Virus record (IMG/VR): IMGVR_UViG_3300042402_002641 | Span: 1 to 64,000 of that record | Length of the DNA stretch: 64,000 nucleotides | Reading direction: 5' to 3' (one strand) | Part shown: positions 1 through 64,000 of the stretch, piece after piece | How positions within the stretch are numbered: the first letter of the stretch is position 1 | Layout of the letters: each line of letters begins with the position of its first letter | The notes under the pieces: generated by a model | The model's database searches: none | The model's input: only the letters and a program-made list of their open reading frames with translations | Told to the model about the DNA's origin: nothing | Position numbers and translations under genes: made by a program

Positions 1-61
1 TATTGGTCGGCTTTGAATGGGCCTATCAACCTGTAATTACTGTGTTTAGGCCGTTGGTGGG

Positions 62-232
62 ATGATGTTTGAAGCATTTATGGTATTCTATTTGTTAGAA
101 TGCCTAGTATTAATCTCTGTGGCAGTTTGGTACTATCATGTGCCTAAAACCGCACCAAAGAAAATATGGAACCCCTGGGGTGAAGTTTGGAACGAAAAGG
201 AGATGACAAATGGACGTGGTAGAGCTGATTAA
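62..232 (+). CDS. small membrane protein (56 aa), not in ORF track
   Basis: ATG at 62 overlaps upstream TGA; MMFEAFMVFYLLECLVLISVAVWYYH.. has one TM segment; overlaps the next gene start. Confidence 0.55.
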   Translation: MMFEAFMVFYLLECLVLISVAVWYYHVPKTAPKKIWNPWGEVWNEKEMTNGRGRAD

Positions 233-539
233 CAAATACGGGTTTCCTATCGTTGCAGCAGGCGGTATGGGCTACATGATTTTCTATGTGTGGACTTGGG
301 CCACCAAAGAAGTCAAGCCTGTGCTTAGTGAGGCCAACACTGTATTGATAGCATTGATTGATCGAATCCGCATGTTGGACAACGATTTAATCAGACTGAA
401 TCAAAAGGTCAATACAGTTCTACATCTGCGTGGTAAGATCATCGAATCAGAGCGTGTGATAGAACAACAGAAAACTGAAGAAGAAGCCAACGCCAAGTTC
501 AAAGATGCATTGGTCGGCACTGAACAATCAAAGAAGTAA
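210..539 (+). CDS. membrane protein, TM plus coiled coil (holin-like/hypothetical)
   Basis: AAGGAG RBS; N-terminal YGFPIVAA TM helix followed by coiled coil. Confidence 0.6.
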   Translation: MDVVELINKYGFPIVAAGGMGYMIFYVWTWATKEVKPVLSEANTVLIALIDRIRMLDNDLIRLNQKVNTVLHLRGKIIESERVIEQQKTEEEANAKFKDALVGTEQSKK

Positions 540-543
540 CAAT

Positions 544-2595
544 CTATTTTGTCGAAGCGTGGAAAATTCCATCCCAATCTTCAGGCAATTTCTGTGTCGA
601 TTGGAACTCGCAACGTTCGATCCACATATCATAATAACCACTTAATCTGCCGTCGAACTGATCTCTCAGCTGTTTGCACATGCTGATTGCGGTACTGAAA
701 TTCTGTGATCTATATGCACCATGCATGGCATTGTGTATTTTCTTAGACACATGGTAGTCAGGAGTGACGTCGTCTAAGACTGTATAGATAGCGATACCTA
801 CTGTCTTGCCCTTGACTGCTAGATCGTCTATTTTTAGAAAGAAGAAATCATCACCACACTGGTCTACTGTGGCCCCACCGACTAATAGCACACACCCATA
901 TTCTTTGCATTTGCTTTCAATACGTGCCGCAGTACTGACAGCATCACCTAGGATATCATAGCTGTGCCTTGCAGTAGATCCCATCTCTCCAATGTAGCCT
1001 AGGCCCGTGTTGATACCTGCACCCATAGCAATAGCAGGACGGCCTTCTGCAACAATCTTATCATTAAATTGTTTTACTGCCTTCAACATGTTAAGTCCTG
1101 TACGAACTGCTGTTTTTGGATGGTTAGGATCTTCAATAGGAGCATTGTGTATGTGCATACTGGCATCACCGATATACTTGATGATCATACCATCAGCATC
1201 TAACACAGGTTGTGTAATAGCATCCATATACCCGTTCATGATACGTGTTAGTCCTTTAACGTCGTCACCGAAACTTTCACCTAATGGTGTAAACCCACGT
1301 AGATCACTAAAACATATTGAAACTTCACGCTTCATTCCATCCTTGATGAGTGCAGGATTCTCAGCAAGCATACGTACAACTGTTGGACTGGCATATCCGG
1401 CAAACTGTTTCTTTATGGCCTGTTTCTGTAGAAACTCACTTACAAACTTGACACCGTAGGCATGCAGAGCGACCAAGATTGTGCCAACAAGAATGGCAGT
1501 AGCGTCAAATAAGAATAGAAAATTAGAGAAAGCGTAGTGACTACCAAAGACCACACCAACACATATAATGATAACACTCGCAAGTCCCGCATATACCCAC
1601 CTCGTTAAAAATAACAATAGTATTCCCACTGCTAGAATCGCAATGATTTCTAAACCATCAGCATAGTCGGGACGCTGTATTACCACACCATTTATCATGG
1701 TGCCAATTGCGGCAGCTTGTGCATCTTGTGGAAATACTGCGCCTTTGGCCGTAGGCAATGGATTACTAATACCAGCGGCTGTTGGGCCTACAATAACTAT
1801 AGCACCATTAAAAGTTTTAGGTAAGTTCATTAGACTCACCTGTTGGTTTTCTTGACTCCAATCGATCCATACACGACCTAGGTTGTCTGTAGTAATAGGA
1901 CCAAACTTAGGTATGCGCATTTTCTCAACGCCACCTTCGTTGAGCTTAACCTGGAACGTAGAGTCGCCAGCAGCAACACGAAGTGTTTCCATAGCGATAC
2001 TAGGATACAGTTTACCGTCTACAGACACAATCAACGGCAGTCTACGATTCACGCCGTCAACTTCTGGTAGTGTGCCAACTATTCCAATGCCTGCTGCCGC
2101 ATTTTCTAATTGGGGTATGTTAGCAATCAGTCCCGGATATTGGACGATTTGGTCCTGCCACTCTGGGCCTAGCACTGCTGAACCTGGATTGCGTGGCGTA
2201 TTTTTTGTTCGTTGGCTAGGCACTGATCCTAGCACTACTGGATATTGTTTTAGAGCCGTTGCGAAAACAGCATCACCACCAGTGCGGTCAGGCTCAGCCA
2301 TGATAACATTGAGCACAACAAGGCCAGCACCACGATTATAGAGATCTTTAATAATTTTTGCATACTCTGCCCTCGGTAAAGGCCATTGACCATATTTGTC
2401 TAAGGCTGCTTCATCTATGTTTACTGCGTAGATGTTATTGGCTGTCGGTGCTTTGGCAGTGATTAAGGTATCGAAGTAGCGTAGTCTTACACTTTCTACA
2501 AAGACAGGATCAGCGATTCTTATACTTATAATAAGTGCTAATGTCAGCAGTGCAGTCCACGGACTAGTTAGGATTTTTTTGATTAGTTTTTGCAT
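544..2595 (-). CDS. CHASE2-domain class III adenylate/guanylate cyclase
   Basis: CHASE2 motif IDEAALDKYGQWPLPR, 3 TM helices, cyclase motifs FSDLRGFT, KYIGDA, GINTG, YDILGDAV; start chosen at MQKLIKK behind TAAATA. Confidence 0.93.
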   Translation of the reverse strand: MQKLIKKILTSPWTALLTLALIISIRIADPVFVESVRLRYFDTLITAKAPTANNIYAVNIDEAALDKYGQWPLPRAEYAKIIKDLYNRGAGLVVLNVIMAEPDRTGGDAVFATALKQYPVVLGSVPSQRTKNTPRNPGSAVLGPEWQDQIVQYPGLIANIPQLENAAAGIGIVGTLPEVDGVNRRLPLIVSVDGKLYPSIAMETLRVAAGDSTFQVKLNEGGVEKMRIPKFGPITTDNLGRVWIDWSQENQQVSLMNLPKTFNGAIVIVGPTAAGISNPLPTAKGAVFPQDAQAAAIGTMINGVVIQRPDYADGLEIIAILAVGILLLFLTRWVYAGLASVIIICVGVVFGSHYAFSNFLFLFDATAILVGTILVALHAYGVKFVSEFLQKQAIKKQFAGYASPTVVRMLAENPALIKDGMKREVSICFSDLRGFTPLGESFGDDVKGLTRIMNGYMDAITQPVLDADGMIIKYIGDASMHIHNAPIEDPNHPKTAVRTGLNMLKAVKQFNDKIVAEGRPAIAMGAGINTGLGYIGEMGSTARHSYDILGDAVSTAARIESKCKEYGCVLLVGGATVDQCGDDFFFLKIDDLAVKGKTVGIAIYTVLDDVTPDYHVSKKIHNAMHGAYRSQNFSTAISMCKQLRDQFDGRLSGYYDMWIERCEFQSTQKLPEDWDGIFHASTK

Positions 2596-2736
2596 GACTA
2601 TATTTATTTGAACCATTCGTTTTAGGTTTAGCAAAAATTCTATTAGTCAACTGTCCGTGATTTTTTTTATCTGCTTCTAGTTGTCGATGTAGGTGTCTTT
2701 TAAAATCGTCGTCTGTCATTGAGTTCCTTAGTTAAT

Positions 2737-3030
2737 TTATATAGGCGTACCAAAATTTGAAACGGAGTTAGAGCCTGTTCCCAATATGCACGTAGTGGTT
2801 GGAGTCATTTTAAGCAATGTCCAGTTTTGAGTTTTTTCATTGATCCAAAGAGAATATACAGATTTATCGTTGACGTGTGAACCTTTCCAGGATAATTTTT
2901 CTTCAAATTCTTTCTCTAGTACTGAGATAATTTTTTGAGTATCGTCACAGACGATAGGATAGTCATATCTGAATTGAGCGTTGGCCGGGCTGGATAAGCA
3001 GACAAGAAACGCCAGTAAAAGCATTCGCAT
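2737..3030 (-). CDS. secreted hypothetical protein
   Basis: AGGAG RBS, signal peptide ending ANA-Q, two Cys in mature part. Confidence 0.7.
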   Translation of the reverse strand: MRMLLLAFLVCLSSPANAQFRYDYPIVCDDTQKIISVLEKEFEEKLSWKGSHVNDKSVYSLWINEKTQNWTLLKMTPTTTCILGTGSNSVSNFGTPI

Positions 3031-3059
3031 TACCAGCTCCTTAAACTAATATTTACCAG

Positions 3060-3542
3060 TTATCTAGTTATCATTGCAAAAGTGAAAAGCACAGTAGGCA
3101 CGGCTATTGCCATAAAACTTGTACCTATAAGTAGTCTATCTATCATGTCGGACTGTGCTTGGATTCTGGCATTTTTTATGTCTGCTTCTAGTTTAGCACG
3201 TTCTTTGTACATTCTCACACGTTCGGCCATCATCTGATCCCACACATCACTGTTCCCGGAATATATCAATAATTCTTTCAGTTGTTTTTCTGCGTCTCTA
3301 AGTGCTTTGCTCTGCATGGCAATTTCTATTGACATGGCTCTAATCTGTCCGTCTGTGAGAATCTTTTTGCTGGTTTGTGCTGCTACATTAGCACTATGAA
3401 TCTTATCGCTGTTTTCAAAGAACTTGGCAAACTGTCCGTAAAGACTGTTGACATCCTTGCCCAGAGCAATGGCTTTTTTAATATAACCTACTGATTGTTG
3501 TGCGGCTGTGAAAGCAAGGCCAATTGTGATAGGATCGATCAT
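3060..3542 (-). CDS. hypothetical phage membrane protein
   Basis: MIDPIT start, coiled coil, C-terminal TM. Confidence 0.7.
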   Translation of the reverse strand: MIDPITIGLAFTAAQQSVGYIKKAIALGKDVNSLYGQFAKFFENSDKIHSANVAAQTSKKILTDGQIRAMSIEIAMQSKALRDAEKQLKELLIYSGNSDVWDQMMAERVRMYKERAKLEADIKNARIQAQSDMIDRLLIGTSFMAIAVPTVLFTFAMITR

Positions 3543-3694
3543 GTTTTCTTAGGATCCTTATCTTTGGGCTGCGGTTTTGACCATTCTACGCAGACGACTT
3601 TTCTACTATAAACATCACCAGTCCATGTCCATTTTACGCACCGAGGTTCGTTGGGGTTTAACCCTGCCAGAAATATGCTTAGAATTAGGTCCAT
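3539..3694 (-). CDS. small Cys/Trp protein (51 aa), not in ORF track
   Basis: GGAG RBS; MDLILSIFLAGLNPNEPRCVKWTWTGDVYSRKVVCVEWSK..; TGA overlaps next ATG (ATGA). Confidence 0.7.
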   Translation of the reverse strand: MDLILSIFLAGLNPNEPRCVKWTWTGDVYSRKVVCVEWSKPQPKDKDPKKT

Positions 3695-3727
3695 TGTCGC
3701 TCCGTACCTGTATGGTATTTAGCGGTA

Positions 3728-5401
3728 TTATTGGCCTTGCGTCACTGTGATTTTGGCACAGCCACCTGCTGTGGTGCAGTTATGTGTAATTGAGTAATAA
3801 TTCTGTGTGCTGCCGCTTTGCGTTAGACTTAGATCAGTAGGTGTGCCGCTTAGATTAACTTTGGCCATATGTCCAGCTGAACCCTGCTGTGTTATATCAA
3901 CATTCTTATTACCGCCACTTAGAGTAATTTCAGCATAATGGCTGCCGCTGTCTTTTTGTTGTACCAGCAAACTATTATTATTACCGCTGACATCAGCAAA
4001 TATTCCTTTAGTACCACCTGTGCTAGTTTGTTGTAAATCTACTGTGTTAAAATTACCCACAACTCTTAAGTCGACATAATTTGCTTGTGTTGCAGCATTT
4101 CCAGTTTGTGTAATATTAATATCATTGCTTAGACCATTGCCGTAGTATTCAACATAATTATTTCTAGTGCCGCTTTGATTTACTTCAACTACGTTCTGTG
4201 TGCCAATTTGTTCTATATGAACCTGACTATCTGCTGTTGTTCTATTGACAAATGTTAAAACTTTGGCTGTGTTAGTAGTCGTAGCGTTAAATGACGCTGC
4301 ACTGCCTCCGCAACATAGGGTATTTGCGGCCGCAGTTACAGGATCAACAATGGTATTGCTAGAAGCAGTTGATGTTGTTGTACTGTTGGCATCGTAGTAA
4401 TAGGTAATCTCAGCAATCTGCATACTGTCACAGTTTAAACCACACCCATCTCCCGCCTTTGTTGTCGGAAATAACATAAAGTAATAAGCATAAGCAGTAG
4501 TATTGCCAATATCTATAACGGCCGAAGTTGTATAGCGAGATTCACTTAAAGAAATTGAATCTTGTTTAATTAATGTCCATGTTGCGCCATCATTGCTTCC
4601 GTAAAGTTTATAACTAGTAGGATCTCGTCCACTAAAATCATTTGCTGTTGTGACTGTAAAATGTGTGACTACTCTACCAGAAGTTAGTTGTATTGTGACT
4701 CCAGCATTCTTTTTATCGAAGTTTAGATATTTTGTGTTAGGATTATTGTCAAAAGCGTTGTTAGGTCCTTCGCTACCAGGGCTGTTATTACTAGTTGGAA
4801 TTGCTCTTATAATATTTACAGTAGCGTTATTCATATAGATTGCCGTAGGAGCAGGCGGTGGCGGCCCGGCCGGCGCGGCAGTTTGACCTGCGGCTAAGGG
4901 AGTCGTTGATCCGTTAGTAGCATAATTATTAACCTGCGCTACTGTTGGGTTCAATGTACCAGTCCATGTAACACCACTTGTGTTGGCAAATCCTTGAGTC
5001 ATACTAAACAACTGTCCGGTGTTATTGTCATTGCCCACAAAGAAGAAATAGTCCGTGCCCATGTTGATAATGTGGCCAGTGCCCATTACTGCTTTTTGCG
5101 TGCCTGCCGATGTGTACTGAATAGCATTCCATGGATTTGTAGCATCTCCAGTGGTGGCAAATTTAACATAGTCGCCAGCGGCCCAACTTAATTGTCCGTT
5201 GTACCAGGGTATTTGATATGCTGTACCTGGGTTTTTACTGTAGATTTGACATGTAGTTGTGTACATACAAGCCTGAACGTTCCATTGACTGTCTGCTATT
5301 TGATATCGTCCAAACTTTAGATCAACAAGGCCTGTTGCTTGACTGTGTGCAGATAAACAGAATGTAATTAGGAATGAAAATATTAGTAAGAACCGTTTCA
5401 T
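3728..5401 (-). CDS. secreted protein: discoidin/F5-8-like carbohydrate-binding domain plus C-terminal curlin-type repeats
   Basis: Signal peptide; NAFDNNPNTKYL..RDPTSYKLYGSNDG..MQIAEI discoidin motif; N-x5-Q-x-G repeats (NVVEVNQSG, NDINITQTG). Confidence 0.8.
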   Translation of the reverse strand: MKRFLLIFSFLITFCLSAHSQATGLVDLKFGRYQIADSQWNVQACMYTTTCQIYSKNPGTAYQIPWYNGQLSWAAGDYVKFATTGDATNPWNAIQYTSAGTQKAVMGTGHIINMGTDYFFFVGNDNNTGQLFSMTQGFANTSGVTWTGTLNPTVAQVNNYATNGSTTPLAAGQTAAPAGPPPPAPTAIYMNNATVNIIRAIPTSNNSPGSEGPNNAFDNNPNTKYLNFDKKNAGVTIQLTSGRVVTHFTVTTANDFSGRDPTSYKLYGSNDGATWTLIKQDSISLSESRYTTSAVIDIGNTTAYAYYFMLFPTTKAGDGCGLNCDSMQIAEITYYYDANSTTTSTASSNTIVDPVTAAANTLCCGGSAASFNATTTNTAKVLTFVNRTTADSQVHIEQIGTQNVVEVNQSGTRNNYVEYYGNGLSNDINITQTGNAATQANYVDLRVVGNFNTVDLQQTSTGGTKGIFADVSGNNNSLLVQQKDSGSHYAEITLSGGNKNVDITQQGSAGHMAKVNLSGTPTDLSLTQSGSTQNYYSITHNCTTAGGCAKITVTQGQ

Positions 5402-6495
5402 GGACGTCTCAACACTCCAGTCTTCTGTACAATGTTTACAACGTTGCCACCCGGATCGCCACTGCCAACAATAGTGTAGGCATATTGATCATCATGACTG
5501 ATGGCGACAAATGTGTTGGAATTGTAGCCTGATGTTTTCACCTCAGCATAGTGATCAATGTTGGTACGATAGGCTATACCGCGTCCTCGACTTTCAATGT
5601 CCGGCGAATCTGACTTTTCCCAAGCCACACACACTGATGTGCTGGGATTGCAACCTGCTCGACCTAGATATTCTTCCAACAATAATAGTCTAGCACGTTC
5701 GATAGATTCGTCTGCTTCACGTGCTCGCTGTGCAATTTGTCGTTGTGCTTCTGCCTCAGCTTCATCGGCTTCTCGGTCTCGTTTGCTGCGTGCCTGTTCT
5801 CGGATGGCCTGTGTGATCTCAGGTGGTGCCAGCAAGATCAAATTGTTGCTGATTTTACTTTCTACAGTGTTGATCACAGTGGGTGCAGTGGGCATGTTGT
5901 TGGCACTGGCCACGAATGTGGCTTCAAATGCCTTATCTAATGTGACTGTACCTGCGTCCGTGGTGACCAAAATACTGCCTACTTTGCAACGGTTTTCCTC
6001 TAGCTCATAGGTCTTGATGTCGCGATCATCCTTGCAACTGGGCACCAACACAATGAGACTCTGTCCAGTTTCGTCCACAGTCATGGTAAAGTCAGTGCCG
6101 CGTACCGCCACAGTGGCAGTGGGGGTTTTGATGTTGACCTGTTGGGGATTGTTTTTGGCGATCTGCCCTGACGCATAACGCACAGTTCCCATGCCTACTT
6201 TCATAGCCAACTTGCCTGCGTCTGAGTTTTTTGGATCGTATACAAAATCGTCAATCACTAGTCTAGAATTCTCAGTGACCTTGACTTTGGTTTCATCACG
6301 AAACGTAATGCTGCTGACGCATGCACCAGTGGTATAAGTGTCCATGCTTTCAATGGCAGCGCCTTTGATGCCAGACAATTTTTTCTTGTTGCGTTCAACT
6401 TCGCAGGCAGTGCCCTTGTTTTCGCTCACCGTGCCAATGCCAGCCCATGCAGGACTCACTGCGGCCAACAACAGTGCCAGCATCAGCCACCGCAC
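5398..6495 (-). CDS. FecR-domain periplasmic protein
   Basis: Signal peptide; FecR signature IKTPTATVAVRGTDFTMTVD. Confidence 0.88.
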   Translation of the reverse strand: MRWLMLALLLAAVSPAWAGIGTVSENKGTACEVERNKKKLSGIKGAAIESMDTYTTGACVSSITFRDETKVKVTENSRLVIDDFVYDPKNSDAGKLAMKVGMGTVRYASGQIAKNNPQQVNIKTPTATVAVRGTDFTMTVDETGQSLIVLVPSCKDDRDIKTYELEENRCKVGSILVTTDAGTVTLDKAFEATFVASANNMPTAPTVINTVESKISNNLILLAPPEITQAIREQARSKRDREADEAEAEAQRQIAQRAREADESIERARLLLLEEYLGRAGCNPSTSVCVAWEKSDSPDIESRGRGIAYRTNIDHYAEVKTSGYNSNTFVAISHDDQYAYTIVGSGDPGGNVVNIVQKTGVLRRP

Positions 6496-6497
6496 TG

Positions 6498-7313
6498 TTA
6501 TCTCGCTATGGCTGACACAGGTGCCACAATGGCTGAACTGCTGGTTCTCACTGTGACAGTGTTGTTGCTGCCTTGTGTTTGAATATTCACAGTAGTGTCG
6601 TTGGTACCTTGTTGCTGTGTGGTAATGCTATTGAAATCGCCCACTGTGGCCATGGCCAATACATGACCGTTGGCGCCAGCTGCATCAATCTGCTGTATGT
6701 TAAACACATTGCTGTCGCCTGTAATAGCGTTGGTCACTGTGCCACGACTGCTGAGCAGGTCACTGGTAATTTGATTGCTGTTGCCAGTGATCGTGGTAGT
6801 AGTGACAATTTCGTTGCCCACTAGATTCTGTATGATCATGTTGCTGTTGCCAGTGATAGTTTCTGTGATCACATTGTCCTGATTGGCCGCTGCATTGACA
6901 TTGCCCACAGTCAATCTAGTTTGATTGCTGTTGCCTGTCACAGTGCTGTTGTAGGTGTTGAGATTGCCCATGATGTTGTACTGCGCAGAGTTAGCATTGC
7001 CGGTCTGCGTGATACCTACTATGTTGTTGCTGCCTGTAATGGTGCCATAGTTACTGGCACTAGGTGCGTCTGGAGTCAGTGTAGTGATACCTGTGCCAGC
7101 CACTACGGTGGCCGTGGTTGTGGTCACTCCGCCAACATTGTTGGTGCCACCAACTTGTTCAATGGTAATAACGTTACTGCTACCAACCTGCTCAATATAG
7201 ACCTTATTAGGTCCTGTAGCAGATTGTGCCCAGACTAAGCTGGTTCCTAGAACCATTACTGCTGCGAGTAATTTTCTCGACAACTCGCTATTGCCTGTCA
7301 TTCTTTTTTTCAT
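6498..7313 (-). CDS. curlin-repeat protein (CsgA/CsgB-like)
   Basis: Signal peptide; N/Q/G/T-rich repeats NKVYIEQVG, NVITIEQVG, NIVGITQTG; downstream of csgG/csgF. Confidence 0.8.
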   Translation of the reverse strand: MKKRMTGNSELSRKLLAAVMVLGTSLVWAQSATGPNKVYIEQVGSSNVITIEQVGGTNNVGGVTTTTATVVAGTGITTLTPDAPSASNYGTITGSNNIVGITQTGNANSAQYNIMGNLNTYNSTVTGNSNQTRLTVGNVNAAANQDNVITETITGNSNMIIQNLVGNEIVTTTTITGNSNQITSDLLSSRGTVTNAITGDSNVFNIQQIDAAGANGHVLAMATVGDFNSITTQQQGTNDTTVNIQTQGSNNTVTVRTSSSAIVAPVSAIAR

Positions 7314-7469
7314 CTTGTGTCTAATGTTGGTTTATTATTTGCCAACAAGTTCCTTGGTCTAAGACCGTTAATGTTCCTTGTAATTTATTTAATACTCACT
7401 GCACAAAAATTAAATGCCGCTGTTAAAATTCTTACATGTGTATTTTCCAACATGTAAAAATATCAACAC

Positions 7470-8774
7470 TTATGGCTTAATTGGACTCAACATACTAATT
7501 GGAACGAATCCTTTTTTGCCATCTCGAGTTTGTACCTTAACCCAATTATTATCAACTTCAATTACTTTTACTTCTGTGCCTTTTAAAAACAACCATTGCC
7601 TTGTGCTTGCTTCGATAGCTTTGGCTCTAACATAATACGGCTCTTTAAAAAATTTCACGTCACCAACTTTGACTTCTTCTTTTGGTGTTACTGTTGGTAC
7701 TGCTGCTGGCGCTGGTGGAACAACTGTTGTAATAGGTTTGACATCATTTTTAGGTTCCTCCTTCTTTACTTCTGGCTTGATTTCTGGCTTGATTTCTGGC
7801 TTGATTTCAGGTTTGACTTCTGGTGCGGGCTCGTTAGCTTTGCCTGTTCCATTGCCTTGTCCGCCATTGGACTGCTGTGGTGCGGGGTTAGGTGCACTTT
7901 TGGTGGGGGCGGATTCTTTGGGGGTTTGTGTTTGAACCAACTCATTCTTTTCCTCCTTGAAACTCCAATGTCCTTTACGGGCACCTTCATTAATAGTCTG
8001 GACCACTGCTGCCTGCACAGCTACGTCCACTGCTCGGTTGATACTTTCGTTAATGCTGCCGCCAATCTCACCTTCCACGGCATTGGCATTGGCTCCTAGT
8101 GTGGTGCCATCGCCCACGAAACGCAGCAAGGTCAATTTGTCCATGTAGCTCAACACAGTTTTGGTCACGGTCACAGTTGTGAGTATTTCACCAGTGGCCA
8201 CACTAACTGTTCTTAGAGTCACTGTCACTGTGTCGCTTTGATATTGTGTTGATGCACCAATACCAAAAATTCTCACACCCGAACCACCTGTGAGTGTATT
8301 CGAATCGTAGCCAACAATACCACCTTCCATAATGATACCAGCAAACATCATTGGCGGTAGCGATTTGGCATCCTTACCTTGATACTGTTCACGCATCTGA
8401 CGAATCATCTGTCGTTCTTTGATCAGATTGTCCAGTCCCCCACGTTCTAATACAGTGAACCAACGTTGATCACCTACGTCTTGCAGAGCTTTGATTAGAT
8501 AGTTTTCAGCGCCCTGTGTCACAGCTGAACTCAAACTAGCAATCAAGGGCTGGCTTTTACGTTGTCCTGTTAGATCACGGAACCCATAAACAGCCACAGC
8601 CACTGGCCCGCCTTGTGGTGGTCGTAGTTTGTTTTGTTCTTGCTTTAGAAACTTACTGGCTTCGACTCGAGGTGCATCAAATTGATTGCTGGTTATTTTT
8701 TCACGTACGGCTGAACTTGATGCGCAACCAGATAATACTGCCACTACTGCTAGAGATATCAATGTGTGTTTCAT
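7470..8774 (-). CDS. csgG: curli secretion channel CsgG with Pro-rich linker and C-terminal SH3-like domain
   Basis: Lipobox LSGC; VAVYGFRDLTGQRK, STAVTQG-like SSAVTQGA, FTVLERGGLDNLIKERQMIR; C-terminal WVKVQTRDGKKGFVP. Confidence 0.92.
   Translation of the reverse strand: MKHTLISLAVVAVLSGCASSSAVREKITSNQFDAPRVEASKFLKQEQNKLRPPQGGPVAVAVYGFRDLTGQRKSQPLIASLSSAVTQGAENYLIKALQDVGDQRWFTVLERGGLDNLIKERQMIRQMREQYQGKDAKSLPPMMFAGIIMEGGIVGYDSNTLTGGSGVRIFGIGASTQYQSDTVTVTLRTVSVATGEILTTVTVTKTVLSYMDKLTLLRFVGDGTTLGANANAVEGEIGGSINESINRAVDVAVQAAVVQTINEGARKGHWSFKEEKNELVQTQTPKESAPTKSAPNPAPQQSNGGQGNGTGKANEPAPEVKPEIKPEIKPEIKPEVKKEEPKNDVKPITTVVPPAPAAVPTVTPKEEVKVGDVKFFKEPYYVRAKAIEASTRQWLFLKGTEVKVIEVDNNWVKVQTRDGKKGFVPISMLSPIKP
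7770..7823 (-). repeat. 12-bp tandem repeat encoding (KPEI/V)n in the CsgG linker
   Basis: ttctggcttgat units on the plus strand; protein EVKPEIKPEIKPEIKPEVK. Confidence 0.85.
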
Positions 8775-8777
8775 TGC

Positions 8778-9260
8778 TTATCCCCCAAATCCAAACGTAC
8801 CACTTGGCACTGTAATTTCTGTAAACTGCCTAGGATCCAAGACGTTTTCAATTCTAACAACAATGTTAGTTCCTACTACTTTCCACGTGATGTTGTTGCC
8901 TGCAACTTCCATTTGTCCGCAATTTCCTGCACTATTGGCTGAACACACCGGCACTCCGTCGACTCCAAACAGACTATCTGTGATCTGTTTTGCCAACTGT
9001 GAATAGATACGGCTTTCCAAGTTGGCTTGAAACTTGGCCTGTGGAGTGTTTAATGCATCGCTTTCTGCTTTTGCTTTAAGTGCATCGGCGGCGTTTTTGT
9101 TTTTGTCTCTGGCCTGTGTTTCTAGTTGATGTATTGTGAGTACGTGTGAACTGTAGCCAATGCCTGAAAAGGATGGACTATTAAAACTGTGTTGTAATTC
9201 TGCTGCGCCGACCATTGATGATGCAATAATCAACACGGCGGTGGTTGTAGACTTAACCAT
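8778..9260 (-). CDS. csgF: curli assembly protein CsgF
   Basis: Signal peptide then ELQHSFNSPSFSG (CsgF F-x-N-P-x-F-G-G-like), F..NLESRIYSQLA; directly upstream of csgG. Confidence 0.85.
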   Translation of the reverse strand: MVKSTTTAVLIIASSMVGAAELQHSFNSPSFSGIGYSSHVLTIHQLETQARDKNKNAADALKAKAESDALNTPQAKFQANLESRIYSQLAKQITDSLFGVDGVPVCSANSAGNCGQMEVAGNNITWKVVGTNIVVRIENVLDPRQFTEITVPSGTFGFGG

Positions 9261-9350
9261 CGATTCGCTCCCGGTAGTTACTATTAGTATTTACACGGTG
9301 AGGATGAAGAATTATGTGACGAGTTTAATCTAGATTAAAAAGGTAATTAA

Positions 9351-10445
9351 TTACGGTACCTTAACCTGCATACCATTTTGAGCACCACCATTAAGCCCTA
9401 TTTTTTGTATGATCATCGTTTGTGCGAATTGTTCAGCAGTTTCGATATAGATAGTGGTTCCAGAACCTGTATTTATGAACAGTATGCCCTTGAATTCGTC
9501 ATGTTTTTTGTAGTAATCAAATGCGTATCTTTTTTGTGCGGCAATAAATGAATCGAATAAAACCATACCTTTATTATTAACAGGTGCTACTAACTGTTGA
9601 AGTTCTGCAGGAGTAGCATCAAGATAGATTGAATTAATAATGCCACTTAGAGAAGTTCTAATAAATTTCACTACCCCGGCGGCCGGTGCGCCTGCAGCGA
9701 TTAACGATGGTCCGAAATTGGTCCAAAAATCTGAAGTTTTTCCTACATTTACATTCGATGGTGCATTTATTGCTGTTTTCAATTTAAGTTTCTTAGGAAG
9801 TGCTGCTGCTGAAGTTTTTACCGCGGTTAGAGTAGAGGAACTGTTTCCATATCCTCTCACTCCCTTTATCCTTCCGCCATTGCCCTTCACCTCGATTAAT
9901 TTTCCATTTATTACTAAATCACCTGCATCTTTGCTTAACATAATATTAGGACTACAGATAGCCAAAAACATTTCGCCTGGACCTTTTTGTGTTTTTGTTT
10001 TACCTGTTTTAAATAGTCCTTGAATGGCAATCAGCTCTGGAGCAACTTGTTTATACACATTAGGAAATTGTGTTTGAATTATAGATTCGAGATTTAGTGA
10101 AACACCCGGGGATAACAATTTTTTAATATTGATAATTCCTTTTGTTGCCAGTTCCATAGCAAACCCTTCTTTTTCTTCGTAGGGTGCTTTGGCATCAATT
10201 ATTGCTCTGGATACAACCGTATGAACTTGTCGCAGATCTTCATCTTTTTGTAGAATGGTGTCTACACCACCACCAATATCAATTTTACGGACATAAGAAT
10301 AAATCTGATGTAGTTCGTCTATATCAGTTACTACATCAATTTTATTAATGATTGCTTGTTTAACATTTGTTAATGCACTAGAATCTCCAGCATTACTCGC
10401 CGATTTCGCACTAATTTTTTCTGCTATAAATTCATATTTTCTCAT
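9351..10445 (-). CDS. PD-(D/E)XK restriction-endonuclease-like protein
   Basis: GPGE..GDLVINGKLIEVKG motif; start MRKYEFIAE behind TAAATA. Confidence 0.6.
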   Translation of the reverse strand: MRKYEFIAEKISAKSASNAGDSSALTNVKQAIINKIDVVTDIDELHQIYSYVRKIDIGGGVDTILQKDEDLRQVHTVVSRAIIDAKAPYEEKEGFAMELATKGIINIKKLLSPGVSLNLESIIQTQFPNVYKQVAPELIAIQGLFKTGKTKTQKGPGEMFLAICSPNIMLSKDAGDLVINGKLIEVKGNGGRIKGVRGYGNSSSTLTAVKTSAAALPKKLKLKTAINAPSNVNVGKTSDFWTNFGPSLIAAGAPAAGVVKFIRTSLSGIINSIYLDATPAELQQLVAPVNNKGMVLFDSFIAAQKRYAFDYYKKHDEFKGILFINTGSGTTIYIETAEQFAQTMIIQKIGLNGGAQNGMQVKVP

Positions 10446-10453
10446 ACAATTAT

Positions 10454-11137
10454 TTAGCGGATTTCTGGAAACAGGCATTCCTGGATAAAATGCTGAACAT
10501 CATCCTCACTTAACCCTAAACTTACCATCACCCGTGGTGTATGCGGGTTACATTTTTGATTTTGTGCGTAGTAGTTCTGTGCTTCTGTGGTATTTTCAGC
10601 GGTATTATTAGTTTCCGCTACTGTGCTTAGATAGTGTTCTATGGTAGTTCGAGCTAGATCTGTGATCTGTTCTAATTCTTCTTCATCACTGACATTGCCC
10701 GCAGCTACCATGCTGCCACTGAATATATTAGTAGCCCATTCAGGTAATGCACGTTGTTTGCGCCATTCCAGTTTGGCCACTTCATCTGCAAACCATTGCA
10801 TCATAGGATGGTCAGCATCGCCTGCTTTTGAGTAATCGTGGAAACAGCCTGTGATCTTATTCTTGCCGGCAATAACATCAAAGCCGTAAATTGGAGCAGG
10901 ATTGTGCGTATGCGGGAAGATACAACAGTGCATCATCCACAAGCCTTTAGTTTCTCTAGCGTCTACTACATCAACGTGAGCACGACGATACCGATCACTA
11001 GTCCACACACGATTAACCCAGCCAGGCTGATTAAATCTTTCCATTCCAGGCTCATCAATCTCTTGACCCGTACGGCTGAAGTTATCTTCCAGTAGATGTT
11101 GGATCTCAATTAGTGTGTCCCAAACCTTACTCTCCAC
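10454..11137 (-). CDS. pcyX: ferredoxin-dependent bilin reductase, PcyX-type (PcyA family)
   Basis: RRAHVD..WMMHCCIFP..PIYGFD..NPHT; Asp56 at the PcyA Glu76 position, His70 and Asp87 retained; downstream of heme oxygenase. Confidence 0.85.
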   Translation of the reverse strand: MESKVWDTLIEIQHLLEDNFSRTGQEIDEPGMERFNQPGWVNRVWTSDRYRRAHVDVVDARETKGLWMMHCCIFPHTHNPAPIYGFDVIAGKNKITGCFHDYSKAGDADHPMMQWFADEVAKLEWRKQRALPEWATNIFSGSMVAAGNVSDEEELEQITDLARTTIEHYLSTVAETNNTAENTTEAQNYYAQNQKCNPHTPRVMVSLGLSEDDVQHFIQECLFPEIR

Positions 11138-11672
11138 GATATAGGTCCCGCATCATCTTAATAGCATATTCAAATGCTAAACGAGCTTCGTCTCCTAAAT
11201 CGTCAGTGAGCAATTCTCTGATAGCCATCTTCATAGAATCTGCGTTTTCGAACTCGTAGAACTTGCCGCTTGAAATATGTGCTACCTGTTTCTTAATGAT
11301 TTGACCACCGAACAAGTCGCCCATATGACGGCAGTATAAATGCGCCTTAATAAGATGTTTGCGTTCTTGATCATTGCCTAACCTGTGTAAGTATGCTTGG
11401 TATTCTAGTGTAGCAGGAGTTAGATAGTAGTATTCACATTCATCTAATTCTGTGAAGTCTGCATAGATGGCCTTAAGTCTTGGTAGATCATGCATGTTAG
11501 CAAAAAATCCTTGACGCTTGCTATACCATTCAATTGGATCATATATGGCCAAAAGATTATAGAGATAGTTTCTGTAGTCTTGTTTTTCAATCTTGCCGCT
11601 GAGTAATATCTTGGCAAACTTTGTTGTTTCTGCTTCGTGATGCAGATCTTTGGTAATTTCTCTCAGGCTCAT
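11127..11672 (-). CDS. hemO: heme oxygenase
   Basis: LREITKDLHHEAE proximal His; AHLYCRHMGDLFGGQII distal helix. Confidence 0.92.
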   Translation of the reverse strand: MSLREITKDLHHEAETTKFAKILLSGKIEKQDYRNYLYNLLAIYDPIEWYSKRQGFFANMHDLPRLKAIYADFTELDECEYYYLTPATLEYQAYLHRLGNDQERKHLIKAHLYCRHMGDLFGGQIIKKQVAHISSGKFYEFENADSMKMAIRELLTDDLGDEARLAFEYAIKMMRDLYRGE

Positions 11673-11968
11673 TCCTGCTCCACTGAGATTCGCAATGGCG
11701 AACCATTCTGTCTTGCTATTGTTGTGGCTTCGATGCCTTTTTGCTCTGCTATCTCAAAAGGATATATGCCTACTATAGAACTACCGGTTTCGTGTATCTC
11801 TAGAGTGATTTCTTTGGCTTTGGATTCTGTGTGTTTAAAAATACCTGTGAGTAGTTCTATGACTAGTTCCATAGGAGTTTTATCGTCATTGAGAAATATC
11901 ACCTTCCACAACCTCGGGGGAGCTAACTGAACTGTGGTTTTTTCTTTGACTTCAATTTCTGTAGACAT
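11669..11968 (-). CDS. clpS: Clp protease adaptor ClpS
   Basis: WKVIFLNDDKTPMELV..IHETG..YPFEIAEQK. Confidence 0.93.
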   Translation of the reverse strand: MSTEIEVKEKTTVQLAPPRLWKVIFLNDDKTPMELVIELLTGIFKHTESKAKEITLEIHETGSSIVGIYPFEIAEQKGIEATTIARQNGSPLRISVEQE

Positions 11969-11999
11969 TTACGATCCTGGGTTTATTGATGTATTTAAC

Positions 12000-12020
12000 A
12001 AGAGAGGTTTCCCTCTCTTG
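12000..12020 (-). terminator. hairpin after hsp20
   Basis: aagagagg-tttc-cctctctt inverted repeat. Confidence 0.55.
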
Positions 12021-12027
12021 TAGTATA

Positions 12028-12462
12028 CTACTTTACATCAACAATGTCAATGACCTTAGGCTTGGCTGATTCTGGAATGTTACGAATCAACTTCACGGTT
12101 AGCATGCCATTCTTGGTTTCCGCACCTACCACCTCGATGTGTTCTGCCAGAGGAAATTCTTTGACAAAATCACGAGTTGCGAGACCGCGATGCATGTACT
12201 GATCTGCTGCATAGTCTGTTGTTTGGCTTTCCCCTTTAACAACAAGAACGTTGCTTTCAACTGTTACTGAAATCTCGGTCTTATCAAAACCAGTCACAGC
12301 TAGTTGAATCGCATATTCGTTTTCGTCTAATTTTATTATATTATGTGGAGGATAGTTATTTGATACACTGTTGGCAAATCTGCGTTCCATTTGATCAAAC
12401 ATCGTGTCAAATCCCACAAGTGCTCTGTTTAGAGCATCTATTCTAGCTAATTGATTGTTCAT
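12028..12462 (-). CDS. small heat shock protein Hsp20 (IbpA-like)
   Basis: NYPPHNI..LAVTGF..HRGLATRDF..NGMLTVKL. Confidence 0.95.
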   Translation of the reverse strand: MNNQLARIDALNRALVGFDTMFDQMERRFANSVSNNYPPHNIIKLDENEYAIQLAVTGFDKTEISVTVESNVLVVKGESQTTDYAADQYMHRGLATRDFVKEFPLAEHIEVVGAETKNGMLTVKLIRNIPESAKPKVIDIVDVK

Positions 12463-12466
12463 AGTA

Positions 12467-12487
12467 GTCTCCTTTTAAAGTAAGAAC
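12467..12487 (-). promoter_or_regulatory. ROSE-like SD-sequestering hairpin (hsp20)
   Basis: GUUCUUACUUUAAAAGGAGAC; UCUU-A-CU pairs with AG-GAGA. Confidence 0.55.
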
Positions 12488-12519
12488 AATAAGGGCCTCG
12501 AAAGTACCCTTGTTTATGA

Positions 12520-14424
12520 TTAGTCTGCTTTCTTCTCTGTGAAGGTAGCATCAACTACATCATCTTGGTCGGGCATAGGTCCTGCTTCAGCTTGTGCTGT
12601 TGCCTGATCTTTAGCCTGCTTTTTTTCCAGCAATGTTTTCATTGCCGGGAAAACTTTATTAAGCTCTTCGGTGATCTTTTCAGTGTCATCGCCTTTGGCT
12701 GCTGTTTCAACTGCAGTGATCACTGTTTCAATTTCTGTGATTTCTGCTTCTGTGAGCTCTGCACGGAATTCTTCAAGATCTTTTTTAACTTCATGTACCT
12801 GCGCCTCTGCTGAATTTCTTGCATCAATCAATTCACGTGCTTTTTTATCTGCTTCTGCATTTAATTCGGCATCTTTGATCATGTCTTGAATTTCAGCTTC
12901 TGTTAGTCCGCTGTTAGATTTAATAGTGATCTTGTTTTCTTTGCCTGTGGCTTTGTCTTTGGCAGAGATATGCATGATACCGTTGGCATCAATGTCAAAG
13001 GTAACTTCAACCTGTGGCTGTCCTCTACGTGCAGGTGCAATGCCGTCAAGTTTGAATTCGCCCAATAGCTTGTTATATTGCACAAGCTCACGTTCCCCTT
13101 GGAATACTTTGATATCTACTGCGGGTTGATTGTCTTCTGCTGTGGAGAATGTCTGCTGTCCCTTGGTTGGGATAGTTGTATTCTTTTGAATGATCTTTGA
13201 CATCACGCCACCCATGGTTTCAATGCCCAAGGAGAGTGGAGTGACGTCTAACAACAGCACGTCATTACGATCGCCACCTAGCACAGCACCTTGAATAGCA
13301 GCACCAACTGCAACGGCTTCGTCTGGGTTGACATCTTTACGTGGTGCTTTACCAAACAGTTTTTCAACTTCTTCTTGCACCTTAGGCATGCGTGTTTGAC
13401 CACCAACAAGGATAACCTCGTCGATATCTGAGGCACTTACGCCTGCATCTTTGAGAGCAATACGGCATGGCTCTAATGAGCGTGTAATCAGTTCGGCAAC
13501 TAGTTGTTCTAGTTTGCTACGACTTAATTTTATCGCCAGATGTTTTGGACCGCTGGCATCTGCTGTGACATACGGAAGATTGACGTCTGTCTGAGCTGAG
13601 CTTGATAATTCAATCTTGGCTTTTTCAGCAGCATCTTTCAAACGTTGCAGAGCCAACATGTCTTTGCTGAGATCCACTCCTTGATCTTTCTTGAACTCAT
13701 CTACCAAGAAATCCATGATGCGTTGGTCAAAGTCTTCACCACCCAAGAATGTGTCACCGTTGGTGCTTAGTACTTCGATCTGCTTGTCGCCGTCAACGTT
13801 GGCTATCTCGATGATCGAAACATCGAATGTACCGCCACCAAGGTCGTAAACAGCAATTTTCCTATCTTTCTTATCAGCTTTATCAACACCATAAGCAAGA
13901 GCTGCCGCAGTAGGCTCGTTAATAATACGGAGTACCTCCAAGCCTGCGATCTGTCCAGCATCCTTAGTAGCTTGTCTTTGGCTGTCGTTAAAGTACGCAG
14001 GCACTGTAATAACTGCTTGTGTAACTGTTGTACCAAGATAATCCTCCGCGGTCTGTTTCATTTTGCGCAGAACTTCTGCTGAAATCTGCGGTGGTGCTAA
14101 TTCTTTACCCTGTGCTCTAACCCACGCATCACCATTAGAATTTTCATAGATCTCGTAGGGCATTAGATCGAGATCTTTTTGCACTGCCTGTTCTTTGAAC
14201 TTGCGACCAATCAATCGCTTGCTGGCATAGATTGTGTTTTTGGGATTTGTTACTGCCTGACGCTTGGCTGAAGCGCCAACGATGATTTCATCTTGTGTGT
14301 AGGCCACGATTGAGGGTGTAGTTCTTGCACCTTCTGAATTTTCAATAACTTTGGATTTTCCATTCTCGATAACAGCCACGCATGAGTTGGTGGTGCCGAG
14401 GTCAATACCGATGATCTTAGACAT
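12520..14424 (-). CDS. dnaK: chaperone DnaK (Hsp70)
   Basis: [27 protein letters not shown]; full length 634 aa. Confidence 0.98.
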
Positions 14425-14429
14425 GTTCT

Positions 14430-14448
14430 ATCTCCTTTAAAGTAAGAT
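14430..14448 (-). promoter_or_regulatory. ROSE-like SD-sequestering hairpin (dnaK)
   Basis: AUCUUACUUUAAAGGAGAU, near-identical to the hsp20 element. Confidence 0.55.
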
Positions 14449-14509
14449 CTATTTGAGCACTATGCTCTACAAATCGCCCTTGACGGTGCAGTTTGCAATT
14501 TTATTTATA

Positions 14510-14794
14510 TCAGATATTCTCTAGATTCTGAATATTTGACCATTTTTTCAATTTTTCAATTTTTGCTGCCTGTGCTTGCTCTATGTTAGTGTAACTAACA
14601 ATATCCATGCTCTGCAAGATATCAATCATAGCTAGCATATCGCCCAGCTCTTCTTCCAAGTGTTGCCTGTTAGTTTTAGGTTTACCTGGCTTGAAATTAT
14701 CCAAACCGAAGCGGCTGATTTTGCTTACTGCTTGAATTACTTCTGCACATTCTTCTTGTAGAATGTCCATTACTTCTTTTGTCTGACTGTCCAT
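14510..14794 (-). CDS. MazG-like NTP pyrophosphohydrolase
   Basis: LQEECAEVIQA..LEEELGD acidic motifs. Confidence 0.8.
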   Translation of the reverse strand: MDSQTKEVMDILQEECAEVIQAVSKISRFGLDNFKPGKPKTNRQHLEEELGDMLAMIDILQSMDIVSYTNIEQAQAAKIEKLKKWSNIQNLENI

Positions 14795-14797
14795 ATA

Positions 14798-15379
14798 TTA
14801 CCTTTGATTTGCAAATGGTGCAATATAATTACCGTTGCTCATTGTACTGGTACGCAGAGCTTTATAGACATTTTGTACACCCACTGCCTGATTCCATGCA
14901 TCTTCCAGTGCATGATGTTTTAGCACAGGAGGACGATTGGGATTGATACCTACATCAAAGATTGTGCGAGTATCTCGAACTTCCCAGAACTGCCAAGGAA
15001 TAGCTTTACCAATTTTACGGAAATACCATTCTAGAATAGTAACGTCAAAGCCAGCACCGTGACTCCATACACGCTTGGCTCCCCAACAGAATTTATATAG
15101 TTGGTCAAGAGCAATATGTACGTTAATCCTATCATCAGGATTAAACGCTTCTTCTTGTGCTTCTTTGCTTTGATTGGCCCACCAATCCAGTGTGCTTTGA
15201 CTAACTGTTGCTCCTATACTATCGCAACTGTCAATGTCTACACGGGTGTAGAATTTAATAGCAGAAGATTCATTAATTTCATCACCAAAGGGATCAAATT
15301 TAACTGCTCCGATTGATAAAATAGTTGCTGAGGGGAGTACGTCAAGCGTCTCTAAATCGATCATAATATCTGTGTTCAT
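14798..15379 (-). CDS. DEDD 3'-5' exo(ribo)nuclease
   Basis: IMIDLETL, FD, RDTRT, HHALEDA. Confidence 0.88.
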   Translation of the reverse strand: MNTDIMIDLETLDVLPSATILSIGAVKFDPFGDEINESSAIKFYTRVDIDSCDSIGATVSQSTLDWWANQSKEAQEEAFNPDDRINVHIALDQLYKFCWGAKRVWSHGAGFDVTILEWYFRKIGKAIPWQFWEVRDTRTIFDVGINPNRPPVLKHHALEDAWNQAVGVQNVYKALRTSTMSNGNYIAPFANQR

Positions 15380-15385
15380 ACAGTT

Positions 15386-15414
15386 ATTATACTACCTTTC
15401 TGACTCTAGGTCAA
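15386..15414 (-). promoter_or_regulatory. sigma70 promoter, leaderless geometry
   Basis: TTGACC-N17-TATAAT, 6 nt before ATG at 15379. Confidence 0.8.
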
Positions 15415-15417
15415 TGA

Positions 15418-15657
15418 TTAATAAAGTTTTGGTGGTAATTGTTGATCGCGGAGTTTTTTACGCCAACGTGCTTTGGCAGCACCTTTTTTGCGTTTGCGTT
15501 CAGTGGTTGGTTTTTCGTAAAATTCTTTCGTGCGTAGTGTATCCAGCATGCCAGATTCATCTACTTTCTTTTTGAATCTACGCAGAGCTTGATTTATGTT
15601 CTCATTTTCTTTGACAGTAACACTGTTGCCTTTGAGTGTATTGTAGATTTTAGCCAT
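15418..15657 (-). CDS. rpsU: ribosomal protein bS21
   Basis: VKENENINQALRRFKKKV..EFYEKPTTERKRKK; start at MAKIY. Confidence 0.93.
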   Translation of the reverse strand: MAKIYNTLKGNSVTVKENENINQALRRFKKKVDESGMLDTLRTKEFYEKPTTERKRKKGAAKARWRKKLRDQQLPPKLY

Positions 15658-16039
15658 GTGGTTTCGAAGTCTTCTCCAGTAGTTTTGAAATGTCATCACT
15701 ATTATATAGCACACGATCATTAACGATGTTTAAATCACGAAGATCGCCAAAATAATACGATCTCGGATCAGCACTTAGCCAACCAATTAACATTGAGGAT
15801 TCTATATCACACTCAGCATTAAACAGTATTAAATCTGTCTTTGTAATCTTATCAAACAACCACAGTTTAGAATCTCCCTGATTCCACACGTAGTTGATTA
15901 TGATATGTGGCAGTGTGCTCTGCATTAATGCCTGTGAAATTATCTGAGATTGTGGCTGAGAGAGATTAATGTGTGCAATTCTGATACCACTCTGCAGTAT
16001 GTCATCTGGAGCAGTTACTACCAGTATCTTATCTGTCAT
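15650..16039 (-). CDS. hypothetical protein
   Basis: Overlaps both neighbours in the operon. Confidence 0.7.
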   Translation of the reverse strand: MTDKILVVTAPDDILQSGIRIAHINLSQPQSQIISQALMQSTLPHIIINYVWNQGDSKLWLFDKITKTDLILFNAECDIESSMLIGWLSADPRSYYFGDLRDLNIVNDRVLYNSDDISKLLEKTSKPHG

Positions 16040-17520
16040 TTTTTAATTTCTTGTATTCTCTGCCAAAGAGTGCGCTCATTCTGTTCAGCGTTTTGTGTGT
16101 AGGTTTCTTTGATTTTTTTTATCTGATTGCCTTGTTCGTCGTGTTCCATCCAGCTTACAGACGTATCTGGATCAGCCTTTTCTTCAGCCCATTCTTTGGC
16201 CTTGGCCGATTCTTCGATATCTGGATTTTCTTCTGCCCATTTCTTGGCCTCTGAGACCGCGTCTTGAAAATCTGCCCGAGGTTTGAGATAGTCCTCCCAC
16301 GGCAGGTGATCAATTACTCCTTTTTCTAGAAGGCGTCTTTGTAATTTAAGACTCATGTCAGGATGATCATGTTTCCAGGCAGTCATGGCCTGCTTTTCAT
16401 TCTGAGGAGCAGATTCTAATAATTCTTGATCTTCAAGTTCACGTTCTTGATTCACAGCTTTTTCAGCTTCGGCAATCAGGGTGTTCCATTCTTCCAGCCT
16501 AGATTCCATACCAGCATCATCATCTTTCACCGCGATATCATGAGGAGCTTCTTGTGCCTTGTCTTGATATTTTGTGTTTTCAAACAGATCCATTTGGTCA
16601 GACCCAGCTTTGACTGGGAACGGCCAATATGGACTAGCCATTAGATGTGGGGGATCTATTCTTTCTGTCTCTTCAGTTGTGACAGTAGGTGTATCAACGG
16701 ACACACTGCTTATAGGGCTGTCACCCTCCGTGATTTCTTCCTGTTTGCGGAACCACTGGAATGAATATTGGCTAGCCAATAACAAAATAACAGCCAGTGG
16801 ATCAAACACCACGACAATGATAATGATCACCCAGGTAACTGCTTTTTCTAATACGTTGGCATCTGGATTATCGCCGTAGATGAAATTAGCGATATATTTG
16901 ATTGGACCTACTTCTGCTTCAACTTTACGTACCTCAGCGGCAATAGGCGCCCTTTCTTCAGATAATTGACTAATAATTTTCTGTTCGGCAGTGATCTCAG
17001 ATTGGAGACGAGTACGTTCTTTTTGTTGTCCTCTCCGAATTGCCACTGCTTTGTCAGCACCCTTTTCATCTTGGCTTCGGCCCATGACTTGGTCCACAGC
17101 CTCATCCATCTGTTTAAGCGCCTTACGGTTCGCATCTATATTATCCTTGGCTGTTCGAATTTTTTCATCGTAGATCGCGATCCTGCTCTGTACATCACCT
17201 GATACTAGACTTTGATCACTGTGTGCTTTTGATAGGAACCCAAAGATGCCCATGCTAGTGATCAACATCAGAATGGCAATGGCAGCTAACAGATAGGCTC
17301 GAATAAAATATGGTGCTCGAAACCAGTTTTGTTTGAGCCACACGGTGCCAGCCAGTTTGCTGATTTCTAGGGCCACACCCATCACGATAATAGGAATAAC
17401 TGCCGCCGAGAATATGGCCATTAGTCCTGCCACACTATACCAAATAGCCACTGCGGATACAGTTAATCCGCTGAGTAAGGCCGACCAGGCAATGAATTTG
17501 TCGCTTGTATGAATTCTCAT
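16036..17520 (-). CDS. multi-TM coiled-coil phage membrane protein
   Basis: 3 N-terminal TMs, GIFGFLSKAH, coiled coil, FDPLAV TM, acidic tail. Confidence 0.75.
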   Translation of the reverse strand: MRIHTSDKFIAWSALLSGLTVSAVAIWYSVAGLMAIFSAAVIPIIVMGVALEISKLAGTVWLKQNWFRAPYFIRAYLLAAIAILMLITSMGIFGFLSKAHSDQSLVSGDVQSRIAIYDEKIRTAKDNIDANRKALKQMDEAVDQVMGRSQDEKGADKAVAIRRGQQKERTRLQSEITAEQKIISQLSEERAPIAAEVRKVEAEVGPIKYIANFIYGDNPDANVLEKAVTWVIIIIVVVFDPLAVILLLASQYSFQWFRKQEEITEGDSPISSVSVDTPTVTTEETERIDPPHLMASPYWPFPVKAGSDQMDLFENTKYQDKAQEAPHDIAVKDDDAGMESRLEEWNTLIAEAEKAVNQERELEDQELLESAPQNEKQAMTAWKHDHPDMSLKLQRRLLEKGVIDHLPWEDYLKPRADFQDAVSEAKKWAEENPDIEESAKAKEWAEEKADPDTSVSWMEHDEQGNQIKKIKETYTQNAEQNERTLWQRIQEIKK

Positions 17521-17530
17521 GAACTAATAT

Positions 17531-17923
17531 TTAGTTGGACCACGTCCACCGATTATCTACGTCGTTAAAACACGCAGTAGCTCTCATGGTTTTTTCTACA
17601 TTGTAGGCAATGGCCTGTACGTGCAATCTACGACAGTAGCCTGCACCGCTGGGCCATGTAGCAGATGTCATAGCCATACCGCTGGCATCTTTCTTGTACC
17701 AACGCACTACTTCACCATTGTCTGCGTACATCACTGCATGATGTATGGCCTGATTATAAGCGGTCTTTTGTTCATCATCCAGAGTCTTGAACCAACCAAA
17801 AGTAAGGTCTGCCAATCTATTAGACCAAGCGGCAGAACTGTAGTTAAAGAATCTGGGATTCTCTAGATCATTGGCCAGTACCGAACTACTGGCCGTGAGT
17901 ATCAACAATTTCCCAACTACCAT
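17531..17923 (-). CDS. 17-kDa surface-antigen-like secreted protein
   Basis: Signal peptide; NGEVVRWY..YCRR..ATAC..W motif; start uncertain. Confidence 0.7.
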   Translation of the reverse strand: MVVGKLLILTASSSVLANDLENPRFFNYSSAAWSNRLADLTFGWFKTLDDEQKTAYNQAIHHAVMYADNGEVVRWYKKDASGMAMTSATWPSGAGYCRRLHVQAIAYNVEKTMRATACFNDVDNRWTWSN

Positions 17924-18212
17924 CAGGCAGCTGGCAACTGAGCGCACGGTATTGAACATCGGTTCCACCTTTCTTCATCCATCCATTAAAGTATCCACAG
18001 TTAGAACCTATTCCAACTCTGGCCACTGTGAGTCGCTTGACTTGATCGTCTGAGCATTCCACAGTGGTACGGCTGTTAACTCTCTCACCATTTTCTGTAA
18101 CAATGGTTTGATTGGTATAGCAGTACTGCGGCTTGTTGGCTGAAACCTTTGGTGAAGAACTACAGCCAACCAACGATACCGCAAGGATCGTTAGAGCTAG
18201 AATTTTCATCAC
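17886..18212 (-). CDS. lipoprotein
   Basis: Lipobox LVGC; ends CQLPDGSWEIV. Confidence 0.75.
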   Translation of the reverse strand: MMKILALTILAVSLVGCSSSPKVSANKPQYCYTNQTIVTENGERVNSRTTVECSDDQVKRLTVARVGIGSNCGYFNGWMKKGGTDVQYRALSCQLPDGSWEIVDTHGQ

Positions 18213-18688
18213 TGTGCCTTGGCTTGTTTAGCTTCAGCGATCAACTGATCGAACACAGGCTTTGGCATTTCAAGACGCACAAAGGTATAGTGACGACCTT
18301 GCATGGTAAAATGTGCAGTCTCAGTTTTCAAATGTTCGCGAATAGTAGTGCTCTTGACCACATACGAGATAGAAGTTTTTGTGTTCTTCTTATCATTGAC
18401 AAAATCAATCTTGGTTTCGCTGTTGACTTCTGAATTGATGCGTTTTGCAAAATTATTCATTGCAATAGCATACATCTGTTCTTCTGCGGCCTGTGCATGA
18501 ATGCTTTCGCCCCCACCACAGGCGTAGGCAAACTCTTTCTTCCACCAAAACCAACCCTTAACACCTGCTTGCTGGCATTCTTGATACCAGTCTGGCTGTG
18601 CATAAGTTTTACGATCGTCAATACTCTTCATTGACGAACAACCAGAAATGGCTGCTGCCATCAAACCAACTGCTAGTGCCTTTTTCAT
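18209..18688 (-). CDS. lipoprotein (LPP20-like)
   Basis: Lipobox ISGC; PDWY motif. Confidence 0.7.
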   Translation of the reverse strand: MKKALAVGLMAAAISGCSSMKSIDDRKTYAQPDWYQECQQAGVKGWFWWKKEFAYACGGGESIHAQAAEEQMYAIAMNNFAKRINSEVNSETKIDFVNDKKNTKTSISYVVKSTTIREHLKTETAHFTMQGRHYTFVRLEMPKPVFDQLIAEAKQAKAQ

Positions 18689-18722
18689 AAAAACCTTTCT
18701 GTGTGTGAATTAATACAGTACA

Positions 18723-18751
18723 AGTATAGCACCGTGGCCGATCAAAGTCAA
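18723..18751 (-). promoter_or_regulatory. sigma70 promoter of the lipoprotein operon
   Basis: TTGACT-N17-TATACT. Confidence 0.75.
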
Positions 18752-18768
18752 CCACGGTGTTTACCAAA

Positions 18769-19071
18769 TTACTTGAAGAAGATCAATGCCATTAACACTG
18801 CTTGAATAATGAATCCAAACCCAATTGTGACGATGTTTAACATGTCTTTCTGGATAGTGGCTTTGACAAACAACAAGGTTAATCCTGTCCAAACCAACAG
18901 CACCAAATCTACACCCGGTAATCTGTCTGTTAGTCCTGCCATCACTGCCAGTAGACTGGGTATTGTTGATGCATGCAATACTATTACTGCTAACCATCCA
19001 AATGTTTCTGCCGAAATCACAGAAATTTTAGTTTGGATAAATTCTTTCAGTTGATTGATATTTGTCATCAT
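18769..19071 (-). CDS. small membrane protein (3 TM)
   Basis: Hydrophobic; coupled to the hydrolase by ATGA overlap. Confidence 0.7.
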   Translation of the reverse strand: MMTNINQLKEFIQTKISVISAETFGWLAVIVLHASTIPSLLAVMAGLTDRLPGVDLVLLVWTGLTLLFVKATIQKDMLNIVTIGFGFIIQAVLMALIFFK

Positions 19072-19622
19072 ATTTTAGATTCCTTTGCTCGATAAAAAAC
19101 GTGTTGACCTATTTGTCCAATTTTTGGTAAATTCCATCTTGGGTTAACGTAGGTGGCATGATAATACAAAGCATCTTTGAGAACAGACAATCTAAATCCT
19201 TCCAAAAGAACTTTCTTAGCGACTTCATAGCTTTCATTGTAGGCTTCCTTGTTTATGGGACGATTTTTATGTGTAGAGTCGCAGTACCATGAGAACTGGC
19301 ATACAACTTTTTCCATAACAACATTTTTTTGGTACACAACTCCGCAGACATCCTTACCAAATACGCCGGCTTGTACACGGTTCAGTGTGACCTGAGCCAC
19401 TGCTACCTTACCTTCGAACGGCTCATAACCTGCTTCGCGATAAATGTTAATGGCTAAACAATCTAACTGTTGCTCTCGAGTTTTGATAGATATCACATCT
19501 TGACTATAATATCCATTTTTCTCTTTGAGACCTAAAAATTTAGTAGCGGTTAAAGTTTGAACCAGCACGACTACTAGAATAAATCCTACGATGTAGGATA
19601 TAATACGAATTGACTTTTCCAT
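19068..19622 (-). CDS. cell wall hydrolase (SleB/Hydrolase_2)
   Basis: CLAINIYREA..VAVAQVTLNRV..QFSW..YYHATYVNPRW..IGQHVFY; N-terminal TM; AGGAGG RBS. Confidence 0.92.
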   Translation of the reverse strand: MEKSIRIISYIVGFILVVVLVQTLTATKFLGLKEKNGYYSQDVISIKTREQQLDCLAINIYREAGYEPFEGKVAVAQVTLNRVQAGVFGKDVCGVVYQKNVVMEKVVCQFSWYCDSTHKNRPINKEAYNESYEVAKKVLLEGFRLSVLKDALYYHATYVNPRWNLPKIGQIGQHVFYRAKESKI

Positions 19623-19624
19623 AA

Positions 19625-19870
19625 GTCCTCCTTTCATTTAGTGTGCGATGTTTTGCACAATACATTAAGGGAGTTAACTTCACGAGGCTCTGAAAGAACC
19701 CTACTTTCGTGTAGTTGTCTCCATTGGACGCACAAGCTCATAACATTGTGTGCCTTTGGCGACCCTTGGCATCCCGAAAATACGGGTTTCTCATTGGCCA
19801 AGACCCGCGGAACCGTTTCAGCTTTTGACATACTTTGGTTCTACTATCTCAGTTTCTTTGCGAAACGTTT
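19625..19870 (-). ncRNA. candidate structured cis-regulatory leader RNA
   Basis: Six or more stems plus a possible pseudoknot in ~245 nt without a credible ORF. Confidence 0.5.
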
Positions 19871-19913
19871 AATATATAGTCGATATTTTGGATTCATAGT
19901 CTTATACTGGTGA

Positions 19914-20309
19914 TTATCGACGCATTTTGGAGATATCTTGTGCTTCTTCATCTGAAAACACAGGCACAGCATTGCTCTTGTGCATTGTAGCGATTCCTTT
20001 AACTTTGGTTCCGGTATAAACAGGACTGGGCTTCAACAGGGCGTTACCGCCAGTGTCGACACTTTTAATGTGTGCAGTAGTGTTTCTACCTTCGGGAATG
20101 GTAAGGCTGTAAGATCCCTTAAGGGGAGCCGCAGCCAATCCAGATCTACGTTTTTTATCTTCAGCCTCGACGGCCCAACGCTTCTGTAGTTCTTTCCACG
20201 ATTCGTCCAATTCTCTAGCCTTTCTAGCATGTTCAGCCGAGGCGAATTTCTTCTTGCCTTTACGCTTGCCTGTGGTTGAAAGCCACGGACCTTCTAAGTG
20301 CATACTCAA
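19914..20309 (-). CDS. conserved T4-like phage hypothetical protein
   Basis: YTGTKVKGIATMHKSNAVPVF motif; GGAGG RBS. Confidence 0.75.
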   Translation of the reverse strand: MSMHLEGPWLSTTGKRKGKKKFASAEHARKARELDESWKELQKRWAVEAEDKKRRSGLAAAPLKGSYSLTIPEGRNTTAHIKSVDTGGNALLKPSPVYTGTKVKGIATMHKSNAVPVFSDEEAQDISKMRR

Positions 20310-20342
20310 AAGAAACCTCCAAACTTGTTAAACTATACAACT

Positions 20343-20371
20343 AGTATAACAGAAGGTTTGGAAGTTGTCAA
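20343..20371 (-). promoter_or_regulatory. sigma70 promoter
   Basis: TTGACA-N17-TATACT. Confidence 0.8.
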
Positions 20372-20378
20372 GTTCAAA

Positions 20379-21275
20379 TTAGATTACAGGAGTATACTCA
20401 ATACCAGTTGTTGCTAACCCTACCAATCCAATTGTAGTTTCAAATGCTGTCAGCTCGCTAGCGGCAACTAAAACATCAGCTTGAGTTAGATTACTAGCAG
20501 TCATCCAATTGGTGTATTCGGCGACCTGTAGCAATGTAGCATCAGTACCAAAGACATTTTTGTAAACGTGTTTGATAAATGTTTCATTACTAACACCACC
20601 TGCGTCTGTTTTATAAACATCTGTAGCTAACAATGCTTCGGCTAATTGTTTGTTTGCCCAACCTGCGTCAGCAAGATGGATACCGACACCTGTATAGGCT
20701 TTGGTAACATCAGTGGTACCTAATGCGGCTGCTAACAAAGCATAGACATCGCCAGCACGACCTGCGGCATCAAACGCAATAGCTTTATCCGTAAACACTA
20801 CACGTTCATGGTCTGCTAGTGTATATGAAACATTAGTAGCTAGTGTGCTAGTGGCTGTGATCTCATCGGCAGCTTTAGCAACTGTGAATTCTGAGCTTGC
20901 GCCTCCGAATGTGTAGGTATCAATTCCGGTAGTACCAGTAACATCAACTTGAACGTCTACTGTTCCATCGCCAACACGGCCTGTACCTACTACACCAAAG
21001 GTAGCAACTTTACCAGCGGCGCCAACTGTGGCAACAGTGACTATTAGATTGTTAGCTGTTGTTCCGCCTAGTGCCGTACCGGCAAGGGTAATTGTATCGC
21101 CTGCAACATAACCTGTGCCTGCGCTGGCTACTAATGAGTCAAGAACAACAGAATATGTTCCGTTGGTTTTTGTAACATCAAATGTGGCACCGTCTCCTGA
21201 ACCGCCTGTTAGGCCTGTAACATTTTGATAGGTTGCGTTAATTGGTTTGTCTTTAATTGTGATTGTTGTTGTCAT
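20379..21275 (-). CDS. S-layer/surface-protein-like protein with DUF4214-like C-terminus
   Basis: T/G/A-rich beta region, ERVVFTDKAIAFD, SNETFIKHVYKNVFG. Confidence 0.7.
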   Translation of the reverse strand: MTTTITIKDKPINATYQNVTGLTGGSGDGATFDVTKTNGTYSVVLDSLVASAGTGYVAGDTITLAGTALGGTTANNLIVTVATVGAAGKVATFGVVGTGRVGDGTVDVQVDVTGTTGIDTYTFGGASSEFTVAKAADEITATSTLATNVSYTLADHERVVFTDKAIAFDAAGRAGDVYALLAAALGTTDVTKAYTGVGIHLADAGWANKQLAEALLATDVYKTDAGGVSNETFIKHVYKNVFGTDATLLQVAEYTNWMTASNLTQADVLVAASELTAFETTIGLVGLATTGIEYTPVI

Positions 21276-21382
21276 ACGTTTTCCTTTTAATGATATGATC
21301 CTACAATTATACGTGAACTATCAAACAGAACATGTGCGTGTACGCACAACTTCGACACAATAATTTAGAAATATTACCAAAA

Positions 21383-21406
21383 ATAAACCCGCCGGAGCGG
21401 GTTTAT
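21383..21406 (-). terminator. rho-independent terminator after ahpD
   Basis: ataaacccgc-cgga-gcgggtttat, U-rich tail on minus strand. Confidence 0.75.
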
Positions 21407-21423
21407 CTATTGTTGCAACTAAA

Positions 21424-21930
21424 TTAACTATTCAATACTTTGGCTACTGAATTCATAACTGCGGCAATGCGGCCAATATCACGTAGGTTCTCTACAGTAT
21501 AACCTTCTTGCTTCAATGTTTCGTAATGTGCTTTAACACAGAAATGACACTTGCCAACAATACTTGCGGCAAGACTAAATGCTTCAAAGTTTGCCTTGGT
21601 AGTTCCACCGTGGCTAGCAATAGCATTCATACGCAGTTGCGCTGGCAAGCCCTTAAGACTAGGATCGTCAGCCATTTCAACGAATGGATACCACACATTG
21701 TTCTGTGCCATAATACTTGCGGCAGTCATTGCTGACTCGGCATGTACTGGAGCATCTGCTAAAATTACTGATAGTATCTTTCCGTTGCCAGTTGCGGCTA
21801 ATGCAGCTACAGCACATCCCAAGGCAACATCAGCATCTAGTGTACTACGTACTAGTACAGCATCAAGATTTAACTTAGTGTCCTTTGCGTAATCTGGTAA
21901 TGCGCCTTTTACTGTGTCAATAAAACTCAT
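21424..21930 (-). CDS. ahpD: alkyl hydroperoxide reductase AhpD
   Basis: LPDYAKDTKLNL, MAQNNVWY, GKCHFCVKAH. Confidence 0.92.
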   Translation of the reverse strand: MSFIDTVKGALPDYAKDTKLNLDAVLVRSTLDADVALGCAVAALAATGNGKILSVILADAPVHAESAMTAASIMAQNNVWYPFVEMADDPSLKGLPAQLRMNAIASHGGTTKANFEAFSLAASIVGKCHFCVKAHYETLKQEGYTVENLRDIGRIAAVMNSVAKVLNS

Positions 21931-22340
21931 CGTGTCTGTTCTCCTAAAATCTTATAACCACGGCCTGTAGGATGAACGCCGTCGGCACTCATATGATTCT
22001 TTGGCCTAGGCAATATTGTATCGCCGTATTCCTTGGCAATGCGAACGATTGCATCGTGTGGAACGGGTTTACGATCTTGTCCAGGGTCAATCCAAAATAC
22101 TCGATCACCTTTAATGGCTTGTCGCATTTTACGAAGTTCCGCCTCTGTCTTGACACCTTTGTGGTCATTGGCGCCAAGACTAATGATTATAGTTCGAGCA
22201 GGTTGAGCAGAGGCTTTGGCCAAGTAGTCCTTGTTCCATTGCCACGAGTTCCAACCACCTTTTGCGTAAGCGACACATTCTGGACGAGCCATGGCGGTAC
22301 CTACTGCTATGCTATCTCCTACTATTAGGCAGTCTAACAT
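21927..22340 (-). CDS. SGNH/GDSL hydrolase
   Basis: GDSI, LGAND, DGVHP; TAATG overlap with ahpC stop. Confidence 0.85.
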   Translation of the reverse strand: MLDCLIVGDSIAVGTAMARPECVAYAKGGWNSWQWNKDYLAKASAQPARTIIISLGANDHKGVKTEAELRKMRQAIKGDRVFWIDPGQDRKPVPHDAIVRIAKEYGDTILPRPKNHMSADGVHPTGRGYKILGEQTR

Positions 22341-22879
22341 TACAATGTCTCGCCGCCGACTGTACGATTGCAAGCACATAGTTCGCCAGTTTGTAGCGCA
22401 TCTAATACACGAAGTGTCTCTTCTGGGCTACGGCCAACGTTCAAGTTGTTAACTGTCACGTGTTGAATAACGTTGTCTGGGTCAACGATGAATGTAGCAC
22501 GAAGGGCTGCACCTGCCGGAGCATAGAATACGCCCAACTGCTCGATCAAACTCATTTCACCACGTTGGGTGTCAGCGAATTGATTGTGTGTGATTTTCTT
22601 TAGATCAGCATGGGCGTTCTGCCAGCTAACTTTGCAGAACTCGTTGTCTGTGCTGCCTGTTAGCAATACTGCATCACGGTCGGCAAAGTCACCTGCTAGT
22701 TTGTCGTAGGCTACAATTTCTGTAGGGCATACGAATGTAAAATCTTTTGGATAGTAGACAATTACTTTCCACTTGCCTTCAAAACTTTGATCTGTAATTG
22801 TATAGAATGCGTCTTCTGGTTGTCCTGGGCGAACACCTGTTACTGCGAATGGGGCTAATTTATCACCAACTGTTTTCAT
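22340..22879 (-). CDS. ahpC: peroxiredoxin AhpC
   Basis: YPKDFTFVCPTE, GRSPEETLR, ELCAC. Confidence 0.95.
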   Translation of the reverse strand: MKTVGDKLAPFAVTGVRPGQPEDAFYTITDQSFEGKWKVIVYYPKDFTFVCPTEIVAYDKLAGDFADRDAVLLTGSTDNEFCKVSWQNAHADLKKITHNQFADTQRGEMSLIEQLGVFYAPAGAALRATFIVDPDNVIQHVTVNNLNVGRSPEETLRVLDALQTGELCACNRTVGGETL

Positions 22880-22933
22880 ATCTTCTCCTTGTGTGTGTTG
22901 AAAACTAATAACAATCTGTTATTGTATACGTAC

Positions 22934-23011
22934 ATTATATATCCTATTGATCTACAAAATCAATAGGTTTTGTCTAAATATTTTTTTATAGGGTCAATAG
23001 ATTTTTTCAAT
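22934..23011 (-). promoter_or_regulatory. ahpC promoter with OxyR-like boxes
   Basis: TTGATT-N18-TATAAT; ATAG-N7-CTAA (22963) and ATAG-N7-CAAT (22997). Confidence 0.5.
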
Positions 23012-23014
23012 ATC

Positions 23015-23035
23015 AAAAAAGGACCTTAGGTCCTT
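23015..23035 (-). terminator. rho-independent terminator
   Basis: aaggacc-tta-ggtcctt followed by T-run on minus strand. Confidence 0.7.
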
Positions 23036-23055
23036 CTGCATATTTGCGTTAGATT

Positions 23056-23676
23056 TCATATTACTTTCACTGCTATGTCGTTCGCTGAGTAATCCTGTAT
23101 GTATTCAATCGGAGGGCATTTAATTTTCAAAAGACTGGCCAACAATCTATTTGTTTGTGGCTCAATTCCACTGTAACTGTGCCATGCCTGCACTAAACCT
23201 TTGTTTTGTTGAGTAATTTGGTCGGCCATGTGATTGAAATCTCGATAATATCTATTGTAATCTGGATAGGTGATGTTAAATCCGCCACAGCGCACCCACC
23301 AACCCAGACAAGCGTCATCTCCACGATGCACCAATATAATCGGCGAATCTGGCCAGGTCTGTTTTAAAAATCCTATGTGATAAGTGAACATGTGACTTTT
23401 GATTATTCGTACGCCTGTACCACTGAAAGGGCGATCAAATTCGTCTTCGCATTGATCTTTGGTGTAGTGATCCAACCGATCAAACCACGAACCAAATTCC
23501 ATGCCAGGATCAAAATAGCTGCCCAGATGCATGGGCTGACCAGCATAGGCTCCTGGATGGGCGTAGCTTCGTTGGGAGCTGTCATCGGATCTATCAATGT
23601 CAGAACTATAATAAATGTTTTTAACTACCGAGCTCCACTTGGAACCCGGTGCTCCGGCTACGAAAATATATTTCAA
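23056..23676 (-). CDS. sulfotransferase-like/P-loop-fold protein
   Basis: IFVAGAPGSKWSS loop, IIKSH, IILVHR resemble the sulfotransferase fold. Confidence 0.5.
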   Translation of the reverse strand: MKYIFVAGAPGSKWSSVVKNIYYSSDIDRSDDSSQRSYAHPGAYAGQPMHLGSYFDPGMEFGSWFDRLDHYTKDQCEDEFDRPFSGTGVRIIKSHMFTYHIGFLKQTWPDSPIILVHRGDDACLGWWVRCGGFNITYPDYNRYYRDFNHMADQITQQNKGLVQAWHSYSGIEPQTNRLLASLLKIKCPPIEYIQDYSANDIAVKVI

Positions 23677-24648
23677 TTATTTCTCTATTTTGATGTTTTT
23701 AGCTATAGGTGCAAAGGCTGTACGCAATTCTTCGGCGTAGGCCATGACACCACGTGGGTTAAGTTCATCTCGATCTATAATTATATAGTTCTGTTCTGCC
23801 CAGTCTTGATATTCTTTGCTTAGTATTGCTTTACTGAACTTGTCCACATACCAGTCCACAATGGTGTTTGGGGTTTGTGGTGGTAATACAACTATCCAGC
23901 CAGCATAAACTTTGAGTCCTGGAATTATATCGCTGAGCAATGGTACATTTGGTAATGCTTTTAGTTTGGGACCACCAGTGAGACCAATGGGCTTGACTTT
24001 GCCAGCTTCGATCAAGGGTTTGGCAATGGCAACGGGCATGATGCCAAATTCTGTGCCGGATTTGCCATCATAACTGGCCACACTAATCACAGCCGGCAAT
24101 GGGCCATTGAAGGCCACGCTTTGTATCTGCCGAGGATCTGCCTTGGTGCGGTGTATGATGTATTCATAGGCCATTCTATGTGCGCCGCCACCTACAGCAA
24201 TGTTAATAGGACTCCCATTGGTGATATATTTCACAAACTCTTGTGGTGTGTTAACTGAGCTTTTACTAGATGCTACTAATACCAAGGGACTTTTACCCAA
24301 AGTCACAGCAGGCTTGAAGCTGTTGTATTCAAATTTCTTTGCGTCTCGCTGCCAGATATCATTGGTTACAAATAGACTCATATGACTGGGCACCAGGAGA
24401 TGCAAGCCATCGCTGGGCGCTGTCATGAAACCATTGCTGGCTATAGTAGCATCAGCACCAGGTCGTGTTTCCACAATGAACGTGATGCCAGGATTTTGTC
24501 GTGCAACTATATCGCTGGCCTTGCGGAAGCTGATTTCATTACCACTTCCAGAAGCAAATCCAATGGTGGTGGTTATGGACTTGTTAGGTGTCCATTGTGC
24601 CCAGGCCAAGGTGGGCATAATCAATAAGGCCAGCAATAATTTTTTCAT
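23677..24648 (-). CDS. Bug/TctC tripartite tricarboxylate transporter substrate-binding protein
   Basis: Signal peptide; IVETRPGADATIA, APSDG, GKVKPIG, LPNVP. Confidence 0.85.
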   Translation of the reverse strand: MKKLLLALLIMPTLAWAQWTPNKSITTTIGFASGSGNEISFRKASDIVARQNPGITFIVETRPGADATIASNGFMTAPSDGLHLLVPSHMSLFVTNDIWQRDAKKFEYNSFKPAVTLGKSPLVLVASSKSSVNTPQEFVKYITNGSPINIAVGGGAHRMAYEYIIHRTKADPRQIQSVAFNGPLPAVISVASYDGKSGTEFGIMPVAIAKPLIEAGKVKPIGLTGGPKLKALPNVPLLSDIIPGLKVYAGWIVVLPPQTPNTIVDWYVDKFSKAILSKEYQDWAEQNYIIIDRDELNPRGVMAYAEELRTAFAPIAKNIKIEK

Positions 24649-24735
24649 AAATGTTCCTTTGTATAAATATTTGTAGACATAGCAAAAATTTTTGCTATTT
24701 TTGTAAATTTATTTATCAATCTCGGAAAATTTCTA

Positions 24736-25476
24736 ATGAATACTAAAATTTTTGCACTAATTAAGAAAAATTTGGACACTGCTTTTGCCTTGCCCAAATA
24801 CAGCTCTGTGCGAGACAGCATTGGCCCAGATACCATAGTTGAGGATCTACCTTGGACTCCGGTACGATACCGAAAGTTCAAAGATACTGTAGAAGCTGAA
24901 CTAGGGTTACCTTGTGAATATCGTGGCACATTAGCACGTATAGTAGAAGACCTCAGCGAACGTTATATAAAACGATTTTTCTCAGAAATTTGGAAACCTC
25001 GTACAGGAGAATACGATCATTCAGGTTGGGCATTAGCAGAAGAAATTGCCAAACAGAATCCTAAAAATGTGCTAGACGTGGGTTGCGGTTATCATCCGTT
25101 TAAAGGACGTATTCCTAACCTAATTGGCATTGATCCGTATAATAACTGCGCAGATTATGAAGTCGATATTCTAGACTACAAAGTTCGACCTGAGACACAC
25201 GATCACATAATAGCATTAGGATCGATTAATTTCAACAGCAAAGATGACATAGAAAAACGGTTTTCTCACTGCGTAAATTTATTGGCTCCTAATGGTAAAT
25301 TCTATTTGCGAGCCAATCCGGGTATTCCGCATAAAACAGGACCGTATGTTGATATATTCCCATGGACATTTGAAATAGTCAATGAGTTCGCAGAACGCTA
25401 CAATCTTAAATTGATAGAATTCAAACGTGAACCTGCTGAACTAGGTCGACTGTTTTTTGTCTATCAAAAATCTTAA
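24736..25476 (+). CDS. class I SAM-dependent methyltransferase with N-terminal extra domain
   Basis: VLDVGCG, GIDP. Confidence 0.8.
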   Translation: MNTKIFALIKKNLDTAFALPKYSSVRDSIGPDTIVEDLPWTPVRYRKFKDTVEAELGLPCEYRGTLARIVEDLSERYIKRFFSEIWKPRTGEYDHSGWALAEEIAKQNPKNVLDVGCGYHPFKGRIPNLIGIDPYNNCADYEVDILDYKVRPETHDHIIALGSINFNSKDDIEKRFSHCVNLLAPNGKFYLRANPGIPHKTGPYVDIFPWTFEIVNEFAERYNLKLIEFKREPAELGRLFFVYQKS

Positions 25477-25685
25477 GGAAGGTCGCTGCGACCCCAACCA
25501 ATATTATTCCAAACTCTTTCATGAATAAAGTACAGGATTGTATTGCACACTAATTGTATTGCAGCGATAATACCGGAGACTGTAAAGTTACCCGATATGC
25601 TATAGGCAATTATAAATGTCGCACCGGATCCTGTGATTCTCCAAGATATAGTTTTTACAAGACTACGTCTAGCAGTATCACTCAA
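25473..25685 (-). CDS. DUF2061-type membrane protein
   Basis: RSLVKTISWR..LYFIHERVW. Confidence 0.85.
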   Translation of the reverse strand: MSDTARRSLVKTISWRITGSGATFIIAYSISGNFTVSGIIAAIQLVCNTILYFIHERVWNNIGWGRSDLP

Positions 25686-26538
25686 GTCCTAAATCCTTGC
25701 GAATTTTTGTAGCACTAATATCTGTTACTGTTTCGTCGAATGATTCTTCACCTGAAGTATATCCTACTCCACGACCCCATCCAATATGCACAATATTAGG
25801 AACTACTTGAATCTCATATTGTCCTTGATATATAGGATCTAAATCACGTTTGATAAATGATTTTACCTGTTCAATAGCAAATGGATTGCTACCTTGCCAG
25901 CCTTGCACATCTCGAACTTGAATGACTACTTGGCCGGTTTTTGCTATTAAGCGTTCGAACAATGCACGATGTCCATCATGCCAAGGTTGCCAGCGACCTA
26001 ACATCTGCACAGTTTCTTTTTGCCAATCAAATGCAGGACGTCTACGATTGGTCAATATGTGATCTCCGATAAATTCTGCCCACTTTTCTGCATTTTGTTC
26101 AGTAACTCGGAAATCATAAACTTCTGGTTCAACGAATGCTGCATTAGTATCAGCATATCGGCTTTCACGGATAGTATCCACCCAAATTGTCCAATCTGCT
26201 TTAAAGTTATTACGCATTTCAACCAATGGTGCGACAAAATCACAGATAACATATTCACCCGAACATTCTAAAGAAAACTGGAGCATGCGCAGACTCTGGC
26301 GAATTCTACCTTCTTTTGAAAAATCCCAATCGTTGAATTTTCTACGAACATCGTCGGCATTGAACCAATCTACTCCTATCTTGAAAAACTCAGGACCCGG
26401 AATACCTTCATAGTTAGATATTTTTTGGGGATTAATTTTCATTAAATCACCATTTGTTTCTAAATAATTTTTTAGAGCCTGTGCAAGATATGTTTTACCG
26501 CTGCCGGGCAATCCCATTATTAAAATCCTAGATGGCAT
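25678..26538 (-). CDS. APS-kinase-like domain fused to HxGH nucleotidyltransferase domain
   Basis: GLPGSGKT, NADDVRR, DFSKEGRIRQ; C-terminal GRWQPWHDGH and ISATKIR. Confidence 0.8.
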   Translation of the reverse strand: MPSRILIMGLPGSGKTYLAQALKNYLETNGDLMKINPQKISNYEGIPGPEFFKIGVDWFNADDVRRKFNDWDFSKEGRIRQSLRMLQFSLECSGEYVICDFVAPLVEMRNNFKADWTIWVDTIRESRYADTNAAFVEPEVYDFRVTEQNAEKWAEFIGDHILTNRRRPAFDWQKETVQMLGRWQPWHDGHRALFERLIAKTGQVVIQVRDVQGWQGSNPFAIEQVKSFIKRDLDPIYQGQYEIQVVPNIVHIGWGRGVGYTSGEESFDETVTDISATKIRKDLGLE

Positions 26539-26588
26539 AATATTTCCTTTAAACTTATAATATATAGCTAAAAATTTTAGGTAATCAT

Positions 26589-26617
26589 AAAAAAAGACTA
26601 CCGAAGTAGTCTTTTTT
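26589..26617 (-). terminator. terminator of the cspA-tmRNA transcript
   Basis: aaaaaagactac-cgaa-gtagtctttttt (UUCG loop on minus strand). Confidence 0.85.
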
Positions 26618-26998
26618 GGTTGTTTTGTTTACAAGGTATTTCCTACCCCGGACCTGCTGTTTTTTAGGCAGCTAGAGCAAATCTGCTTTCATTAGCAGCA
26701 CCGCGAACGGTGTTACCAGTGAAGCTCATTGCGCTAAAGTCGAATGTATCTGCGTTTGCATTTACGAGTTTTGCTTGATTTACGGTCATCGCCTACCGTG
26801 TTGCCGTCTCTATTATCTCACCCTGTCGAAACCATGGCAGGCCCATCATAAAAGGACTAGAGCAAATACTACAGTAACAATAATAAAGCCAACTAATGTG
26901 CTATATTCGTTATCCATACTAATCTCCTTATGGTGGACCTGGCGGGAGTCGAACCCGCGTCCAGAATGCCTTCACTTTGAAGGGATTACAACAATTTC
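26618..26998 (-). ncRNA. ssrA: tmRNA, circularly permuted two-piece form: acceptor piece ~26998-26931, coding piece 26844-~26618
   Basis: T-arm GCGGG-TTCGACT-CCCGC and CAGGTCC-A-CCA lie upstream of 5' GGGCCTG..TTCGAC; 7-bp acceptor stem with G3:U70; tag ORF 26759-26664 ends FALAA*. Confidence 0.92.
26846..26917 (-). CDS. 23-aa hydrophobic peptide inside the tmRNA intervening segment
   Basis: TAAGGAG RBS 6 nt upstream; MDNEYSTLVGFIIVTVVFALVLL*. Confidence 0.65.
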   Translation of the reverse strand: MDNEYSTLVGFIIVTVVFALVLL

Positions 26999-27202
26999 TT
27001 AGGCGGGCTGAATATTACTAGCCTGCTGTCCTTTCTGACCCTGAGTTACTTCAAACCTTACACTCTGTCCTTCTTGTAGGCTCTTGAAGCCACTCGAATT
27101 AATCTGTGAAAAGTGAGCAAATAAGTCTGCGCCACCATCGTCCGGAGTAATGAATCCAAAACCTTTGGCGTCGTTAAACCATTTTACTTTTCCTGTTACC
27201 AT
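26999..27202 (-). CDS. cspA: cold shock protein
   Basis: [19 protein letters not shown]. Confidence 0.96.
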
Positions 27203-27246
27203 TTTACTTAATTTCCTTGTTGTTAAAAAGATGCTGTCTCTGTGTG

Positions 27247-27657
27247 TTATTTAATCCAACCTATGCGTTTTCCCGCAGTTATTCGGCGATCATATTCCTC
27301 GACTGAACTAGGAAATCTCCATGCCCAAACTGCCACGCACAACATAAACAGTGCTGTATATATTATACCACGAACGGGCACTGAAGTCAACCACATGATC
27401 ACCAAACTGGTTGACATCATGAACAGCATGAAATATTTCATTTTCTGCGGGAACACTCTTTTGGTGTTCCAATTTGTGAGAAATGGTCCAAACAACCGGT
27501 GATTGTAGATCCAACGATGCATGCGTTCTGAACCCTTTGAGAAACAGTAGGCCGCGAACACCACAAATATGCTGTAGGGTATGCCAGGGGTAATGACTCC
27601 TATGTAGGCCATACCTAGACTTAGGAATCCCAACGCATTCCAGAATAATTTTTTCAT
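27247..27657 (-). CDS. DUF454/YbaN family membrane protein
   Basis: [27 protein letters not shown]. Confidence 0.85.
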
Positions 27658-28631
27658 TAGGCAGCCACCACTCTGTTAGGTACCGCAGCCACTATGATAT
27701 CTTTATGCAGATTTGGGGTGAATTTTCCCCCTGCCGCACCATTCAGCGTGGCCAATATGTTTTGCGGTTTGGCCTTTCTTATATTTGACCCACCGCTTGG
27801 CAATCCGGGAATTGCGTAGCTGATGTGTATCCAAACAGTTTTGCCTGGTAGATATTCCAACAGCAGTTGGTCATAGGGTATGTTCTTGTTGATCCATTGT
27901 GCTATTTCAAAATAGTCATGCGCTCCTACTCCTCGAAACTGCAGATCTGCAGCCTGGCCAGTGCCGTGCTGTCCGCCACCGATACTAGCACCGTGTCTAT
28001 AAGTGTTGGTAATCAGCATGCTGGGATATTTGGCCTTGATAGGTTCAATGACATTCAATGCCAATCCTGCGAGATTGTTGACCACTGCCTGCGGACCAGA
28101 TACCAAAGGTGAATGTTCTGCCAACTGTGCTATGGTTCTAGGAAAGGTTACATTTTTAATCATCTGGCCAAGAGTAGTACCATTCGGAGTAAGCACAGTA
28201 CCAAATGTAATATCACCCGAGACTGCGGCGGTAGGTCTATCTGCTGGTCTGTCTTTACTGGCTGCTACTCCTTCAGTTTTTGGAGTTGGTGTTGTAGTTA
28301 GTTCTTTGTGTTCAGCAGCAGTAATACGTCCTTCAGCGAGAAATCTATCAGCTTCTGCTTTACCTGCGGTATTGTCATCATCACCTTCTACGTTTTTGAT
28401 AGCTGCTGTTACTGTGACTTTTGGTACTGCTGCAGAGGCAAATGTTCCCGGAGTGGTTGCAGCGTTGTAAAGTGCAATTTCCACACCATTGGCAAACACA
28501 TTGTAGGGATTGTAAAGAGGTTCTTGACGATTTAAACTGCCTGGAGAATGTTGATGAGGTAGATTAGGAAAAGGCCCTATTCCGCCACTTGGGCCAACAC
28601 TAGTCGATTGTGGGGTTGGTGTAGTTGCCAT
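27657..28631 (-). CDS. peptidase M15-type peptidoglycan hydrolase
   Basis: ITNTYR, QHGTGQAADL, WIHISY zinc-ligand motifs. Confidence 0.8.
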   Translation of the reverse strand: MATTPTPQSTSVGPSGGIGPFPNLPHQHSPGSLNRQEPLYNPYNVFANGVEIALYNAATTPGTFASAAVPKVTVTAAIKNVEGDDDNTAGKAEADRFLAEGRITAAEHKELTTTPTPKTEGVAASKDRPADRPTAAVSGDITFGTVLTPNGTTLGQMIKNVTFPRTIAQLAEHSPLVSGPQAVVNNLAGLALNVIEPIKAKYPSMLITNTYRHGASIGGGQHGTGQAADLQFRGVGAHDYFEIAQWINKNIPYDQLLLEYLPGKTVWIHISYAIPGLPSGGSNIRKAKPQNILATLNGAAGGKFTPNLHKDIIVAAVPNRVVAA

Positions 28632-28638
28632 GAACTAT

Positions 28639-28929
28639 TTAAGCCAGTGCAATACCAGTGGTCTGCTGTATAAATTGATCTGCAAATGATTTATCAGTGG
28701 CTTCTGCCACAGCCACCACAGCTTTAGCTAGTCTAATTTCTTTGCTGGGATCCACAGTGAACAGATATGGCATGAGTGCAGGTCCTTTTGGACTCATAGC
28801 AATCACCATGGGATGGGCTAGTTTGTAGTGCATGATCTGATCATCAACCAGCTTGGCTACTAATTCTTCTCCACTAGTTAGTTTTAGAGTGATTACTTCA
28901 CCTACTGTTACGCCTTTATCAATTAACAT
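28639..28929 (-). CDS. Sm-like fold phage protein
   Basis: VITLKLTSGEELVAK motif. Confidence 0.6.
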   Translation of the reverse strand: MLIDKGVTVGEVITLKLTSGEELVAKLVDDQIMHYKLAHPMVIAMSPKGPALMPYLFTVDPSKEIRLAKAVVAVAEATDKSFADQFIQQTTGIALA

Positions 28930-29149
28930 TTTCTAACCTTTTCTTTAGTTCTGTAAATCCACCCACGAGTTCTTCACCTAGAAAAATCTGTGGTACTGTT
29001 CTTGCTGAGGGCACTGCCTCTAACAATTCTTCTTTGGTATATCCATCTCCGATTTTTTTTTCTTCAAATGGGATGCCTCGTTGTTTTAGCAGTGCCTTGG
29101 CCTGATCACAATAAGGACAATTATATTTGCTCCATATCACAGCTTTCAT
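28919..29149 (-). CDS. glutaredoxin
   Basis: CPYC, TVPQIF, GGF. Confidence 0.95.
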   Translation of the reverse strand: MKAVIWSKYNCPYCDQAKALLKQRGIPFEEKKIGDGYTKEELLEAVPSARTVPQIFLGEELVGGFTELKKRLENVN

Positions 29150-29598
29150 GTCATTTCCTTTGTATCATATGTCTGTTGGAAGATGTCTAGTTTAACCACA
29201 CCGTAGTCTCCCTCACCATGCCGAACAATAACATCGTTGCCCGAGGTATATTCTAGATCACCCCAACTAGCTTTTACTATACCGTCATGGTCTGCTAACT
29301 TGGCCAATTTTACAACACCACCTTTGGGAGTTCCTGTGCCGTCATTGTTATCGTCATATTTGTCATGGAAGTTATCTGGGTCAAGAGGCCAAAATTCTTT
29401 CTTAGGACCTGGCCCCATAATGTAATGACCGGCTTTATGTTCCACTGGCCCTTCTAAAGTGTTTGTTACACCGTCACTGTCAGCAATCTTGTATGGTACT
29501 GGAATAGGTTTTTTAAATGTTTTAAAACTGCCGTCCTTAAACCAACTGTCGTTGATTTTACCTTCGATAAGGTTTATGTATTCTCTTAGTGTTTTCAT
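29146..29598 (-). CDS. PGDYG-like protein with head-targeting N-terminus
   Basis: TLEG..GDYGVV..IFQQTY; N-terminus MKTLREYINLIE. Confidence 0.65.
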   Translation of the reverse strand: MKTLREYINLIEGKINDSWFKDGSFKTFKKPIPVPYKIADSDGVTNTLEGPVEHKAGHYIMGPGPKKEFWPLDPDNFHDKYDDNNDGTGTPKGGVVKLAKLADHDGIVKASWGDLEYTSGNDVIVRHGEGDYGVVKLDIFQQTYDTKEMT

Positions 29599-29600
29599 AA

Positions 29601-29768
29601 TTAACTTGAATATATCACAGCACCTTTTTTGTCAGTGACTCGAACCATTAGCATACCCTTGTTTTTATAGCTCAAGGCTGCAGATATGGCTGCTTGTTCG
29701 TTGCCATAACTACCAATCGTAGTCCATGACTCGTATGGGTTTGTTCTTTTGAATTGTGCTTTGTACAT
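29601..29768 (-). CDS. small hypothetical protein (55 aa), not in ORF track
   Basis: MYKAQFKRTNPYESWTTIGSYGNEQAA..; fills the gap between nrdB and the next gene. Confidence 0.7.
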   Translation of the reverse strand: MYKAQFKRTNPYESWTTIGSYGNEQAAISAALSYKNKGMLMVRVTDKKGAVIYSS

Positions 29769-29774
29769 GATTTA

Positions 29775-30875
29775 TTATATAGCCGGAAGAGCATCGTAGT
29801 CAAGATTTTCACCCATAACACCTATCACATAATTGGTACTTTCGGTTTCCTGTAGAGCACTCTGTTTCTTTGAAGTATCAGTGTGCTTGTTGAACCAAGG
29901 AATTGGAGTTGATCTTGGGGCAGTAGCTTGATATTTGATACCTATGTCTTTGAGCGCACCCACAGCGGTATAGTCTACGAAATCTTTGAGTATGGCTGCG
30001 TTAAGTCCAATCACCGGACCCAATTTAAACAGATGATCTGCCCAGGACTTTTCTTCAGCTATAACATCTAGATACAACTGATATACTTCTGCCTCACATT
30101 CTGCTTTGGCAGCTGCGAATCTTGGATCTTCCTTGACTACCTGATTGATCAACCATGCGGTCCACCCTTTGTGTAGCAGTTCGTCCTGTAGGATTAGGCT
30201 GATGATGTTGCCGTTACCAATGAATATGCGATTCTCTACCATGGCCAATGATGTGGCAAACGATACCATGAAGCGGAATGCTTCTAGAGCATATGAAGCA
30301 TGCAGGGCCATGTATATGGCTCGCACATGATCTTTTTCAGATATCTTTTCACCTATCTCTTTTCTGCAGTTGATTTCATGCAGTTGATCATAGTATCTAC
30401 CCACGCTGGCAGCCATGTCTACAATCTCTTTGGTGTCATGGATTGTGTTGAACACATCCTTGGGCACATTGTAGATGTTGCGGATAATATGACTGTATGA
30501 ACGACTGTGAATGTTGGTTTCAAAGAAGGTCCAATTGTAGATCAATGCTTCTAGTTCTGGCAGGCTGATCACCGGCATAAACACCTGACTAGGGGCTCGG
30601 CCCTGCAGGCTGTCTAGAGCAGTTTGACGCAGGAGATTGGATGTAAAAATATGTTTGACCGCGGCACTAGCATCTTTGAAATCGTTGGCATCTTTTGAAA
30701 GATTGATTTCTTCAGGTACCCAAAAAAATCCTCGTGCTGTTTTTTCATAGTCAGCGATCTTGTTGTATTTGACTTCTTCGAATCTCTGAATGGTTACTGG
30801 ACCTGCAGGATCTAAAAACATTTTGCGATTCGCATAATCCGTTTTGTTAGATAGGTTGTATTGTCTTTTGCTCAT
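29775..30875 (-). CDS. nrdB: ribonucleotide reductase class Ia beta subunit
   Basis: FWVPEE, DSLQGRAP, ETNIHSRSY, EAFRF, DELLH. Confidence 0.96.
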   Translation of the reverse strand: MSKRQYNLSNKTDYANRKMFLDPAGPVTIQRFEEVKYNKIADYEKTARGFFWVPEEINLSKDANDFKDASAAVKHIFTSNLLRQTALDSLQGRAPSQVFMPVISLPELEALIYNWTFFETNIHSRSYSHIIRNIYNVPKDVFNTIHDTKEIVDMAASVGRYYDQLHEINCRKEIGEKISEKDHVRAIYMALHASYALEAFRFMVSFATSLAMVENRIFIGNGNIISLILQDELLHKGWTAWLINQVVKEDPRFAAAKAECEAEVYQLYLDVIAEEKSWADHLFKLGPVIGLNAAILKDFVDYTAVGALKDIGIKYQATAPRSTPIPWFNKHTDTSKKQSALQETESTNYVIGVMGENLDYDALPAI

Positions 30876-30877
30876 TA

Positions 30878-31717
30878 TTATTCCCTGGTTTGTATTCCTG
30901 CCAACAGCCAGCCACCTTGTGATTTTGATTTAGTCATATTCCATACTTCTTCAAATGGTTCAGCTTGTTCGCCTACTGTTTCTTGTATTACACCTGTGAA
31001 CTCTACGCTGGCGATATAATCTGCTTCAGTTTCTTCTATTCCCAACAGTTTTGCTGATAAAGATATCACTGCGGTTCTGTGCAGTTCGTTGGCATCACGT
31101 TGTGCCAACTGTTCTTTGATTTCTTTCAACATTGTGTCTGTCATCATGTTGCTGAGTGTGCTGATGTCTGCACCGTCCCAGGCACCTTGTAGCAAGGTAA
31201 AGTTTTGTTTGGCTGCTGTCTCAAATCCTATCACATCAAAGTCTGCGGGTATACTCCATGTAGTTGTTGTCAATGCTGATCCAATCATTGATCCGCCTGA
31301 GAATCTTGTGGGTTGTGTTGCTTGAGGACTTGCTTGTGGTCCTTGATAGGCAAGGTTGTCGTTACTGGTCATTATACGCTTACGCATGAACCAACCTATC
31401 ACTGCCATAACTGCTACACCAATCAACAGAGCCATTAAGATATTGCCGAACATTTCACCCATGCCTAAACTGCTGGCCAACCATGCCAAGCCCAGGCCTG
31501 CTGCCAAGCCGCCTAACATGGCTCCCCATGGACGACTAGGTGCTGGTGCAGGTGCCGCTGTTGGGGATGTTGGTTGTGCAGGAGGTGCCGCTTGTTTCTT
31601 GCTCACGTTACTACTTTGTTGCCCCATGCTTTTGCCACCGCCCATGCGTTTGGCTTCTGCACTCGCACTGGCAAACGCCATCATACTGACCAATAATATT
31701 GTGATTAATTTTTTCAT
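30878..31717 (-). CDS. Tim44-domain protein
   Basis: Signal AEAKRMGGGKSMG, Gly-rich TM, LQGAWD..FEEVWNM..GWLLAGIQ. Confidence 0.88.
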   Translation of the reverse strand: MKKLITILLVSMMAFASASAEAKRMGGGKSMGQQSSNVSKKQAAPPAQPTSPTAAPAPAPSRPWGAMLGGLAAGLGLAWLASSLGMGEMFGNILMALLIGVAVMAVIGWFMRKRIMTSNDNLAYQGPQASPQATQPTRFSGGSMIGSALTTTTWSIPADFDVIGFETAAKQNFTLLQGAWDGADISTLSNMMTDTMLKEIKEQLAQRDANELHRTAVISLSAKLLGIEETEADYIASVEFTGVIQETVGEQAEPFEEVWNMTKSKSQGGWLLAGIQTRE

Positions 31718-32358
31718 GTAAGCTCCTTGAATTTTCCTGATGCAAGAACTATCTTGCATATATGTTCTAATCGTTCTATGTGCTCGTAGGCACGCCACGG
31801 AGTCACATCAATGGCCACAACCCCGTGCCCTTTAATTCCAACTATGTCATAGGCAATATTGCCCTCGTTATCTAATTGTAACATCTTATGACACTGGTCA
31901 GCTAGAGCTTGGCTAATGGGAGGTACATCACCTACATTGGGTGCTACCTTGGTGTAGCGATTAAGTTCTGGAAACTCATTGCTAATGGTATTTAAATCAA
32001 TTCCGGCATGCATGGCTGCAATACAATAGGTGGGATGCACATGCACTACCACACGAACTTCATTGTTGTGCTGTCCCATCCGTTTTTGCAGACCAAAGTG
32101 CAAGGGAATTTCTCCACTGGGTTTGAGGTTAGCACTGATATCAGTATAAAACTCTTCTCTCCAAAGAGAGACTGGTCCGTTTTCGAGGATCTTTATCTTC
32201 TTAAACTGATCGGGCTGCAGAGTCTGCTTACGCACTCCCGATGGTGTGATGTAAAAATGATCACGATCGTGATGTCGTATAGAAATATTACCATCTCTGC
32301 TGGTAATCCAATTCCGTTTGTAAGCATCTACTAGTATATCACAACAGGTTTCTAGCAT
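31714..32358 (-). CDS. class II aldolase/adducin family protein
   Basis: DGNISIR, ITPSG, PSGEIPLH, HVHP, GHGVV. Confidence 0.9.
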   Translation of the reverse strand: MLETCCDILVDAYKRNWITSRDGNISIRHHDRDHFYITPSGVRKQTLQPDQFKKIKILENGPVSLWREEFYTDISANLKPSGEIPLHFGLQKRMGQHNNEVRVVVHVHPTYCIAAMHAGIDLNTISNEFPELNRYTKVAPNVGDVPPISQALADQCHKMLQLDNEGNIAYDIVGIKGHGVVAIDVTPWRAYEHIERLEHICKIVLASGKFKELT

Positions 32359-32890
32359 TGATGAAGTCCCAGTTTATTATTTTCCATTGATTTTCTAGAT
32401 ATTTTGATTTATCTGATTGATAGTCTAAGGCCCATGCATGTTCCCACCAATCTATCAATAGCACAATATCTTTTTTAATTTCATGATTCACAATAGTCTT
32501 TATCTTGCCGTCTTTGGCCAAATAGACCCAACCACTGCCCTGTATCGCCATGGCTGCTTTCTCAAATTGTTGCTTGAACTGATCAAAGGTTTTATAATGT
32601 TCTTCAATGGAACTCAGTATAGGTCCGGATGGCTTGTTGTTTCTACTAGGTGCTTGATATTGTTGAAACAGTGTATTGTGTAGAAATGCGCCTGCTTCAT
32701 TAAATCCAGCATCGCCTTCATTGGCATTATAGCGTCGAGCATAGCCCTGTGCCAGTTCGCCGTAGTGATAGTCGATAGTGGCTTCGCTGACACTAGGATC
32801 GAGTTCATTGCGCTCATAGGGCAATGGCAGTATTTCTAATCGATGAGGTCTACCTTCATTGAGCACGTTGCGTATGAAACTATAGGTCAT
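32339..32890 (-). CDS. Fe/Mn superoxide dismutase
   Basis: LPY..YHY, FLHN, QGSGW, DWWEHAW. Confidence 0.92.
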   Translation of the reverse strand: MTYSFIRNVLNEGRPHRLEILPLPYERNELDPSVSEATIDYHYGELAQGYARRYNANEGDAGFNEAGAFLHNTLFQQYQAPSRNNKPSGPILSSIEEHYKTFDQFKQQFEKAAMAIQGSGWVYLAKDGKIKTIVNHEIKKDIVLLIDWWEHAWALDYQSDKSKYLENQWKIINWDFINARNLL

Positions 32891-32893
32891 TGT

Positions 32894-33217
32894 TTACACT
32901 CTAAAACTTTCACCGCAGCCGCAGCGGTCTCGTTCATTGGGATTGACAAAGTCGAATCCTTCGTTGAGTCCTTTCTTAACCCAATCCATGGTTAGACCCT
33001 GCAAATACACACTATCCTTGATACTAACTTTGATAACAAAATCTGGGTAGACAATGTTGTTATCGTAAGAATCAAATTTATCTTCTCTTAGATATTCCAA
33101 TACATAAGCAAGACCACTGCACCCTGTAGTTTTTACACCTATTCGAATGCCCTTACATGCTTTTTTATGTAAGAATTCTTTGACCTTTTTAACTGCGTTA
33201 TCAGTTAATGTAATCAT
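32894..33217 (-). CDS. iscA: Fe-S cluster assembly A-type carrier IscA
   Basis: TTGCSGLAY, CGCGESF. Confidence 0.93.
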   Translation of the reverse strand: MITLTDNAVKKVKEFLHKKACKGIRIGVKTTGCSGLAYVLEYLREDKFDSYDNNIVYPDFVIKVSIKDSVYLQGLTMDWVKKGLNEGFDFVNPNERDRCGCGESFRV

Positions 33218-33593
33218 GTTTACTCTTATAGTCAGCTACTGCTGCCTTAATAGCGTCCTCGGCCAATATACTGCAATGTATCTTGACCGGAGGTAAGGCT
33301 AACTCTTCGGCAATTTCGGAGTTTTTAATTTCTCCGGCTTTGTTGATGTGCATACCTTTGACCCACTCTGTGACAAGGCTCGAGCTTGCAATAGCCGATC
33401 CGCAGCCATACGTTTTAAATTTTGCATCTGTAATAATACCTGTATCATCGTCCACCTTTATCTGTAATTTCATTACATCGCCACAAGCAGGGGCACCAAC
33501 CATACCAGTACCAATATCAGTATCACTCTTGTCAAAAGATCCGACATTCCGGGGATTTTCATAATGATCAATCACTTTATCGCTGTATGCCAT
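33201..33593 (-). CDS. iscU: Fe-S scaffold IscU
   Basis: YSDKVIDHYENPRNVG, ACGD, LPPVKIHC. Confidence 0.96.
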   Translation of the reverse strand: MAYSDKVIDHYENPRNVGSFDKSDTDIGTGMVGAPACGDVMKLQIKVDDDTGIITDAKFKTYGCGSAIASSSLVTEWVKGMHINKAGEIKNSEIAEELALPPVKIHCSILAEDAIKAAVADYKSKHDYIN

Positions 33594-33602
33594 TCTATTT
33601 CC

Positions 33603-33926
33603 TTATACGCTGAAACTGCTGCCACAGCCACAGGTGCTTTGAGCGTTGGGATTACTTATCACAAATTGACTTCCTGTCAAATCGTCTTTGTAGTCTATGC
33701 TGGCACCTTCAAGGTACTGCATACTCATAGCGTCTACCAACACTTTGAATTTTTCTAATGGGATCTCAAAATCGTCCTCATTGGTTATTTCATCAAATGT
33801 AAAGCCATAGCTAAATCCACTACACCCGCCACCTTGTACAAAGGTTCTCAGTGATAGATTAGGATTGCCTTCTTCTAAAAGTAGATCCAGGATTTTGATC
33901 TTAGCTGATTCTGTTATTGTCATCAT
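33603..33926 (-). CDS. erpA: Fe-S insertion protein ErpA
   Basis: [18 protein letters not shown]. Confidence 0.92.
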
Positions 33927-36265
33927 AGTTTACATGCCTCACAGTCTTCTTCTTCAATACTGGTTTCAACTTCACGTTCGTTGTAGAAACCGTTGTAATG
34001 TACTTCTGGTGTTGCTTCGTTGGTTGCTTTTGAACCTGCTTTGTTAATCAGGCTGTAGTAGAATGTCTTGAGTCCCCACATATGTGCCTGCATGAGATTC
34101 TTGGCGATCAGGGTTGTAGGCACTTTGCGATCTGGAAAGTGTGCTGGATTGTAGAATGTGTTGGTAGAGATTGATTGATCCACATAGGCAGCTAATACGG
34201 CTGCGGTTTTTAGATAGCCGTCACAGTCTTGTTGATCCCACATTAGTTGATACTTGTTCTTCAACCTATTGAATTCAGGAACTACCTGTGTTAATGAACC
34301 TGCCTTGGATTCTTTGGTAGATATCAAGCTCATAGGCATTTCTATTCCGTTAGTGGAATTAATAACCACCGAGCTCGACTCCACGGGAGCGATGGCCATC
34401 AGGGTGGCATTACGGACTCCGTGCTGTTTCATTTCTTGTCTAAGACTCTCCCAGTCGAGCTCAGGGGCAAAATCGGTGAGTTGGTTGACTCCTGCTGCTC
34501 GTCTTTCCCAGGGGAACTCACCTTGTCCGTATCTTGTTCTGTCTGAATCTTTGCATCTGCCTCTTTCTTTGGCCAATTCAACTGTGGATTCTGTAAGGTA
34601 AAAGGCTTGATGCTCCATCCAAACTTTAACTTCTGCCAATGCGTCGTTGTCGCCATATCTGTAGCTCCTTTTTGCATGCCAATAGGCAAGATTAGTAACA
34701 CCTATGCCCAATGGTTGGAGTTCATCATTGCTGAGTTTGCTTTGAATACTCAGGAAGTCTTGATAATCCAATATGTTACATAGGCTGCGTTGTAATATGC
34801 GACAGGCTCTACGCATGTCTTCTGGGTTACGGAACGCACCCCAGTTGATGGATCCCAGTGTGCATAACGCTATGCGTCCTTCCTCGTCGTCAAGTCTTTT
34901 AAATGAACGAGTTGGCAATAAGATCTCACAGCACAGGTTACTTTGGTAAATGGTATGATACTCCGGATCAAACGGTCCTTGATTCATAACATTATCAATA
35001 AACACCAAATAGATGCGACCCGTGTCTGTGCGCTCCTTGAGAATGCCTGATTTGAATACTTCTTCGGCACTCATTGTTTTTTTGCGTAAATCCTTACGCT
35101 TTTCATATTTTACATACAGTTGTTCAAACAGCTCTGTGTTTCTGTAAAACGCTTCATAAAGATCCGGTACTTCGTTAGGATCAAAGAAAGTTATGTTTTC
35201 TTTGTTTTTAAATCGTCTCCAGAAGAAAGCACTAAGCACAACCCCATAATCCATATGACGGACTCGGGTTTCTTCTGTTCCTTGATTGTTTTTAAGAACA
35301 ATAAGATCATCAAACTGAAGATGCCAAATAGGATAGAATACAGTAGCACTTGCATTGCGGATACCTCCTTGTGAACAACTACGTAAGTCACCAAACCATT
35401 TCTTAAGGAATGGTATCATTCCAGTATGTTGAATCTCACCGCCACGTATTGGAGCACCTAGTGAACGCAGACGACCAATTTCTAAACCAATGCCAGCACG
35501 TTTGCTGGCATACTTGGCCATCATCTCACCACTAGCAAATATACTATCCAAATTGTCGTCACTGCGGATAAGCACACAACTAGAAAACTGTTTAGTTTGA
35601 GTGCCAAGACCAGCCAGCACAGGTGTAGCAAGAGTAAATAGGCCATCTGACGCACAGTTGTAGTACTCTTTGATGTAACGCATACGGGACGATTGAGGTT
35701 CTTCCTTATGAAAGACCGTAGCGGCCGCGACCATATACCTAACCTGTGGCGTCTCATAGATCTCTTTCGTAGCGCGATTGCGTACAAGATACTTCTCAAT
35801 AAGTTGTTCAATGGCTGCATATGAGTATTGTTCATCCTTTTCGTGATCAATGAAATCATTCATGCGATTCCATTCTTCTTCGGTGTACCATTCTAATAGT
35901 TCCGCGGTGTACAGGCCCACTGAAACATTTTTCTTTACAATGTCATAGAGGTGGGGAGGATCATATTGGCCATAGACGTCTTTTCTCAACATACTGAGTC
36001 TCTGCTTGCCTGCTACAAACTGATAATTTGTATGTCCTACATCTGGATTATGTTCTATGTCTATGAGATTCACTATGGCTCTAAGGGTAGTGCCGTCGAT
36101 TTCTTCTGTGGTGATACCATCATAGAAATGCGGTTGTGCTTTGATTTCTATCATTGATTGGCTTACATCTGCTATACCTTTACAGACTTTTGCCACCTGC
36201 GCCTGCCATTTTTCTACTGCTAGTGGTTCTCTACTACCGTTTCTTTTGATAACCGTGATGCTCAT
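33923..36265 (-). CDS. nrdA: ribonucleotide reductase class Ia alpha subunit
   Basis: ATP cone, QFSSC, SNLCCEI, C-terminal CEAC. Confidence 0.97.
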
Positions 36266-36305
36266 ATTCTTTCTCTGTTAGTATTTTACGTATTTATTAC
36301 TAGGG

Positions 36306-36719
36306 TCATTGCTGCCATATCATGTTGGTATCAAGATGTTCGATTTCTTCAATGGCACTGACCGTTCTGCAGGCATGATTCAACACATGTGTGTCGTCCA
36401 CTATCAGTATGTATGCTGCTTCGCTTTTACCTGGAATCATTAACTTATGTATCTCGCATTTGGTTTTGATAAACCGCTGTGTTAATTTAATAGTATACAG
36501 CATTCCCAAAGCGATTGCAAGATCGTCTAGTCTAAGATCTAGGATCAATCGCCAAGGATCGGGCCATTGTTGGGGTGAGTCGGGATCGAGGTATGCACTT
36601 ACAAACGGAGCATGACTCCAAAGTTCAGCAACATCTTCCAGTGGGTTATCACTGGTTTCTAGTGTGTCTCTAAACTGTTTCCAAGCTGCAATTCGATCTG
36701 TGCCGTATCGGTCAAACAC
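36306..36719 (-). CDS. hypothetical phage protein
   Basis: Overlaps upstream gene stop; WPDPW motif. Confidence 0.7.
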   Translation of the reverse strand: MFDRYGTDRIAAWKQFRDTLETSDNPLEDVAELWSHAPFVSAYLDPDSPQQWPDPWRLILDLRLDDLAIALGMLYTIKLTQRFIKTKCEIHKLMIPGKSEAAYILIVDDTHVLNHACRTVSAIEEIEHLDTNMIWQQ

Positions 36720-38304
36720 CGTAGGCTACATCGAAAGAGATGCTGCCTGTTTGCCCTGTGGCCAGAGGATTCTTGTATGATAACAACACTGTGGAAAGAC
36801 TACTGTCTCCCCCTGGAGGGTTTGTGAGTGTGGTATTAAATTCAAAATTAGTCATAGTAGGTCCTCCTAGAGCTGTGACAAGGTTCGGTGAATATGTATA
36901 ATTATCAGTAAAACCGATATTAGTGACATCATCTACACCTGCGAGGTCATCACCTATGGCCATTTGCAGGGTGCCAAATCTAGTGTGTCCGCCTAGTCGT
37001 AGACAATAATTTATCACTGTAAATTTGTTGAGAGATGAAAACACTGCCAGCGGTCTAAAACTGTCGCTGAGATCAATCAGTGCGTAGTTTCTGTCTACGA
37101 AATTAACATTAGCCGCGTTGAAAACTTCTACAAAACTGCCTTTGGTATCTACCGAAGTCATGCCTGCAGCCTGTTGGCGATTGCTAGTGCAGTCCACAAT
37201 CACATTTCCTATCTGTTCTCCAAAGTAAACCATAACATCATCTGGATTGGCTGCGGTAGCGGTGCCGTTGGCTACGTTTTTAAATTTTGATCTGTTAATT
37301 ACTGTACCTTGACCATTGGTAGATCTAAATGCCTGACGGTCGATCTCTTCGAACACACAATCATAAATCGTCCAATTATTACCTTGAGTAGCTACACCGT
37401 CGATGTATATAGCCGTGTCATTCACAAAAAATCGAGAATTTTCAAATTTAATTTCTGTATCATATACCGCAGTTTGAAGACATTTCACTGCTACGCTTAC
37501 TCCTTCAAACGCACAGTCCCTAAATAAAATATTGTCCGTCTTGGTGCCTGCTAGTGTATTTTCCCAGAACACCGAAGCAGGTTCTGTGGCCAGTGAAGCT
37601 ACTGCTGTGCCTAACACATAGGTTCCTTGAAAGTTTAATTTTGATAACGAGGAATTAGCGACTCCTGACAACACAATCTGTCCTGTAGTTCTCGATATTG
37701 TAAGGTTCGATATGTCTATGTTCTGTGGTCTATTAGTGCTGTTAAATTCTACAAGTTCCAATCCTGTGCTGGTGATGAAACGAATATTATTTGCGCCTAT
37801 GTTCAGAATTACACTGTGTCTTGTTTCTCCCTGTAGTATTATTCCAGAGGGCAGTGCAAGGTCGCTAGTAAACAGATATTCACCATTAGGAATCACTAGA
37901 ACTTTTTTATAATTGGTATTAGCGTTGCGGAACAGCTGGGTGGCTGCTGTTTCAAAGGCTGTGACGCAGTCGGTGGAACCATCACCTATGGCTCCGAAAT
38001 CTCTAACACTGACGTGGGTTTCATCTATTTTGTTCTGTAGAGATCTAGGAATGCTTAGGGTTATTGATGTGTCATCGTTAGCAAATCTATAGCTGGCTGC
38101 AAGATCTAAGATGTTGTCGTGTTCTGTGAGTATTTTTGTGTTGCCTACATAGGGTGCACCTTCTAGTACACTGCCGTTACCTATGAATAATTCTTGGGAA
38201 TCTACGGCCCATGCAAATTCAGCAGAGCTTAATTGTGGTACGCCACTGTTGGAGTTTTTTTGGCCTCTTCTGACCTGGATTTTTGAGATTTGGACCACTG
38301 CCAC
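36712..38304 (-). CDS. virion protein with pectate-lyase-like beta-helix (tail/baseplate-associated)
   Basis: VVQISKIQVRRG N-terminus, SVRDFGAIGDG, beta-helix repeats; late promoter. Confidence 0.75.
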   Translation of the reverse strand: MAVVQISKIQVRRGQKNSNSGVPQLSSAEFAWAVDSQELFIGNGSVLEGAPYVGNTKILTEHDNILDLAASYRFANDDTSITLSIPRSLQNKIDETHVSVRDFGAIGDGSTDCVTAFETAATQLFRNANTNYKKVLVIPNGEYLFTSDLALPSGIILQGETRHSVILNIGANNIRFITSTGLELVEFNSTNRPQNIDISNLTISRTTGQIVLSGVANSSLSKLNFQGTYVLGTAVASLATEPASVFWENTLAGTKTDNILFRDCAFEGVSVAVKCLQTAVYDTEIKFENSRFFVNDTAIYIDGVATQGNNWTIYDCVFEEIDRQAFRSTNGQGTVINRSKFKNVANGTATAANPDDVMVYFGEQIGNVIVDCTSNRQQAAGMTSVDTKGSFVEVFNAANVNFVDRNYALIDLSDSFRPLAVFSSLNKFTVINYCLRLGGHTRFGTLQMAIGDDLAGVDDVTNIGFTDNYTYSPNLVTALGGPTMTNFEFNTTLTNPPGGDSSLSTVLLSYKNPLATGQTGSISFDVAYGV

Positions 38305-38342
38305 GATAGTTCTCCTAGAAACTTCTATTTCTAGTATTTAGC

Positions 38343-39041
38343 TTATCGCAGTGAGTAATACTCTTCCACTTTAGCCAACCAGGCATCCTGCCACTTGTTA
38401 AAGTCTTTGGGTTCTAGTGTAAACTGTTGATATTGGAAGTCCCGCGAACACATGAAAATAACACCTTTACGAATGTCTGTGCCATAGACTTCATTATGTG
38501 CTAATATATAGGCCATTAACTGTAAGTAGTAATCTTCTACCCATTCTGCTTTCTTAGGCTTGTTGGTCTGTTTGTGATCCATGACCGCAGGTTCACCTTC
38601 ATGTACACCTACCAAGTCTGTGGTGCCTGAGAACAGACCCGGAAAATATAGGCTCTGTTCCATGGCCCAAACTTCGTTGACTTTGCTGAGACCATTCTCG
38701 ATGATAACATCGGCCATTTTATTAGCCTGAACATGCACAGGTGCGTTGCCAGGTTGTCTCTGCTCACCAACAATAAACCGTTCTAGGTTGGCATGCATGG
38801 CTGTGCCTACTCCAGCAGCTTCTGTGGTAATCTGCTGTGCTTTGGCATGTCCGATTCTATCTCGCCATTCATTCAAATGTGTCATGTCTTTGGTGGCTGA
38901 CAGAATAGTTGTTACACTTGGGAGGCTTTCGCCGTCGGGTGTTAGATATACTCGTTTGCGTGTAACAGGATCGTTGATCTGTTTGCAGTTTTTATATTGA
39001 TACCGTTCGACGAACGGTGGTGGTGTGTGAGATGTAGTCAT
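38343..39041 (-). CDS. PD-(D/E)XK exonuclease
   Basis: PSVTTIL, GTAMH, GTTDL, DHK, QLMAY. Confidence 0.88.
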   Translation of the reverse strand: MTTSHTPPPFVERYQYKNCKQINDPVTRKRVYLTPDGESLPSVTTILSATKDMTHLNEWRDRIGHAKAQQITTEAAGVGTAMHANLERFIVGEQRQPGNAPVHVQANKMADVIIENGLSKVNEVWAMEQSLYFPGLFSGTTDLVGVHEGEPAVMDHKQTNKPKKAEWVEDYYLQLMAYILAHNEVYGTDIRKGVIFMCSRDFQYQQFTLEPKDFNKWQDAWLAKVEEYYSLR

Positions 39042-39070
39042 ATTCTGTATATATTAACAGAATACGTTGA

Positions 39071-39442
39071 TTATGTCAAACTTGGCGTTAAGTTTTGAGC
39101 AGCCGCACCTGCTGCGATTTTATCCACAGCATCTTGACTGGTCTGTCCTTGACTTACTGGAGTTTCGGTATCCTTGTCGGTGCCTGGTACATTGAGTTCG
39201 ATACCGTCAGCGTTGAAGTTTTTGACCAAGGCCTTTATCACTGGGCTGGAATCATACATGCTTTTAAAAGTTTCGTAGTCTGCACCCATTTCAAATCCGC
39301 TGTCTGTGGCGATCTTTTGCAGAGCAGACCAATTCAGTTTGGCAGCTTGTTTTTTACTGGCTGCACGACCAATAAAGTTTTTAAGGATCATGACGAATTT
39401 GTCAAGTCCTAGGTCGGTATCTACGAATTCAAAAAATCTCAT
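39071..39442 (-). CDS. hypothetical phage protein
   Basis: MRFFEF start; within late operon. Confidence 0.7.
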   Translation of the reverse strand: MRFFEFVDTDLGLDKFVMILKNFIGRAASKKQAAKLNWSALQKIATDSGFEMGADYETFKSMYDSSPVIKALVKNFNADGIELNVPGTDKDTETPVSQGQTSQDAVDKIAAGAAAQNLTPSLT

Positions 39443-39786
39443 CCTAGTTGTGCCAGTTGTTTTTGTAGATCAGATAATTGGGTCTGTGTTTGTTTTATTT
39501 GATCTTGAATCTGTTTTTTCTGATCCTGCCTTTCTTTGGCAGCCATAGCTGCTTGTGCAGGATCCATACCGCCACCAGCAAGTCCGCTGGCAGCTTGACC
39601 AACTGCCTGAGCACCTTTAGCAACTGCTCCGCCAACTGCTCCGCCAACTGCCTTAGCGCCTTTAAGGGCCGCACTTCCCATAGCAGCAGCACCTCGTGCA
39701 ATACCGCCCGCAACTGCGCCTATCGCAGGTAGTATTTCATCTAACTTCTGTTGTTCTTGCTCAGAAGTAATTTCATCAAGTTTCAT
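39439..39786 (-). CDS. Gly/Ala-rich hypothetical (probable internal head protein)
   Basis: MKLDEITSE..LDEILP; C-terminal coiled coil. Confidence 0.65.
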   Translation of the reverse strand: MKLDEITSEQEQQKLDEILPAIGAVAGGIARGAAAMGSAALKGAKAVGGAVGGAVAKGAQAVGQAASGLAGGGMDPAQAAMAAKERQDQKKQIQDQIKQTQTQLSDLQKQLAQLG

Positions 39787-41117
39787 TAGCCTGCTAGTAC
39801 TCTTAGTAAATTGCTGCTACGGTCAATGCTTTCACGCTGTTCGCGTCCTGCGTCACCCATACCAGCTGCTGGTTCTGCGGCAGCAAACTCATCATCACCA
39901 CCTAGTTCTTCACCACCTGCATTCATTGCATCCGGTTCAACTGGTCCCATTTCTTCTTCGCCACCCATACCTGCTGGCTCGCCGCCTAACATTTCTGCAC
40001 CCTGCTCTTCACCGGTGAGCATGCGCACACCTGTGGCTAGAGTTTCGCGTGTGGTCTTGAGATTTTCAAGAGCCTGTTGAATGGCAGGTGCTACTGAACT
40101 GATAAAGGTCTTGGCCTGTTCTTGACTCATCTCATCACGGATTGAATCACCTAATTGCAGTAGTGTGTCATTTTCCATGCCTGATAGTTCTTCAATCCAA
40201 CGGCTGACTCTGTCAACCATTGTTTTTGCTGTTACGATAGCGGAAGCCTGTTGGACTTCGCCTTCTTGTAGTCTTGTCATATCTTCTCCTGTTGTGACTG
40301 ATTCGTCTTTCTTAGCAGGTAAATTTTTGTGTTTGGTGCCTGCAAATTTTTCTAGTTCTTTGGTGCTCATCTTGGCCATTTCCGCAGCGGCACCTTTGCC
40401 TGAAGGTGTGTCACCTTTGCGTTTCGCTGCAAGAGCTATTCCAGCAGCCTGTTGTTGTGCTTTGCTCACTGCTTTTTCAGAAACTTGATCTTCATACTGA
40501 ACGCTTTCGTAGTCTTCGTCCGAACCAAATCCTGCTGATGATAGAGCATAGGCATCGTCTGTTTCGCCACCTTCATCCTCGTCGCCACCTTGGGCCAGCT
40601 CGTTGAACTCATCTTCTAGGCTTTCCATATAACGATCCATGTTGCGGAGTTCACCCCCGTCTTGATCTGCATAGGAACCATACACGTAATCTAATGCACC
40701 TTCTACATCGCCTTGACGTAATAGTTCAACGATCTTGTCCTCATCTAGCATACCGTATCCGCCGATCTCGTTCATGTCTTCGTCGAACTGTTTCATTATT
40801 TTTGCGACTTCTTCTTCAATTGATCCGGATCCTTCTGGTACAGTGGTATCAACGATATGCTCTTGACGATCCATAAGTTCTGCAACAATAGCATCGTGCA
40901 TGAACTGTGCCTTAGTCAGGGTTTCGTTTTCGATGGTTTCATTAAATCCGCTTTCTTGTCGGGCTGTGTGTATTTGGGTACGCAGTTTGTTACGTGCATC
41001 CTCTAGCTTGGGAGTATCAAAACTCTCTAGGTCTAGTTTAGTTCCGAATGTCTTGGCCAAAGATTCGTTGATGCGTTGGGCCGATCTATTGAATCTAAAA
41101 AGGTCTGTGGTTTTCAT
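39786..41117 (-). CDS. acidic prohead core/scaffold-like protein with DUF3008-like insert
   Basis: Very acidic, repeated [IL]xE sites, ends LLRVLAG; AVSKAQQQAAGIALAAKR..ELEKFAGTKHK insert. Confidence 0.55.
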   Translation of the reverse strand: MKTTDLFRFNRSAQRINESLAKTFGTKLDLESFDTPKLEDARNKLRTQIHTARQESGFNETIENETLTKAQFMHDAIVAELMDRQEHIVDTTVPEGSGSIEEEVAKIMKQFDEDMNEIGGYGMLDEDKIVELLRQGDVEGALDYVYGSYADQDGGELRNMDRYMESLEDEFNELAQGGDEDEGGETDDAYALSSAGFGSDEDYESVQYEDQVSEKAVSKAQQQAAGIALAAKRKGDTPSGKGAAAEMAKMSTKELEKFAGTKHKNLPAKKDESVTTGEDMTRLQEGEVQQASAIVTAKTMVDRVSRWIEELSGMENDTLLQLGDSIRDEMSQEQAKTFISSVAPAIQQALENLKTTRETLATGVRMLTGEEQGAEMLGGEPAGMGGEEEMGPVEPDAMNAGGEELGGDDEFAAAEPAAGMGDAGREQRESIDRSSNLLRVLAG

Positions 41118-41151
41118 AGTTTTAAGGGTCCAGATTTTATAGTATATTTAT

Positions 41152-41577
41152 TCAGGATTTGGTCAAAGAGTCTGCTAGATTTTTAGCAGCAACAGTTCGA
41201 TCTCGGCTTTCTGTGTATCGAGCCCACAATATGTCTGCACGGTCATGATCTCCCGAATCTTTGGCCTTTTGATATTGATTGCGCAGCAGTTGGCTATCAG
41301 TGAACCAGCGACCATAGTCTTGGTCTGCAGCATAGATGCGATCTATGATCAACGAGCTTTGTCGTAGGCACATGAGATTTGCTATTTTGATAGCCACTGC
41401 ATTGAGATGTATTTCTCTGTAGATGATCTCTCCATCACGCAGAAGATTTTTAATATGACCCTGGCTCTGTATCAGTATATCACCTACAAGGATGCCTTCC
41501 GTGGTTCGAACTGGTATGGGATTTTGCAGCAGCTCTTTGCGGACTATGTGTTCTAGCCGCTGGCTTATTCTTGTCAT
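41152..41577 (-). CDS. hypothetical protein
   Basis: ORF fits operon. Confidence 0.65.
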   Translation of the reverse strand: MTRISQRLEHIVRKELLQNPIPVRTTEGILVGDILIQSQGHIKNLLRDGEIIYREIHLNAVAIKIANLMCLRQSSLIIDRIYAADQDYGRWFTDSQLLRNQYQKAKDSGDHDRADILWARYTESRDRTVAAKNLADSLTKS

Positions 41578-41600
41578 AAAAAAAGGACCTCTGGTCCTTT
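41578..41600 (-). terminator. terminator hairpin
   Basis: aaaaggacc-tct-ggtcctttt. Confidence 0.7.
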
Positions 41601-41617
41601 ATTTAAGTGCTGTTATT

Positions 41618-41938
41618 TCATGCTCCAAAGAACTTGAATATGGTCTGTAGATTCAGCTGTCCGGTCCAACCTAGTCCAGCCACAAATGCCATGCCTACCA
41701 TACCGTACATCATCATCTTGTTCTTGCTTTGTTCTAGTTCGTTGAGTTTTTTGCCTAGTTCTGCATGCTGTGTGCAGGAGGCGTCGTACATGTGATTCAA
41801 TTTCTCAGTGAGTCCATCGCGGGTTTTATCCAGGCAATCGTGGAGATCTTTGACATCAACTTTTAGTTCATCTAGTTTTTCGTCAAGATTTGCAACCTGC
41901 GTTTCTACTATTCCAACACGTTCTGCTACTGTAGGCAT
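41618..41938 (-). CDS. coiled-coil protein with C-terminal TM
   Basis: Heptad pattern then hydrophobic helix; start uncertain. Confidence 0.65.
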   Translation of the reverse strand: MPTVAERVGIVETQVANLDEKLDELKVDVKDLHDCLDKTRDGLTEKLNHMYDASCTQHAELGKKLNELEQSKNKMMMYGMVGMAFVAGLGWTGQLNLQTIFKFFGA

Positions 41939-42046
41939 TAGGGCCGTCTCCAATGTAATAAGTCAAGTGCTCGCTCCGAGCCATGTGCCTATGATATGAT
42001 TGAATGCCTAATGGTTACTACTGTGCCTTTGGTATATTATTTATCG

Positions 42047-42442
42047 TCACTGACTGATTTTACTACACCAAATGTTGGTGTTATCGCCTCGGCTTCTAAA
42101 CACCGCAGGAGTCAGTTCCACTGTGTTATTTAGTCGGTCAACTATGGGCACACCATCCAGGTCATCGACCAACAGTGCCACAGCATCACCTTGCTTCAGA
42201 AACACGTCTTCACGTTCTGCATCAAACTCCCAGATCCAGTGTGTGGCCTTGCCTGTACCTATGGGCAGTCTGCCTGTGTGCGACTCGGGGTCTCGGATCC
42301 AAGTGACATTAGAGCGCATGCCTATGGCCTGCACAAGGCTGTTGAAATTGGCCTGTTGACCTAGCTTGACTCGATCAGTTTCATCTCGCACCGGATTGGT
42401 TCGAGTGATGTCGACCACTGTGATGATTTGATATCTAGCCAT
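42047..42442 (-). CDS. hypothetical phage protein
   Basis: TVVDIT..QQANFNSLVQAIGMRSN; late promoter. Confidence 0.7.
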   Translation of the reverse strand: MARYQIITVVDITRTNPVRDETDRVKLGQQANFNSLVQAIGMRSNVTWIRDPESHTGRLPIGTGKATHWIWEFDAEREDVFLKQGDAVALLVDDLDGVPIVDRLNNTVELTPAVFRSRGDNTNIWCSKISQ

Positions 42443-42479
42443 AATATGCTAGTATTTACATTATAAATCTCCAGCCAAC

Positions 42480-42502
42480 AAAAAAGGACCTTTCGGTCCT
42501 TT
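42480..42502 (-). terminator. terminator hairpin
   Basis: aaaggacc-tttc-ggtccttt (GAAA loop on minus strand) plus T-run. Confidence 0.75.
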
Positions 42503-42531
42503 AATGCTTCCCATCCCTGAGAATTAACTAA

Positions 42532-42951
42532 TTACAGTGCTGGTGCAAAGATTGCTTCAGTAGTCACTGTGAAAGTGGTACCGTTAGCATCTGCAGCTTC
42601 GGCTGCTGCCTTGATATCAGCAACTGTTAGAGAGCCAGTTCCTTGGCAACGTAGGAATACAACCTGTGTTGTACCTGCTACGAATGCTGCGCCTGCAGCT
42701 GTTCCTACTGCTGCTACTGTGAATGCAGAGTCACCTGAACCTGCTGAACCTTGGCTTCTTGTGATTTCGCTGATAGCTGCGGTTAGCTCAGTGTCCAAAA
42801 TTCCTGCGTCTGCTGAAATTTTAACAATCAGCTCACGACCTGCATCAGATTGGCTGATTCTGTGTTTACGTGCGTTCACACCTAAAACACCACCAGCAAT
42901 TGCTGTACCAGCGTTGTTGAATGTTTCTTCTCTTGAATATACGTCTGCCAT
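42532..42951 (-). CDS. probable virion structural/decoration protein
   Basis: Ala/Thr/Gly-rich; AAGGAG RBS, own late promoter and terminator. Confidence 0.55.
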   Translation of the reverse strand: MADVYSREETFNNAGTAIAGGVLGVNARKHRISQSDAGRELIVKISADAGILDTELTAAISEITRSQGSAGSGDSAFTVAAVGTAAGAAFVAGTTQVVFLRCQGTGSLTVADIKAAAEAADANGTTFTVTTEAIFAPAL

Positions 42952-43051
42952 GATAATTTCTCCTTAATCAATGACCTCGCTCAGAGGCCGGCAATAATAA
43001 AGAATCACCTGATTCTTGTCTAGTATTTAGTCATTTTGGTTAAAACCGTGG

Positions 43052-44149
43052 TTAATCGGCTCTAAACGGAGTCCAACGATCTCTAGGCACTAGTTTTGAA
43101 CCACCTGCCACATAGCCTTCGCCGCCTGGCTTGCCGCCTGTTGTGGCTGTGATTTCACCTTCGGCTGCGTCCAGCTCACGGATCACTTCATCTTTGGCTG
43201 ACATGATTTCTCTTACCAGCTCAAATAGCAGATCCATGACTCCGGGGTGCCGTTCACTGTGTGCTGCGATCTTCTGAGCTTTAGCAGGAGTTTTCCCCAC
43301 AAAGTTCATGAACGCTTCTGTGTTGATGTTGTCTAACTGTTTAGCCTTGCTCTGAGTATTAACGAAAGTGTAGATCTCTGACTGTAGATAGCCCATGCCT
43401 GCCACAGGAGCTAGAAGGCTGTTGATCTTTGGTTGGTTCTTGGTCAAAGCTTCTATCTTGGCTAGATTAGCTGCACCCACAGCTGGTCTATGGCTGACTG
43501 CTGTGAGTCCAAACACCTGCAGTGCAGGAGTGTTATTAAACAGTTCTGCATCATCGAAGTCTTCACCACTCTTGTCTCCGAAATAACTGAATACCTTGTG
43601 AGCTGCCACAGCTACCTTAGCATCTGCCAGTGCTCTACCTGTGACACTGTTCACCATCACTGAATAAGTGGTTTGATTGGGAGTAAACGAAATACGGCCA
43701 TCTGCACCTGTGTAGGACTTGCCTGGATGGAACAGGATGTCTCCGTAGACGTAGCCACGAAAATCTGCAGGAGTAGCTGCTTCAAATATGGGCCACAGTG
43801 CGGCCATATCGCCGGCAAACTTGGGACGCCATTCTTCATCCTTGCCACGACTCATGATAAACTGTTTGAGTTCTTCTGGACTAGATGATTTGCCTTCTTC
43901 ACGACCCCAATTGTTTTTACCTACCAATCTAAATTCACCATTGTCTTCTCGACCCCAATACACTGTGGGATTACCATCCCATTTGATAGTGATGCTGGTT
44001 TCAGGTTTGGCTAGATCTTTCAGTATCTGTATGGCCTTGACTGCGCCATCGGATTCAGTGAACACTAGATCCTCTAGGTGGTTGAATTCTCTGCCCACCT
44101 TTTTAGGAGCAGGTGCTTCATCTTCTAATAAAAGTTCCCAGAATCTCAT
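43052..44149 (-). CDS. ATP-dependent RNA-ligase-like nucleotidyltransferase (DUF6267-like)
   Basis: HLEDL; motif I KWDG, motif III GDILF, motif IV EGYV, motif V KLV. Confidence 0.65.
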   Translation of the reverse strand: MRFWELLLEDEAPAPKKVGREFNHLEDLVFTESDGAVKAIQILKDLAKPETSITIKWDGNPTVYWGREDNGEFRLVGKNNWGREEGKSSSPEELKQFIMSRGKDEEWRPKFAGDMAALWPIFEAATPADFRGYVYGDILFHPGKSYTGADGRISFTPNQTTYSVMVNSVTGRALADAKVAVAAHKVFSYFGDKSGEDFDDAELFNNTPALQVFGLTAVSHRPAVGAANLAKIEALTKNQPKINSLLAPVAGMGYLQSEIYTFVNTQSKAKQLDNINTEAFMNFVGKTPAKAQKIAAHSERHPGVMDLLFELVREIMSAKDEVIRELDAAEGEITATTGGKPGGEGYVAGGSKLVPRDRWTPFRAD

Positions 44150-44955
44150 CGTACTATGTCAATCATTCTGCGCATCCAACCAATTGTTCCTGGTTGATAG
44201 CTTTCTACCGCGGCTTTGGCAGGTAGCTCAATGCCCTGTTTGCCCAAGGTTTCTCTTGCACCCGAGACCAGTTCATCGTAGTTGGGTAGTTTGATTATGT
44301 AGTCTAGAATGTTGTCTACACTGCGTATATCTTTAACTGTGGCTGTCTGTCCCAGCAACTGTTTGGCTATGGTATTCCAATCGTCTCCGCCTGGCAGAGG
44401 TTCGTTGGTGTCTGCGTGTAAAAGACCAAACTTAGGTGAGTATTTTAGATCTCTGGCTCGGGCGATAGAACTCAACACGATATGGCGATGCTCACCCTTA
44501 TACTGCCCGCGACCGCCTATCAACGATCCCTGTTGAAACTTGGGATTTACTGAAAACATAAAGTCTGACTGCACGAAGCCGTTGACTTGATCCCCTGCGA
44601 TAGGAGTTTTTAAATGCACACTGTCTCCGCTGAGTTTGACATTTTCTTTGCCGAACTGTGCTATCAATTTAGCTGCGAATTCTTTCTTGTCTACTTCATT
44701 GGCATCCACTGACAGATCCAGATCACCCGAACTGTTCAGCTCGAATGTACCGTCTGGATCTTCTTTGCGTCCTGTGGTTCCCAGCCATTTTACAGGTTTT
44801 TTGTCATCTGGATCTAGTTCTTTGGTGAAGTCTAATCCAGTGATCTTTTCTATATAGTCTATGGTAGCAGGCACATCTTTGGTAGCGATACGCTGGGTCA
44901 GTGATTGTTTGTCGGCATCTTTGAATACGTTGCCACCTTCAAATAGTTTATTCAT
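44146..44955 (-). CDS. Pol-beta superfamily nucleotidyltransferase
   Basis: LGTTG..SGDLDL (GS/DxD) and VQSDFM third Asp. Confidence 0.7.
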   Translation of the reverse strand: MNKLFEGGNVFKDADKQSLTQRIATKDVPATIDYIEKITGLDFTKELDPDDKKPVKWLGTTGRKEDPDGTFELNSSGDLDLSVDANEVDKKEFAAKLIAQFGKENVKLSGDSVHLKTPIAGDQVNGFVQSDFMFSVNPKFQQGSLIGGRGQYKGEHRHIVLSSIARARDLKYSPKFGLLHADTNEPLPGGDDWNTIAKQLLGQTATVKDIRSVDNILDYIIKLPNYDELVSGARETLGKQGIELPAKAAVESYQPGTIGWMRRMIDIVR

Positions 44956-45223
44956 CGTTGATAATTCTCTGAGATTTACGAGATTCTGTTATTTTACGGA
45001 TACCGCGTGTGAATTTAGCAGGATCTTGCCCGCGGATAGCATTTACAAATCTGCGCTCAAGCTCATCTGCCTGTTCTGGCGTATACTGCTTGTGCAGGCT
45101 TTCCAGTAGATTTATGGCTGAATTGATGATATTAGTGGCTCTGCTTTCAAACAGCGCATCCTTGTTGCGTACTTCGGCTATTTCATTCAGCTCTTGCAGT
45201 ATTGAACGAGTTCTAAGTTTCAT
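44948..45223 (-). CDS. hypothetical phage protein
   Basis: TRSILQEL..KFTRGI; first gene of the late operon. Confidence 0.7.
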   Translation of the reverse strand: MKLRTRSILQELNEIAEVRNKDALFESRATNIINSAINLLESLHKQYTPEQADELERRFVNAIRGQDPAKFTRGIRKITESRKSQRIINDE

Positions 45224-45364
45224 GAGTGGTTCCGTTGATATTATATTTAACCTAAACCCAAGATTGTTAAAATGATATTATTCAGCAGAAATTGTGCGGT
45301 TGCACATAAGTAGACTAAATACTCAGTAGAAATACTGAGTCTACACTAACACACAGGGAACACA

Positions 45365-45541
45365 ATGAAATTTTTATCAAACAGGATGCTGGCTATTATG
45401 GAACGCTTATCGGAGATGTTCCCAGGTAGTTCGTATCAAACCCGCTTAGATGCGTATCTAAGCACCAAAGGCATTACCGATGCCGCTCAGTTGGAAACCT
45501 ATATCCGACAATTCAATTCTCAAAAGGAATCTTATCTATGA
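45365..45541 (+). CDS. small protein (58 aa), DUF3563-like, not in ORF track
   Basis: MKFLSNRML..RLDAYLSTKGITDAAQLETYIRQF; RBS and TAAATA upstream. Confidence 0.65.
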   Translation: MKFLSNRMLAIMERLSEMFPGSSYQTRLDAYLSTKGITDAAQLETYIRQFNSQKESYL

Positions 45542-45660
45542 AACGTTTTTTAAACGCACTATACGAAATTTTTGAAAGCCTTGGCAGAGCCAAAGCAGCT
45601 TCTCATTTAGCTCGTTGCGGAATGCATAAAGAAGCTAGAGATTTAATGTTGGCAAAATAA
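45538..45660 (+). CDS. small protein (40 aa), not in ORF track
   Basis: AAGGA RBS, ATGA overlap; MKRFLNALYEIFESLGRAKAASHLAR.. Confidence 0.65.
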   Translation: MKRFLNALYEIFESLGRAKAASHLARCGMHKEARDLMLAK

Positions 45661-45689
45661 ATTGTTACACCGCAAAAGATATATACACT

Positions 45690-46265
45690 ATGAACTTGGT
45701 TTATATACACGGTGCCAATGCCACCAGCGAAAGTTTTAATTATATCCGTAGCAAATTAGGCAACGGTATCGATATCAATTACGACAGTCGCAATGGGTTT
45801 GAAAACAATCTAGCAGACATGCAGTCAACACTACAGGGTCATAAGGATCTGGTGTTTGTTGCGCATAGTCTAGGTGGTATCTATAGCCTGCATTTGGCCA
45901 ATAGTATGCCTGAGTCTGTTAAGGGTGCTGTTACTCTAAGCACACCTTATGGTGGCGCAGAAGTTGCTGACTATGCTCAATACTTTTTGCCCTTTAGCCG
46001 TCTAATGCGCGATATTGGTCCTAGTTCGTGGGTAATGAAGCAAGCTAGCCGCATTAAGATACAGCATCCGTGGACTAACATTGTAACAGTCAAAGGACAA
46101 AGTCCGTTTATGCATGAGCCTAATGACGGTGTGGTGACTATTGCCAGTCAAAAGCATCATGAGAATATGGAATTAGTGGAGGTTGAATACAACCACTATG
46201 AAGTAGTGCTCAGTGACGAAGTGGTTGGACTTATCAAAGAACGAATAAAAAAGTTCAGAAAATAA
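45690..46265 (+). CDS. alpha/beta hydrolase (lipase/esterase)
   Basis: IHG, AHSLGG, STPYGG, NDGVV, NH. Confidence 0.88.
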   Translation: MNLVYIHGANATSESFNYIRSKLGNGIDINYDSRNGFENNLADMQSTLQGHKDLVFVAHSLGGIYSLHLANSMPESVKGAVTLSTPYGGAEVADYAQYFLPFSRLMRDIGPSSWVMKQASRIKIQHPWTNIVTVKGQSPFMHEPNDGVVTIASQKHHENMELVEVEYNHYEVVLSDEVVGLIKERIKKFRK

Positions 46266-46355
46266 GTTGCTTTTCAGTCACAGAGCATATATAATAAACT
46301 AACAGCGAAAAAGAAGTAGTTGTTAGACACAGACATTACACACAGGAGATACAAA

Positions 46356-46628
46356 ATGTCAGAAATTTTTACAGCACCAAAACTACCAGAAGTTAAATTC
46401 AACAAGAACGGCTACGAAATCCGTACAGACATCTTGGGCATGGCCAAGAGCCTAGTACAAGACGACTTCCAAGCCAAGTTCCAAGGTTGGGAAATGACTG
46501 CTACTCGCGATGAGAAGACTGGTCAAATCGTTAGTACAGTTGCAATGCCAACTTTTCCAGGTCTAGATAAAGTACTAGAAACCGCCGAAAAAATGTATAG
46601 CTTTGTAAACGCCGGCGTGAAGAAATAA
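46356..46628 (+). CDS. conserved phage hypothetical protein
   Basis: AGGAG RBS; YEIRTDIL..AEKMYSFV. Confidence 0.75.
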   Translation: MSEIFTAPKLPEVKFNKNGYEIRTDILGMAKSLVQDDFQAKFQGWEMTATRDEKTGQIVSTVAMPTFPGLDKVLETAEKMYSFVNAGVKK

Positions 46629-46660
46629 TTACGCTCGTAGAGCAATATATAGTGGTAAAA

Positions 46661-46687
46661 GAAAAGCAGCCTCCGGGCTGCTTTTTC
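46661..46687. terminator. bidirectional terminator
   Basis: aaaagcagcc-tccg-ggctgctttt between convergent genes. Confidence 0.85.
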
Positions 46688-46688
46688 T

Positions 46689-47390
46689 TTATCTAACTGT
46701 GGCTAACTTAAAGAATCGCAGTATTGAAATATACATCCAACCTATATCAAACTCCCACCAACGTTGGCTGAATTTCGCCGATGCTCCGTCGTCGTGGTGA
46801 TTGGCATGCAATTCCTCACCGCCGATCCAGATGGCCCACGGAATTAAATTGCGGCTGGTATCCTCAGCAGATCTGTTGCGGTAACCCCACCAATGACATA
46901 GACCGTTAATGACTCCTGCGGCAAAAAATGGTATCCAAAGCATCTGTACACCCCATACCAGCAGTCCCCACGGGCCAAAAAGCCAAAGGTCTATGACCAA
47001 CAATATGAGAATCCCCAAGCGACTGTGCGGGGTATACAGATTTTCTTCTATCCAATCGTTAGGGGTGCCTTGACCCAGCTGTTCTACCATCAGTTTGTTC
47101 TTGCTGGCAGTGTTATATAACAATGCGCCTCCGAACAGCACACGCCAAATGCCATAGACTTTGGGACTGTGTGGGTCTGCGGCTTTGTCAGCAGCTTGAT
47201 GATGTTTGCGATGTATTGCCACCCACTGTTTAGTAACCATTCCTGTGGTCATCCACAACCAAAATCTCATAAAATGATTGATCACAGGATGAAACGACAC
47301 GGCTCTGTGTGTTTGGCTTCTATGTAAGTAAAGAGTCACACAGGCTATAGTGATTTGTACCATCACCAAGGTATAGATTATTATGTTCAT
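46689..47390 (-). CDS. membrane fatty acid (delta-9-type) desaturase
   Basis: His boxes HRSQTH, HRKHH, HANHH. Confidence 0.93.
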   Translation of the reverse strand: MNIIIYTLVMVQITIACVTLYLHRSQTHRAVSFHPVINHFMRFWLWMTTGMVTKQWVAIHRKHHQAADKAADPHSPKVYGIWRVLFGGALLYNTASKNKLMVEQLGQGTPNDWIEENLYTPHSRLGILILLVIDLWLFGPWGLLVWGVQMLWIPFFAAGVINGLCHWWGYRNRSAEDTSRNLIPWAIWIGGEELHANHHDDGASAKFSQRWWEFDIGWMYISILRFFKLATVR

Positions 47391-47405
47391 ATTTTACTTA
47401 TCTGC

Positions 47406-47434
47406 TTGACAGCATATCAAAATAATGCTATAAT
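47406..47434 (+). promoter_or_regulatory. sigma70 promoter, leaderless geometry
   Basis: TTGACA-N17-TATAAT, 5 nt before ATG at 47440. Confidence 0.85.
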
Positions 47435-47439
47435 ATAGC

Positions 47440-48021
47440 ATGAAAAACAAACTTATACTCACAGACGCTGACGGTGTTCTACTAGATTGGGAATGGGCAT
47501 TCTCAGTTTGGATGCAAGAACGTGGTTATACACTCACAGCAGATAATAAGAAAAGCTATTATCTGCATCATCACTACAATGAGCTAGAAGAAAAAGATGC
47601 CAAAAAAGTTGTTAAGACTTTTAACGAATCGGCAGCAATTGGATTCTTACCAGCACTGCGGGATAGTGCTCACTATGTCAAACGCCTACATGAAGAACAT
47701 GGCTGTATGTTCCGTGTTATCACAAGCCTAAGTCTAGACAAGAATGCACAGAAACTGCGTGAAATGAACCTACGCAAGATATTTGGCAATGCCATCGAAA
47801 CGGTTATCTGTTTAGATACAGGCGCAAACAAAGATTCAGCATTAGAACCATATCGTGATAGCGGCCTGTGGTGGATTGAAGATAAACCAGCTAATGCTGA
47901 TGTTGGTTACACTTTAGGACTTAAATCAATTCTCATTGAACACGGACATAACATGCATCACAAATGTTCTTACCCTGTAGTCAAAAACTGGCGTGAACTC
48001 TACGATATTATTGTAGACTAA
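47440..48021 (+). CDS. HAD-family 5'-nucleotidase-like phosphatase
   Basis: DADGVLLDW, ITS, K, WIEDK. Confidence 0.85.
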   Translation: MKNKLILTDADGVLLDWEWAFSVWMQERGYTLTADNKKSYYLHHHYNELEEKDAKKVVKTFNESAAIGFLPALRDSAHYVKRLHEEHGCMFRVITSLSLDKNAQKLREMNLRKIFGNAIETVICLDTGANKDSALEPYRDSGLWWIEDKPANADVGYTLGLKSILIEHGHNMHHKCSYPVVKNWRELYDIIVD

Positions 48022-48239
48022 AGTTTCTCGCCACAATGAGGACAAGTTTGTTTGTGTTCTTCTCTACCTTGCTTTATCACTTTTTTTAACTTTCGAGCAT
48101 CACGCAAGCTACTCTTTATAGTTGATCTACATCGTTCGGATTTTGTTTTTTCTAATTCAATTTTTAGATTGTTTCTCAGTTTATGAAGTCTACCTTCAAA
48201 AATATCCAAGAAACCTGAAAGAGTTTTATTAGTAGACAT
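48018..48239 (-). CDS. small protein with C-terminal CPHC zinc knuckle
   Basis: AGGA RBS; TCPHCGEKL. Confidence 0.65.
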   Translation of the reverse strand: MSTNKTLSGFLDIFEGRLHKLRNNLKIELEKTKSERCRSTIKSSLRDARKLKKVIKQGREEHKQTCPHCGEKL

Positions 48240-48344
48240 CTGCTATTCCTTATTGAGATAAGTTTATTAGCAATATTTAAGTGATATTTGATTACACTAA
48301 GATTACAAATTCGTTAATTTTGTTAGAAAAATTAGCCAAAATAA

Positions 48345-48445
48345 AATGCTCACTTCAGGATGCCATTCCGGGGCACGACTCCCATAACATCCACGCCAGC
48401 AGCCGGCGACACCTATAGTAACGCAAACGTCCTAAGGTAGGTGTT
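48345..48445 (-). ncRNA. candidate structured ncRNA (possibly manA-like motif)
   Basis: GC-rich intergenic island with three consecutive stem domains. Confidence 0.5.
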
Positions 48446-49558
48446 CTATTCTTCCTGTTTCTCTAAGCGATAATCAGCTTCTGTGGAGTCTGGGTATCGT
48501 TGTAATACTTTGTTAAGTACATCTTGTTTGCTTTCGCCGGCGATACGAGCTGTTTTACCCGATGCTATCTGAGTAACTGCCCATGTGCCAGGAGTGGTGT
48601 CTGGGTCTGCATCAGGTTCAGCTTCTTCTTCCTCACCACTGTTGTAGCTCAAAGGAAACTTGTTCTTTAGATCTGCGACTGCTTTGGCAGGGTCGTATCC
48701 GCCACTGACAATTTCTGTAGAATTGGTTTTTAACTCCTCACCTTTGCGTTGGATAGCATCAGCGATACGTTTCATCAGGCCTGGAAACAGCTCAGCAAAC
48801 TTTTCGTCTCGGCGATTGCTTTGATTACCGTTGTTGATCTGATTGGTAGGCGCATGTATCTGCCATTTGCCCATGACATCATCTGCGTTCTGTTTGTCAA
48901 ATACTGAAATGATAGGGCCATCATCGGCATAGCGGTTAAACCAAGAAGCACCCGAACTTGATCCTGTGCAGAACGATGCATTAAATCCGTGTGCATTGTT
49001 GAAATTATAACAGGCACCGTAGTTGTAGGGCACAGTGACCAGAAAACGTTCATCGTCTATCAGCGTGGTTTCTTTCTTTTCACGTTTGTGTTTTTCAATA
49101 ACTTCTGAGTCTTTGATCCTATTCAACTCGTCACGGTACACACGATTCTGTATGATAGCCTGTATCTGGCGTAGATTTTTGAACTTGTTGAAGTCTTGGT
49201 GTGGTTCTTGCAGCTTGCCACGTATACTCAAAGCCTTCCAAGCACCCAGTGCGTCACCGCCTTCACCGTTGATGTCTTCATAGTCAGCGATGCCATTGAT
49301 GTACATGCGTGTGAGCCATTCATCAAATTTGCCATCCTGTGATATATCGCCATAGTCTGTGCTGGCCAAAGAAGCATCTAACAGCTCGCTCCAGAGCTGT
49401 AAGATCTTTTCATCGTCGGGCTTTGGTCCTAGTGCAGCTACTTTTGCCTTAGGCAGTGTACCATCGTGCCGCATGGCAATGCCCAACATCTTAATGGTCT
49501 TGGGATCTTTTAACTTAGCTGCCACATTGGCTTCGTGTATTATGTGTTTGAGTTTCAT
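48446..49558 (-). CDS. hypothetical protein (PcfJ-like WCT-type domain), probable internal head protein
   Basis: MKLKHIIHEA start; DFNKFK..SFCTG..FNRY..KWQIH. Confidence 0.6.
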   Translation of the reverse strand: MKLKHIIHEANVAAKLKDPKTIKMLGIAMRHDGTLPKAKVAALGPKPDDEKILQLWSELLDASLASTDYGDISQDGKFDEWLTRMYINGIADYEDINGEGGDALGAWKALSIRGKLQEPHQDFNKFKNLRQIQAIIQNRVYRDELNRIKDSEVIEKHKREKKETTLIDDERFLVTVPYNYGACYNFNNAHGFNASFCTGSSSGASWFNRYADDGPIISVFDKQNADDVMGKWQIHAPTNQINNGNQSNRRDEKFAELFPGLMKRIADAIQRKGEELKTNSTEIVSGGYDPAKAVADLKNKFPLSYNSGEEEEAEPDADPDTTPGTWAVTQIASGKTARIAGESKQDVLNKVLQRYPDSTEADYRLEKQEE

Positions 49559-50424
49559 CCTGATATCAAGCTCCTTTTAAAGAAGCTCAGCACGGTGCCT
49601 AGTTTAGCTGTGTCTCCGTTGGAAATGTCCTGTAATAGCTGTCTAGGACCTTCGGGAAACTGTGCAGCTACTCCGCCGCCGCCATATCGACTGCGCTCAA
49701 GGTTGCCAGTCTTGTCTGGATAGTAATGGCTGGCTGCCATCAGTACTGCTGAGTTGATAGCACTGTTAAGGAATCCTGGAATATCCTCAGAACCTGCCTC
49801 AAGGGATTCAAGGCCGTTCTGTAACATCTCAATGTGATTTAGTTTCTTCTTGGCCTTTTCAAAGGCATCGTTCTTGATCTGGTTAGCGATGTGCCCTTTG
49901 ATGTCTGCTATGCTGGCTGTGATAGCACGAGACCACAGAGGCTTGAATTTTTTCACCAGTGTTTGTTGTGTGACTTCTGGTGAGCCTTTATCTTTGTTGA
50001 GTTCACTGCGTTTTCTACGCTTGTCTCGGACATCGTTGGAGTTCCTAGCCACATAGAATTTCTGCAGTTTTCCTATCTCGCCTTTGAGGAAATCTAGAAT
50101 ATTGCCACCTCGACCGTCGGAGGCTTTTTTGACTTCTCCGCCTGAACTAGCCACTGCATCATAACCTGAACCACCTGATTTGATAGCACCTATGCCATTG
50201 GCGCCTTTGATGATGACCCAAGAAGCTCGGTCTTTGATTTCACTCCAGGATATCTTATCTATCTGCGAGTAGCCTAGATCGTGTGCCAACTGCATGTCTT
50301 TGTGCAGAGCCAGTACCACTTCTTTACCCCCTGGCGATCCTGCTATGAGATTCATAGAAGTACTATCTTCGTTGATATAGCCTTCCAGCAGTTCAGCAAA
50401 TATTTTATAGCTTTCTGTACGCAT
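49555..50424 (-). CDS. hypothetical phage protein
   Basis: Start MRTESYKIFAELLE. Confidence 0.7.
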   Translation of the reverse strand: MRTESYKIFAELLEGYINEDSTSMNLIAGSPGGKEVVLALHKDMQLAHDLGYSQIDKISWSEIKDRASWVIIKGANGIGAIKSGGSGYDAVASSGGEVKKASDGRGGNILDFLKGEIGKLQKFYVARNSNDVRDKRRKRSELNKDKGSPEVTQQTLVKKFKPLWSRAITASIADIKGHIANQIKNDAFEKAKKKLNHIEMLQNGLESLEAGSEDIPGFLNSAINSAVLMAASHYYPDKTGNLERSRYGGGGVAAQFPEGPRQLLQDISNGDTAKLGTVLSFFKRSLISG

Positions 50425-50425
50425 G

Positions 50426-50872
50426 TTAATTACACCAAGATTGTTTAGCCTCACCATAGTATTCACGAGCAAAGCCGTTGGCAATTAGAGCAGCTCTAAG
50501 ACTCTGTCCGTTGACTAGAATGTCACCGAGAACACGACCACCAAACTTGTCCCACCCGTATAGAGTTGCTTGAAACTTTCCACCTTGAGCGGCTGCGGTT
50601 GCAATTGCATTTTTAGTGAAAGCAGAGGCAGCTTCTCCTCTTTGGGCTTCCTGAGGGCATTGTGCTCTATGTCCTTTTTCCGGAGTATCGACTCCATAGA
50701 CTCGTACCGCAAGTTCTGGCTTGAGTGGCGCAGGTAGAAAGGGTGCAGCGATCACAACTGTGTCGCCGTCCGTTATTCTTAATATCTGTGCGTCATAGGT
50801 GACGCCTTTAGGAGTTTTCTGTGCAAATGCCAGTAAAGGCACTGTCAATAATAATAGTAGTAGTTTTTTCAT
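50426..50872 (-). CDS. secreted thermonuclease (SNase)
   Basis: Signal peptide; DGDT, RVYGVDTPE, DKFGGRVLG. Confidence 0.92.
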   Translation of the reverse strand: MKKLLLLLLTVPLLAFAQKTPKGVTYDAQILRITDGDTVVIAAPFLPAPLKPELAVRVYGVDTPEKGHRAQCPQEAQRGEAASAFTKNAIATAAAQGGKFQATLYGWDKFGGRVLGDILVNGQSLRAALIANGFAREYYGEAKQSWCN

Positions 50873-50893
50873 GTTGGGTCCTAGTGATTGTAT

Positions 50894-51529
50894 TTATTCG
50901 TATGTAACAGTGTCTGAGTCGCCTAGGCGCCACTTAGGATTAGTTTCTACCACCCATTTCTTTGTGGCTACCTTGAAGTCCGGATGCAGCATCTCTTGGG
51001 GATTTGAGGCAGCATCAAAGAATCTACAGCGATTGTTGGGCTGTGCAGCATACTGTCCGTTGTCTAGTTCGATAAAGTTAAAACTCTTGTGATCTTCGGG
51101 CCACTCTGAATAAGTGGTGTCTATGATGTTCATGTCAGGTGCGGCATTGTCCACTGTGAACAAGTAGTTGCCCTTGTGTAGCTGACGATCCTTGGCATAG
51201 AACTCACAGCTGAGATTGCGTAGGAATGCTTTCTGGATCACAGCAATGTCATAGCTGAAGCAGTCCCAGATCTGTAAGGTGTCAAGGCTTAGGAACTTGT
51301 CTGATTCTAGGTCAGTGTTTCTACTCACATAAGCGTGTAGGGGCAGCTTGTCATAGAGAGCACCGTATCTGGGCAAATAACTTTCTATACGAAATGCTTG
51401 ACTGCGTAGGCTTTTGATTGAAACCCAGATGCAGGGTTCATACTCACCGTGTCCTGATTTAAAATCGTATAAGAACTCTCGTCTTACAAAACAATGTATT
51501 GGAGGAAGGTTCGCTACTAAGAAGCTCAT
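50894..51529 (-). CDS. conserved phage hypothetical protein
   Basis: NLPP..WDCFS..GQYAAQPNNR. Confidence 0.75.
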   Translation of the reverse strand: MSFLVANLPPIHCFVRREFLYDFKSGHGEYEPCIWVSIKSLRSQAFRIESYLPRYGALYDKLPLHAYVSRNTDLESDKFLSLDTLQIWDCFSYDIAVIQKAFLRNLSCEFYAKDRQLHKGNYLFTVDNAAPDMNIIDTTYSEWPEDHKSFNFIELDNGQYAAQPNNRCRFFDAASNPQEMLHPDFKVATKKWVVETNPKWRLGDSDTVTYE

Positions 51530-51687
51530 CAGTTATAACCACGGTTGACATTCTTGTCCACACAATCTGCACAGTGGCAGTCTGGGCAGTCACAGTCATC
51601 TGTCATACAGCTAAATCCGCAGTGTGCGGTACACCAACAGATGCATTTGGGTTTTAGTCGTTGATATGTTGTGTCATTGTCTTCCAT
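51529..51687 (-). CDS. Cys-rich small protein (metallothionein-like)
   Basis: 10 Cys and 2 His in 52 aa; AAGGA RBS. Confidence 0.6.
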   Translation of the reverse strand: MEDNDTTYQRLKPKCICWCTAHCGFSCMTDDCDCPDCHCADCVDKNVNRGYN

Positions 51688-51728
51688 TGTTCGATCCTTA
51701 TACAATGTTGATATATTTTCTATACATT

Positions 51729-52445
51729 TCAATTCTCTACCAATAATAAATCAAAGGCTGCGGTGTATCTACCGTTGTTGGTTCTGCCTGTCACTCGCAC
51801 ATCAATATCCGACTTTTCTGGAACGGGAGGTGGAAATGCAAAGTCATAGGTGTATTGTCCACCAGTACCGCCCACTTCAAAGGTATGCTGTGTTCTAAAA
51901 CTTTCTTCACCAAAATATCTCACAAACATATTGCCTGTGGCATCAGAACCAACTTGTGCTGAAGCAGTGCCTTTGTAAAGATAACCAGTGTATCCAGCAG
52001 GCACAGTATACACAGCCATCAGTGTCTGACCTTTGGTAGCAGTGATGCGAGCCACTGTGGTAGACTCTCGCTGTATGTCAATGTTGCCTACATTTGTAGT
52101 GCCGTCTGCTACGAACGCTCTGAACACTCGCTTGAACACCACAGTACCAGTGTTATTGCTGGCGTTGGTTAAAGTGATAGTTTCTTGTGTTTGATTGTAG
52201 TCAGCATCTAGTCCTATAACTGTGACGACCTTGTTGGCATCATCGGTACTGGCTCTATCTAGATTAACAACTCCTGCTGTGTCAAACGCTGACCAAGGAT
52301 ACACAGTGTCGTTGATATCCCATACACTGCCTGTGCTGTTTGTGCTCATTGCTGGCACAGCACCAAACTTGTGTACAAAGGAATGATCAGTGATGTTGCC
52401 TTCGGCAACCATTTGATTAAAAGGATGTTGCTTGCGATTGGCCAT
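51729..52445 (-). CDS. probable virion structural protein
   Basis: Beta-rich, HKFG motif, late operon. Confidence 0.55.
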   Translation of the reverse strand: MANRKQHPFNQMVAEGNITDHSFVHKFGAVPAMSTNSTGSVWDINDTVYPWSAFDTAGVVNLDRASTDDANKVVTVIGLDADYNQTQETITLTNASNNTGTVVFKRVFRAFVADGTTNVGNIDIQRESTTVARITATKGQTLMAVYTVPAGYTGYLYKGTASAQVGSDATGNMFVRYFGEESFRTQHTFEVGGTGGQYTYDFAFPPPVPEKSDIDVRVTGRTNNGRYTAAFDLLLVEN

Positions 52446-52448
52446 CTG

Positions 52449-53207
52449 TTAGAAACCGTTGGTTGCTGAGTTATGAAATATTCTACCTGTCCATGTGGAT
52501 GTTTTGGTAATAGTAGGTGTAGAGTAACTCACAACCATTGTGCCAGGTCCAGTGTTATTACCGAACATGATCCTAATTGGATAATAGACATTTTGTGTTA
52601 GGCTGATAGTGCCACTTTGTTCAGTGGTACCATGTAGGCCTCCGTTTTGCACCACAGCGTTGGTATGAGTATATCCTTCAATGGCATTGGGACCTATCCA
52701 CATGTAACTAGCATCGTCTGTGTTAGTGAAAAAGGTGTATGTTTCTGTTGTTGGCGCAAGGAAATAACCTATCAACAGAATAGAATTGTATTGAGGCTGT
52801 GAGGTGATATTCAATGTGACCAACGTGCCTTGTGTTTCAGTCACAGGTGCAACCACAGGATTGTCGAAGAACTCTAGATCATCATTTGTTGGCGTGAAGT
52901 CGAGGCCAAAATACCCATTGGCATTGGTAGTTCCTACTCTATTGTAGAAGTAAATGTCAGGATCGAATGTGATGCCGGCAATGTTGATCCAGGGGCGCCC
53001 TTGAACTAATCCGCCAGTGTTGGTATTATTCAAAATTGCGTTGTTTGAATATTTTGTGGGTAGGGCATTTATATCGTAGGTATTATTTTGTCGATATCTG
53101 ATTGCTGTAGTGTCGCCGCCTGCCTGACGTTGAGTTTGAGCTAAATCAAGTTTTGCCTCTTGTCTTTCTTGTTTAGTTGCCAGTGTTGATATTCCGTTAG
53201 CTGCCAT
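52449..53207 (-). CDS. PA14-domain protein
   Basis: GYFLAPTTETYTF..DDASYMWIG..NGGLHG..YYPIRI. Confidence 0.85.
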   Translation of the reverse strand: MAANGISTLATKQERQEAKLDLAQTQRQAGGDTTAIRYRQNNTYDINALPTKYSNNAILNNTNTGGLVQGRPWINIAGITFDPDIYFYNRVGTTNANGYFGLDFTPTNDDLEFFDNPVVAPVTETQGTLVTLNITSQPQYNSILLIGYFLAPTTETYTFFTNTDDASYMWIGPNAIEGYTHTNAVVQNGGLHGTTEQSGTISLTQNVYYPIRIMFGNNTGPGTMVVSYSTPTITKTSTWTGRIFHNSATNGF

Positions 53208-53524
53208 TATCTTGCTCCGTATACTTTACCAGGGTAGATGCTGGGCTGTTCACCGCGTATGTCTGCTGGATGTTTAGGGGTCTGCATGCCGCCGCCTGCT
53301 GCGGTAGTAACTGAGTCCATGGCTGCGTATTCTTCTTTTGGTGTGTTTGAATATTCTGTCTGCTCGCCGTTGTCTGCTAGATCTACAATCTGCTTAAATC
53401 TGCGGACATCGTCATTGTAGAACTCGTCGTTGGGCACTGTTTGGTCAGGCTGTGCAGTATCAGTTGACTTTTCAGCACTGTCGATCATGTCTAATATACC
53501 ACGAATAATTTCTTGCACTCTCAT
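53207..53524 (-). CDS. hypothetical phage protein
   Basis: [12 protein letters not shown]; [16 protein letters not shown]. Confidence 0.7.
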
Positions 53525-53567
53525 TGGTTGTCTCCGATTGAATATTTATCGGTTAAATATGTTTACT

Positions 53568-54770
53568 ATGATAAACAAAGAACCTTTTAAACAGCTGATC
53601 AAAGACATGAAACACTCGGGCAAATACCGTGTTTTCAACGACATCATCCGCGAACGCGGCGATTTCCCTAGAGCCATATGGTACGGCCCCTACAACATCA
53701 AAACCATAGTAAATTGGTGCTCAAATGATTATCTAGGCATGGGTCAGCACAAGGTGGTTCTAGATGCCATGCACACAGCTTTAGATCAAACAGGTTCAGG
53801 ATCTGGAGGCACTAGAAACATAGGTGGCACTAGCCATTATCATGTAGCCCTAGAACATGAACTGGCGCTGTTGCACAACAAGGCTCAAGCATTACTGTTT
53901 TCAAGTGCCTATGTGGCTAATGAATGGACACTAATAGCTCTAAGCAAGATAATACCCGACATACATTTTGTGTCAGATGCCAACAATCACAACAGTCTAA
54001 TCATAGGTATGTCACACAGTCGAGCACCTAAAACTGTGTTTCGACACAACGATCTCAATCATCTTGAAGACATACTGTGTGCAGTAAAACTTGCAGGCCA
54101 GACCGCCTGTATAGTATTTGAATCAGTCTACAGCATGGACGGCGATGTTGGAGACATACGAGGAATATGTGACCTAGCGGACAAGTACGGTGCTATCACT
54201 TATATCGACGAAGTACATGCGGTAGGACTCTATGGAACCCACGGTGGTGGGAAGGTTGAAGAGCTGGGGCTAGAATCCCGTATTGACATAGTCAATGGTA
54301 CATTAGGGAAAGCCTATGGAGTCCAAGGTGGCTATATCGCTGCCGATGCAGATGTCGTAGATGCGATACGCAGTGTAGCCGCTGGGTTCATATTCACAAC
54401 GTCAATGAGCCCAGTGACCTGCGCAGGCGCATTGGCAGCTGTGAAGTATTTGAAAGATCACAACGAAATCAGAGACAAACATCAAGAACGTGCCCGCAAG
54501 CTCAAACACAGATTGCGTGCCAACGGTATCACAGTAATGGAATGTTCAACCACCCACATAGTGCCGGTACTAGTAGGAGAAGCTAAGAAGTGCAAAGCCA
54601 TAAGCGATGACTTACTTAATGAACATAACATCTACATACAACCCATCAACAGTCCAACGGTCGCAGTGGGCACAGAACGGCTGCGTATTGCACCTACTCC
54701 ATTTCACGATGATGGCATGATTGAAGATTTGATCGTTGCACTTAAAGATGTGTTTAATAAAAACTGTTAG
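53568..54770 (+). CDS. hemA: 5-aminolevulinate synthase (C4/Shemin pathway)
   Basis: [33 protein letters not shown] (PLP Lys), FIFTTS. Confidence 0.94.
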
Positions 54771-55629
54771 TCTTTAGATACCTGCAGTATTCTTGAATGC
54801 CCTGCCAAGGCTCGTAGAACAAATCGGTGCGTACTTCTGCAAGTTCTAATGCTGAAATATCGGCCTTTGTTTCTAATTGATACTGTGCCTTGAGATCCTC
54901 AGGCATAACAATAGAACACTTTGTTCCAGCGCCGCATTCGTTGATCACAATGTTGGCAATGCTGTCAAAGTCCACGCTGGCGCCTGTACCTAGATCATAC
55001 ACACCGGGCTTATAGTTTTTCACAAAATGATGTATGGTACTGACAACATCTTCTACCCAAATAAAGTCTCTTCGATAGTTATTACTGTTTTCAAAGATGT
55101 TGATCTTGCGGTCTGTCTGTATTTGGTTATACCAATGCATTATAGTACTGGCCATACGACCTTTGTGATATTCGTTGGGACCGTAGACATTAAACAGTCT
55201 TAGTACTACTCCTGTGATTTCTTGTTCGCTGACCTGTTTGCTAAAAGCATACTGATTAAGTGGGCCGTTGCCATTACCATACACTGCTGCTGAACTGGTA
55301 AAGATAAAAGGTATTGTATGTTCTAGACAAAAGGCATTCCACATGCGAGTTGACAATACATTGGTCTTGTAGATAGATGGCCAATTGCGTTCCAACGTGC
55401 TGGAGTTGGCGCCTATGTGTATGACTGCTTGAATGTCTTTGGGATTGAATGTGGTCTTTTCAAATGTAGAGTGCGGATGAATGCTCCTGAACCGTTTGCC
55501 CACAAGATTACGATACTGTGTTTCGTTTAGCAAATCATCAAACAGTACTACATCAGAGATACCTTTCTTGTTTAGATAGCCCAACATCACGCTGCCAATG
55601 AAGCCGCCTGCTCCTGTTAGTATAATCAT
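54754..55629 (-). CDS. hldD: ADP-L-glycero-D-manno-heptose 6-epimerase
   Basis: [37 protein letters not shown]. Confidence 0.88.
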
Positions 55630-56387
55630 AGTATCTCTTCCATACTAGGAGCATAACAGCCAACGTGCTGAACTGTGATAGCAGCAGCTTGGTTGGCAAA
55701 GTCCATGGCTCTTTTTATATCTTTGGTATGTAGATAGTTGTAGACGAGAGCAGCAAGGAATGTATCTCCTGCGCCTGTAACATCTACAACTTCTACTTTT
55801 GGTACTTTAGAACTATACTCGTGGTGGACTGCATCCGCACCTTTGCTACCACGTGTAACAATCAATCCACTACATTCGCTTTTGATCTTGGTGTACTCTA
55901 ACTCGTTGATCTTTACCCATGCACCTTGCATACGTTCTAGATCTGTTTTCTTAGTATCAATAAAGATAGGAATACTCAGTGCTATCAGTTCTTCTATAAG
56001 TTCGTAGCTAACTGTTCCTTTATTGTAGTCACTGACCACAACAGCATCATACACATCAGGAATATCAGTTTCAAAGGTCAACGGATCAGATGCAACATCA
56101 TTGTCGATGCGCACAATCTGTTGTCGACTACGCTCATCAATCAATCTAGTCTTGGTACTGGTCTCACCAAACAGATAGTTTACTTCGCAGCCTAACGCTT
56201 CTAGATTATTGTAGACATTACCAGCCATACCATCACGTTCTTCTTTACGTGTAGGTACAAATACAGGAACAGGAGCCTCTGGACTCAAGCGATCAATTGT
56301 GCCGTATTGATAAATGTCTTTACAGTTATCACCGATTAGTAATATCCTGAATGGTTTTTGTTGTTGAGTAGGGTTCAATTCGATCAT
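55626..56387 (-). CDS. heptose-7-phosphate kinase (RfaE domain I, PfkB family)
   Basis: RLSPEAPVPV, SDYNKG, DVTGAGDTF. Confidence 0.9.
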   Translation of the reverse strand: MIELNPTQQQKPFRILLIGDNCKDIYQYGTIDRLSPEAPVPVFVPTRKEERDGMAGNVYNNLEALGCEVNYLFGETSTKTRLIDERSRQQIVRIDNDVASDPLTFETDIPDVYDAVVVSDYNKGTVSYELIEELIALSIPIFIDTKKTDLERMQGAWVKINELEYTKIKSECSGLIVTRGSKGADAVHHEYSSKVPKVEVVDVTGAGDTFLAALVYNYLHTKDIKRAMDFANQAAAITVQHVGCYAPSMEEIL

Positions 56388-56730
56388 AGTATATTACTTT
56401 ATTACAATATTGATGTGCTGTGGACTCTGTATCATGTTTCCAATCACTGCCTTTAACATAAACATCCGGCTTGTATCGTTCCATTAACTTAACTAGTTCT
56501 TCCTTGCTGTCAAAGAACTCCACAATATCTACAGCCTTAAGATTACTCAACATGATTCTGCGATCGTTCTGATTGTTAATAGGGCGGCTTTCGCCTTTGA
56601 GTTCCTTGACACGTCGGTCAGTGTCAATAGCTACAACGAGATGATCACCGTAACTGCGAGCTGTGTTTAACAAGGCAACGTGCCCTGGATGTAGCACATC
56701 AAACGTGCCATTAACCATTACTGTGGTCAT
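56329..56730 (-). CDS. heptose-1-phosphate nucleotidyltransferase (RfaE domain II)
   Basis: NGTFDVLHPGH, KGESRPIN, VKGSDW, STT. Confidence 0.9.
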   Translation of the reverse strand: MTTVMVNGTFDVLHPGHVALLNTARSYGDHLVVAIDTDRRVKELKGESRPINNQNDRRIMLSNLKAVDIVEFFDSKEELVKLMERYKPDVYVKGSDWKHDTESTAHQYCNKVIYYDRIEPYSTTKTIQDITNR

Positions 56731-57098
56731 TTTGATTGACTATCACCTGGTATAATTCTGTAGTTGTCCTCAACTGAGTCTGCTGTGCTGACTTCAAAGA
56801 TCATCGAGTTTGGTTTTAAGGCCACAAGCTGATGTGGCAGCATTGGAGGATTATGCCATGTGTCACCTTCTTGAAGTATCTTTTCGTGATAGGTTGCTGT
56901 CTTGGTATCACACCAAACTAATTTAAATTGGCCTGCATTTACAAACCAGGTTTCGTCTTTTTCTTTGTGAAGATGCATACTAAATTTTGCACCGACCTTT
57001 TCAAATACCATAATCTTACCACAGTATCTGTCATTGGTAGCCCAAATGATTTCATAGCCCCAACCTTTCGCCACTCGTCCGTCTAGTCTTTGTTGCAT
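56727..57098 (-). CDS. cupin-fold sugar isomerase-like protein
   Basis: KGWGYE, SMHLHKEKDETW, PH, EVST. Confidence 0.85.
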   Translation of the reverse strand: MQQRLDGRVAKGWGYEIIWATNDRYCGKIMVFEKVGAKFSMHLHKEKDETWFVNAGQFKLVWCDTKTATYHEKILQEGDTWHNPPMLPHQLVALKPNSMIFEVSTADSVEDNYRIIPGDSQSK

Positions 57099-57110
57099 AT
57101 ATAAATCACC

Positions 57111-57497
57111 TTACATCTGTGTTGCAGCCGTTGCCTGTGTATCACCGGGTGCCAGCCTGAATCGATCTTCTACATAGTCTGCAGTTCCTACCTCAAAGAT
57201 GATTGAGTTAGCCACCAATGCTTCTATTTGGTGAGGACCTAGAGCTGCAAAATCCACAGTCTTGCCTTCTTCTAGCTCAGCATGTTTGGTTTCACCTGTG
57301 GCAATGTCTATAAAAGTAAGTTTAAAACGACCAGCATTAATAAACCAACTCTTAGATTTATCTTTGTGAAACACTAGACTGGTTTTAGCACCAACCCGTT
57401 CAAACACAAGCAGTTTGCCACAGTACTTGTCGCAATTAGCAAATATTATTTCAAATCCCCAACCCTTGTCTATTTTTCCTGGTGTCTGTAGGTTCAT
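57111..57497 (-). CDS. cupin paralog with degenerate metal site
   Basis: KGWGFE, SLVFHKDKSKSW (first His and Glu lost). Confidence 0.8.
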   Translation of the reverse strand: MNLQTPGKIDKGWGFEIIFANCDKYCGKLLVFERVGAKTSLVFHKDKSKSWFINAGRFKLTFIDIATGETKHAELEEGKTVDFAALGPHQIEALVANSIIFEVGTADYVEDRFRLAPGDTQATAATQM

Positions 57498-57590
57498 CTT
57501 TATCTCCGTATCATGTATTATATACAAAAAATCATTGTGTTGTCAATGATCTGAGTGTATAATCAGTTAAATACGTGAAACAATTTCATC

Positions 57591-58106
57591 ATGCACACAC
57601 TATTATTAAACGCAGACATGCAGCCCGTGAGCCTATTACCGTTGTCAACAGTGGATTGGCAGGAGGCCGTACGATATATGGTTTTGGACAAATGCACCGT
57701 GCTGGAATGGTACGACGACTGGATCGTCCGCTCTGCTCGCTGGGAAACTCGGGTGCCTGCAGTCTTGATGCTGAAAGAGTATCAGCGTCCAAAACATACC
57801 ATGCGTCTCAGCAAGCGTAACATATTTCTACGTGACTCATTCACTTGCCAATACTGTGACATCTCTGTCACCGAAGCCACTGCCACACTAGACCATGTGC
57901 TGCCTGTGAGCAAGGGTGGTAAGACCACTTGGGAAAATTCAACCACTGCCTGCAGAAGCTGTAACTATCGCAAGGCCGCACATGTGGGCAAGATGAAACC
58001 AAAACTCACTCCCTATAAGCCACACTTTTGGGATCTAGTTGCCAAACGTCGACAGCGTGGCTATCACATGAGTCATCCTAGTTGGTCTAACTATCTGAAC
58101 ATGTGA
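57591..58106 (+). CDS. HNH endonuclease
   Basis: RD..CQYC, TLDHVLP..GG..WEN..AC..CN. Confidence 0.93.
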   Translation: MHTLLLNADMQPVSLLPLSTVDWQEAVRYMVLDKCTVLEWYDDWIVRSARWETRVPAVLMLKEYQRPKHTMRLSKRNIFLRDSFTCQYCDISVTEATATLDHVLPVSKGGKTTWENSTTACRSCNYRKAAHVGKMKPKLTPYKPHFWDLVAKRRQRGYHMSHPSWSNYLNM

Positions 58107-58154
58107 TTGATTTATTTTCTTCTCTAGTGTAATGTTATTAAATAAAGATAGCAG

Positions 58155-58282
58155 ACATTGATTAGAGGAGAACTAGTATGATGCTATCAAGGGCTCAGCG
58201 CCAACTCAAACGACAGATTTTTAATAATCTGTTTAGCATACAAAAAACATTGCGAACATTGATTAGAAGGAGAACTAGTATG
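58155..58282 (+). repeat. direct repeat of RBS plus start codon
   Basis: ACATTGATTAGA(A)GGAGAACTAGTATG at 58155-58180 and 58256-58282. Confidence 0.9.
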
Positions 58283-59332
58283 CCGCAACTATTAACAGCT
58301 ACTATAACGGCTGCAGAATTTAAACAACTATTTGGATTTGATGAACCTAGCGGTCTGTTTAACGATCCGAAATTTAGATTGGTGATAAACAAGTTTGGTA
58401 GATGTTACTGGCTTCTAGCCTGTGATAATCTACAGGGTCCACGATTCAGTGGAGTGAATGTTTACTATCAAGGTAACAACAGTAGGTTGATTCGTACTAT
58501 CTATCCTGCAGCGAAACGCATAATTGATGTAGGATCTAATGTGGGTAACAACACCATTGCCTACGGAGAATGGGCCGAGAACGTCGAGTCTTTTGAACCC
58601 ACTCCCACCACGTTGACTATGCTGAAAGCAAACATAGCCATTGCTGAACAAAGCAATCTACAAGGAATATATTGGCAGGGAGATCAAAATCGTGGTGCTT
58701 TGCACAGAGACCCTACGCCCGTTGTGGGATGGTACACCTGGAAAGGTGTCGCACAGAGCATGAACATACGAGCCAATATCACAGTTCATGAAGTTGCGCT
58801 GTCCAATTCAAACACAGGCAACATTGATATTTTAGATCATACCGACCACGGCGGGCATAATCATGTGGTTATAGATTCTACAGATCTTAAACTAAGGCCA
58901 AGCCAACAATTGGTCAAGGTCCCTGTAAGGACCATAGACAGCTACAATTTTGAATCTGTTGACGCCATTAAAATTGATGTAGAAGGATCTGAACTGTTGG
59001 TAATCCAAGGAGCCAAAGACACCATAGACCGCTGTCGCCCTAGTGTGCAGGTTGAGATAGTGCCCAAACAGTGCAGATTGTTTGGTTATGATCCACAGGC
59101 CTTGTATGATTTCTTTGCTGAAAGAGACTATGTATGTGTCAGTGCTGTGCGCAAACCTGCGAACAAAGAACAAGAAGGTCTGTTCTTTGGTGCAAATATT
59201 GGCATGACTCATCAACAGATTCCAAAATACATGGATCGGTTGTTTGTGCCTAGAGAAGTGCATGAGCGTACAGACTATGGTGCTATGGCCCAAAGTCAAA
59301 ATGAGTTTAATACACTGTTTGATTTTGGTTAA
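58178..59332 (+). CDS. FkbM-family methyltransferase
   Basis: IDVGSNVG, SFEP, IKIDVEGSE. Confidence 0.88.
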   Translation: MMLSRAQRQLKRQIFNNLFSIQKTLRTLIRRRTSMPQLLTATITAAEFKQLFGFDEPSGLFNDPKFRLVINKFGRCYWLLACDNLQGPRFSGVNVYYQGNNSRLIRTIYPAAKRIIDVGSNVGNNTIAYGEWAENVESFEPTPTTLTMLKANIAIAEQSNLQGIYWQGDQNRGALHRDPTPVVGWYTWKGVAQSMNIRANITVHEVALSNSNTGNIDILDHTDHGGHNHVVIDSTDLKLRPSQQLVKVPVRTIDSYNFESVDAIKIDVEGSELLVIQGAKDTIDRCRPSVQVEIVPKQCRLFGYDPQALYDFFAERDYVCVSAVRKPANKEQEGLFFGANIGMTHQQIPKYMDRLFVPREVHERTDYGAMAQSQNEFNTLFDFG

Positions 59333-59340
59333 TTAAATGA

Positions 59341-59369
59341 TTGACATCTGACCCTAGCTGTATTATACT
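59341..59369 (+). promoter_or_regulatory. sigma70 promoter embedded in an inverted repeat
   Basis: TTGACA-N17-TATACT; accctagctgta/tatagctagggt arms. Confidence 0.75.
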
Positions 59370-59409
59370 ATAGCTAGGGTTTATTTTTAAGGCAACGAAA
59401 GGCAATCAA

Positions 59410-60786
59410 ATGGCAACAACAAACACATTCAATCCTGTAGAGAAAGAACATCACTTCCGTAGTTTTGGTACTTGGTTAAGTGATGTAACTAAAGTTATTC
59501 CTACAGACAAATCAACTATCAAACGTCGACTACAAGATTTCAGCGAAGCAGAACTTGATGCGCATATGGATAAGCACAAGGTTCTAGCTGAATTACCAAT
59601 CAACAAAGAAAACGAAAATCTTCAGCGTGTAGTTGAAGAAGTTCTCACACACTACAAATCAACAGGAGTCCTTGACGGAATAATGTTACCGTTCGAGGAA
59701 CGTAAGAGTCGATTGAAGGGCGTAGAAAAACTCCCCATCCGAGACATTTGGTTGAACTACGGTGAAGACGGACAAGGGGGACAACGTAATCCTAAACCCC
59801 GTCACATTCTACAAATGCTGCGTCGATGGGACGTAGATGGTCTCACCTGTGGTAATGCTCGATTGGATCCTACAGATAATCGAGTGTTTGTTAATGAGGG
59901 GCAACAACGTAGTATTGCAGGATGTATCGTAAGTCGAACAGAATTCGCATATGAAGTATTACCTAGCTCAGACGACATTGACGACCTTCGTCAGTTCAAA
60001 CGTGAGAATCAAGGCAAGCTTCGTGCTACTGAAGTAGAACTTGCACTCAGTGATGCATTGGTTGTTAAGAAAAGTCTTGAAGATTATTGTATTAAAAAGA
60101 AAATTGACATCACTGAAATCAGTTACGCAGAAGTTTGCAAACAGATGCAACTCAGCAAAAGTGATGACGAGTTTGTTAACTTTAAGATTTTCAATGAGCT
60201 CAGTCTAAAGAGAAACTTCCGTATGGTCAATGACGAGAACAAGGAAGAAAAGAATCTCAAAGGAGCTTGTTCTAATATCAGTCAGCTTAAAGCAATCTTC
60301 GAAACTACAGCATACAGCGATGATGTTCTAACTCTTGCTCTTGATTGGTATGAATACATTTGGCCGCTGAAGCGATTAGAGACTGCCGACCTGATCGGGT
60401 TAGTTGAAACAATTTATTTTAACAAGGATTGGATCTTTGAAAAAGATTTTGACAAAGACCTGTTCCAGGTTAAATTAATGAATGCTCTGCGCGAACAATG
60501 GCCTAACAAGACCAGTGGCAAGGGTTCTACTCCTGCTTGGCGTCAGATACAAGATGAGATGAGTGAACAGTTTCCTTATAAGACCAAGGAAGACAAAGAA
60601 AAGAATGTTAAGTTTTATTCTGTAGATTCTACACGTATTGCAAAACACATGTGGATCGCTCAAGGGTTCTACTCTGTTCTTAGTCAGCGTCTGCCCAAAG
60701 AATATGCAACACAATTGGTGCAGCCTTATTCCGTTGAAACCAAAATGGTATTTCCATTAACGATGCCTGTGATTAAAAATGCTTAA
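59410..60786 (+). CDS. ParB/DUF262(DGQxR)-like protein
   Basis: GGQRNP, FVNEGQQRS, FKRENQG motifs. Confidence 0.6.
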   Translation: MATTNTFNPVEKEHHFRSFGTWLSDVTKVIPTDKSTIKRRLQDFSEAELDAHMDKHKVLAELPINKENENLQRVVEEVLTHYKSTGVLDGIMLPFEERKSRLKGVEKLPIRDIWLNYGEDGQGGQRNPKPRHILQMLRRWDVDGLTCGNARLDPTDNRVFVNEGQQRSIAGCIVSRTEFAYEVLPSSDDIDDLRQFKRENQGKLRATEVELALSDALVVKKSLEDYCIKKKIDITEISYAEVCKQMQLSKSDDEFVNFKIFNELSLKRNFRMVNDENKEEKNLKGACSNISQLKAIFETTAYSDDVLTLALDWYEYIWPLKRLETADLIGLVETIYFNKDWIFEKDFDKDLFQVKLMNALREQWPNKTSGKGSTPAWRQIQDEMSEQFPYKTKEDKEKNVKFYSVDSTRIAKHMWIAQGFYSVLSQRLPKEYATQLVQPYSVETKMVFPLTMPVIKNA

Positions 60787-61273
60787 ACACACAGAGTTAA
60801 TCAATAGATTGATTCAACAGCGCCAGCTTCAAACTGGTGCTGTGTTTGATCGAAAGACCTATTGGTGTGCAGCCAGTTACAGAAAGGTTGCAGAAACCAG
60901 TGACCTACGCTATGATTATGCTTATTCTATTATGAAGAAATGGTCAGGGGGCTCTCCTGAACAATGGGTTGAAAAAATGCCGGTGAGCTTTAGAGGACAT
61001 CTGTTAGATTACGGTCGAGGTGCTAACAAAATGATTAATCAATTTAGAGATCTTGATCCAGAGATCGTCTATGAATATGATTACTTTCATACTGTTAACG
61101 CTGACCACATAAAGCCAAAAAGTTATGGCGGAGAATGGACATTTGATAACTGCATCATTCGTCCAAAAGTAGCAAATATCATACGTCAAAACTTCAATGA
61201 CGAAACCCTGAAAGAAGCCCTGCTGATTACTGCAGATAGTTATAATATTTCTCTTGACAATCCAACTGTTTGA
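60779..61273 (+). CDS. HNH nuclease-domain protein
   Basis: ADHIKPKSYGGEWTFDNC..AN; 8-bp overlap with upstream gene. Confidence 0.7.
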   Translation: MLKHTELINRLIQQRQLQTGAVFDRKTYWCAASYRKVAETSDLRYDYAYSIMKKWSGGSPEQWVEKMPVSFRGHLLDYGRGANKMINQFRDLDPEIVYEYDYFHTVNADHIKPKSYGGEWTFDNCIIRPKVANIIRQNFNDETLKEALLITADSYNISLDNPTV

Positions 61274-61282
61274 TGCTATAAT
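61254..61282 (+). promoter_or_regulatory. sigma70 promoter
   Basis: TTGACA-N17-TATAAT. Confidence 0.8.
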
Positions 61283-61305
61283 ATTAGCATTGTAACAGAT
61301 TAGGA

Positions 61306-61665
61306 GTGATTGTGCGTTATATTTTGGCATCGTGGGATCGAGAAGGGTTTGAATGTCTGCAAGACATTACTAACAAACATCCAGACTCTTGGGACAAAGG
61401 ACAACTCATAGAAGCTCTTCGAGGCCATACACCACAGAGGAATCCGTTAGCTGAACAGATCGGAGCAATGAAACTTCGTGCTCGTTACAACAGTCAACGC
61501 TGTTATGAAATCTATGTGTTTACCACACAAGATGACATTGAATTTAAAGATGTAGAGGATTGGATGATCGCCGATCCTCAGAGTTTGGTAGACTGGGTGC
61601 GTGTTAATCACTATGCCCAAGTCTACTCAGACTATGAACCCAATCGTAAATCTGTAATCGTTTAA
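61306..61665 (+). CDS. hypothetical phage protein
   Basis: WDREGFE..LRARYNSQRCYEIY. Confidence 0.7.
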   Translation: MIVRYILASWDREGFECLQDITNKHPDSWDKGQLIEALRGHTPQRNPLAEQIGAMKLRARYNSQRCYEIYVFTTQDDIEFKDVEDWMIADPQSLVDWVRVNHYAQVYSDYEPNRKSVIV

Positions 61666-61673
61666 GGACTAAA

Positions 61674-62993
61674 ATGCGTACACAACCAGAAACAATCATC
61701 CAGCGTCTTGAAGCAGATAACTCACGACTGGCCAAAGAGCAGATCCTAGCAGAAGCAATGTCAGAAGGTCTGGATGAGTTTTTTGAAGGAGTTAAGATGG
61801 GCTTAGACAAGCTCTACACATTTGGCATCAAACAGGTTCCCGTCAGTGAACAAGATGGGCAAGGACTTTCTTGGACCAACTTTGTGGAATTGGCCGAAGC
61901 TCTGTATCGCAGAGAACTCACTGGCCATGCCGCACGTGATGCAGTCAAACTGGCCATGGATGTGGCCACTAAGTCGCAGTGGAATGATTGGTATCGTAGG
62001 ATTCTGATCAAAGACATGCGAGCTGGATTCGGTGAAAAGTCAGTGAACTCTGTGGCCAAGAAAGCCAAGAAGCCCGAATACGCTGTGCCTGTGTTTGAAG
62101 TCATGTTGGCACATGATGGTGCTAATCATGAAGGCAAGATCACAGGAAAAAAATTGGTAGAACCCAAGCTAGACGGAGTTCGTGTGGTCACTGTGGTTGA
62201 CTTTGAAAGCCGCACAGTTGTGATGTATACCCGCAACGGCAAAGAACTTGTGAACTTTCCGCATATTGTTAAGGCATTTGAAGACAACCTAGATAACTTT
62301 GCTCGTAGCTATGTTTTCGACGGTGAAGTGGTATCTACATCGTTCCAGGCCTTGATGAAAGAAGTACATCGCAAAGAAAATGCGCAGGCACAGGATGCCC
62401 GACTGATGCTGTTTGATGTGATCCCTTTGTCGGAGTTCAAACTGGGTGAGAGTGCTATGGGGCAACGGCGGCGCAGTGCATTCTTGCGTGAAAACTTTTC
62501 CAAGATATTTGCAGACTCAGGCTGCATCGACATCATCGCACAACGTGAATTTGATCTAGATGTGTTCACTGATGAGATCGAGTTCCGTGACTACAACAAG
62601 CAGATGGTCACAGAGGGCTTTGAGGGTATCATGATCAAAGATCCCAACGGCAAATGGGAAGGCAAACGCAGCGTGGCCTGGCTCAAACAAAAGCCCTTTA
62701 TTGAAGTCAGCCTTGAAATCACAGCAGTAGAAGAAGGCACAGGCCGGAATGAGGGCAGGCTAGGTGCTGTAATCTGTGCAGGGCGAGATGATGGCAAAGA
62801 CATTCGAGTTAATGTGGGTTCGGGTTTCACAGATAGCGATCGAAAGGAATACTGGGAAGCTCGAGACAGCCTTCCGGGTCAGGTCATAGAAGTACGTGCA
62901 GATGCTGTGACACAGAATCAAGACGGCACCTACAGCCTACGCTTTCCACGCTTTATGCGATTCCGTGGATTCAAGACCGGTGAAAAGATCTAA
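61674..62993 (+). CDS. ATP-dependent DNA ligase
   Basis: KLDGVR, FDGE, FD, EGIMIK, KQK, GSGF, LRFPRF. Confidence 0.95.
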   Translation: MRTQPETIIQRLEADNSRLAKEQILAEAMSEGLDEFFEGVKMGLDKLYTFGIKQVPVSEQDGQGLSWTNFVELAEALYRRELTGHAARDAVKLAMDVATKSQWNDWYRRILIKDMRAGFGEKSVNSVAKKAKKPEYAVPVFEVMLAHDGANHEGKITGKKLVEPKLDGVRVVTVVDFESRTVVMYTRNGKELVNFPHIVKAFEDNLDNFARSYVFDGEVVSTSFQALMKEVHRKENAQAQDARLMLFDVIPLSEFKLGESAMGQRRRSAFLRENFSKIFADSGCIDIIAQREFDLDVFTDEIEFRDYNKQMVTEGFEGIMIKDPNGKWEGKRSVAWLKQKPFIEVSLEITAVEEGTGRNEGRLGAVICAGRDDGKDIRVNVGSGFTDSDRKEYWEARDSLPGQVIEVRADAVTQNQDGTYSLRFPRFMRFRGFKTGEKI

Positions 62994-63008
62994 TAATTAA
63001 ATAAGCAA

Positions 63009-63590
63009 ATGAAAATAGCCATAACAGGACACACCAAGGGTATAGGCAAGGCCTTGGCTGATGCATACCAACGTCGCGGCCATGAAATTGTTGGTCTGAG
63101 CCGAACCAAAGGATATAATATCTATAGTATACTTAAATGTGCCGATCTAATCGAGTCCTGCGATATGTTTATAAACAATGCACAAGCAGGTTTTGCACAA
63201 ACAGAACTTCTGTTTGAAATTGCCAAAAGGTGGCAAGATACTCACAAACATATTGTGAATATATCGTCTGTAATAACACAACGATATTCAAGTAATTATG
63301 CAGGCTTTGAAGAGGTGCCTCTGTATGAAGTAGAGTTGTACCGTGTGCAGAAAGTTGCACTGGAAGAGGCTGTTATCCGAATCCGTAATACTAGGACCAA
63401 CCTTAAGTTAACCTTGGTAAGGCCAAGCAAGACGATAGCGGGGGGTGAGCCCGCCGCATCGTGGGCTGCGGAGATTAATAATTGGGCAGAAACTCTCGTG
63501 AAAATTTTTGAGACAGCAGCAGCATGTGATCTCATGATTCCAGAAATTTCGCTGACATCAACAATCAAGATAGATGTTGCCCCGATCTAG
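63009..63590 (+). CDS. short-chain dehydrogenase/reductase
   Basis: TGHTKGIG, INNA, NISS, YRVQK. Confidence 0.85.
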   Translation: MKIAITGHTKGIGKALADAYQRRGHEIVGLSRTKGYNIYSILKCADLIESCDMFINNAQAGFAQTELLFEIAKRWQDTHKHIVNISSVITQRYSSNYAGFEEVPLYEVELYRVQKVALEEAVIRIRNTRTNLKLTLVRPSKTIAGGEPAASWAAEINNWAETLVKIFETAAACDLMIPEISLTSTIKIDVAPI

Positions 63591-63620
63591 AAATTTTTTA
63601 TTATGTTGAAAAGGATTTAA

Positions 63621-63899
63621 ATGCAGAACAATCTACCCCCGATCGCAAACAATGAAGAAGAAGCAGAGATCGCTCAGATACAGACTCTGTTAAACAATCA
63701 AAACGCTGTGAGTGCTGTGCAACAGCGGCTGGCCCTACAGCGGCAGCAGCCTTCCGCAGAGTTCTGTGAAGAATGTGGTGAATCTATTCCTCAAGCTAGA
63801 CGCGAATTGGTGCCGGGAGTTCAGATGTGTGTGCCCTGCCAGACCCTGTCAGAAAGATTCAAAGCCAACTATCGACAGCCTGGTGCGAGCACAGAGTAG
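63621..63899 (+). CDS. TraR/DksA C4 zinc-finger protein
   Basis: CEECGESIPQARR..CVPCQ. Confidence 0.88.
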   Translation: MQNNLPPIANNEEEAEIAQIQTLLNNQNAVSAVQQRLALQRQQPSAEFCEECGESIPQARRELVPGVQMCVPCQTLSERFKANYRQPGASTE

Positions 63900-64000
63900 T
63901 AGCTGAGCTCCACAGATTTTCCGGGTCTTGTTCTAATAGCCATTCAGGACCTAGGTTCTGTGCTACCAACCATGAATGCTGTTTCTGCCAGGGGCCATTA

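Follow-up and report, generated by a model that had tools for sequence, protein, structure and literature searches.

A pseudoknotted RNA family of uncultured phages with antisense complementarity to 23S rRNA

The manA RNA motif (Rfam RF01745) and other cyanophage motifs are structured RNAs of aquatic T4-like phages that are found among auxiliary metabolic genes. The phage RNA element described here shares this setting, but it has no match to the corresponding covariance model, its architecture consists of three abutting hairpins with a loop-tail pseudoknot, it is single-copy, and its loops are antisense to 23S rRNA. Natural antisense RNAs such as CopA/CopT and RNA I/RNA II display their recognition sequences in hairpin loops closed by stems that are free to vary. 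The element resembles them in this respect, and in some relatives its P2 hairpin is literally the complement of a target hairpin (helix 69), which is the geometry of a kissing complex; however, the target would be rRNA rather than an mRNA or primer, the determinants sit on a pseudoknot scaffold, and no such RNA is known from a phage. The spliced group I introns of Coxiella burnetii 23S rDNA (Cbu_L1917 and Cbu_L1951) are tied to the same helix 69-71 region of 23S rRNA and are reported to impair the growth of Escherichia coli when expressed (PMC4990558, citing Raghavan et al. 2008). Reportedly, they act through their guide sequences. These introns are ribozymes of 250-500 nt residing in the rRNA gene itself, whereas the phage RNA is 100 nt long, lies outside any rRNA gene, and has no intron features.

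The rRNA-pairing guide or chaperone RNAs of archaea and eukaryotes (box C/D, H/ACA, U3) hold short conserved segments complementary to invariant rRNA on a structured scaffold. In the phage family, two segments likewise address adjoining target stretches (B1 for 1921-1933 and the class II loop for 1929-1937). The element has no C/D or H/ACA boxes, bacteria lack the partner proteins, and there is no evidence for a modification role. A box H/ACA-like guide would leave two target nucleotides unpaired in a bipartite pocket and carry an ACA box 14-16 nt from it; by inspection of the alignment, P3 follows P1 directly, there is no ACA box, and approximately 7-11 target nucleotides would be left unpaired. 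The promoter-stem-loop (PeSL) cassettes of T4-type phages are located at gene borders of hyperplastic regions and are often followed by an early-type promoter, with flanks that are shuffled between phages, as seen here; PeSLs are simple hairpins repeated many times per genome, whereas this element is a single-copy pseudoknotted RNA with invariant loops. The translational operator of the T4 gene 32 mRNA leader is also a pseudoknot followed by an A/U-rich unstructured spacer and a start codon in a T4-like phage, but the genes downstream of the present element are unrelated to one another, a promoter often intervenes, and there is no sequence similarity.

The element lies on the minus strand of a 64,000-nt stretch of DNA (the window), which is part of a 280-kb IMG/VR contig of a giant uncultured phage (100% identity). 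An initial annotation, made from sequence alone, described a compact GC-rich intergenic RNA with several helices and an alternative pairing, starting right after a stop codon, not a simple terminator, and recalling the phage-associated manA motif. From 48445 to 48347, the minus strand reads AACACCUA-CCUUAGGACGUUUGCGUUACUA-UAGGUGU, then CGCCGGCUGCUGGCG, then a long hairpin GGAUGUUAU-GGGAGUCGUGCCCC-GGAAUGGCAUCC, and then UGAAGUGAGCA. Every helix that had been described is present, i.e., ACACCUA/UAGGUGU (P1), the inner hairpin (A)CG/CG(U) (P2), CGCCGG/CUGGCG (P3), GGAUGUUA/UGGCAUCC (P4) and GGG/CCC (P5), and the observation is confirmed. The features are as follows.

48347..48445, minus strand: whole RNA element (99 nt), a class I member of the family.
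48446..49558, minus strand: upstream 370-aa ORF, whose TAG stop (48446-48448) abuts the element, which starts one base after it; no Pfam, PHROG or PDB relative.
48438..48444, minus strand: 5' strand of P1 (ACACCUA).
48409..48415, minus strand: 3' strand of P1 (UAGGUGU).
48429..48437, minus strand: near-invariant loop B1 (CCUUAGGAC), displayed inside P1, exact antisense of 23S rRNA GUCCUAAGG(U).
48418..48440, minus strand: stretch that is the reverse complement of E. coli 23S rRNA about 1910-1933 (helix 69 loop and 3' strand, plus the linker to helix 70).
48421..48430, minus strand: P2 hairpin (ACG UUUG CGU), followed by the conserved UUAC.
48394..48408, minus strand: P3 hairpin, outer stem CGCC/GGCG with a 7-nt loop GGCUGCU.
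48398..48403, minus strand: 5' strand of the pseudoknot (GCUGCU, inside the P3 loop).
48348..48354, minus strand: 3' strand of the pseudoknot (AGUGAGC, middle G bulged) in the 3' tail, preceded by an A-rich run.
48358..48392, minus strand: P4 stem enclosing P5.
48370..48383, minus strand: P5 (GGG/CCC) with the class I apical loop AGUCGUGC.
48018..48239, minus strand: next ORF downstream (73 aa), 107 nt after the element, not conserved next to the element elsewhere.

On its own, the sequence does not fold better than chance (minimum free energy -36.1 kcal/mol against -33 +/- 3.4 for shuffles, z = -0.9), and the sequence alone therefore does not prove anything. Comparative evidence settles the matter. 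The 370-aa protein has homologues in 100 viral contig stretches, 80 of which were retrieved, and the RNA follows the homologous gene in 63 of these 80 IMG/VR loci. On an unfitted MAFFT alignment of 40 distinct copies, 89.3% of cells pair against 80.2% in shuffles, and the covariation score is 0.269 against 0.115 in shuffles (0 of 500 reach it) and at most 0.078 for slid controls. On 78 distinct copies, 91.6% of cells pair against 70.5% in shuffles, the score is 0.437 against 0.120, and 19 of 26 pairs change on both sides, including all 7 pairs of P1, all 7 pairs of P4, which is the most variable helix, and the outer three pairs of P3 (GCC/GGC, CGC/GCG, GAC/GUC, GGG/CCC), in which 100% of cells pair. 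P2 shows G-C to C-G exchanges at its third pair and is absent from short members of 73-78 nt, which present CUUAGGAC(C) as a plain hairpin loop. In total, more than 300 homologues were found in uncultured T4-like and jumbo phage contigs, whose sample names suggest lakes. The absence of homologues and covariation had been named beforehand as grounds for refutation; both are abundant.

A covariance model built on the 40-copy alignment finds exactly one copy in the window (105.9 bits, E 1.4e-21). The next best hit, at 39646-39734 on the minus strand in an intergenic stretch after ORF 39786..41117, scores 11 bits (E 1.1) and is probably noise. The model also finds one copy per locus in sets collected by DNA pattern, and no contig carries two sites, including contigs of 84-354 kb. 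In one locus (L042; L numbers designate retrieved loci), the homologous 370-aa gene is followed by a divergent, structured-looking sequence (L042:4096-4260, plus strand) that keeps CCUUAGGAUCCG.. but replaces the rest; it is not detected by the model, its 8-9-mer rRNA matches are at chance level, and it may be a distant variant of the family. Single-base indels between copies and the stem covariation argue against the 45-aa plus-strand ORF 48281..48418. The gene-sense strand pairs better than the opposite strand (91.6% against 84.7% of cells), and the upstream ORF always runs in the same direction.

The comparison also revealed a pseudoknot that the initial annotation had missed. A metagenome scan that required only the P1 loop and the class I apical loop returned members whose P3 loop and 3' tail are both different and mutually complementary. 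The canonical combination is GCUGCU with AGUgAGC, the tail occurring in 259 of 266 canonical copies, and the variants, six or more types of which carry matched changes on both strands, are GCCAC with GUGGC, GCCACUA with UAGUGGC, GCCGCU with AGCGGC, GCCGUUA with UAACGGC, GGGUG with CACCC or CACUU, and CGCCUGCUG with GUGAGGA, in which G3->C is matched by C8->G. The invariant inner "pairs" of P3 are therefore better read as a 7-nt loop that pairs with the tail (GGCUGCU with AGUgAGC), which gives an H-type pseudoknot with P4/P5 inserted in its long loop and an A-rich strand before the second stem. The alternative pairing UUAGGA:UCCUGA proposed earlier is possible in the window, but across the family it is strong in only about a third of members (mean -3.7 kcal/mol against -1.6 for shuffled tails) and is not conserved family-wide. 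A tail match of AGUGAGC to 23S GCUCACU is a 7-mer at chance level and is explained by the pseudoknot.

The earlier interpretation is only partly supported: the element is a compact, conserved, structured RNA that begins at a stop codon and is not a simple terminator, whereas the resemblance to manA is not supported. Rfam 15 gives only the tmRNA in the window at gathering threshold, and no relevant hit at E <= 10 on either strand for this copy or two divergent relatives, to manA, to any described ribozyme class (hammerhead, twister, twister-sister, pistol, hatchet, HDV-like, hairpin) or to any other family; a weak ArcZ hit on the opposite strand of L085 (19.7 bits against a gathering score of 66) was disregarded. 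Membership in manA or another described riboswitch or cis-regulatory family, for which the phage auxiliary-gene setting is the only further argument, is thus refuted as far as sequence and structure models can tell. ARAGORN finds no tRNA at the locus; the only gene that it and Rfam find in the window is the tmRNA at 26573-27023 (minus strand), a permuted (two-piece type) gene best matched by the betaproteobacterial model (RF01850, 135.7 bits) with the tag peptide ANADTFDFSAMSFTGNTVRGAANESRFALAA, which hints at a betaproteobacterial host and at phage interference with translation. A match at 10 of 12 positions at 26945-26956 was not significant; four sites with at most 2 mismatches were found in the window where 2 are expected. 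A consensus scan finds no terminator-like site on the minus strand at the element, and the last helix is 10 nt from the U-rich stretch.

A new class of self-cleaving ribozyme that processes the polycistronic transcript is a further, very unlikely, possibility. The RNA is small and pseudoknotted, with highly conserved unpaired nucleotides, and lies between phage genes, which is the typical setting of twister, pistol and hatchet ribozymes. However, no known ribozyme model matches, there is only one copy per genome, and the apical loop is swapped between unrelated classes at the same locus, which is unlike a catalytic core.

The family appears to be phage-specific and undescribed. Searches with class I and class II elements (blastn) and with the 370-aa protein (tblastn) against 50,697 phage records returned no cultured relative. 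In 185,579 bacterial and archaeal species genomes, the exact pattern gave 25 stretches, of which 24 are high-GC chance matches and one, a 14.6-kb MAG contig, is a true member. Several Nocardioides genomes (L205, L208, L218, L221 and L222) share a high-GC stretch that matches both DNA anchors and even ends in UGAGCA, but the model scores are only 16-21 bits, and it is presumably a conserved coding region and not a relative. A large catalogue of candidate viral RNAs assigns no function that fits, and a literature search found no paper on a phage RNA complementary to rRNA.

The neighbors of the element are diverse, with 23 unrelated upstream and 32 unrelated downstream ORF clusters that include SNase, IscA-like, fatty-acid desaturase, acyl carrier protein, radical SAM, isocitrate lyase, PstS-like and amidotransferase-like genes, and are too diverse to inform on function. 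The upstream stop codon lies 0-5 nt before AACAC in most contexts; in several unrelated genes it is the UAG inside CCUUAGG, and those proteins end in ..TLP. In L004-L006, L011, L026, L050 and L056, a small ORF with a signal-peptide-like start and a Cys-rich end (..WCDP.YCC..) is inserted between the 370-aa gene and the element, and in L004-L006 and L050 its stop codon is the UAG inside the CCUUAGG loop of the element. In 123 of 238 related loci, the upstream ORFs have very variable lengths (70-1466 aa) but share an N-terminus of the type M..(I/L)..(L/I).E; the ORF of the window starts MKLKHIIHE/A. This resembles the capsid-targeting sequence of T4 internal head proteins, from which we infer only that they may be injected proteins.

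Downstream, among 124 distinct contexts, 61 have the next ORF within 30 nt, 18 have a strong sigma-70-like promoter starting 8-18 nt after the element, and 9 have a separate canonical intrinsic terminator. Over 238 pattern-found loci, an 86-aa regulator-like protein (phrog_639 'transcriptional regulator', weak Sigma70_r3 similarity) follows in 122 and a family-B DNA polymerase, about 1.3 kb further on, in 65 (e.g., L146:644-904 and L113:3959-6622, both plus strand). The conserved synteny downstream of the element thus comprises a sigma-70-like promoter, the 86-aa gene and the polymerase gene. The carriers are therefore T4-like phages. Elsewhere in the window are a 634-aa DnaK (Hsp70) homologue (12520-14424, minus strand) that is 60-66% identical to bacterial-type DnaK found in phage-labelled records, and a ribonucleotide reductase large subunit (33923-36265, minus strand), an SNase-like nuclease (50426-50872, minus strand), a ferredoxin-annotated PHROG (phrog_3704; 50894-51529, minus strand) and an alpha/beta hydrolase (45690-46265, plus strand), a typical auxiliary gene load for a large aquatic phage.

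The element thus sits at the border between a hypervariable region and a conserved operon with its own promoter, a pattern that fits an autonomous RNA module co-transcribed with whatever lies upstream and does not fit a regulator of a particular gene. A riboswitch or cis-regulatory leader is not supported, since the downstream genes form no functionally coherent set and promoters or terminators intervene in many loci. A cis-acting transcription or recombination module, i.e., a put/nut-like antiterminator RNA, an atypical terminator, or a conserved block that mediates modular shuffling like the PeSL cassettes, would agree with the position of the element, the promoters and terminators, the regulator-like and DNA polymerase genes downstream in many loci, the flanking genes that differ on both sides, and the breakpoints that fall at its edges, some ORFs ending in its UAG. 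We consider this unlikely, since a 100-nt pseudoknotted RNA with invariant loops is far more than a recombination block or terminator needs, the element is single-copy whereas such cassettes are repeated within a genome, half of the contexts have the next ORF within 30 nt with no promoter or terminator, and the rRNA complementarity is left unexplained.

The conserved blocks were compared with the E. coli rrnA operon; the 23S index used here (own index) runs one ahead of the standard numbering, because the three helix 69 pseudouridine positions fall on U only after that shift. The P1 loop plus P2 (CUACCUUAGGA-CGUU..GUUAC) is the reverse complement of 23S rRNA about 1908-1933 (helix 69 and its linker to helix 70). 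The 12-mer CUACCUUAGGAC is exact, and the family consensus matches at 23 of 24 positions with one gap (score 36 against 19.6 +/- 2.0 in shuffles). Independent variants keep different parts of the match, e.g., L136 at 22 of 23 positions and L081 over 31 nt, with z = 5 to 7.6 against shuffles for L072, L105 and L081. B1 is invariant even in scans that did not require it, although the stems around it turn over completely, and its 10-mer antisense match within 23S 1890-1990 has p = 1e-4. A site acting at the DNA level, e.g., a mimic of the rDNA target of homing endonucleases or introns that insert at 23S positions around 1917-1931, appears very unlikely. The plus strand carries GTCCTAAGGTAG and, in some relatives, nearly the whole 23S 1908-1931 sequence, and this rDNA stretch is a classical homing site (I-CeuI, I-PpoI); however, RNA-type covariation with G-U pairs, strand asymmetry and a pseudoknot are not expected of a protein-recognized DNA site, and no endonuclease gene is consistently adjacent.

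A scan requiring the P1 loop and the canonical P3 loop showed that the apical loop of P5 comes in classes: class I AGUCGUGC (118 distinct copies, including that of the window), class II AUUCGCUAC(C) (61), class IIb, class III ACGCCAUUC (4) and class IV. The class II loop UUCGCUACC is exact antisense to 23S own-index 1930-1938, the 5' strand of helix 70, which adjoins the B1 target, and the class III loop is exact antisense to 1969-1977, the 3' strand of helix 70. Both lie within 50 nt of the B1 target, and random loops reach such matches inside 23S 1890-1990 with p about 9e-4 each. L012 carries a class II loop at the same locus where its relatives carry class I. Class I, which is the commonest, and class IV have no significant rRNA partner, so that complementarity of every displayed loop does not hold for all members. 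Short rRNA matches can mislead: a 9-10-mer match of the P3 loop to the 16S 530 loop (CGGCUGCUGG against CCAGCAGCCG, p = 0.016) looked equally attractive, but a 10-mer match is expected about 0.4-0.8 times per element, and the loop varies freely as long as the 3' tail compensates, which refuted this idea. Whole elements cofolded with 23S 1890-1990 gain -14 to -19 kcal/mol over the separate folds, against -8 +/- 3 for shuffled elements.

The analysis itself establishes a large family of structured RNAs, 73 to 105 nt long, with P1-P5 and a pseudoknot, with loops displayed on covarying stems and loop sequences complementary to 23S domain IV. That the RNA is transcribed in the sense of the upstream gene, that it binds 23S rRNA, and that it acts on ribosomes are inferred from sequence and thermodynamic estimates alone. 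In our proposed mechanism, the pseudoknot would be a rigid scaffold for two antisense loops; B1 (plus P2) would pair with about 1908-1933 and the apical loop with the 5' strand (class II) or the 3' strand (class III) of helix 70. These loops would invade or kiss the helix 69-70 region of nascent 23S rRNA or free 50S subunits and remodel the helix 69-71 region that forms the central inter-subunit bridges, affecting subunit joining or assembly, and the phage RNA would thereby inhibit, capture or re-programme large subunits. Besides the Coxiella introns, a partial precedent is that antisense oligomers can derail 50S assembly (PMC12274283). We hold with a probability of about 0.9 that the relation to 23S rRNA is not chance, but only of about 0.4 that pairing with 23S rRNA is the function. 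P2 evolves to keep its own hairpin rather than full complementarity to helix 69, the target is largely structured in mature 50S subunits, helix 69 carries modified bases, and one gene copy would need high expression to act stoichiometrically on ribosomes.

The likeness to 23S rRNA could instead be a relic of an rDNA fragment captured in antisense orientation, the element being a protein-binding or otherwise self-contained structured RNA (a 3'-UTR stabilizer, a processing signal, or an sRNA with a non-ribosomal target) whose loops are conserved for another partner. We regard this as somewhat less likely than pairing with 23S rRNA. The class I and class IV loops and the drift of P2 agree with it, residual similarity seems to extend 5' into the flank (e.g., L113 and L116), as expected for descent from a longer fragment, and some copies are followed by a canonical terminator, as in a 3'-end module. 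On the other hand, three different loops (B1, class II and class III) match three segments of one 70-nt rRNA region in an order that is permuted relative to a contiguous antisense copy, which simple descent does not explain and which argues for selection.

The family is abundant, each scan returning at least 120 stretches, and strongly constrained, and its invariant loop is complementary to one of the most conserved and functionally central rRNA segments. Even if the rRNA likeness is only ancestral, it is a well-supported new structured RNA with a pseudoknot supported by compensatory changes and with modular loops. Phages are known to manipulate ribosomes with proteins, tRNAs and tmRNAs, but they are not known to do so with an RNA that base-pairs with rRNA. 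In the furthest-reaching form of our reading, which remains doubtful, a bacterial virus encodes a dedicated, pseudoknot-scaffolded, multi-loop RNA that docks onto the helix 69/helix 70 region, with interchangeable loop modules (classes II and III) addressing different strands of the same rRNA helix; it would be the first natural trans-acting anti-rRNA RNA of a phage. If the pairing is functional, a 100-nt RNA with a defined 70-nt target would provide a directly testable system and a natural template for anti-ribosomal antisense design, and would open a new mode of host take-over.

Follow-up and report, generated by a model that had tools for sequence, protein, structure and literature searches.

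The analysed DNA (the window, 64,000 nucleotides) comprises bases 1–64000 of a 280,019-bp IMG/VR record with a CheckV completeness of 79%. The gene under study, valaS, is found between a small divergent reading frame and a module of sugar-nucleotide genes:

53559..54770 (403 aa) or 53568..54770 (400 aa), + strand: valaS, 5-aminolevulinate synthase (TIGR01821, PDB 2BWN, 16 of 16 residues)
53207..53524, - strand: small divergent open reading frame (105 aa) immediately adjoining valaS on its upstream side, no family match
54754..56730, - strand: sugar-nucleotide module downstream of valaS (Pfam PF01370, PF00294, PF01467)

The reading frame of valaS is intact and was listed as open across 53430..54770 (+) in the six-frame list of open reading frames. 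It contains in-frame ATGs at 53559 and 53568, the latter being the start of the preliminary description. In the closest 80 IMG/VR loci, 39 homologues have a length of 403 aa and 26 of 400 aa. Since the majority of the close database homologues comprise 403 aa as well, the ATG at 53559 is the likelier start. valaS is the sole + strand gene among - strand neighbours; at its 3' end, 17 nt are shared with the convergent epimerase gene. This gene belongs to the downstream module, which consists of an NAD-dependent epimerase, a PfkB-kinase-like protein (C-terminal part) and a cytidylyltransferase and is heptose-nucleotide-like. The module was found in only 24–28 of the 80 related loci and is therefore regarded as an accessory insertion beside the ALAS gene. 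The upstream frame 53207..53524 gave no Pfam match and is variable. It is absent or replaced in relatives, and contigs from the runs X15 and X16 skip 53087/53207..53565. One replacement of the stretch 53087..53565 in relatives bears the late-promoter-like motif TATAAATA, which does not occur in the window: the T4-late motif was sought upstream of valaS without success. A scan for sigma-70-like promoters of valaS did not exceed chance level.

The α-oxoamine synthases are closely knit, and the reading frame might have been mistaken for ALAS while encoding another member of this group (KBL, BioF/AONS, SPT, or an enzyme of the CqsA-like or cyclising ALAS-like kind), which the preliminary description had named as a finding that would speak against its Shemin-type ALAS. 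The BioF and Kbl models indeed give about 300 bits on the protein (305 and 299), but they remain below their own cut-offs of 426 and 460, as do the CqsA-like models and, by a wide distance, those for SPT. TIGR01821, the NCBIfam equivalog for 5-aminolevulinate synthase, was the sole model that passed; its 563.3 bits exceed the cut-off of 338.55 by 225 bits. In Pfam, the match did not go beyond the general domain of class I/II aminotransferases. The best match in the PDB was the ALAS of R. capsulatus (2BWN, 425 bits), followed by a second bacterial ALAS, human ALAS2 and yeast ALAS, whereas the structures of KBL, AONS and SPT reached at most 198 bits, the value of the best Kbl structure. In the ALAS tree described below, the viral clade is also placed inside bona fide ALAS.

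For the active site, the alignment with 2BWN and one of 161 sequences made with MAFFT were examined. The window protein and 80 of 80 viral homologues retain each of the 16 residues that serve catalysis and substrate binding in R. capsulatus. These are the PLP Schiff-base lysine K248 with the PLP-binding residues H142, D214, H217 and T245, the contacts to glycine and succinyl-CoA (R21, N54, T83, N85, I86, S137, K156, T365 and R374), and E185 and S189 (R. capsulatus numbering throughout). The 80 viral homologues are mutually 72–97% identical; the active-site residues are invariant nonetheless. Another α-oxoamine synthase is accordingly very improbable and was ruled against by profiles, structures and residues alike. 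The assignment as Shemin-type ALAS, as first described, is secure at the level of sequence given the equivalog score, the structure matches and the residue conservation, from which the activity of the window protein is predicted.

Related contigs reach 342–353 kb. This fits the CheckV estimate and, together with the T4-like genes, identifies the phage as a T4-like jumbo myovirus of approx. 350 kb. It has a GC content of 41.8%, with tRNA-Met, tRNA-Arg(tct) and a tmRNA among its genes. A gp55-like late sigma factor is encoded outside the window, as are large terminase, tail sheath, T4-type major head protein, prohead protease, portal and an SbcCD-like nuclease. The preliminary description was thus right in placing the ALAS in a phage. 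Judged by gene content in common, the isolated phages closest to it are the Kyanoviridae Melnitz (OM43), HTVC008M and Mosig (SAR11), with 67 of 366 open reading frames shared at 25–52% identity. They have in common with the phage the T4-like core genes, a cyclase-domain block, tRNA-Arg(tct), bS21 and a two-piece tmRNA, and Mosig in addition the hemO-pcyX pair. In contrast, they are marine, measure 141–147 kb with 33–38% GC and have alpha-type tmRNAs; no ALAS was found in any of the three.

Some further genes of the phage are mentioned here for completeness. The cyclase-domain block (210..9260) contains a 696-aa adenylate/guanylate-cyclase-domain protein (544..2634) and shares its gene order with Melnitz (52% identity) and HTVC008M (35%). 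At G000:C1:69473-69646, tRNA-Met(cat) adjoins tRNA-Arg(tct); Melnitz has its tRNA-Arg(tct) beside its bS21 gene. A TctC/Bug-family periplasmic binding protein is encoded at 23677..24648 (-), and its nearest Atlas clusters are viral too.

IMG/VR holds at least 596 stretches encoding relatives of the enzyme, the best 80 of which are 81–97% identical to it. In these best 80 loci, the ALAS gene is always on the + strand and in the same slot, flanked by a PA14/GLEYA-domain gene on one side and by two small - strand genes and an HNH gene on the other. In none of the 80 were hemO, pcyX or the genes of ClpS, HSP20 and DnaK detected at a distance of 6 kb or less from alaS. The constant slot and the distance to hemO and pcyX argue for an old, vertically kept and solitary part of the phage lineage. 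With the hallmark genes in the record and the conserved position in 80 viral loci, valaS is phage-encoded and inherited with the phage. An origin as cellular DNA that was wrongly joined to or binned with the phage contig might be considered, as the closest ALAS labelled cellular (L008, 55% identity) is located on a 4-kb contig in a MAG. However, the same gene with the same phage neighbours occurs on 80 IMG/VR contigs that are independent of each other and reach 353 kb, GTDB species representatives contain nothing above 58% identity, and the stretch including its flanks is present in lake runs of at least 13 studies. The probability of such an artefact is practically negligible.

The sampled words of 52400..56400 were recovered to 71–98% in 14 lake-water metagenome runs from these studies. 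Freshwater metatranscriptomes contain assembled contigs of relatives that cover the ALAS gene in part and are 90–97% alike. RNA libraries of this kind can contain DNA, and the contigs are thus only weak evidence of transcription in relatives. In the GenBank phage collection, tblastn with the ALAS gave only BioF and Kbl with less than 35% identity, and hence no isolated phage of this collection has the enzyme; megablast of 50–58 kb against the same phages gave nothing.

The closest ALAS among GTDB species representatives shares at most 58% identity with the viral enzyme, and the best matches (51–58%) all come from alphaproteobacteria. In a quick LG+G4 tree of 69 rows, the viral ALAS clade is monophyletic (100 SH-aLRT) with a stem of 0.59 substitutions per site and nested within the alphaproteobacterial ALAS radiation, the distant family members being outside. 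It groups (99) with P0144 and L008. Judged from this tree, valaS is a descendant of an alphaproteobacterial ALAS. L008 (CAZHPV010000117.1, 4,091 bp, 46% GC) is sister to the viral clade. Its contig is attributed to a 'Caulobacterales' MAG and is probably misbinned, since 46% GC is low for that order; besides ALAS, no gene shared with the phage was found on it.

Compared to the R. capsulatus AlaS/HemA (2BWN) and alphaproteobacterial ALAS, the viral enzyme has the same length and shares all active-site and substrate residues, but its clade has the long stem and His342 of the heme-regulatory site is replaced by Lys. Wegner et al. 2024 (PMC11480375) stated that vAlaS escapes heme feedback as it lacks His342. 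In the column of this residue, Lys is present in the window protein, Lys or Arg in the phages and Lys or Arg in 64 of 80 alphaproteobacterial ALAS, and His occurs in none of the 80 alphaproteobacterial sequences sampled. The argument of the lost His342 therefore does not set the viral clade apart. The window protein ends in a Cys that may or may not correspond to C400 of the heme feedback site; 21 of 80 viral homologues have a Cys among their last six residues.

Besides the ALAS, the phage encodes both enzymes of heme breakdown that had been ascribed to it, HemO and PcyX, as seen from the matches to PF01126, PF05996 and 5OWG:

11127..11672, - strand: hemO, heme oxygenase of 181 aa (PF01126, 81 bits, cut-off 23)
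10454..11137, - strand: pcyX-type ferredoxin-dependent bilin reductase of 227 aa (PF05996, 54 bits; PDB 5OWG)

HemO shares 30% identity with the HemO of the pelagiphage Mosig. The bilin reductase gave 239.6 bits against the PcyX structure 5OWG compared to approx. 60 bits against PcyA, and it is 51% identical to Mosig's bilin reductase of the ferredoxin-dependent type (FDBR). A three-gene hemO-FDBR-alaS cassette is absent here: hemO and pcyX overlap by 11 nt at 10.4–11.7 kb, and alaS is located 42 kb away at 53.6 kb on the opposite strand. No ferrochelatase was found in the 280-kb phage record.

On the - strand (10454..15720), the hemO-pcyX pair immediately adjoins a block for proteostasis and translation, which comprises ClpS (11669..11968), HSP20 (12028..12462), DnaK (12520..14424), MazG, an Rv2179c-like 3'-5' exoribonuclease and the ribosomal protein bS21 (15418..15720). 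A redox and Fe-S block is located at 28919..36265 (-) and comprises glutaredoxin, NrdB, a Tim44-like domain protein, a class II aldolase, an Fe/Mn superoxide dismutase (32339..32890), IscU and NrdA. The occurrence of this dismutase alongside porphyrin-pathway genes may have a bearing on oxidative or photodynamic stress.

Three features of the window were used as markers of the host lineage:

26660..27050, - strand: two-piece (permuted) tmRNA of betaproteobacterial type (ARAGORN; Rfam)
12520..14424, - strand: DnaK (Hsp70), next to HSP20 and ClpS (phrog_22485, 917 bits)
33201..33593, - strand: IscU Fe-S scaffold (PF01592, 184.8 bits)

In Rfam, the phage tmRNA scored 135.7 bits with beta_tmRNA (gathering score 84) and 44.2 bits with alpha_tmRNA (gathering score 50), whereas the tmRNAs of Melnitz, HTVC008M and Mosig showed the reverse pattern and are of alpha type. 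The phage tmRNA was aligned to two bacterial beta tmRNAs; its tag ends in ANESRFALAA. The predicted tag is unusually long with 31 aa (ANADTFDFSAMSFTGNTVRGAANESRFALAA), and a CspA-like cold-shock-domain gene (26999..27202) directly precedes the tmRNA (-). BLAST of the phage tmRNA against 401 Pseudomonadota genomes returned the universal T-arm segment only (35–60 nt) and no close tmRNA.

The DnaK of the phage is 72–74% identical to the best of the 401 evenly sampled Pseudomonadota genomes and 62–64% to alphaproteobacteria. A DnaK tree had been suggested in the preliminary description for the prediction of the host. In this tree, the phage is placed within a clade (96 SH-aLRT) of the best-matching genomes, apart from Salmonella, Pseudomonas, Acinetobacter and the alphaproteobacteria. 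For IscU, the top genomes by bit score are those found with DnaK, with a small spread of scores. The five genomes with the best DnaK do not possess the beta two-piece tmRNA; theirs is a one-piece tmRNA. In the order holding the best DnaK and IscU genomes, beta-type two-piece tmRNAs were detected in 2 of 121 sampled genomes, with the tags ANDERFALAA and ANDENFALAA. This order is taken as betaproteobacterial (Burkholderiales in GTDB), as inferred from the name of the Rfam family and by exclusion.

Its members use the C5 route: GtrR was above the cut-off in 58 of 61 sampled genomes and a true ALAS was present in one of the 61. The C5 habit of the marker-gene donors is hence an observation on their genomes. 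The betaproteobacterial signatures of the preliminary description are real in this sense, namely a beta-type tmRNA as well as DnaK and IscU closest to one non-alpha, C5-using order. All three markers (tmRNA, DnaK, IscU) indicate a host lineage that is beta-type and C5-using and not alphaproteobacterial, although such genes reveal the donors they came from and do not prove a host, as they may be old acquisitions.

The single ALAS genome of the order (L218, G445:C1:2086000-2102000) encodes the enzyme at 7455..8720 (-) of this locus with 569 bits and has no GtrR match. It looks like a swap from the C5 to the Shemin route in a chromosome of 63% GC. As a relative of the phage ALAS it was ruled out with regard to its identity of 49% and the GC content of the chromosome.

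Viral alaS genes have been described before. Wegner et al. 2024 (Nat Commun 15:8783, PMC11480375) reported them from marine and freshwater phage contigs, in which alaS is either solitary or part of a hemO-FDBR-alaS cassette or of a broken form of it. The freshwater vAlaS of phage CB_2 complemented E. coli ST18, an auxotroph for ALA, and made ALA, and its K250A mutant was dead. These authors proposed that in non-alphaproteobacterial hosts vAlaS takes the place of the two enzymes at the C5 entry and leaves more tRNA-Glu to translation. ALAS was also listed among the genes of large freshwater phages by Chen et al. 2020. Like the window's enzyme, the CB_2 vAlaS (Chen et al. 2020; tested in PMC11480375) is an ALAS of a freshwater jumbo phage and keeps the equivalent lysine; CB_2 differs in its size of 527 kb, its GC content of 37.5% and its predicted host Methylocystis, an alphaproteobacterium.

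Much closer are the UViGs from Lake Grosse Fuchskuhle in Supplementary Dataset 1 of PMC11480375 (GROS21-1 ... UViG_0116, _0093, _0011 and others). They measure 318–342 kb with 38–41.7% GC and encode HemO, a bilin reductase and AlaS outside a cassette. They resemble the phage in enzyme family, size class, GC content, the set of HemO, PcyX-type FDBR and AlaS, the non-cassette layout and the origin from freshwater lakes. The N-terminal blocks of their ALAS nearly match the window protein and are not identical to it; the phage is a separate genome of the lineage. By these likenesses, the UViGs are evidently of the same lineage as the phage. The hypotheses are shared as well, namely a boost of tetrapyrrole synthesis and the sparing of tRNA-Glu in non-alpha hosts. 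Given the gene set and layout of the UViGs, the near-matching N-terminal blocks and the hypothesis of PMC11480375, the gene, the lineage and the proposed role are thus already published. In the available parts of the text and supplements of Wegner et al. 2024, no proposed host of the lake lineage was found.

Taken together, the reading frame very probably encodes a functional vAlaS and would be an auxiliary metabolic gene of a T4-like jumbo myovirus of approx. 350 kb that is common in lakes. The enzyme would condense glycine and succinyl-CoA to 5-ALA in the infected cell, with PLP bound to the conserved lysine. As the phage record contains no ferrochelatase, the 5-ALA would feed the downstream enzymes of the host itself. 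The supply of tetrapyrroles and heme may thereby be kept up or raised, free of the control that the host exerts over the first committed step. In a host from the betaproteobacterium-like, C5-using order, vAlaS would represent a one-gene bypass that is independent of tRNA-Glu. The separate hemO-pcyX pair would turn heme into biliverdin, iron and a bilin of the phycoerythrobilin type. The identity of the ALAS, its phage context, HemO and PcyX and the beta signatures of the preliminary description stood; its host is deduced from acquired genes only, and valaS itself is alphaproteobacterial by descent.

Host and advantage for the phage are inferred here, and the readings differ in likelihood. That the lineage infects a C5-using planktonic betaproteobacterium, in which the ALAS of alphaproteobacterial descent would be a true cross-class pathway bypass, is a plausible but tentative reading that falls just short of probable. 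The two best-matching small genomes (1.7–1.9 Mb, GC of dnaK 47%) give a hint at a streamlined Burkholderiales host. Alternatively, the host could be an alphaproteobacterium, e.g. a freshwater relative of the SAR11 hosts, whose own Shemin step vAlaS would supplement or deregulate, with no C5 route to be bypassed. The nesting of the viral clade in alphaproteobacterial ALAS is consistent with such a host, and so are the Pelagibacter phages HTVC008M and Mosig among the nearest isolated phages, the PcyX that is closest to that of Mosig (51%) and the fact that Wegner et al. 2024 (PMC11480375) grouped valaS contigs of marine origin with pelagimyophages. However, these isolated phages share only 67 of 366 reading frames at 25–52% identity, pelagimyophages have 33% GC compared to 41.8% in the phage, and the tmRNA is of beta type in contrast to the alpha-type tmRNAs of HTVC008M, Mosig and Melnitz. 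With DnaK and IscU being closest to a non-alpha, C5-using order, an alphaproteobacterial host seems somewhat unlikely.

As to the fate of the product, ALA might mainly drive the flux of heme to the products of HemO and PcyX (bilin, Fe2+ and CO) for pigment, signal or iron release and not to respiratory heme. ALAS, HemO and PcyX do occur together in one genome, and marine phages have three-gene cassettes. Such a coupling is at odds with the arrangement in the lake lineage, where alaS and hemO-pcyX are 42 kb apart on opposite strands, with none of 80 loci showing them within 6 kb of each other, and with the many valaS contigs that lack hemO and FDBR. Furthermore, no bilin-binding partner was identified and bilins are not known to have a role in heterotrophic hosts, which makes bilin formation an unlikely main purpose of the ALA.

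The lake lineage of approx. 350 kb is widespread and its ALAS gene is kept under strong constraint. The loss of the heme-sensing histidine fails to separate the phage enzymes from most bacterial ALAS. Viral control of the first committed tetrapyrrole step means that phages put resources into the heme and bilin household of heterotrophic hosts and not of cyanobacteria alone, a point already made in 2024. Besides the spread and constraint of the lineage and the point on the histidine, the present analysis modestly adds that marker genes speak for a C5-using, beta-type host lineage of the lake phages; should the host indeed be a C5-using betaproteobacterium, they would provide the first tractable beta-host system in which the sparing of tRNA-Glu could be tested.

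What the first reader, a model, noticed from the sequence alone, without database searches (positions are those of the whole stretch)
59341..61273. Phage-encoded split GmrSD-like pair (ParB/DGQxR NTPase + HNH)
Seen: QR, EGQQR and F-x-x-x-N-x-G motifs in the order found in DUF262/DndB-type domains, coupled to a DHxxP HNH protein, with its own promoter. Established: DUF262 plus HNH (DUF1524) forms GmrSD/SspE modification-dependent nucleases. Inference: an inter-phage competition or host-DNA-degrading system with an atypical D-to-E motif.
Basis: partly seen in the sequence, partly recalled or inferred. Interest (0 to 1): 0.6.

Follow-up and report, generated by a model that had tools for sequence, protein, structure and literature searches.

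The report
Swappable phage ParB-like/HNH nuclease pair
A lake-water jumbo phage carries two overlapping early genes, a ParB-fold protein with nucleotide-binding motifs and a small HNH nuclease predicted to bind it; related phages hold at least ten very different versions of this pair at the same spot, as expected of a weapon in phage-host or phage-phage conflict.

Summary
ORF A (59410-60786, 458 aa) has invariant QR, NEGQQR and FKRENQG motifs. ORF B (60779-61273, 164 aa) overlaps it by 8 nt and has an invariant D-H...N...N motif. A consensus-like sigma-70 promoter lies at 59341-59369.

The two genes are tightly linked. All 37 related loci with enough DNA have FkbM methyltransferase, then a large ORF, then a small ORF. 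One remote relative (P0076) is a natural fusion of both. A-B binding is predicted (ipSAE 0.71, best control 0.33).

The methyltransferase stays 69-81% identical, but the pair falls into at least 10 types only 16-55% identical to each other. The type does not track the flanks. The phage with the most similar ligase (94%) carries another type, while phages with 72% flanks carry this type at 98%.

It works like a split GmrSD-type nuclease but is not a family member. Its target and any modification dependence are unknown.

The parts
58178..59332 (+). FkbM-family SAM methyltransferase. It is the conserved left flank of the cassette and is not shown to work with it.
   Evidence: Pfam PF05050 3e-17; TIGR01444 3e-19. 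It stays 69-81% identical in 39 IMG/VR loci whatever cassette type follows.
59341..59369 (+). Sigma-70-type promoter P1 (TTGACA-17-TATACT) for the A-B pair; left border of the variable cassette.
   Evidence: An equivalent promoter is seen in all 16 spacers from different cassette types. Nucleotide homology to phages with other cassette types ends at 59332-59418.
59350..59381 (+). 13-bp hairpin plus T-run overlapping P1. It is terminator-like for the methyltransferase gene. Together with P1 it forms a composite promoter-terminator like the PeSL elements of T4-type phages.
   Evidence: sequence read. The PeSL concept is from PMC2839356 and PMC4122927 (titles and abstracts).
59410..60786 (+). ORF A, 458 aa. 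Layout: N-terminal helical region (1-100), ParB/Srx-fold domain (103-204), HTH-like helices (about 205-270), helical C-terminal domain whose residues 362-386 and 453-457 are predicted to hold B.
   Evidence: AlphaFold model pLDDT 87; fold searches; interface.
59716..60021 (+). ParB/Srx-fold putative NTP-binding domain of A (residues 103-204), carrying QR (59782-59787), R151 (59860-59862), NEGQQR (59893-59910) and FKRENQGKL (59995-60021).
60779..61273 (+). ORF B, 164 aa. It has a family-specific helical N-terminal domain (residues 16-41 are predicted to dock on A) and a C-terminal beta-beta-alpha-metal HNH core.
   Evidence: Model pLDDT 91. Pfam HNH_5 0.012 and HNH 0.034, both below cut-off; phrog_1035 endonuclease VII 2.7e-4. 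Fold hits are only weak but are all HNH.
61088..61189 (+). HNH core of B (residues 104-137): D109-H110 (61103-61108), N124 (61148-61150), N133 (61175-61177).
   Evidence: Invariant in 16 homologues. (D/E/Q)H...N...N is kept in the small ORFs of all 12 type representatives. Coordinates checked.
61254..61282 (+). Perfect sigma-70-type promoter P2 (TTGACA-17-TATAAT with TG); right border of the A-B cassette.
   Evidence: Nucleotide homology to phages with other cassette types resumes at 61245-61254.
61306..61665 (+). ORF of 119 aa, function unknown. It is a second variable element between the cassette and the ligase.
   Evidence: No Pfam match. Only 39-41% identical in L051 and L022, and absent in L015/L023 where the ligase follows B directly.
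61674..62993 (+). ATP-dependent DNA ligase; conserved right flank.
   Evidence: PF01068 2e-22 and phrog_114 4e-88. It is 73-94% identical in related loci.

Best explanation
A and B are the two subunits of a phage-specific DNA endonuclease. It is built like a split GmrSD/BrxU-type enzyme: a ParB/Srx-fold protein of the DGQHR type (A) that carries the HNH nuclease (B).

Shown:
- The pair has its own conserved host-type (sigma-70) promoter, so it is probably an early gene pair.
- The 8-nt start/stop overlap fits translational coupling.
- B's N-terminal helices are predicted to dock on A's C-terminal helices and tail, at the point where a natural fusion protein joins the two halves.

Inferred:
- A binds DNA through its ParB-like and HTH-like parts. 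In this clade it binds or hydrolyses an NTP through QR, R151, NEGQQR and EN..KL. That gates or positions B, which cuts DNA with its D-H...N...N site.
- The pair is an accessory conflict module rather than core replication machinery. It is hypervariable (at least 10 types), co-varies as a unit, sits between two promoter-bearing spacers, and is exchanged between phage lineages. The most likely roles are exclusion of co-infecting phages or attack on host or foreign DNA.

Unknown: the target, how the phage's own DNA is spared, and whether the neighbouring FkbM methyltransferase takes part.
For: Fold of A:
- pLDDT 87.
- The top Foldseek PDB hits (ranks 1-37) are all ParB/Noc/KorB/Srx.
- Viral ParB/Sulfiredoxin proteins, 1.6e-7 in BFVD.
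- Atlas clusters named ParB/Sulfiredoxin and DUF6551, TM 0.44-0.61.

Motifs: invariant.

Linkage:
- 5 of 5 metagenome contexts, 11 of 11 IMG/VR loci found through A, and 37 of 37 usable loci found through the methyltransferase.
- Remote A-like proteins with no methyltransferase upstream still have a B-like ORF directly downstream (hhalign 96-98%).
- Large and small ORFs cluster into matching types.

Fusion: P0076 aligns to A 102-226 (96%) and to B 20-142 (88%), including B's own N-terminal domain.

Binding: ipSAE 0.71 (median of 3 runs) against a best control of 0.33. Runs agree in at least 97% of contacts and the partner's pLDDT is at least 87. The mark was reached by 58 of 80 solved complexes and 2 of 110 mismatched pairs. 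These counts hold only roughly because my own alignments were used.

Cassette behaviour:
- Against L011 and L015, nucleotide identity jumps from about 70% to 90-100% exactly across A+B.
- L051 (ligase 94%, MT 81%) carries another type at 21%/20% identity. L036, L037 and L055 (ligase 73%, MT 72%) carry this type at 98%/92%.
- Borders lie at the two promoters.

Promoter.

Weak sign of expression: metatranscriptome contigs cover the A/B junction (60708-60920) and B (60827-61014) with no differences.
Against: - No biochemical evidence exists. NTP binding, nuclease activity, target and timing are all inferred.
- A matches no curated family or defence model.
- In several sister types the last Arg of the DGQHR motif is replaced (NDGNHGT, NDGQHGS, NEGRHGA). 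NTP gating therefore cannot be general. Phage ParB-like activators are reported to work after mutation of NTP-binding residues (PMC13229309, abstract).
- The constant neighbourhood of a highly conserved methyltransferase could mean a modification role instead.
- RNA-library contigs cannot exclude DNA carry-over.
- No self-protection mechanism was found. ThyA-like, TGT and PTPS genes are absent from the 79%-complete genome.
Confidence: 0.55

Rival explanations
1. Selfish homing or marker-exclusion cassette. A-B cuts the equivalent locus, or a nearby conserved gene, of co-infecting relatives that carry another type, and is then copied in by repair. This would resemble the free-standing seg and mob endonucleases of T-even phages, here as a two-subunit enzyme.
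For: - HNH nuclease lying between conserved genes with its own promoter.
- Sharply bounded 93%-identical cassette inside roughly 70%-identical flanks.
- Type distribution is incongruent with the flanks.
- Many alternative types occupy one site.
Against: - The locus is occupied in 37 of 37 phages. No empty sites were seen, whereas homing genes are typically sporadic.
- Catalytic residues are kept in every type, with no decaying copies.
- There is no co-conversion gradient. The raised identity at the 3' end of the methyltransferase gene is also seen against phages with other types.
- A 458-aa ParB-fold partner is unknown in homing enzymes.
- Exchange can be explained by recombination at the promoter-bearing spacers.
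Confidence: 0.2
2. Accessory factors of the FkbM methyltransferase in a DNA (or other polymer) modification pathway. A would act as a ParB-like loader or activator, as DndB, DpdB or the ParB that activates phage thymine dioxygenases do. B would bind or nick the DNA substrate.
For: - Methyltransferase followed by A then B is invariant in 37 of 37 loci.
- ParB-fold fusions to methyltransferases are reported as common in phages (PMC12704722).
- A ParB-like activator of a phage DNA-modifying enzyme is documented (PMC13229309).
Against: - A terminator-like hairpin and a separate promoter lie between the methyltransferase gene and A.
- The methyltransferase stays 69-81% identical while A-B diverge to 16-20% and are swapped independently. 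A fixed protein partner would be expected to co-vary.
- Remote A-B pairs occur without the methyltransferase (L007).
- FkbM enzymes are known as O-methyltransferases of small molecules and sugars (general knowledge, not tested here).
Confidence: 0.12
3. True GmrSD-type, modification-dependent (Type IV) restriction enzyme that the phage uses against competitors with hypermodified DNA.
For: - Same motif set and order as GmrS/GmrD (PMC4619093).
- Same N-to-C order of the ParB-like and HNH parts, split or fused.
- One Atlas feature neighbour is a viral cluster in which 51% of members carry PF03235.
- Hypervariability would fit an arms race with inhibitors.
Against: - PF03235, DUF1524, TIGR03187 and every PADLOC GmrSD, BrxU or SspE model fail to match A, B or nine variant proteins.
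- Nothing tested here bears on modification dependence.
Confidence: 0.1
4. A is a plain ParB-like DNA binder (partition, nucleoid or transcription factor), and B is an unrelated free-standing HNH gene that merely lies next to it.
For: - The closest solved folds are chromosome and plasmid ParB, Noc and KorB.
- HTH-like helices follow the ParB domain.
Against: - Strict adjacency with start/stop overlap across at least 10 types.
- Matching type clusters for large and small ORFs.
- A natural fusion exists.
- Binding is predicted.
- PF02195 is not matched.
- Hypervariability is not expected of a partition protein.
Confidence: 0.03

Closest known systems
GmrSD / BrxU / SspE-type enzymes (DUF262 ParB-like NTPase plus DUF1524 HNH), including the split GmrS + GmrD of the E. 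coli CT596 prophage
   Same: - A ParB/Srx-fold part with QR, (D/E)GQ(Q/H)R and FxxxN motifs, followed by a helical region and an (E/D)-H-N-N nuclease.
- It occurs both split and fused.
- The two parts co-evolve.
- It is carried on mobile elements.
   Different: - No HMM-level match to DUF262, DUF1524 or any PADLOC model.
- E replaces D in this clade.
- The ParB domain is structurally nearer to CTP-binding ParB.
- It is encoded by large phages, apparently lytic, as an early-promoter cassette rather than in bacterial defence islands.
- Modification dependence is unknown.
Phage ParB-fold proteins with DUF6551 (PF20188), reported to bind CTP or ATP (PMC12704722)
   Same: - Whole-protein fold similarity (Atlas TM 0.44-0.55 by query, 0.65-0.73 by target).
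- Viral distribution.
- The fused relative P0076 gives a sub-threshold DUF6551 hit (1e-4) and a sub-threshold DGQHR hit (6e-4).
   Different: - A itself does not match PF20188 at E <= 10.
- No HNH partner or hypervariable-cassette behaviour was found for DUF6551 proteins in the one paper read here that discusses them (PMC12704722).
Canonical ParB/Noc/KorB CTPase N-terminal domain
   Same: - Motifs correspond to Box I (QR..P.P), Box II (G-x-x-R) and Box III (E-N-x-x-K/R-L).
- HTH-like helices follow the domain.
   Different: - PF02195 is not matched.
- No parS or ParA context was seen next to the locus (not searched genome-wide).
- It has a different C-terminal domain.
- It is paired with a nuclease.
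PeSL promoter-terminator cassettes that shuffle genes in hyperplastic regions of T4-type phages (PMC2839356, PMC4122927)
   Same: - The variable genes are bounded by conserved early-type sigma-70 promoters.
- The left promoter is combined with a stem-loop.
- Replacement events start and end in these spacers.
   Different: - This is a different phage group (a 280-kb lake phage encoding bS21 and DnaK).
- No stem-loop was detected at the right border.
- The role of the spacers in recombination is inferred, not shown.

Membership tests
GmrSD (Type IV restriction; DUF262 + DUF1524) | N-terminal part matches DUF262/GmrSD_N (PF03235) | tested here: not met
   No hit for A at E <= 1, for 24 family members at E <= 10, or in a six-frame search of the genome at E <= 10. 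No PADLOC model matches A or nine variants.
GmrSD (Type IV restriction; DUF262 + DUF1524) | QR, (I/V)DGQQR and FxxxN motifs in this order (PMC4619093) | tested here: met
   Q125-R126, N-E163-G-Q-Q-R167 (E in place of D) and F196...N200 are all invariant in 24 sequences. The wider family mostly has NDGQHR.
GmrSD (Type IV restriction; DUF262 + DUF1524) | Nuclease part matches DUF1524 (PF07510) and carries (E/D)-H-N-N | tested here: inconclusive
   The motif is met: D109-H110...N124...N133 are invariant. A Pfam scan at E <= 1 lists only HNH_5 and HNH, both below cut-off, and no DUF1524.
GmrSD (Type IV restriction; DUF262 + DUF1524) | Cleavage depends on modified (for example glucosyl-hmC) DNA and is stimulated by NTP | not testable with these tools
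   Needs enzyme assays.
ParB/Srx-fold NTP-binding domain (ParB-CTPase fold) | Three-dimensional fold of the ParB N-terminal domain | tested here: met
   [not shown]
ParB/Srx-fold NTP-binding domain (ParB-CTPase fold) | Sequence match to ParB_N (PF02195) | tested here: not met
ParB/Srx-fold NTP-binding domain (ParB-CTPase fold) | Phosphate-binding arginine of the GxxR (Box II) motif | tested here: met
   R167 is invariant in the window's clade. It is replaced by G, A or H in several sister types and in P0076, so this does not hold for the whole superfamily of cassettes.
DGQHR domain / DndB (TIGR03187, PF14072) | HMM match | tested here: not met
   An NCBIfam scan of A at E <= 1 gives only two chance hits. 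P0076 gives TIGR03187 at 6e-4, 19.6 bits against a cut-off of 58.85.
DUF6551 (PF20188) | HMM match | tested here: not met
   No hit for 24 members at E <= 10. P0076 gives 22.2 bits against a cut-off of 26.8. Similarity is at fold level only.
HNH endonuclease (PF01844 / PF14279) | HMM match above the gathering score | tested here: not met
   B scores 14.7 and 15.9 bits against cut-offs of 21.4 and 27.5. A sister small ORF (L008) reaches 22.0 bits against 21.4. P0076's C-terminus scores 34.2 bits.
HNH endonuclease (PF01844 / PF14279) | Beta-beta-alpha-metal core with catalytic His and Asn residues | tested here: inconclusive
   [not shown]
Free-standing homing endonuclease | Sporadic presence or absence at the site among close relatives | tested here: not met
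   All 37 loci with enough sequence carry a large-plus-small pair.
PeSL-type shuffling cassette | Variable genes flanked by conserved early promoter and stem-loop motifs at the recombination borders | tested here: inconclusive
   Left border: promoter plus hairpin plus T-run, with a promoter in 16 of 16 spacers. Right border: perfect promoter but no hairpin detected. Homology breakpoints lie at both.

The most novel reading that the evidence does not exclude
The locus is a diversifying weapon slot of freshwater jumbo phages. It would hold a previously undescribed class of two-subunit nucleases. A ParB-type NTP-gated DNA clamp or sensor would load on DNA and deliver an HNH subunit. At least ten mutually divergent types would be swapped between lineages through promoter-bearing spacers. 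The function would be to exclude co-infecting relatives or destroy host DNA. Phages would thus use a GmrSD-like principle offensively, from a family invisible to current defence-finder models.
Probability: 0.3. Interest if true: 0.75.

Novelty: new variant of a known kind. Interest (0 to 1): 0.62.

Why it matters
ParB-fold NTPases joined to HNH nucleases are known mainly as bacterial anti-phage enzymes (GmrSD, BrxU, SspE). Here the same building plan appears in a separate lineage. All Atlas neighbours with taxonomy are viral. A full HMM scan of 1.84 billion representatives found only 33 related proteins. Pfam, NCBIfam, PHROGs and PADLOC all miss it.

The pair occupies a fixed slot next to a highly conserved methyltransferase. 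It has diversified into many types that move between phage genomes. That pattern marks genes under conflict-driven selection.

This gives a tractable two-protein system for asking three questions. How does a ParB-type switch control a nuclease? What do large lytic phages do with such enzymes? How do promoter-bearing spacers drive cassette exchange outside T4-type phages?

Tried and rejected
- Sequence routes to a name for A all failed: Pfam, PHROGs, PADLOC and NCBIfam on A; Pfam on 24 members; profiles against PDB sequences (where only chance G-alpha hits and a marginal SbnI hit appeared); tblastn against 50,697 phage records with A, P0064 and P0066; megablast of the region.
- The G-alpha hits were rejected as chance. 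They are E 0.004-0.5 on a helical stretch, with no support from fold searches.
- Homing with a co-conversion tract was rejected. The identity rise in the last 300 nt of the methyltransferase gene is also seen against phages with other cassette types.
- A link to a known base-hypermodification pathway was looked for. No ThyA-like, TGT/DpdA or QueD/PTPS gene is present in the 79%-complete genome, so nothing can be said either way.
- Cyanophage proteins of about 390 aa share the overall fold. The A4 profile finds nothing in Prochlorococcus phage Syn1, so this lead was left open.
- The methyltransferase profile has no solved relative at E <= 0.01.
- Metatranscriptome contigs give only short pieces and cannot show a transcript start or strand.
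Full report
**What is there.** The window is the first 64 kb of a 280-kb IMG/VR virus record. The same stretch occurs in lake-water metagenomes from many studies. At the flagged place there are two overlapping plus-strand ORFs. A is 59410-60786 (458 aa) and B is 60779-61273 (164 aa). B's ATG lies inside A's last codons. Upstream is an FkbM-family methyltransferase (58178-59332; PF05050 3e-17, TIGR01444). Downstream are a 119-aa ORF and an ATP-dependent DNA ligase. The 77-nt spacer before A holds TTGACA-17-TATACT (59341-59369), overlapping a 13-bp hairpin with a T-run. Consensus promoters of this form are enriched in the window: 8 against 1.14 expected, and no shuffle out of 100 reached 8. All are co-oriented with the local genes.

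**The observation.** In 24 homologues of A (38-90% identical), Q125-R126, R151, N162-E-G-Q-Q-R167 and E199-N200..K203-L204 are invariant. In 16 homologues of B, D109-H110, N124 and N133 are invariant. These are the QR / DGQQR / FxxxN and (E/D)-H-N-N signatures described for GmrS and GmrD (PMC4619093), with E in place of D.

**What A is.**
- No curated model matches it. Pfam, PHROGs, PADLOC and NCBIfam were all negative.
- Pfam on all 24 members was also negative. Six-frame searches of the genome with GmrSD_N and ParB_N found nothing.
- An AlphaFold model built on the family alignment is confident (pLDDT 87).
- The top Foldseek PDB hits (ranks 1-37) are all ParB, Noc, KorB, PadC or sulfiredoxin.
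- Among predicted viral structures the whole protein resembles phage "ParB/Sulfiredoxin" proteins (BFVD 1.6e-7). It also resembles Atlas clusters named ParB/Sulfiredoxin and DUF6551 (TM 0.44-0.61).
- One language-model neighbour is a viral cluster in which half the members carry GmrSD_N.
- Conclusion: A is a ParB/Srx-fold protein of the DGQHR-motif branch, outside every curated family.

**What B is.** It gives sub-threshold HNH matches (HNH_5 0.012, HNH 0.034, phrog_1035 endonuclease VII 2.7e-4). Its model is confident (pLDDT 91). The structural neighbours are weak but are all HNH enzymes: ColE7/E9, Gme HNH, Cas9 HNH, McrA and PacI. Catalytic-type residues are invariant. Its first 100 residues or so are a family-specific helical domain.

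**Linkage of A and B.**
- The order methyltransferase, A, B is found in five metagenome contexts at 39-58% identity of A. It is also found in 11 of 11 IMG/VR loci found with A.
- A full HMM search of 1.84 billion representatives found only 33 proteins. Remote relatives of about 400 aa (P0063, P0064) are each followed directly by a B-like ORF (hhalign 96-98%). In L007 this occurs without a methyltransferase upstream.
- P0076 (475 aa) is a natural fusion. Its residues 55-186 align to A's ParB domain (96%, motifs FQRPPMPDH and ADGQHH). Its residues 344-458 align to B, including B's own N-terminal domain (88%). It also gives Pfam HNH 2.8e-8 and sub-threshold DUF6551 and DGQHR hits.
- A complex prediction supports binding: ipSAE 0.71 (median of three runs) against a best control of 0.33. 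Runs agree in at least 97% of contacts and the partner's pLDDT is at least 87. The mark was reached by 58 of 80 solved complexes and 2 of 110 mismatched pairs. These counts hold only roughly because my own alignments were used.
- The interface joins A's C-terminal helices and tail (362-386, 453-457) to B's N-terminal helices (16-41), which is where a fission of a fused ancestor would leave them.

**The larger picture: a hypervariable cassette.**
- Searching IMG/VR with the methyltransferase gave 39 loci. All 37 with enough downstream DNA have the methyltransferase, then an ORF of 436-563 aa, then an overlapping or abutting ORF of 153-206 aa.
- The methyltransferase is 69-81% identical throughout. 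The pairs fall into at least 10 types that are only 16-55% identical, some recognisable only by profile.
- A superfamily alignment keeps Q125, R126 and R151 invariant, and N162, G175 and N200 nearly so. The common motif is NDGQHR. Several types lack its last arginine.
- The small ORFs of all 12 type representatives keep LDYGxGxN...(D/E/Q)H...N...N.
- Large and small ORFs cluster into matching types.
- Type does not follow the flanks. L051 (ligase 94%, methyltransferase 81% to the window) has another type (21%/20%). L021 and L022 have two more. L036, L037 and L055 (ligase 73%, methyltransferase 72%) have the window's type at 98%/92%.
- At nucleotide level, identity to L011 and L015 jumps from about 70% to 90-100% exactly across A+B.
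- Homology to phages with other types stops at 59332-59418 and resumes at 61245-61254, at the two promoters.
- All 16 spacers of different types hold a promoter at this position, read by eye. The composite promoter-hairpin resembles the PeSL elements that mediate modular shuffling in T4-type phages (PMC2839356, PMC4122927).

**How it most likely works.**
- Shown: fold, motifs, linkage, fusion, predicted contact, promoter conservation, cassette exchange.
- Inferred: A binds DNA, and in this clade an NTP, and positions or gates B. B cuts DNA through its His-Asn site. Expression is early, from a host-type promoter. The pair serves in conflict, either exclusion of co-infecting phages or attack on host or foreign DNA.
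- I put about 0.55 on this.

**Rivals.**
- A homing or marker-exclusion element (0.2). It fits the mosaic, but it is contradicted by 37 of 37 occupancy, by intact catalytic residues in all types and by the absence of a co-conversion gradient.
- A helper of the methyltransferase in a modification pathway (0.12). It fits the constant neighbourhood and precedents such as the ParB activator of phage T-dioxygenases (PMC13229309) and ParB-methyltransferase fusions (PMC12704722). It fits poorly with the separate promoter and terminator, and with independent divergence and swapping.
- A true modification-dependent GmrSD enzyme (0.1). This is untested, and family membership fails.
- A plain ParB binder with an unrelated HNH neighbour (0.03).

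**Limits.**
- There is no biochemistry.
- The HNH evidence for B rests on motif conservation plus weak matches.
- Loss of the motif arginine in sister types means NTP gating cannot be general.
- No self-protection mechanism was identified. ThyA-like, TGT and PTPS genes were not found in the 79%-complete genome.
- Metatranscriptome contigs touch the methyltransferase gene, the A/B junction (60708-60920), B and the 119-aa ORF. They cannot exclude DNA carry-over or show a transcript start.

**Verdict.** It works like a split GmrSD-type ParB-fold/HNH nuclease. It is not a member of DUF262/DUF1524 or of any curated defence family. It is best described as a new, phage-specific variant of that kind, embedded in a hypervariable, exchangeable early-gene cassette.

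Noticed in passing
window 12523-14424 (-): The phage encodes a full-length DnaK/Hsp70-like chaperone (634 aa). It is about 66% identical to DnaK genes in records filed under proteobacterial phages or genomes, and it matches phrog_22485 at 8e-276.
   Followed up: partly
window 15466-15624 (-): A ribosomal protein bS21 gene (PF01165, 4.4e-19). Lake phages with bS21 were described in PMC9723584, where an FkbM-domain methyltransferase was among the most transcribed phage genes. In locus L004, bS21 lies directly upstream of the methyltransferase.
   Followed up: partly
window 57591-58106 (+): A classic free-standing HNH endonuclease (PF14279 1e-14, phrog_16726 3e-28) lies just upstream of the methyltransferase. 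In L014 its homologue sits about 4 kb downstream of the cassette instead, so it appears to be mobile in its own right.
   Followed up: partly
window 55626-57527 (-): A divergently transcribed cluster looks like nucleotide-sugar (heptose-type) synthesis. It has a PfkB-like kinase (GAGD motif), a small cytidylyltransferase-like protein (GTFDVLHPGH motif) and two cupin-like proteins. This reading is from motifs only and was not scanned against families.
   Followed up: no
window 61306-61665 (+): The 119-aa ORF behind promoter P2 is itself variable. It is 39-41% identical in L051 and L022, and absent in L015/L023, where the ligase follows B directly. Its function is unknown.
   Followed up: partly
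window, 8 sites (12022, 15386, 18723, 20343, 27362, 47406, 59341, 61254): TTGACA-17-TATAMT promoters are enriched (8 against 1.14 expected) and always co-oriented with the local genes. This consensus suggests a host whose main sigma factor reads E. coli-type promoters, which would be unlike the Bacteroidetes hosts proposed for bS21 lake phages. That comparison is an inference from general knowledge.
   Followed up: no
loci L021-L058, C-termini of the large ORFs (alignment A4, columns about 760-820): Most other cassette types end their large protein in a strongly acidic tail (runs of D and E), which the window's type lacks. This may be a protein- or DNA-mimic interaction tail.
   Followed up: no
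loci L030/L031 versus L024 group: The small ORFs of L030 and L031 cluster with those of the L024 type at >= 60% identity, while their large ORFs fall in separate clusters at that threshold (about 55% identical). This hints at uneven divergence or exchange within the pair.
   Followed up: no
genome G000:C1:106257-106385 (-), outside the window: A second, partial FkbM-domain match (1.4e-11) lies within a 237-aa open frame.
   Followed up: no
BFVD hits to model of A: Uncharacterised proteins of about 390-400 aa from T4-like cyanophages (ACG-2014j, S-PRM1, Syn1, S-RIM2, S-CAM22, S-IOM18) share the overall fold (E 4e-5 to 4e-2). The A4 profile finds nothing in the Syn1 genome. Whether they have an HNH partner was not checked.
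   Followed up: partly
contig with P0026 and locus L002: In relatives, the methyltransferase-A-B trio sits among nucleotide-metabolism genes: S-adenosylmethionine synthetase, PTPS/QueD, MazG, NT5C, Rv2179c-like exonuclease and clamp loader. A phage-encoded SAM synthetase near the methyltransferase may matter for its function.
   Followed up: no
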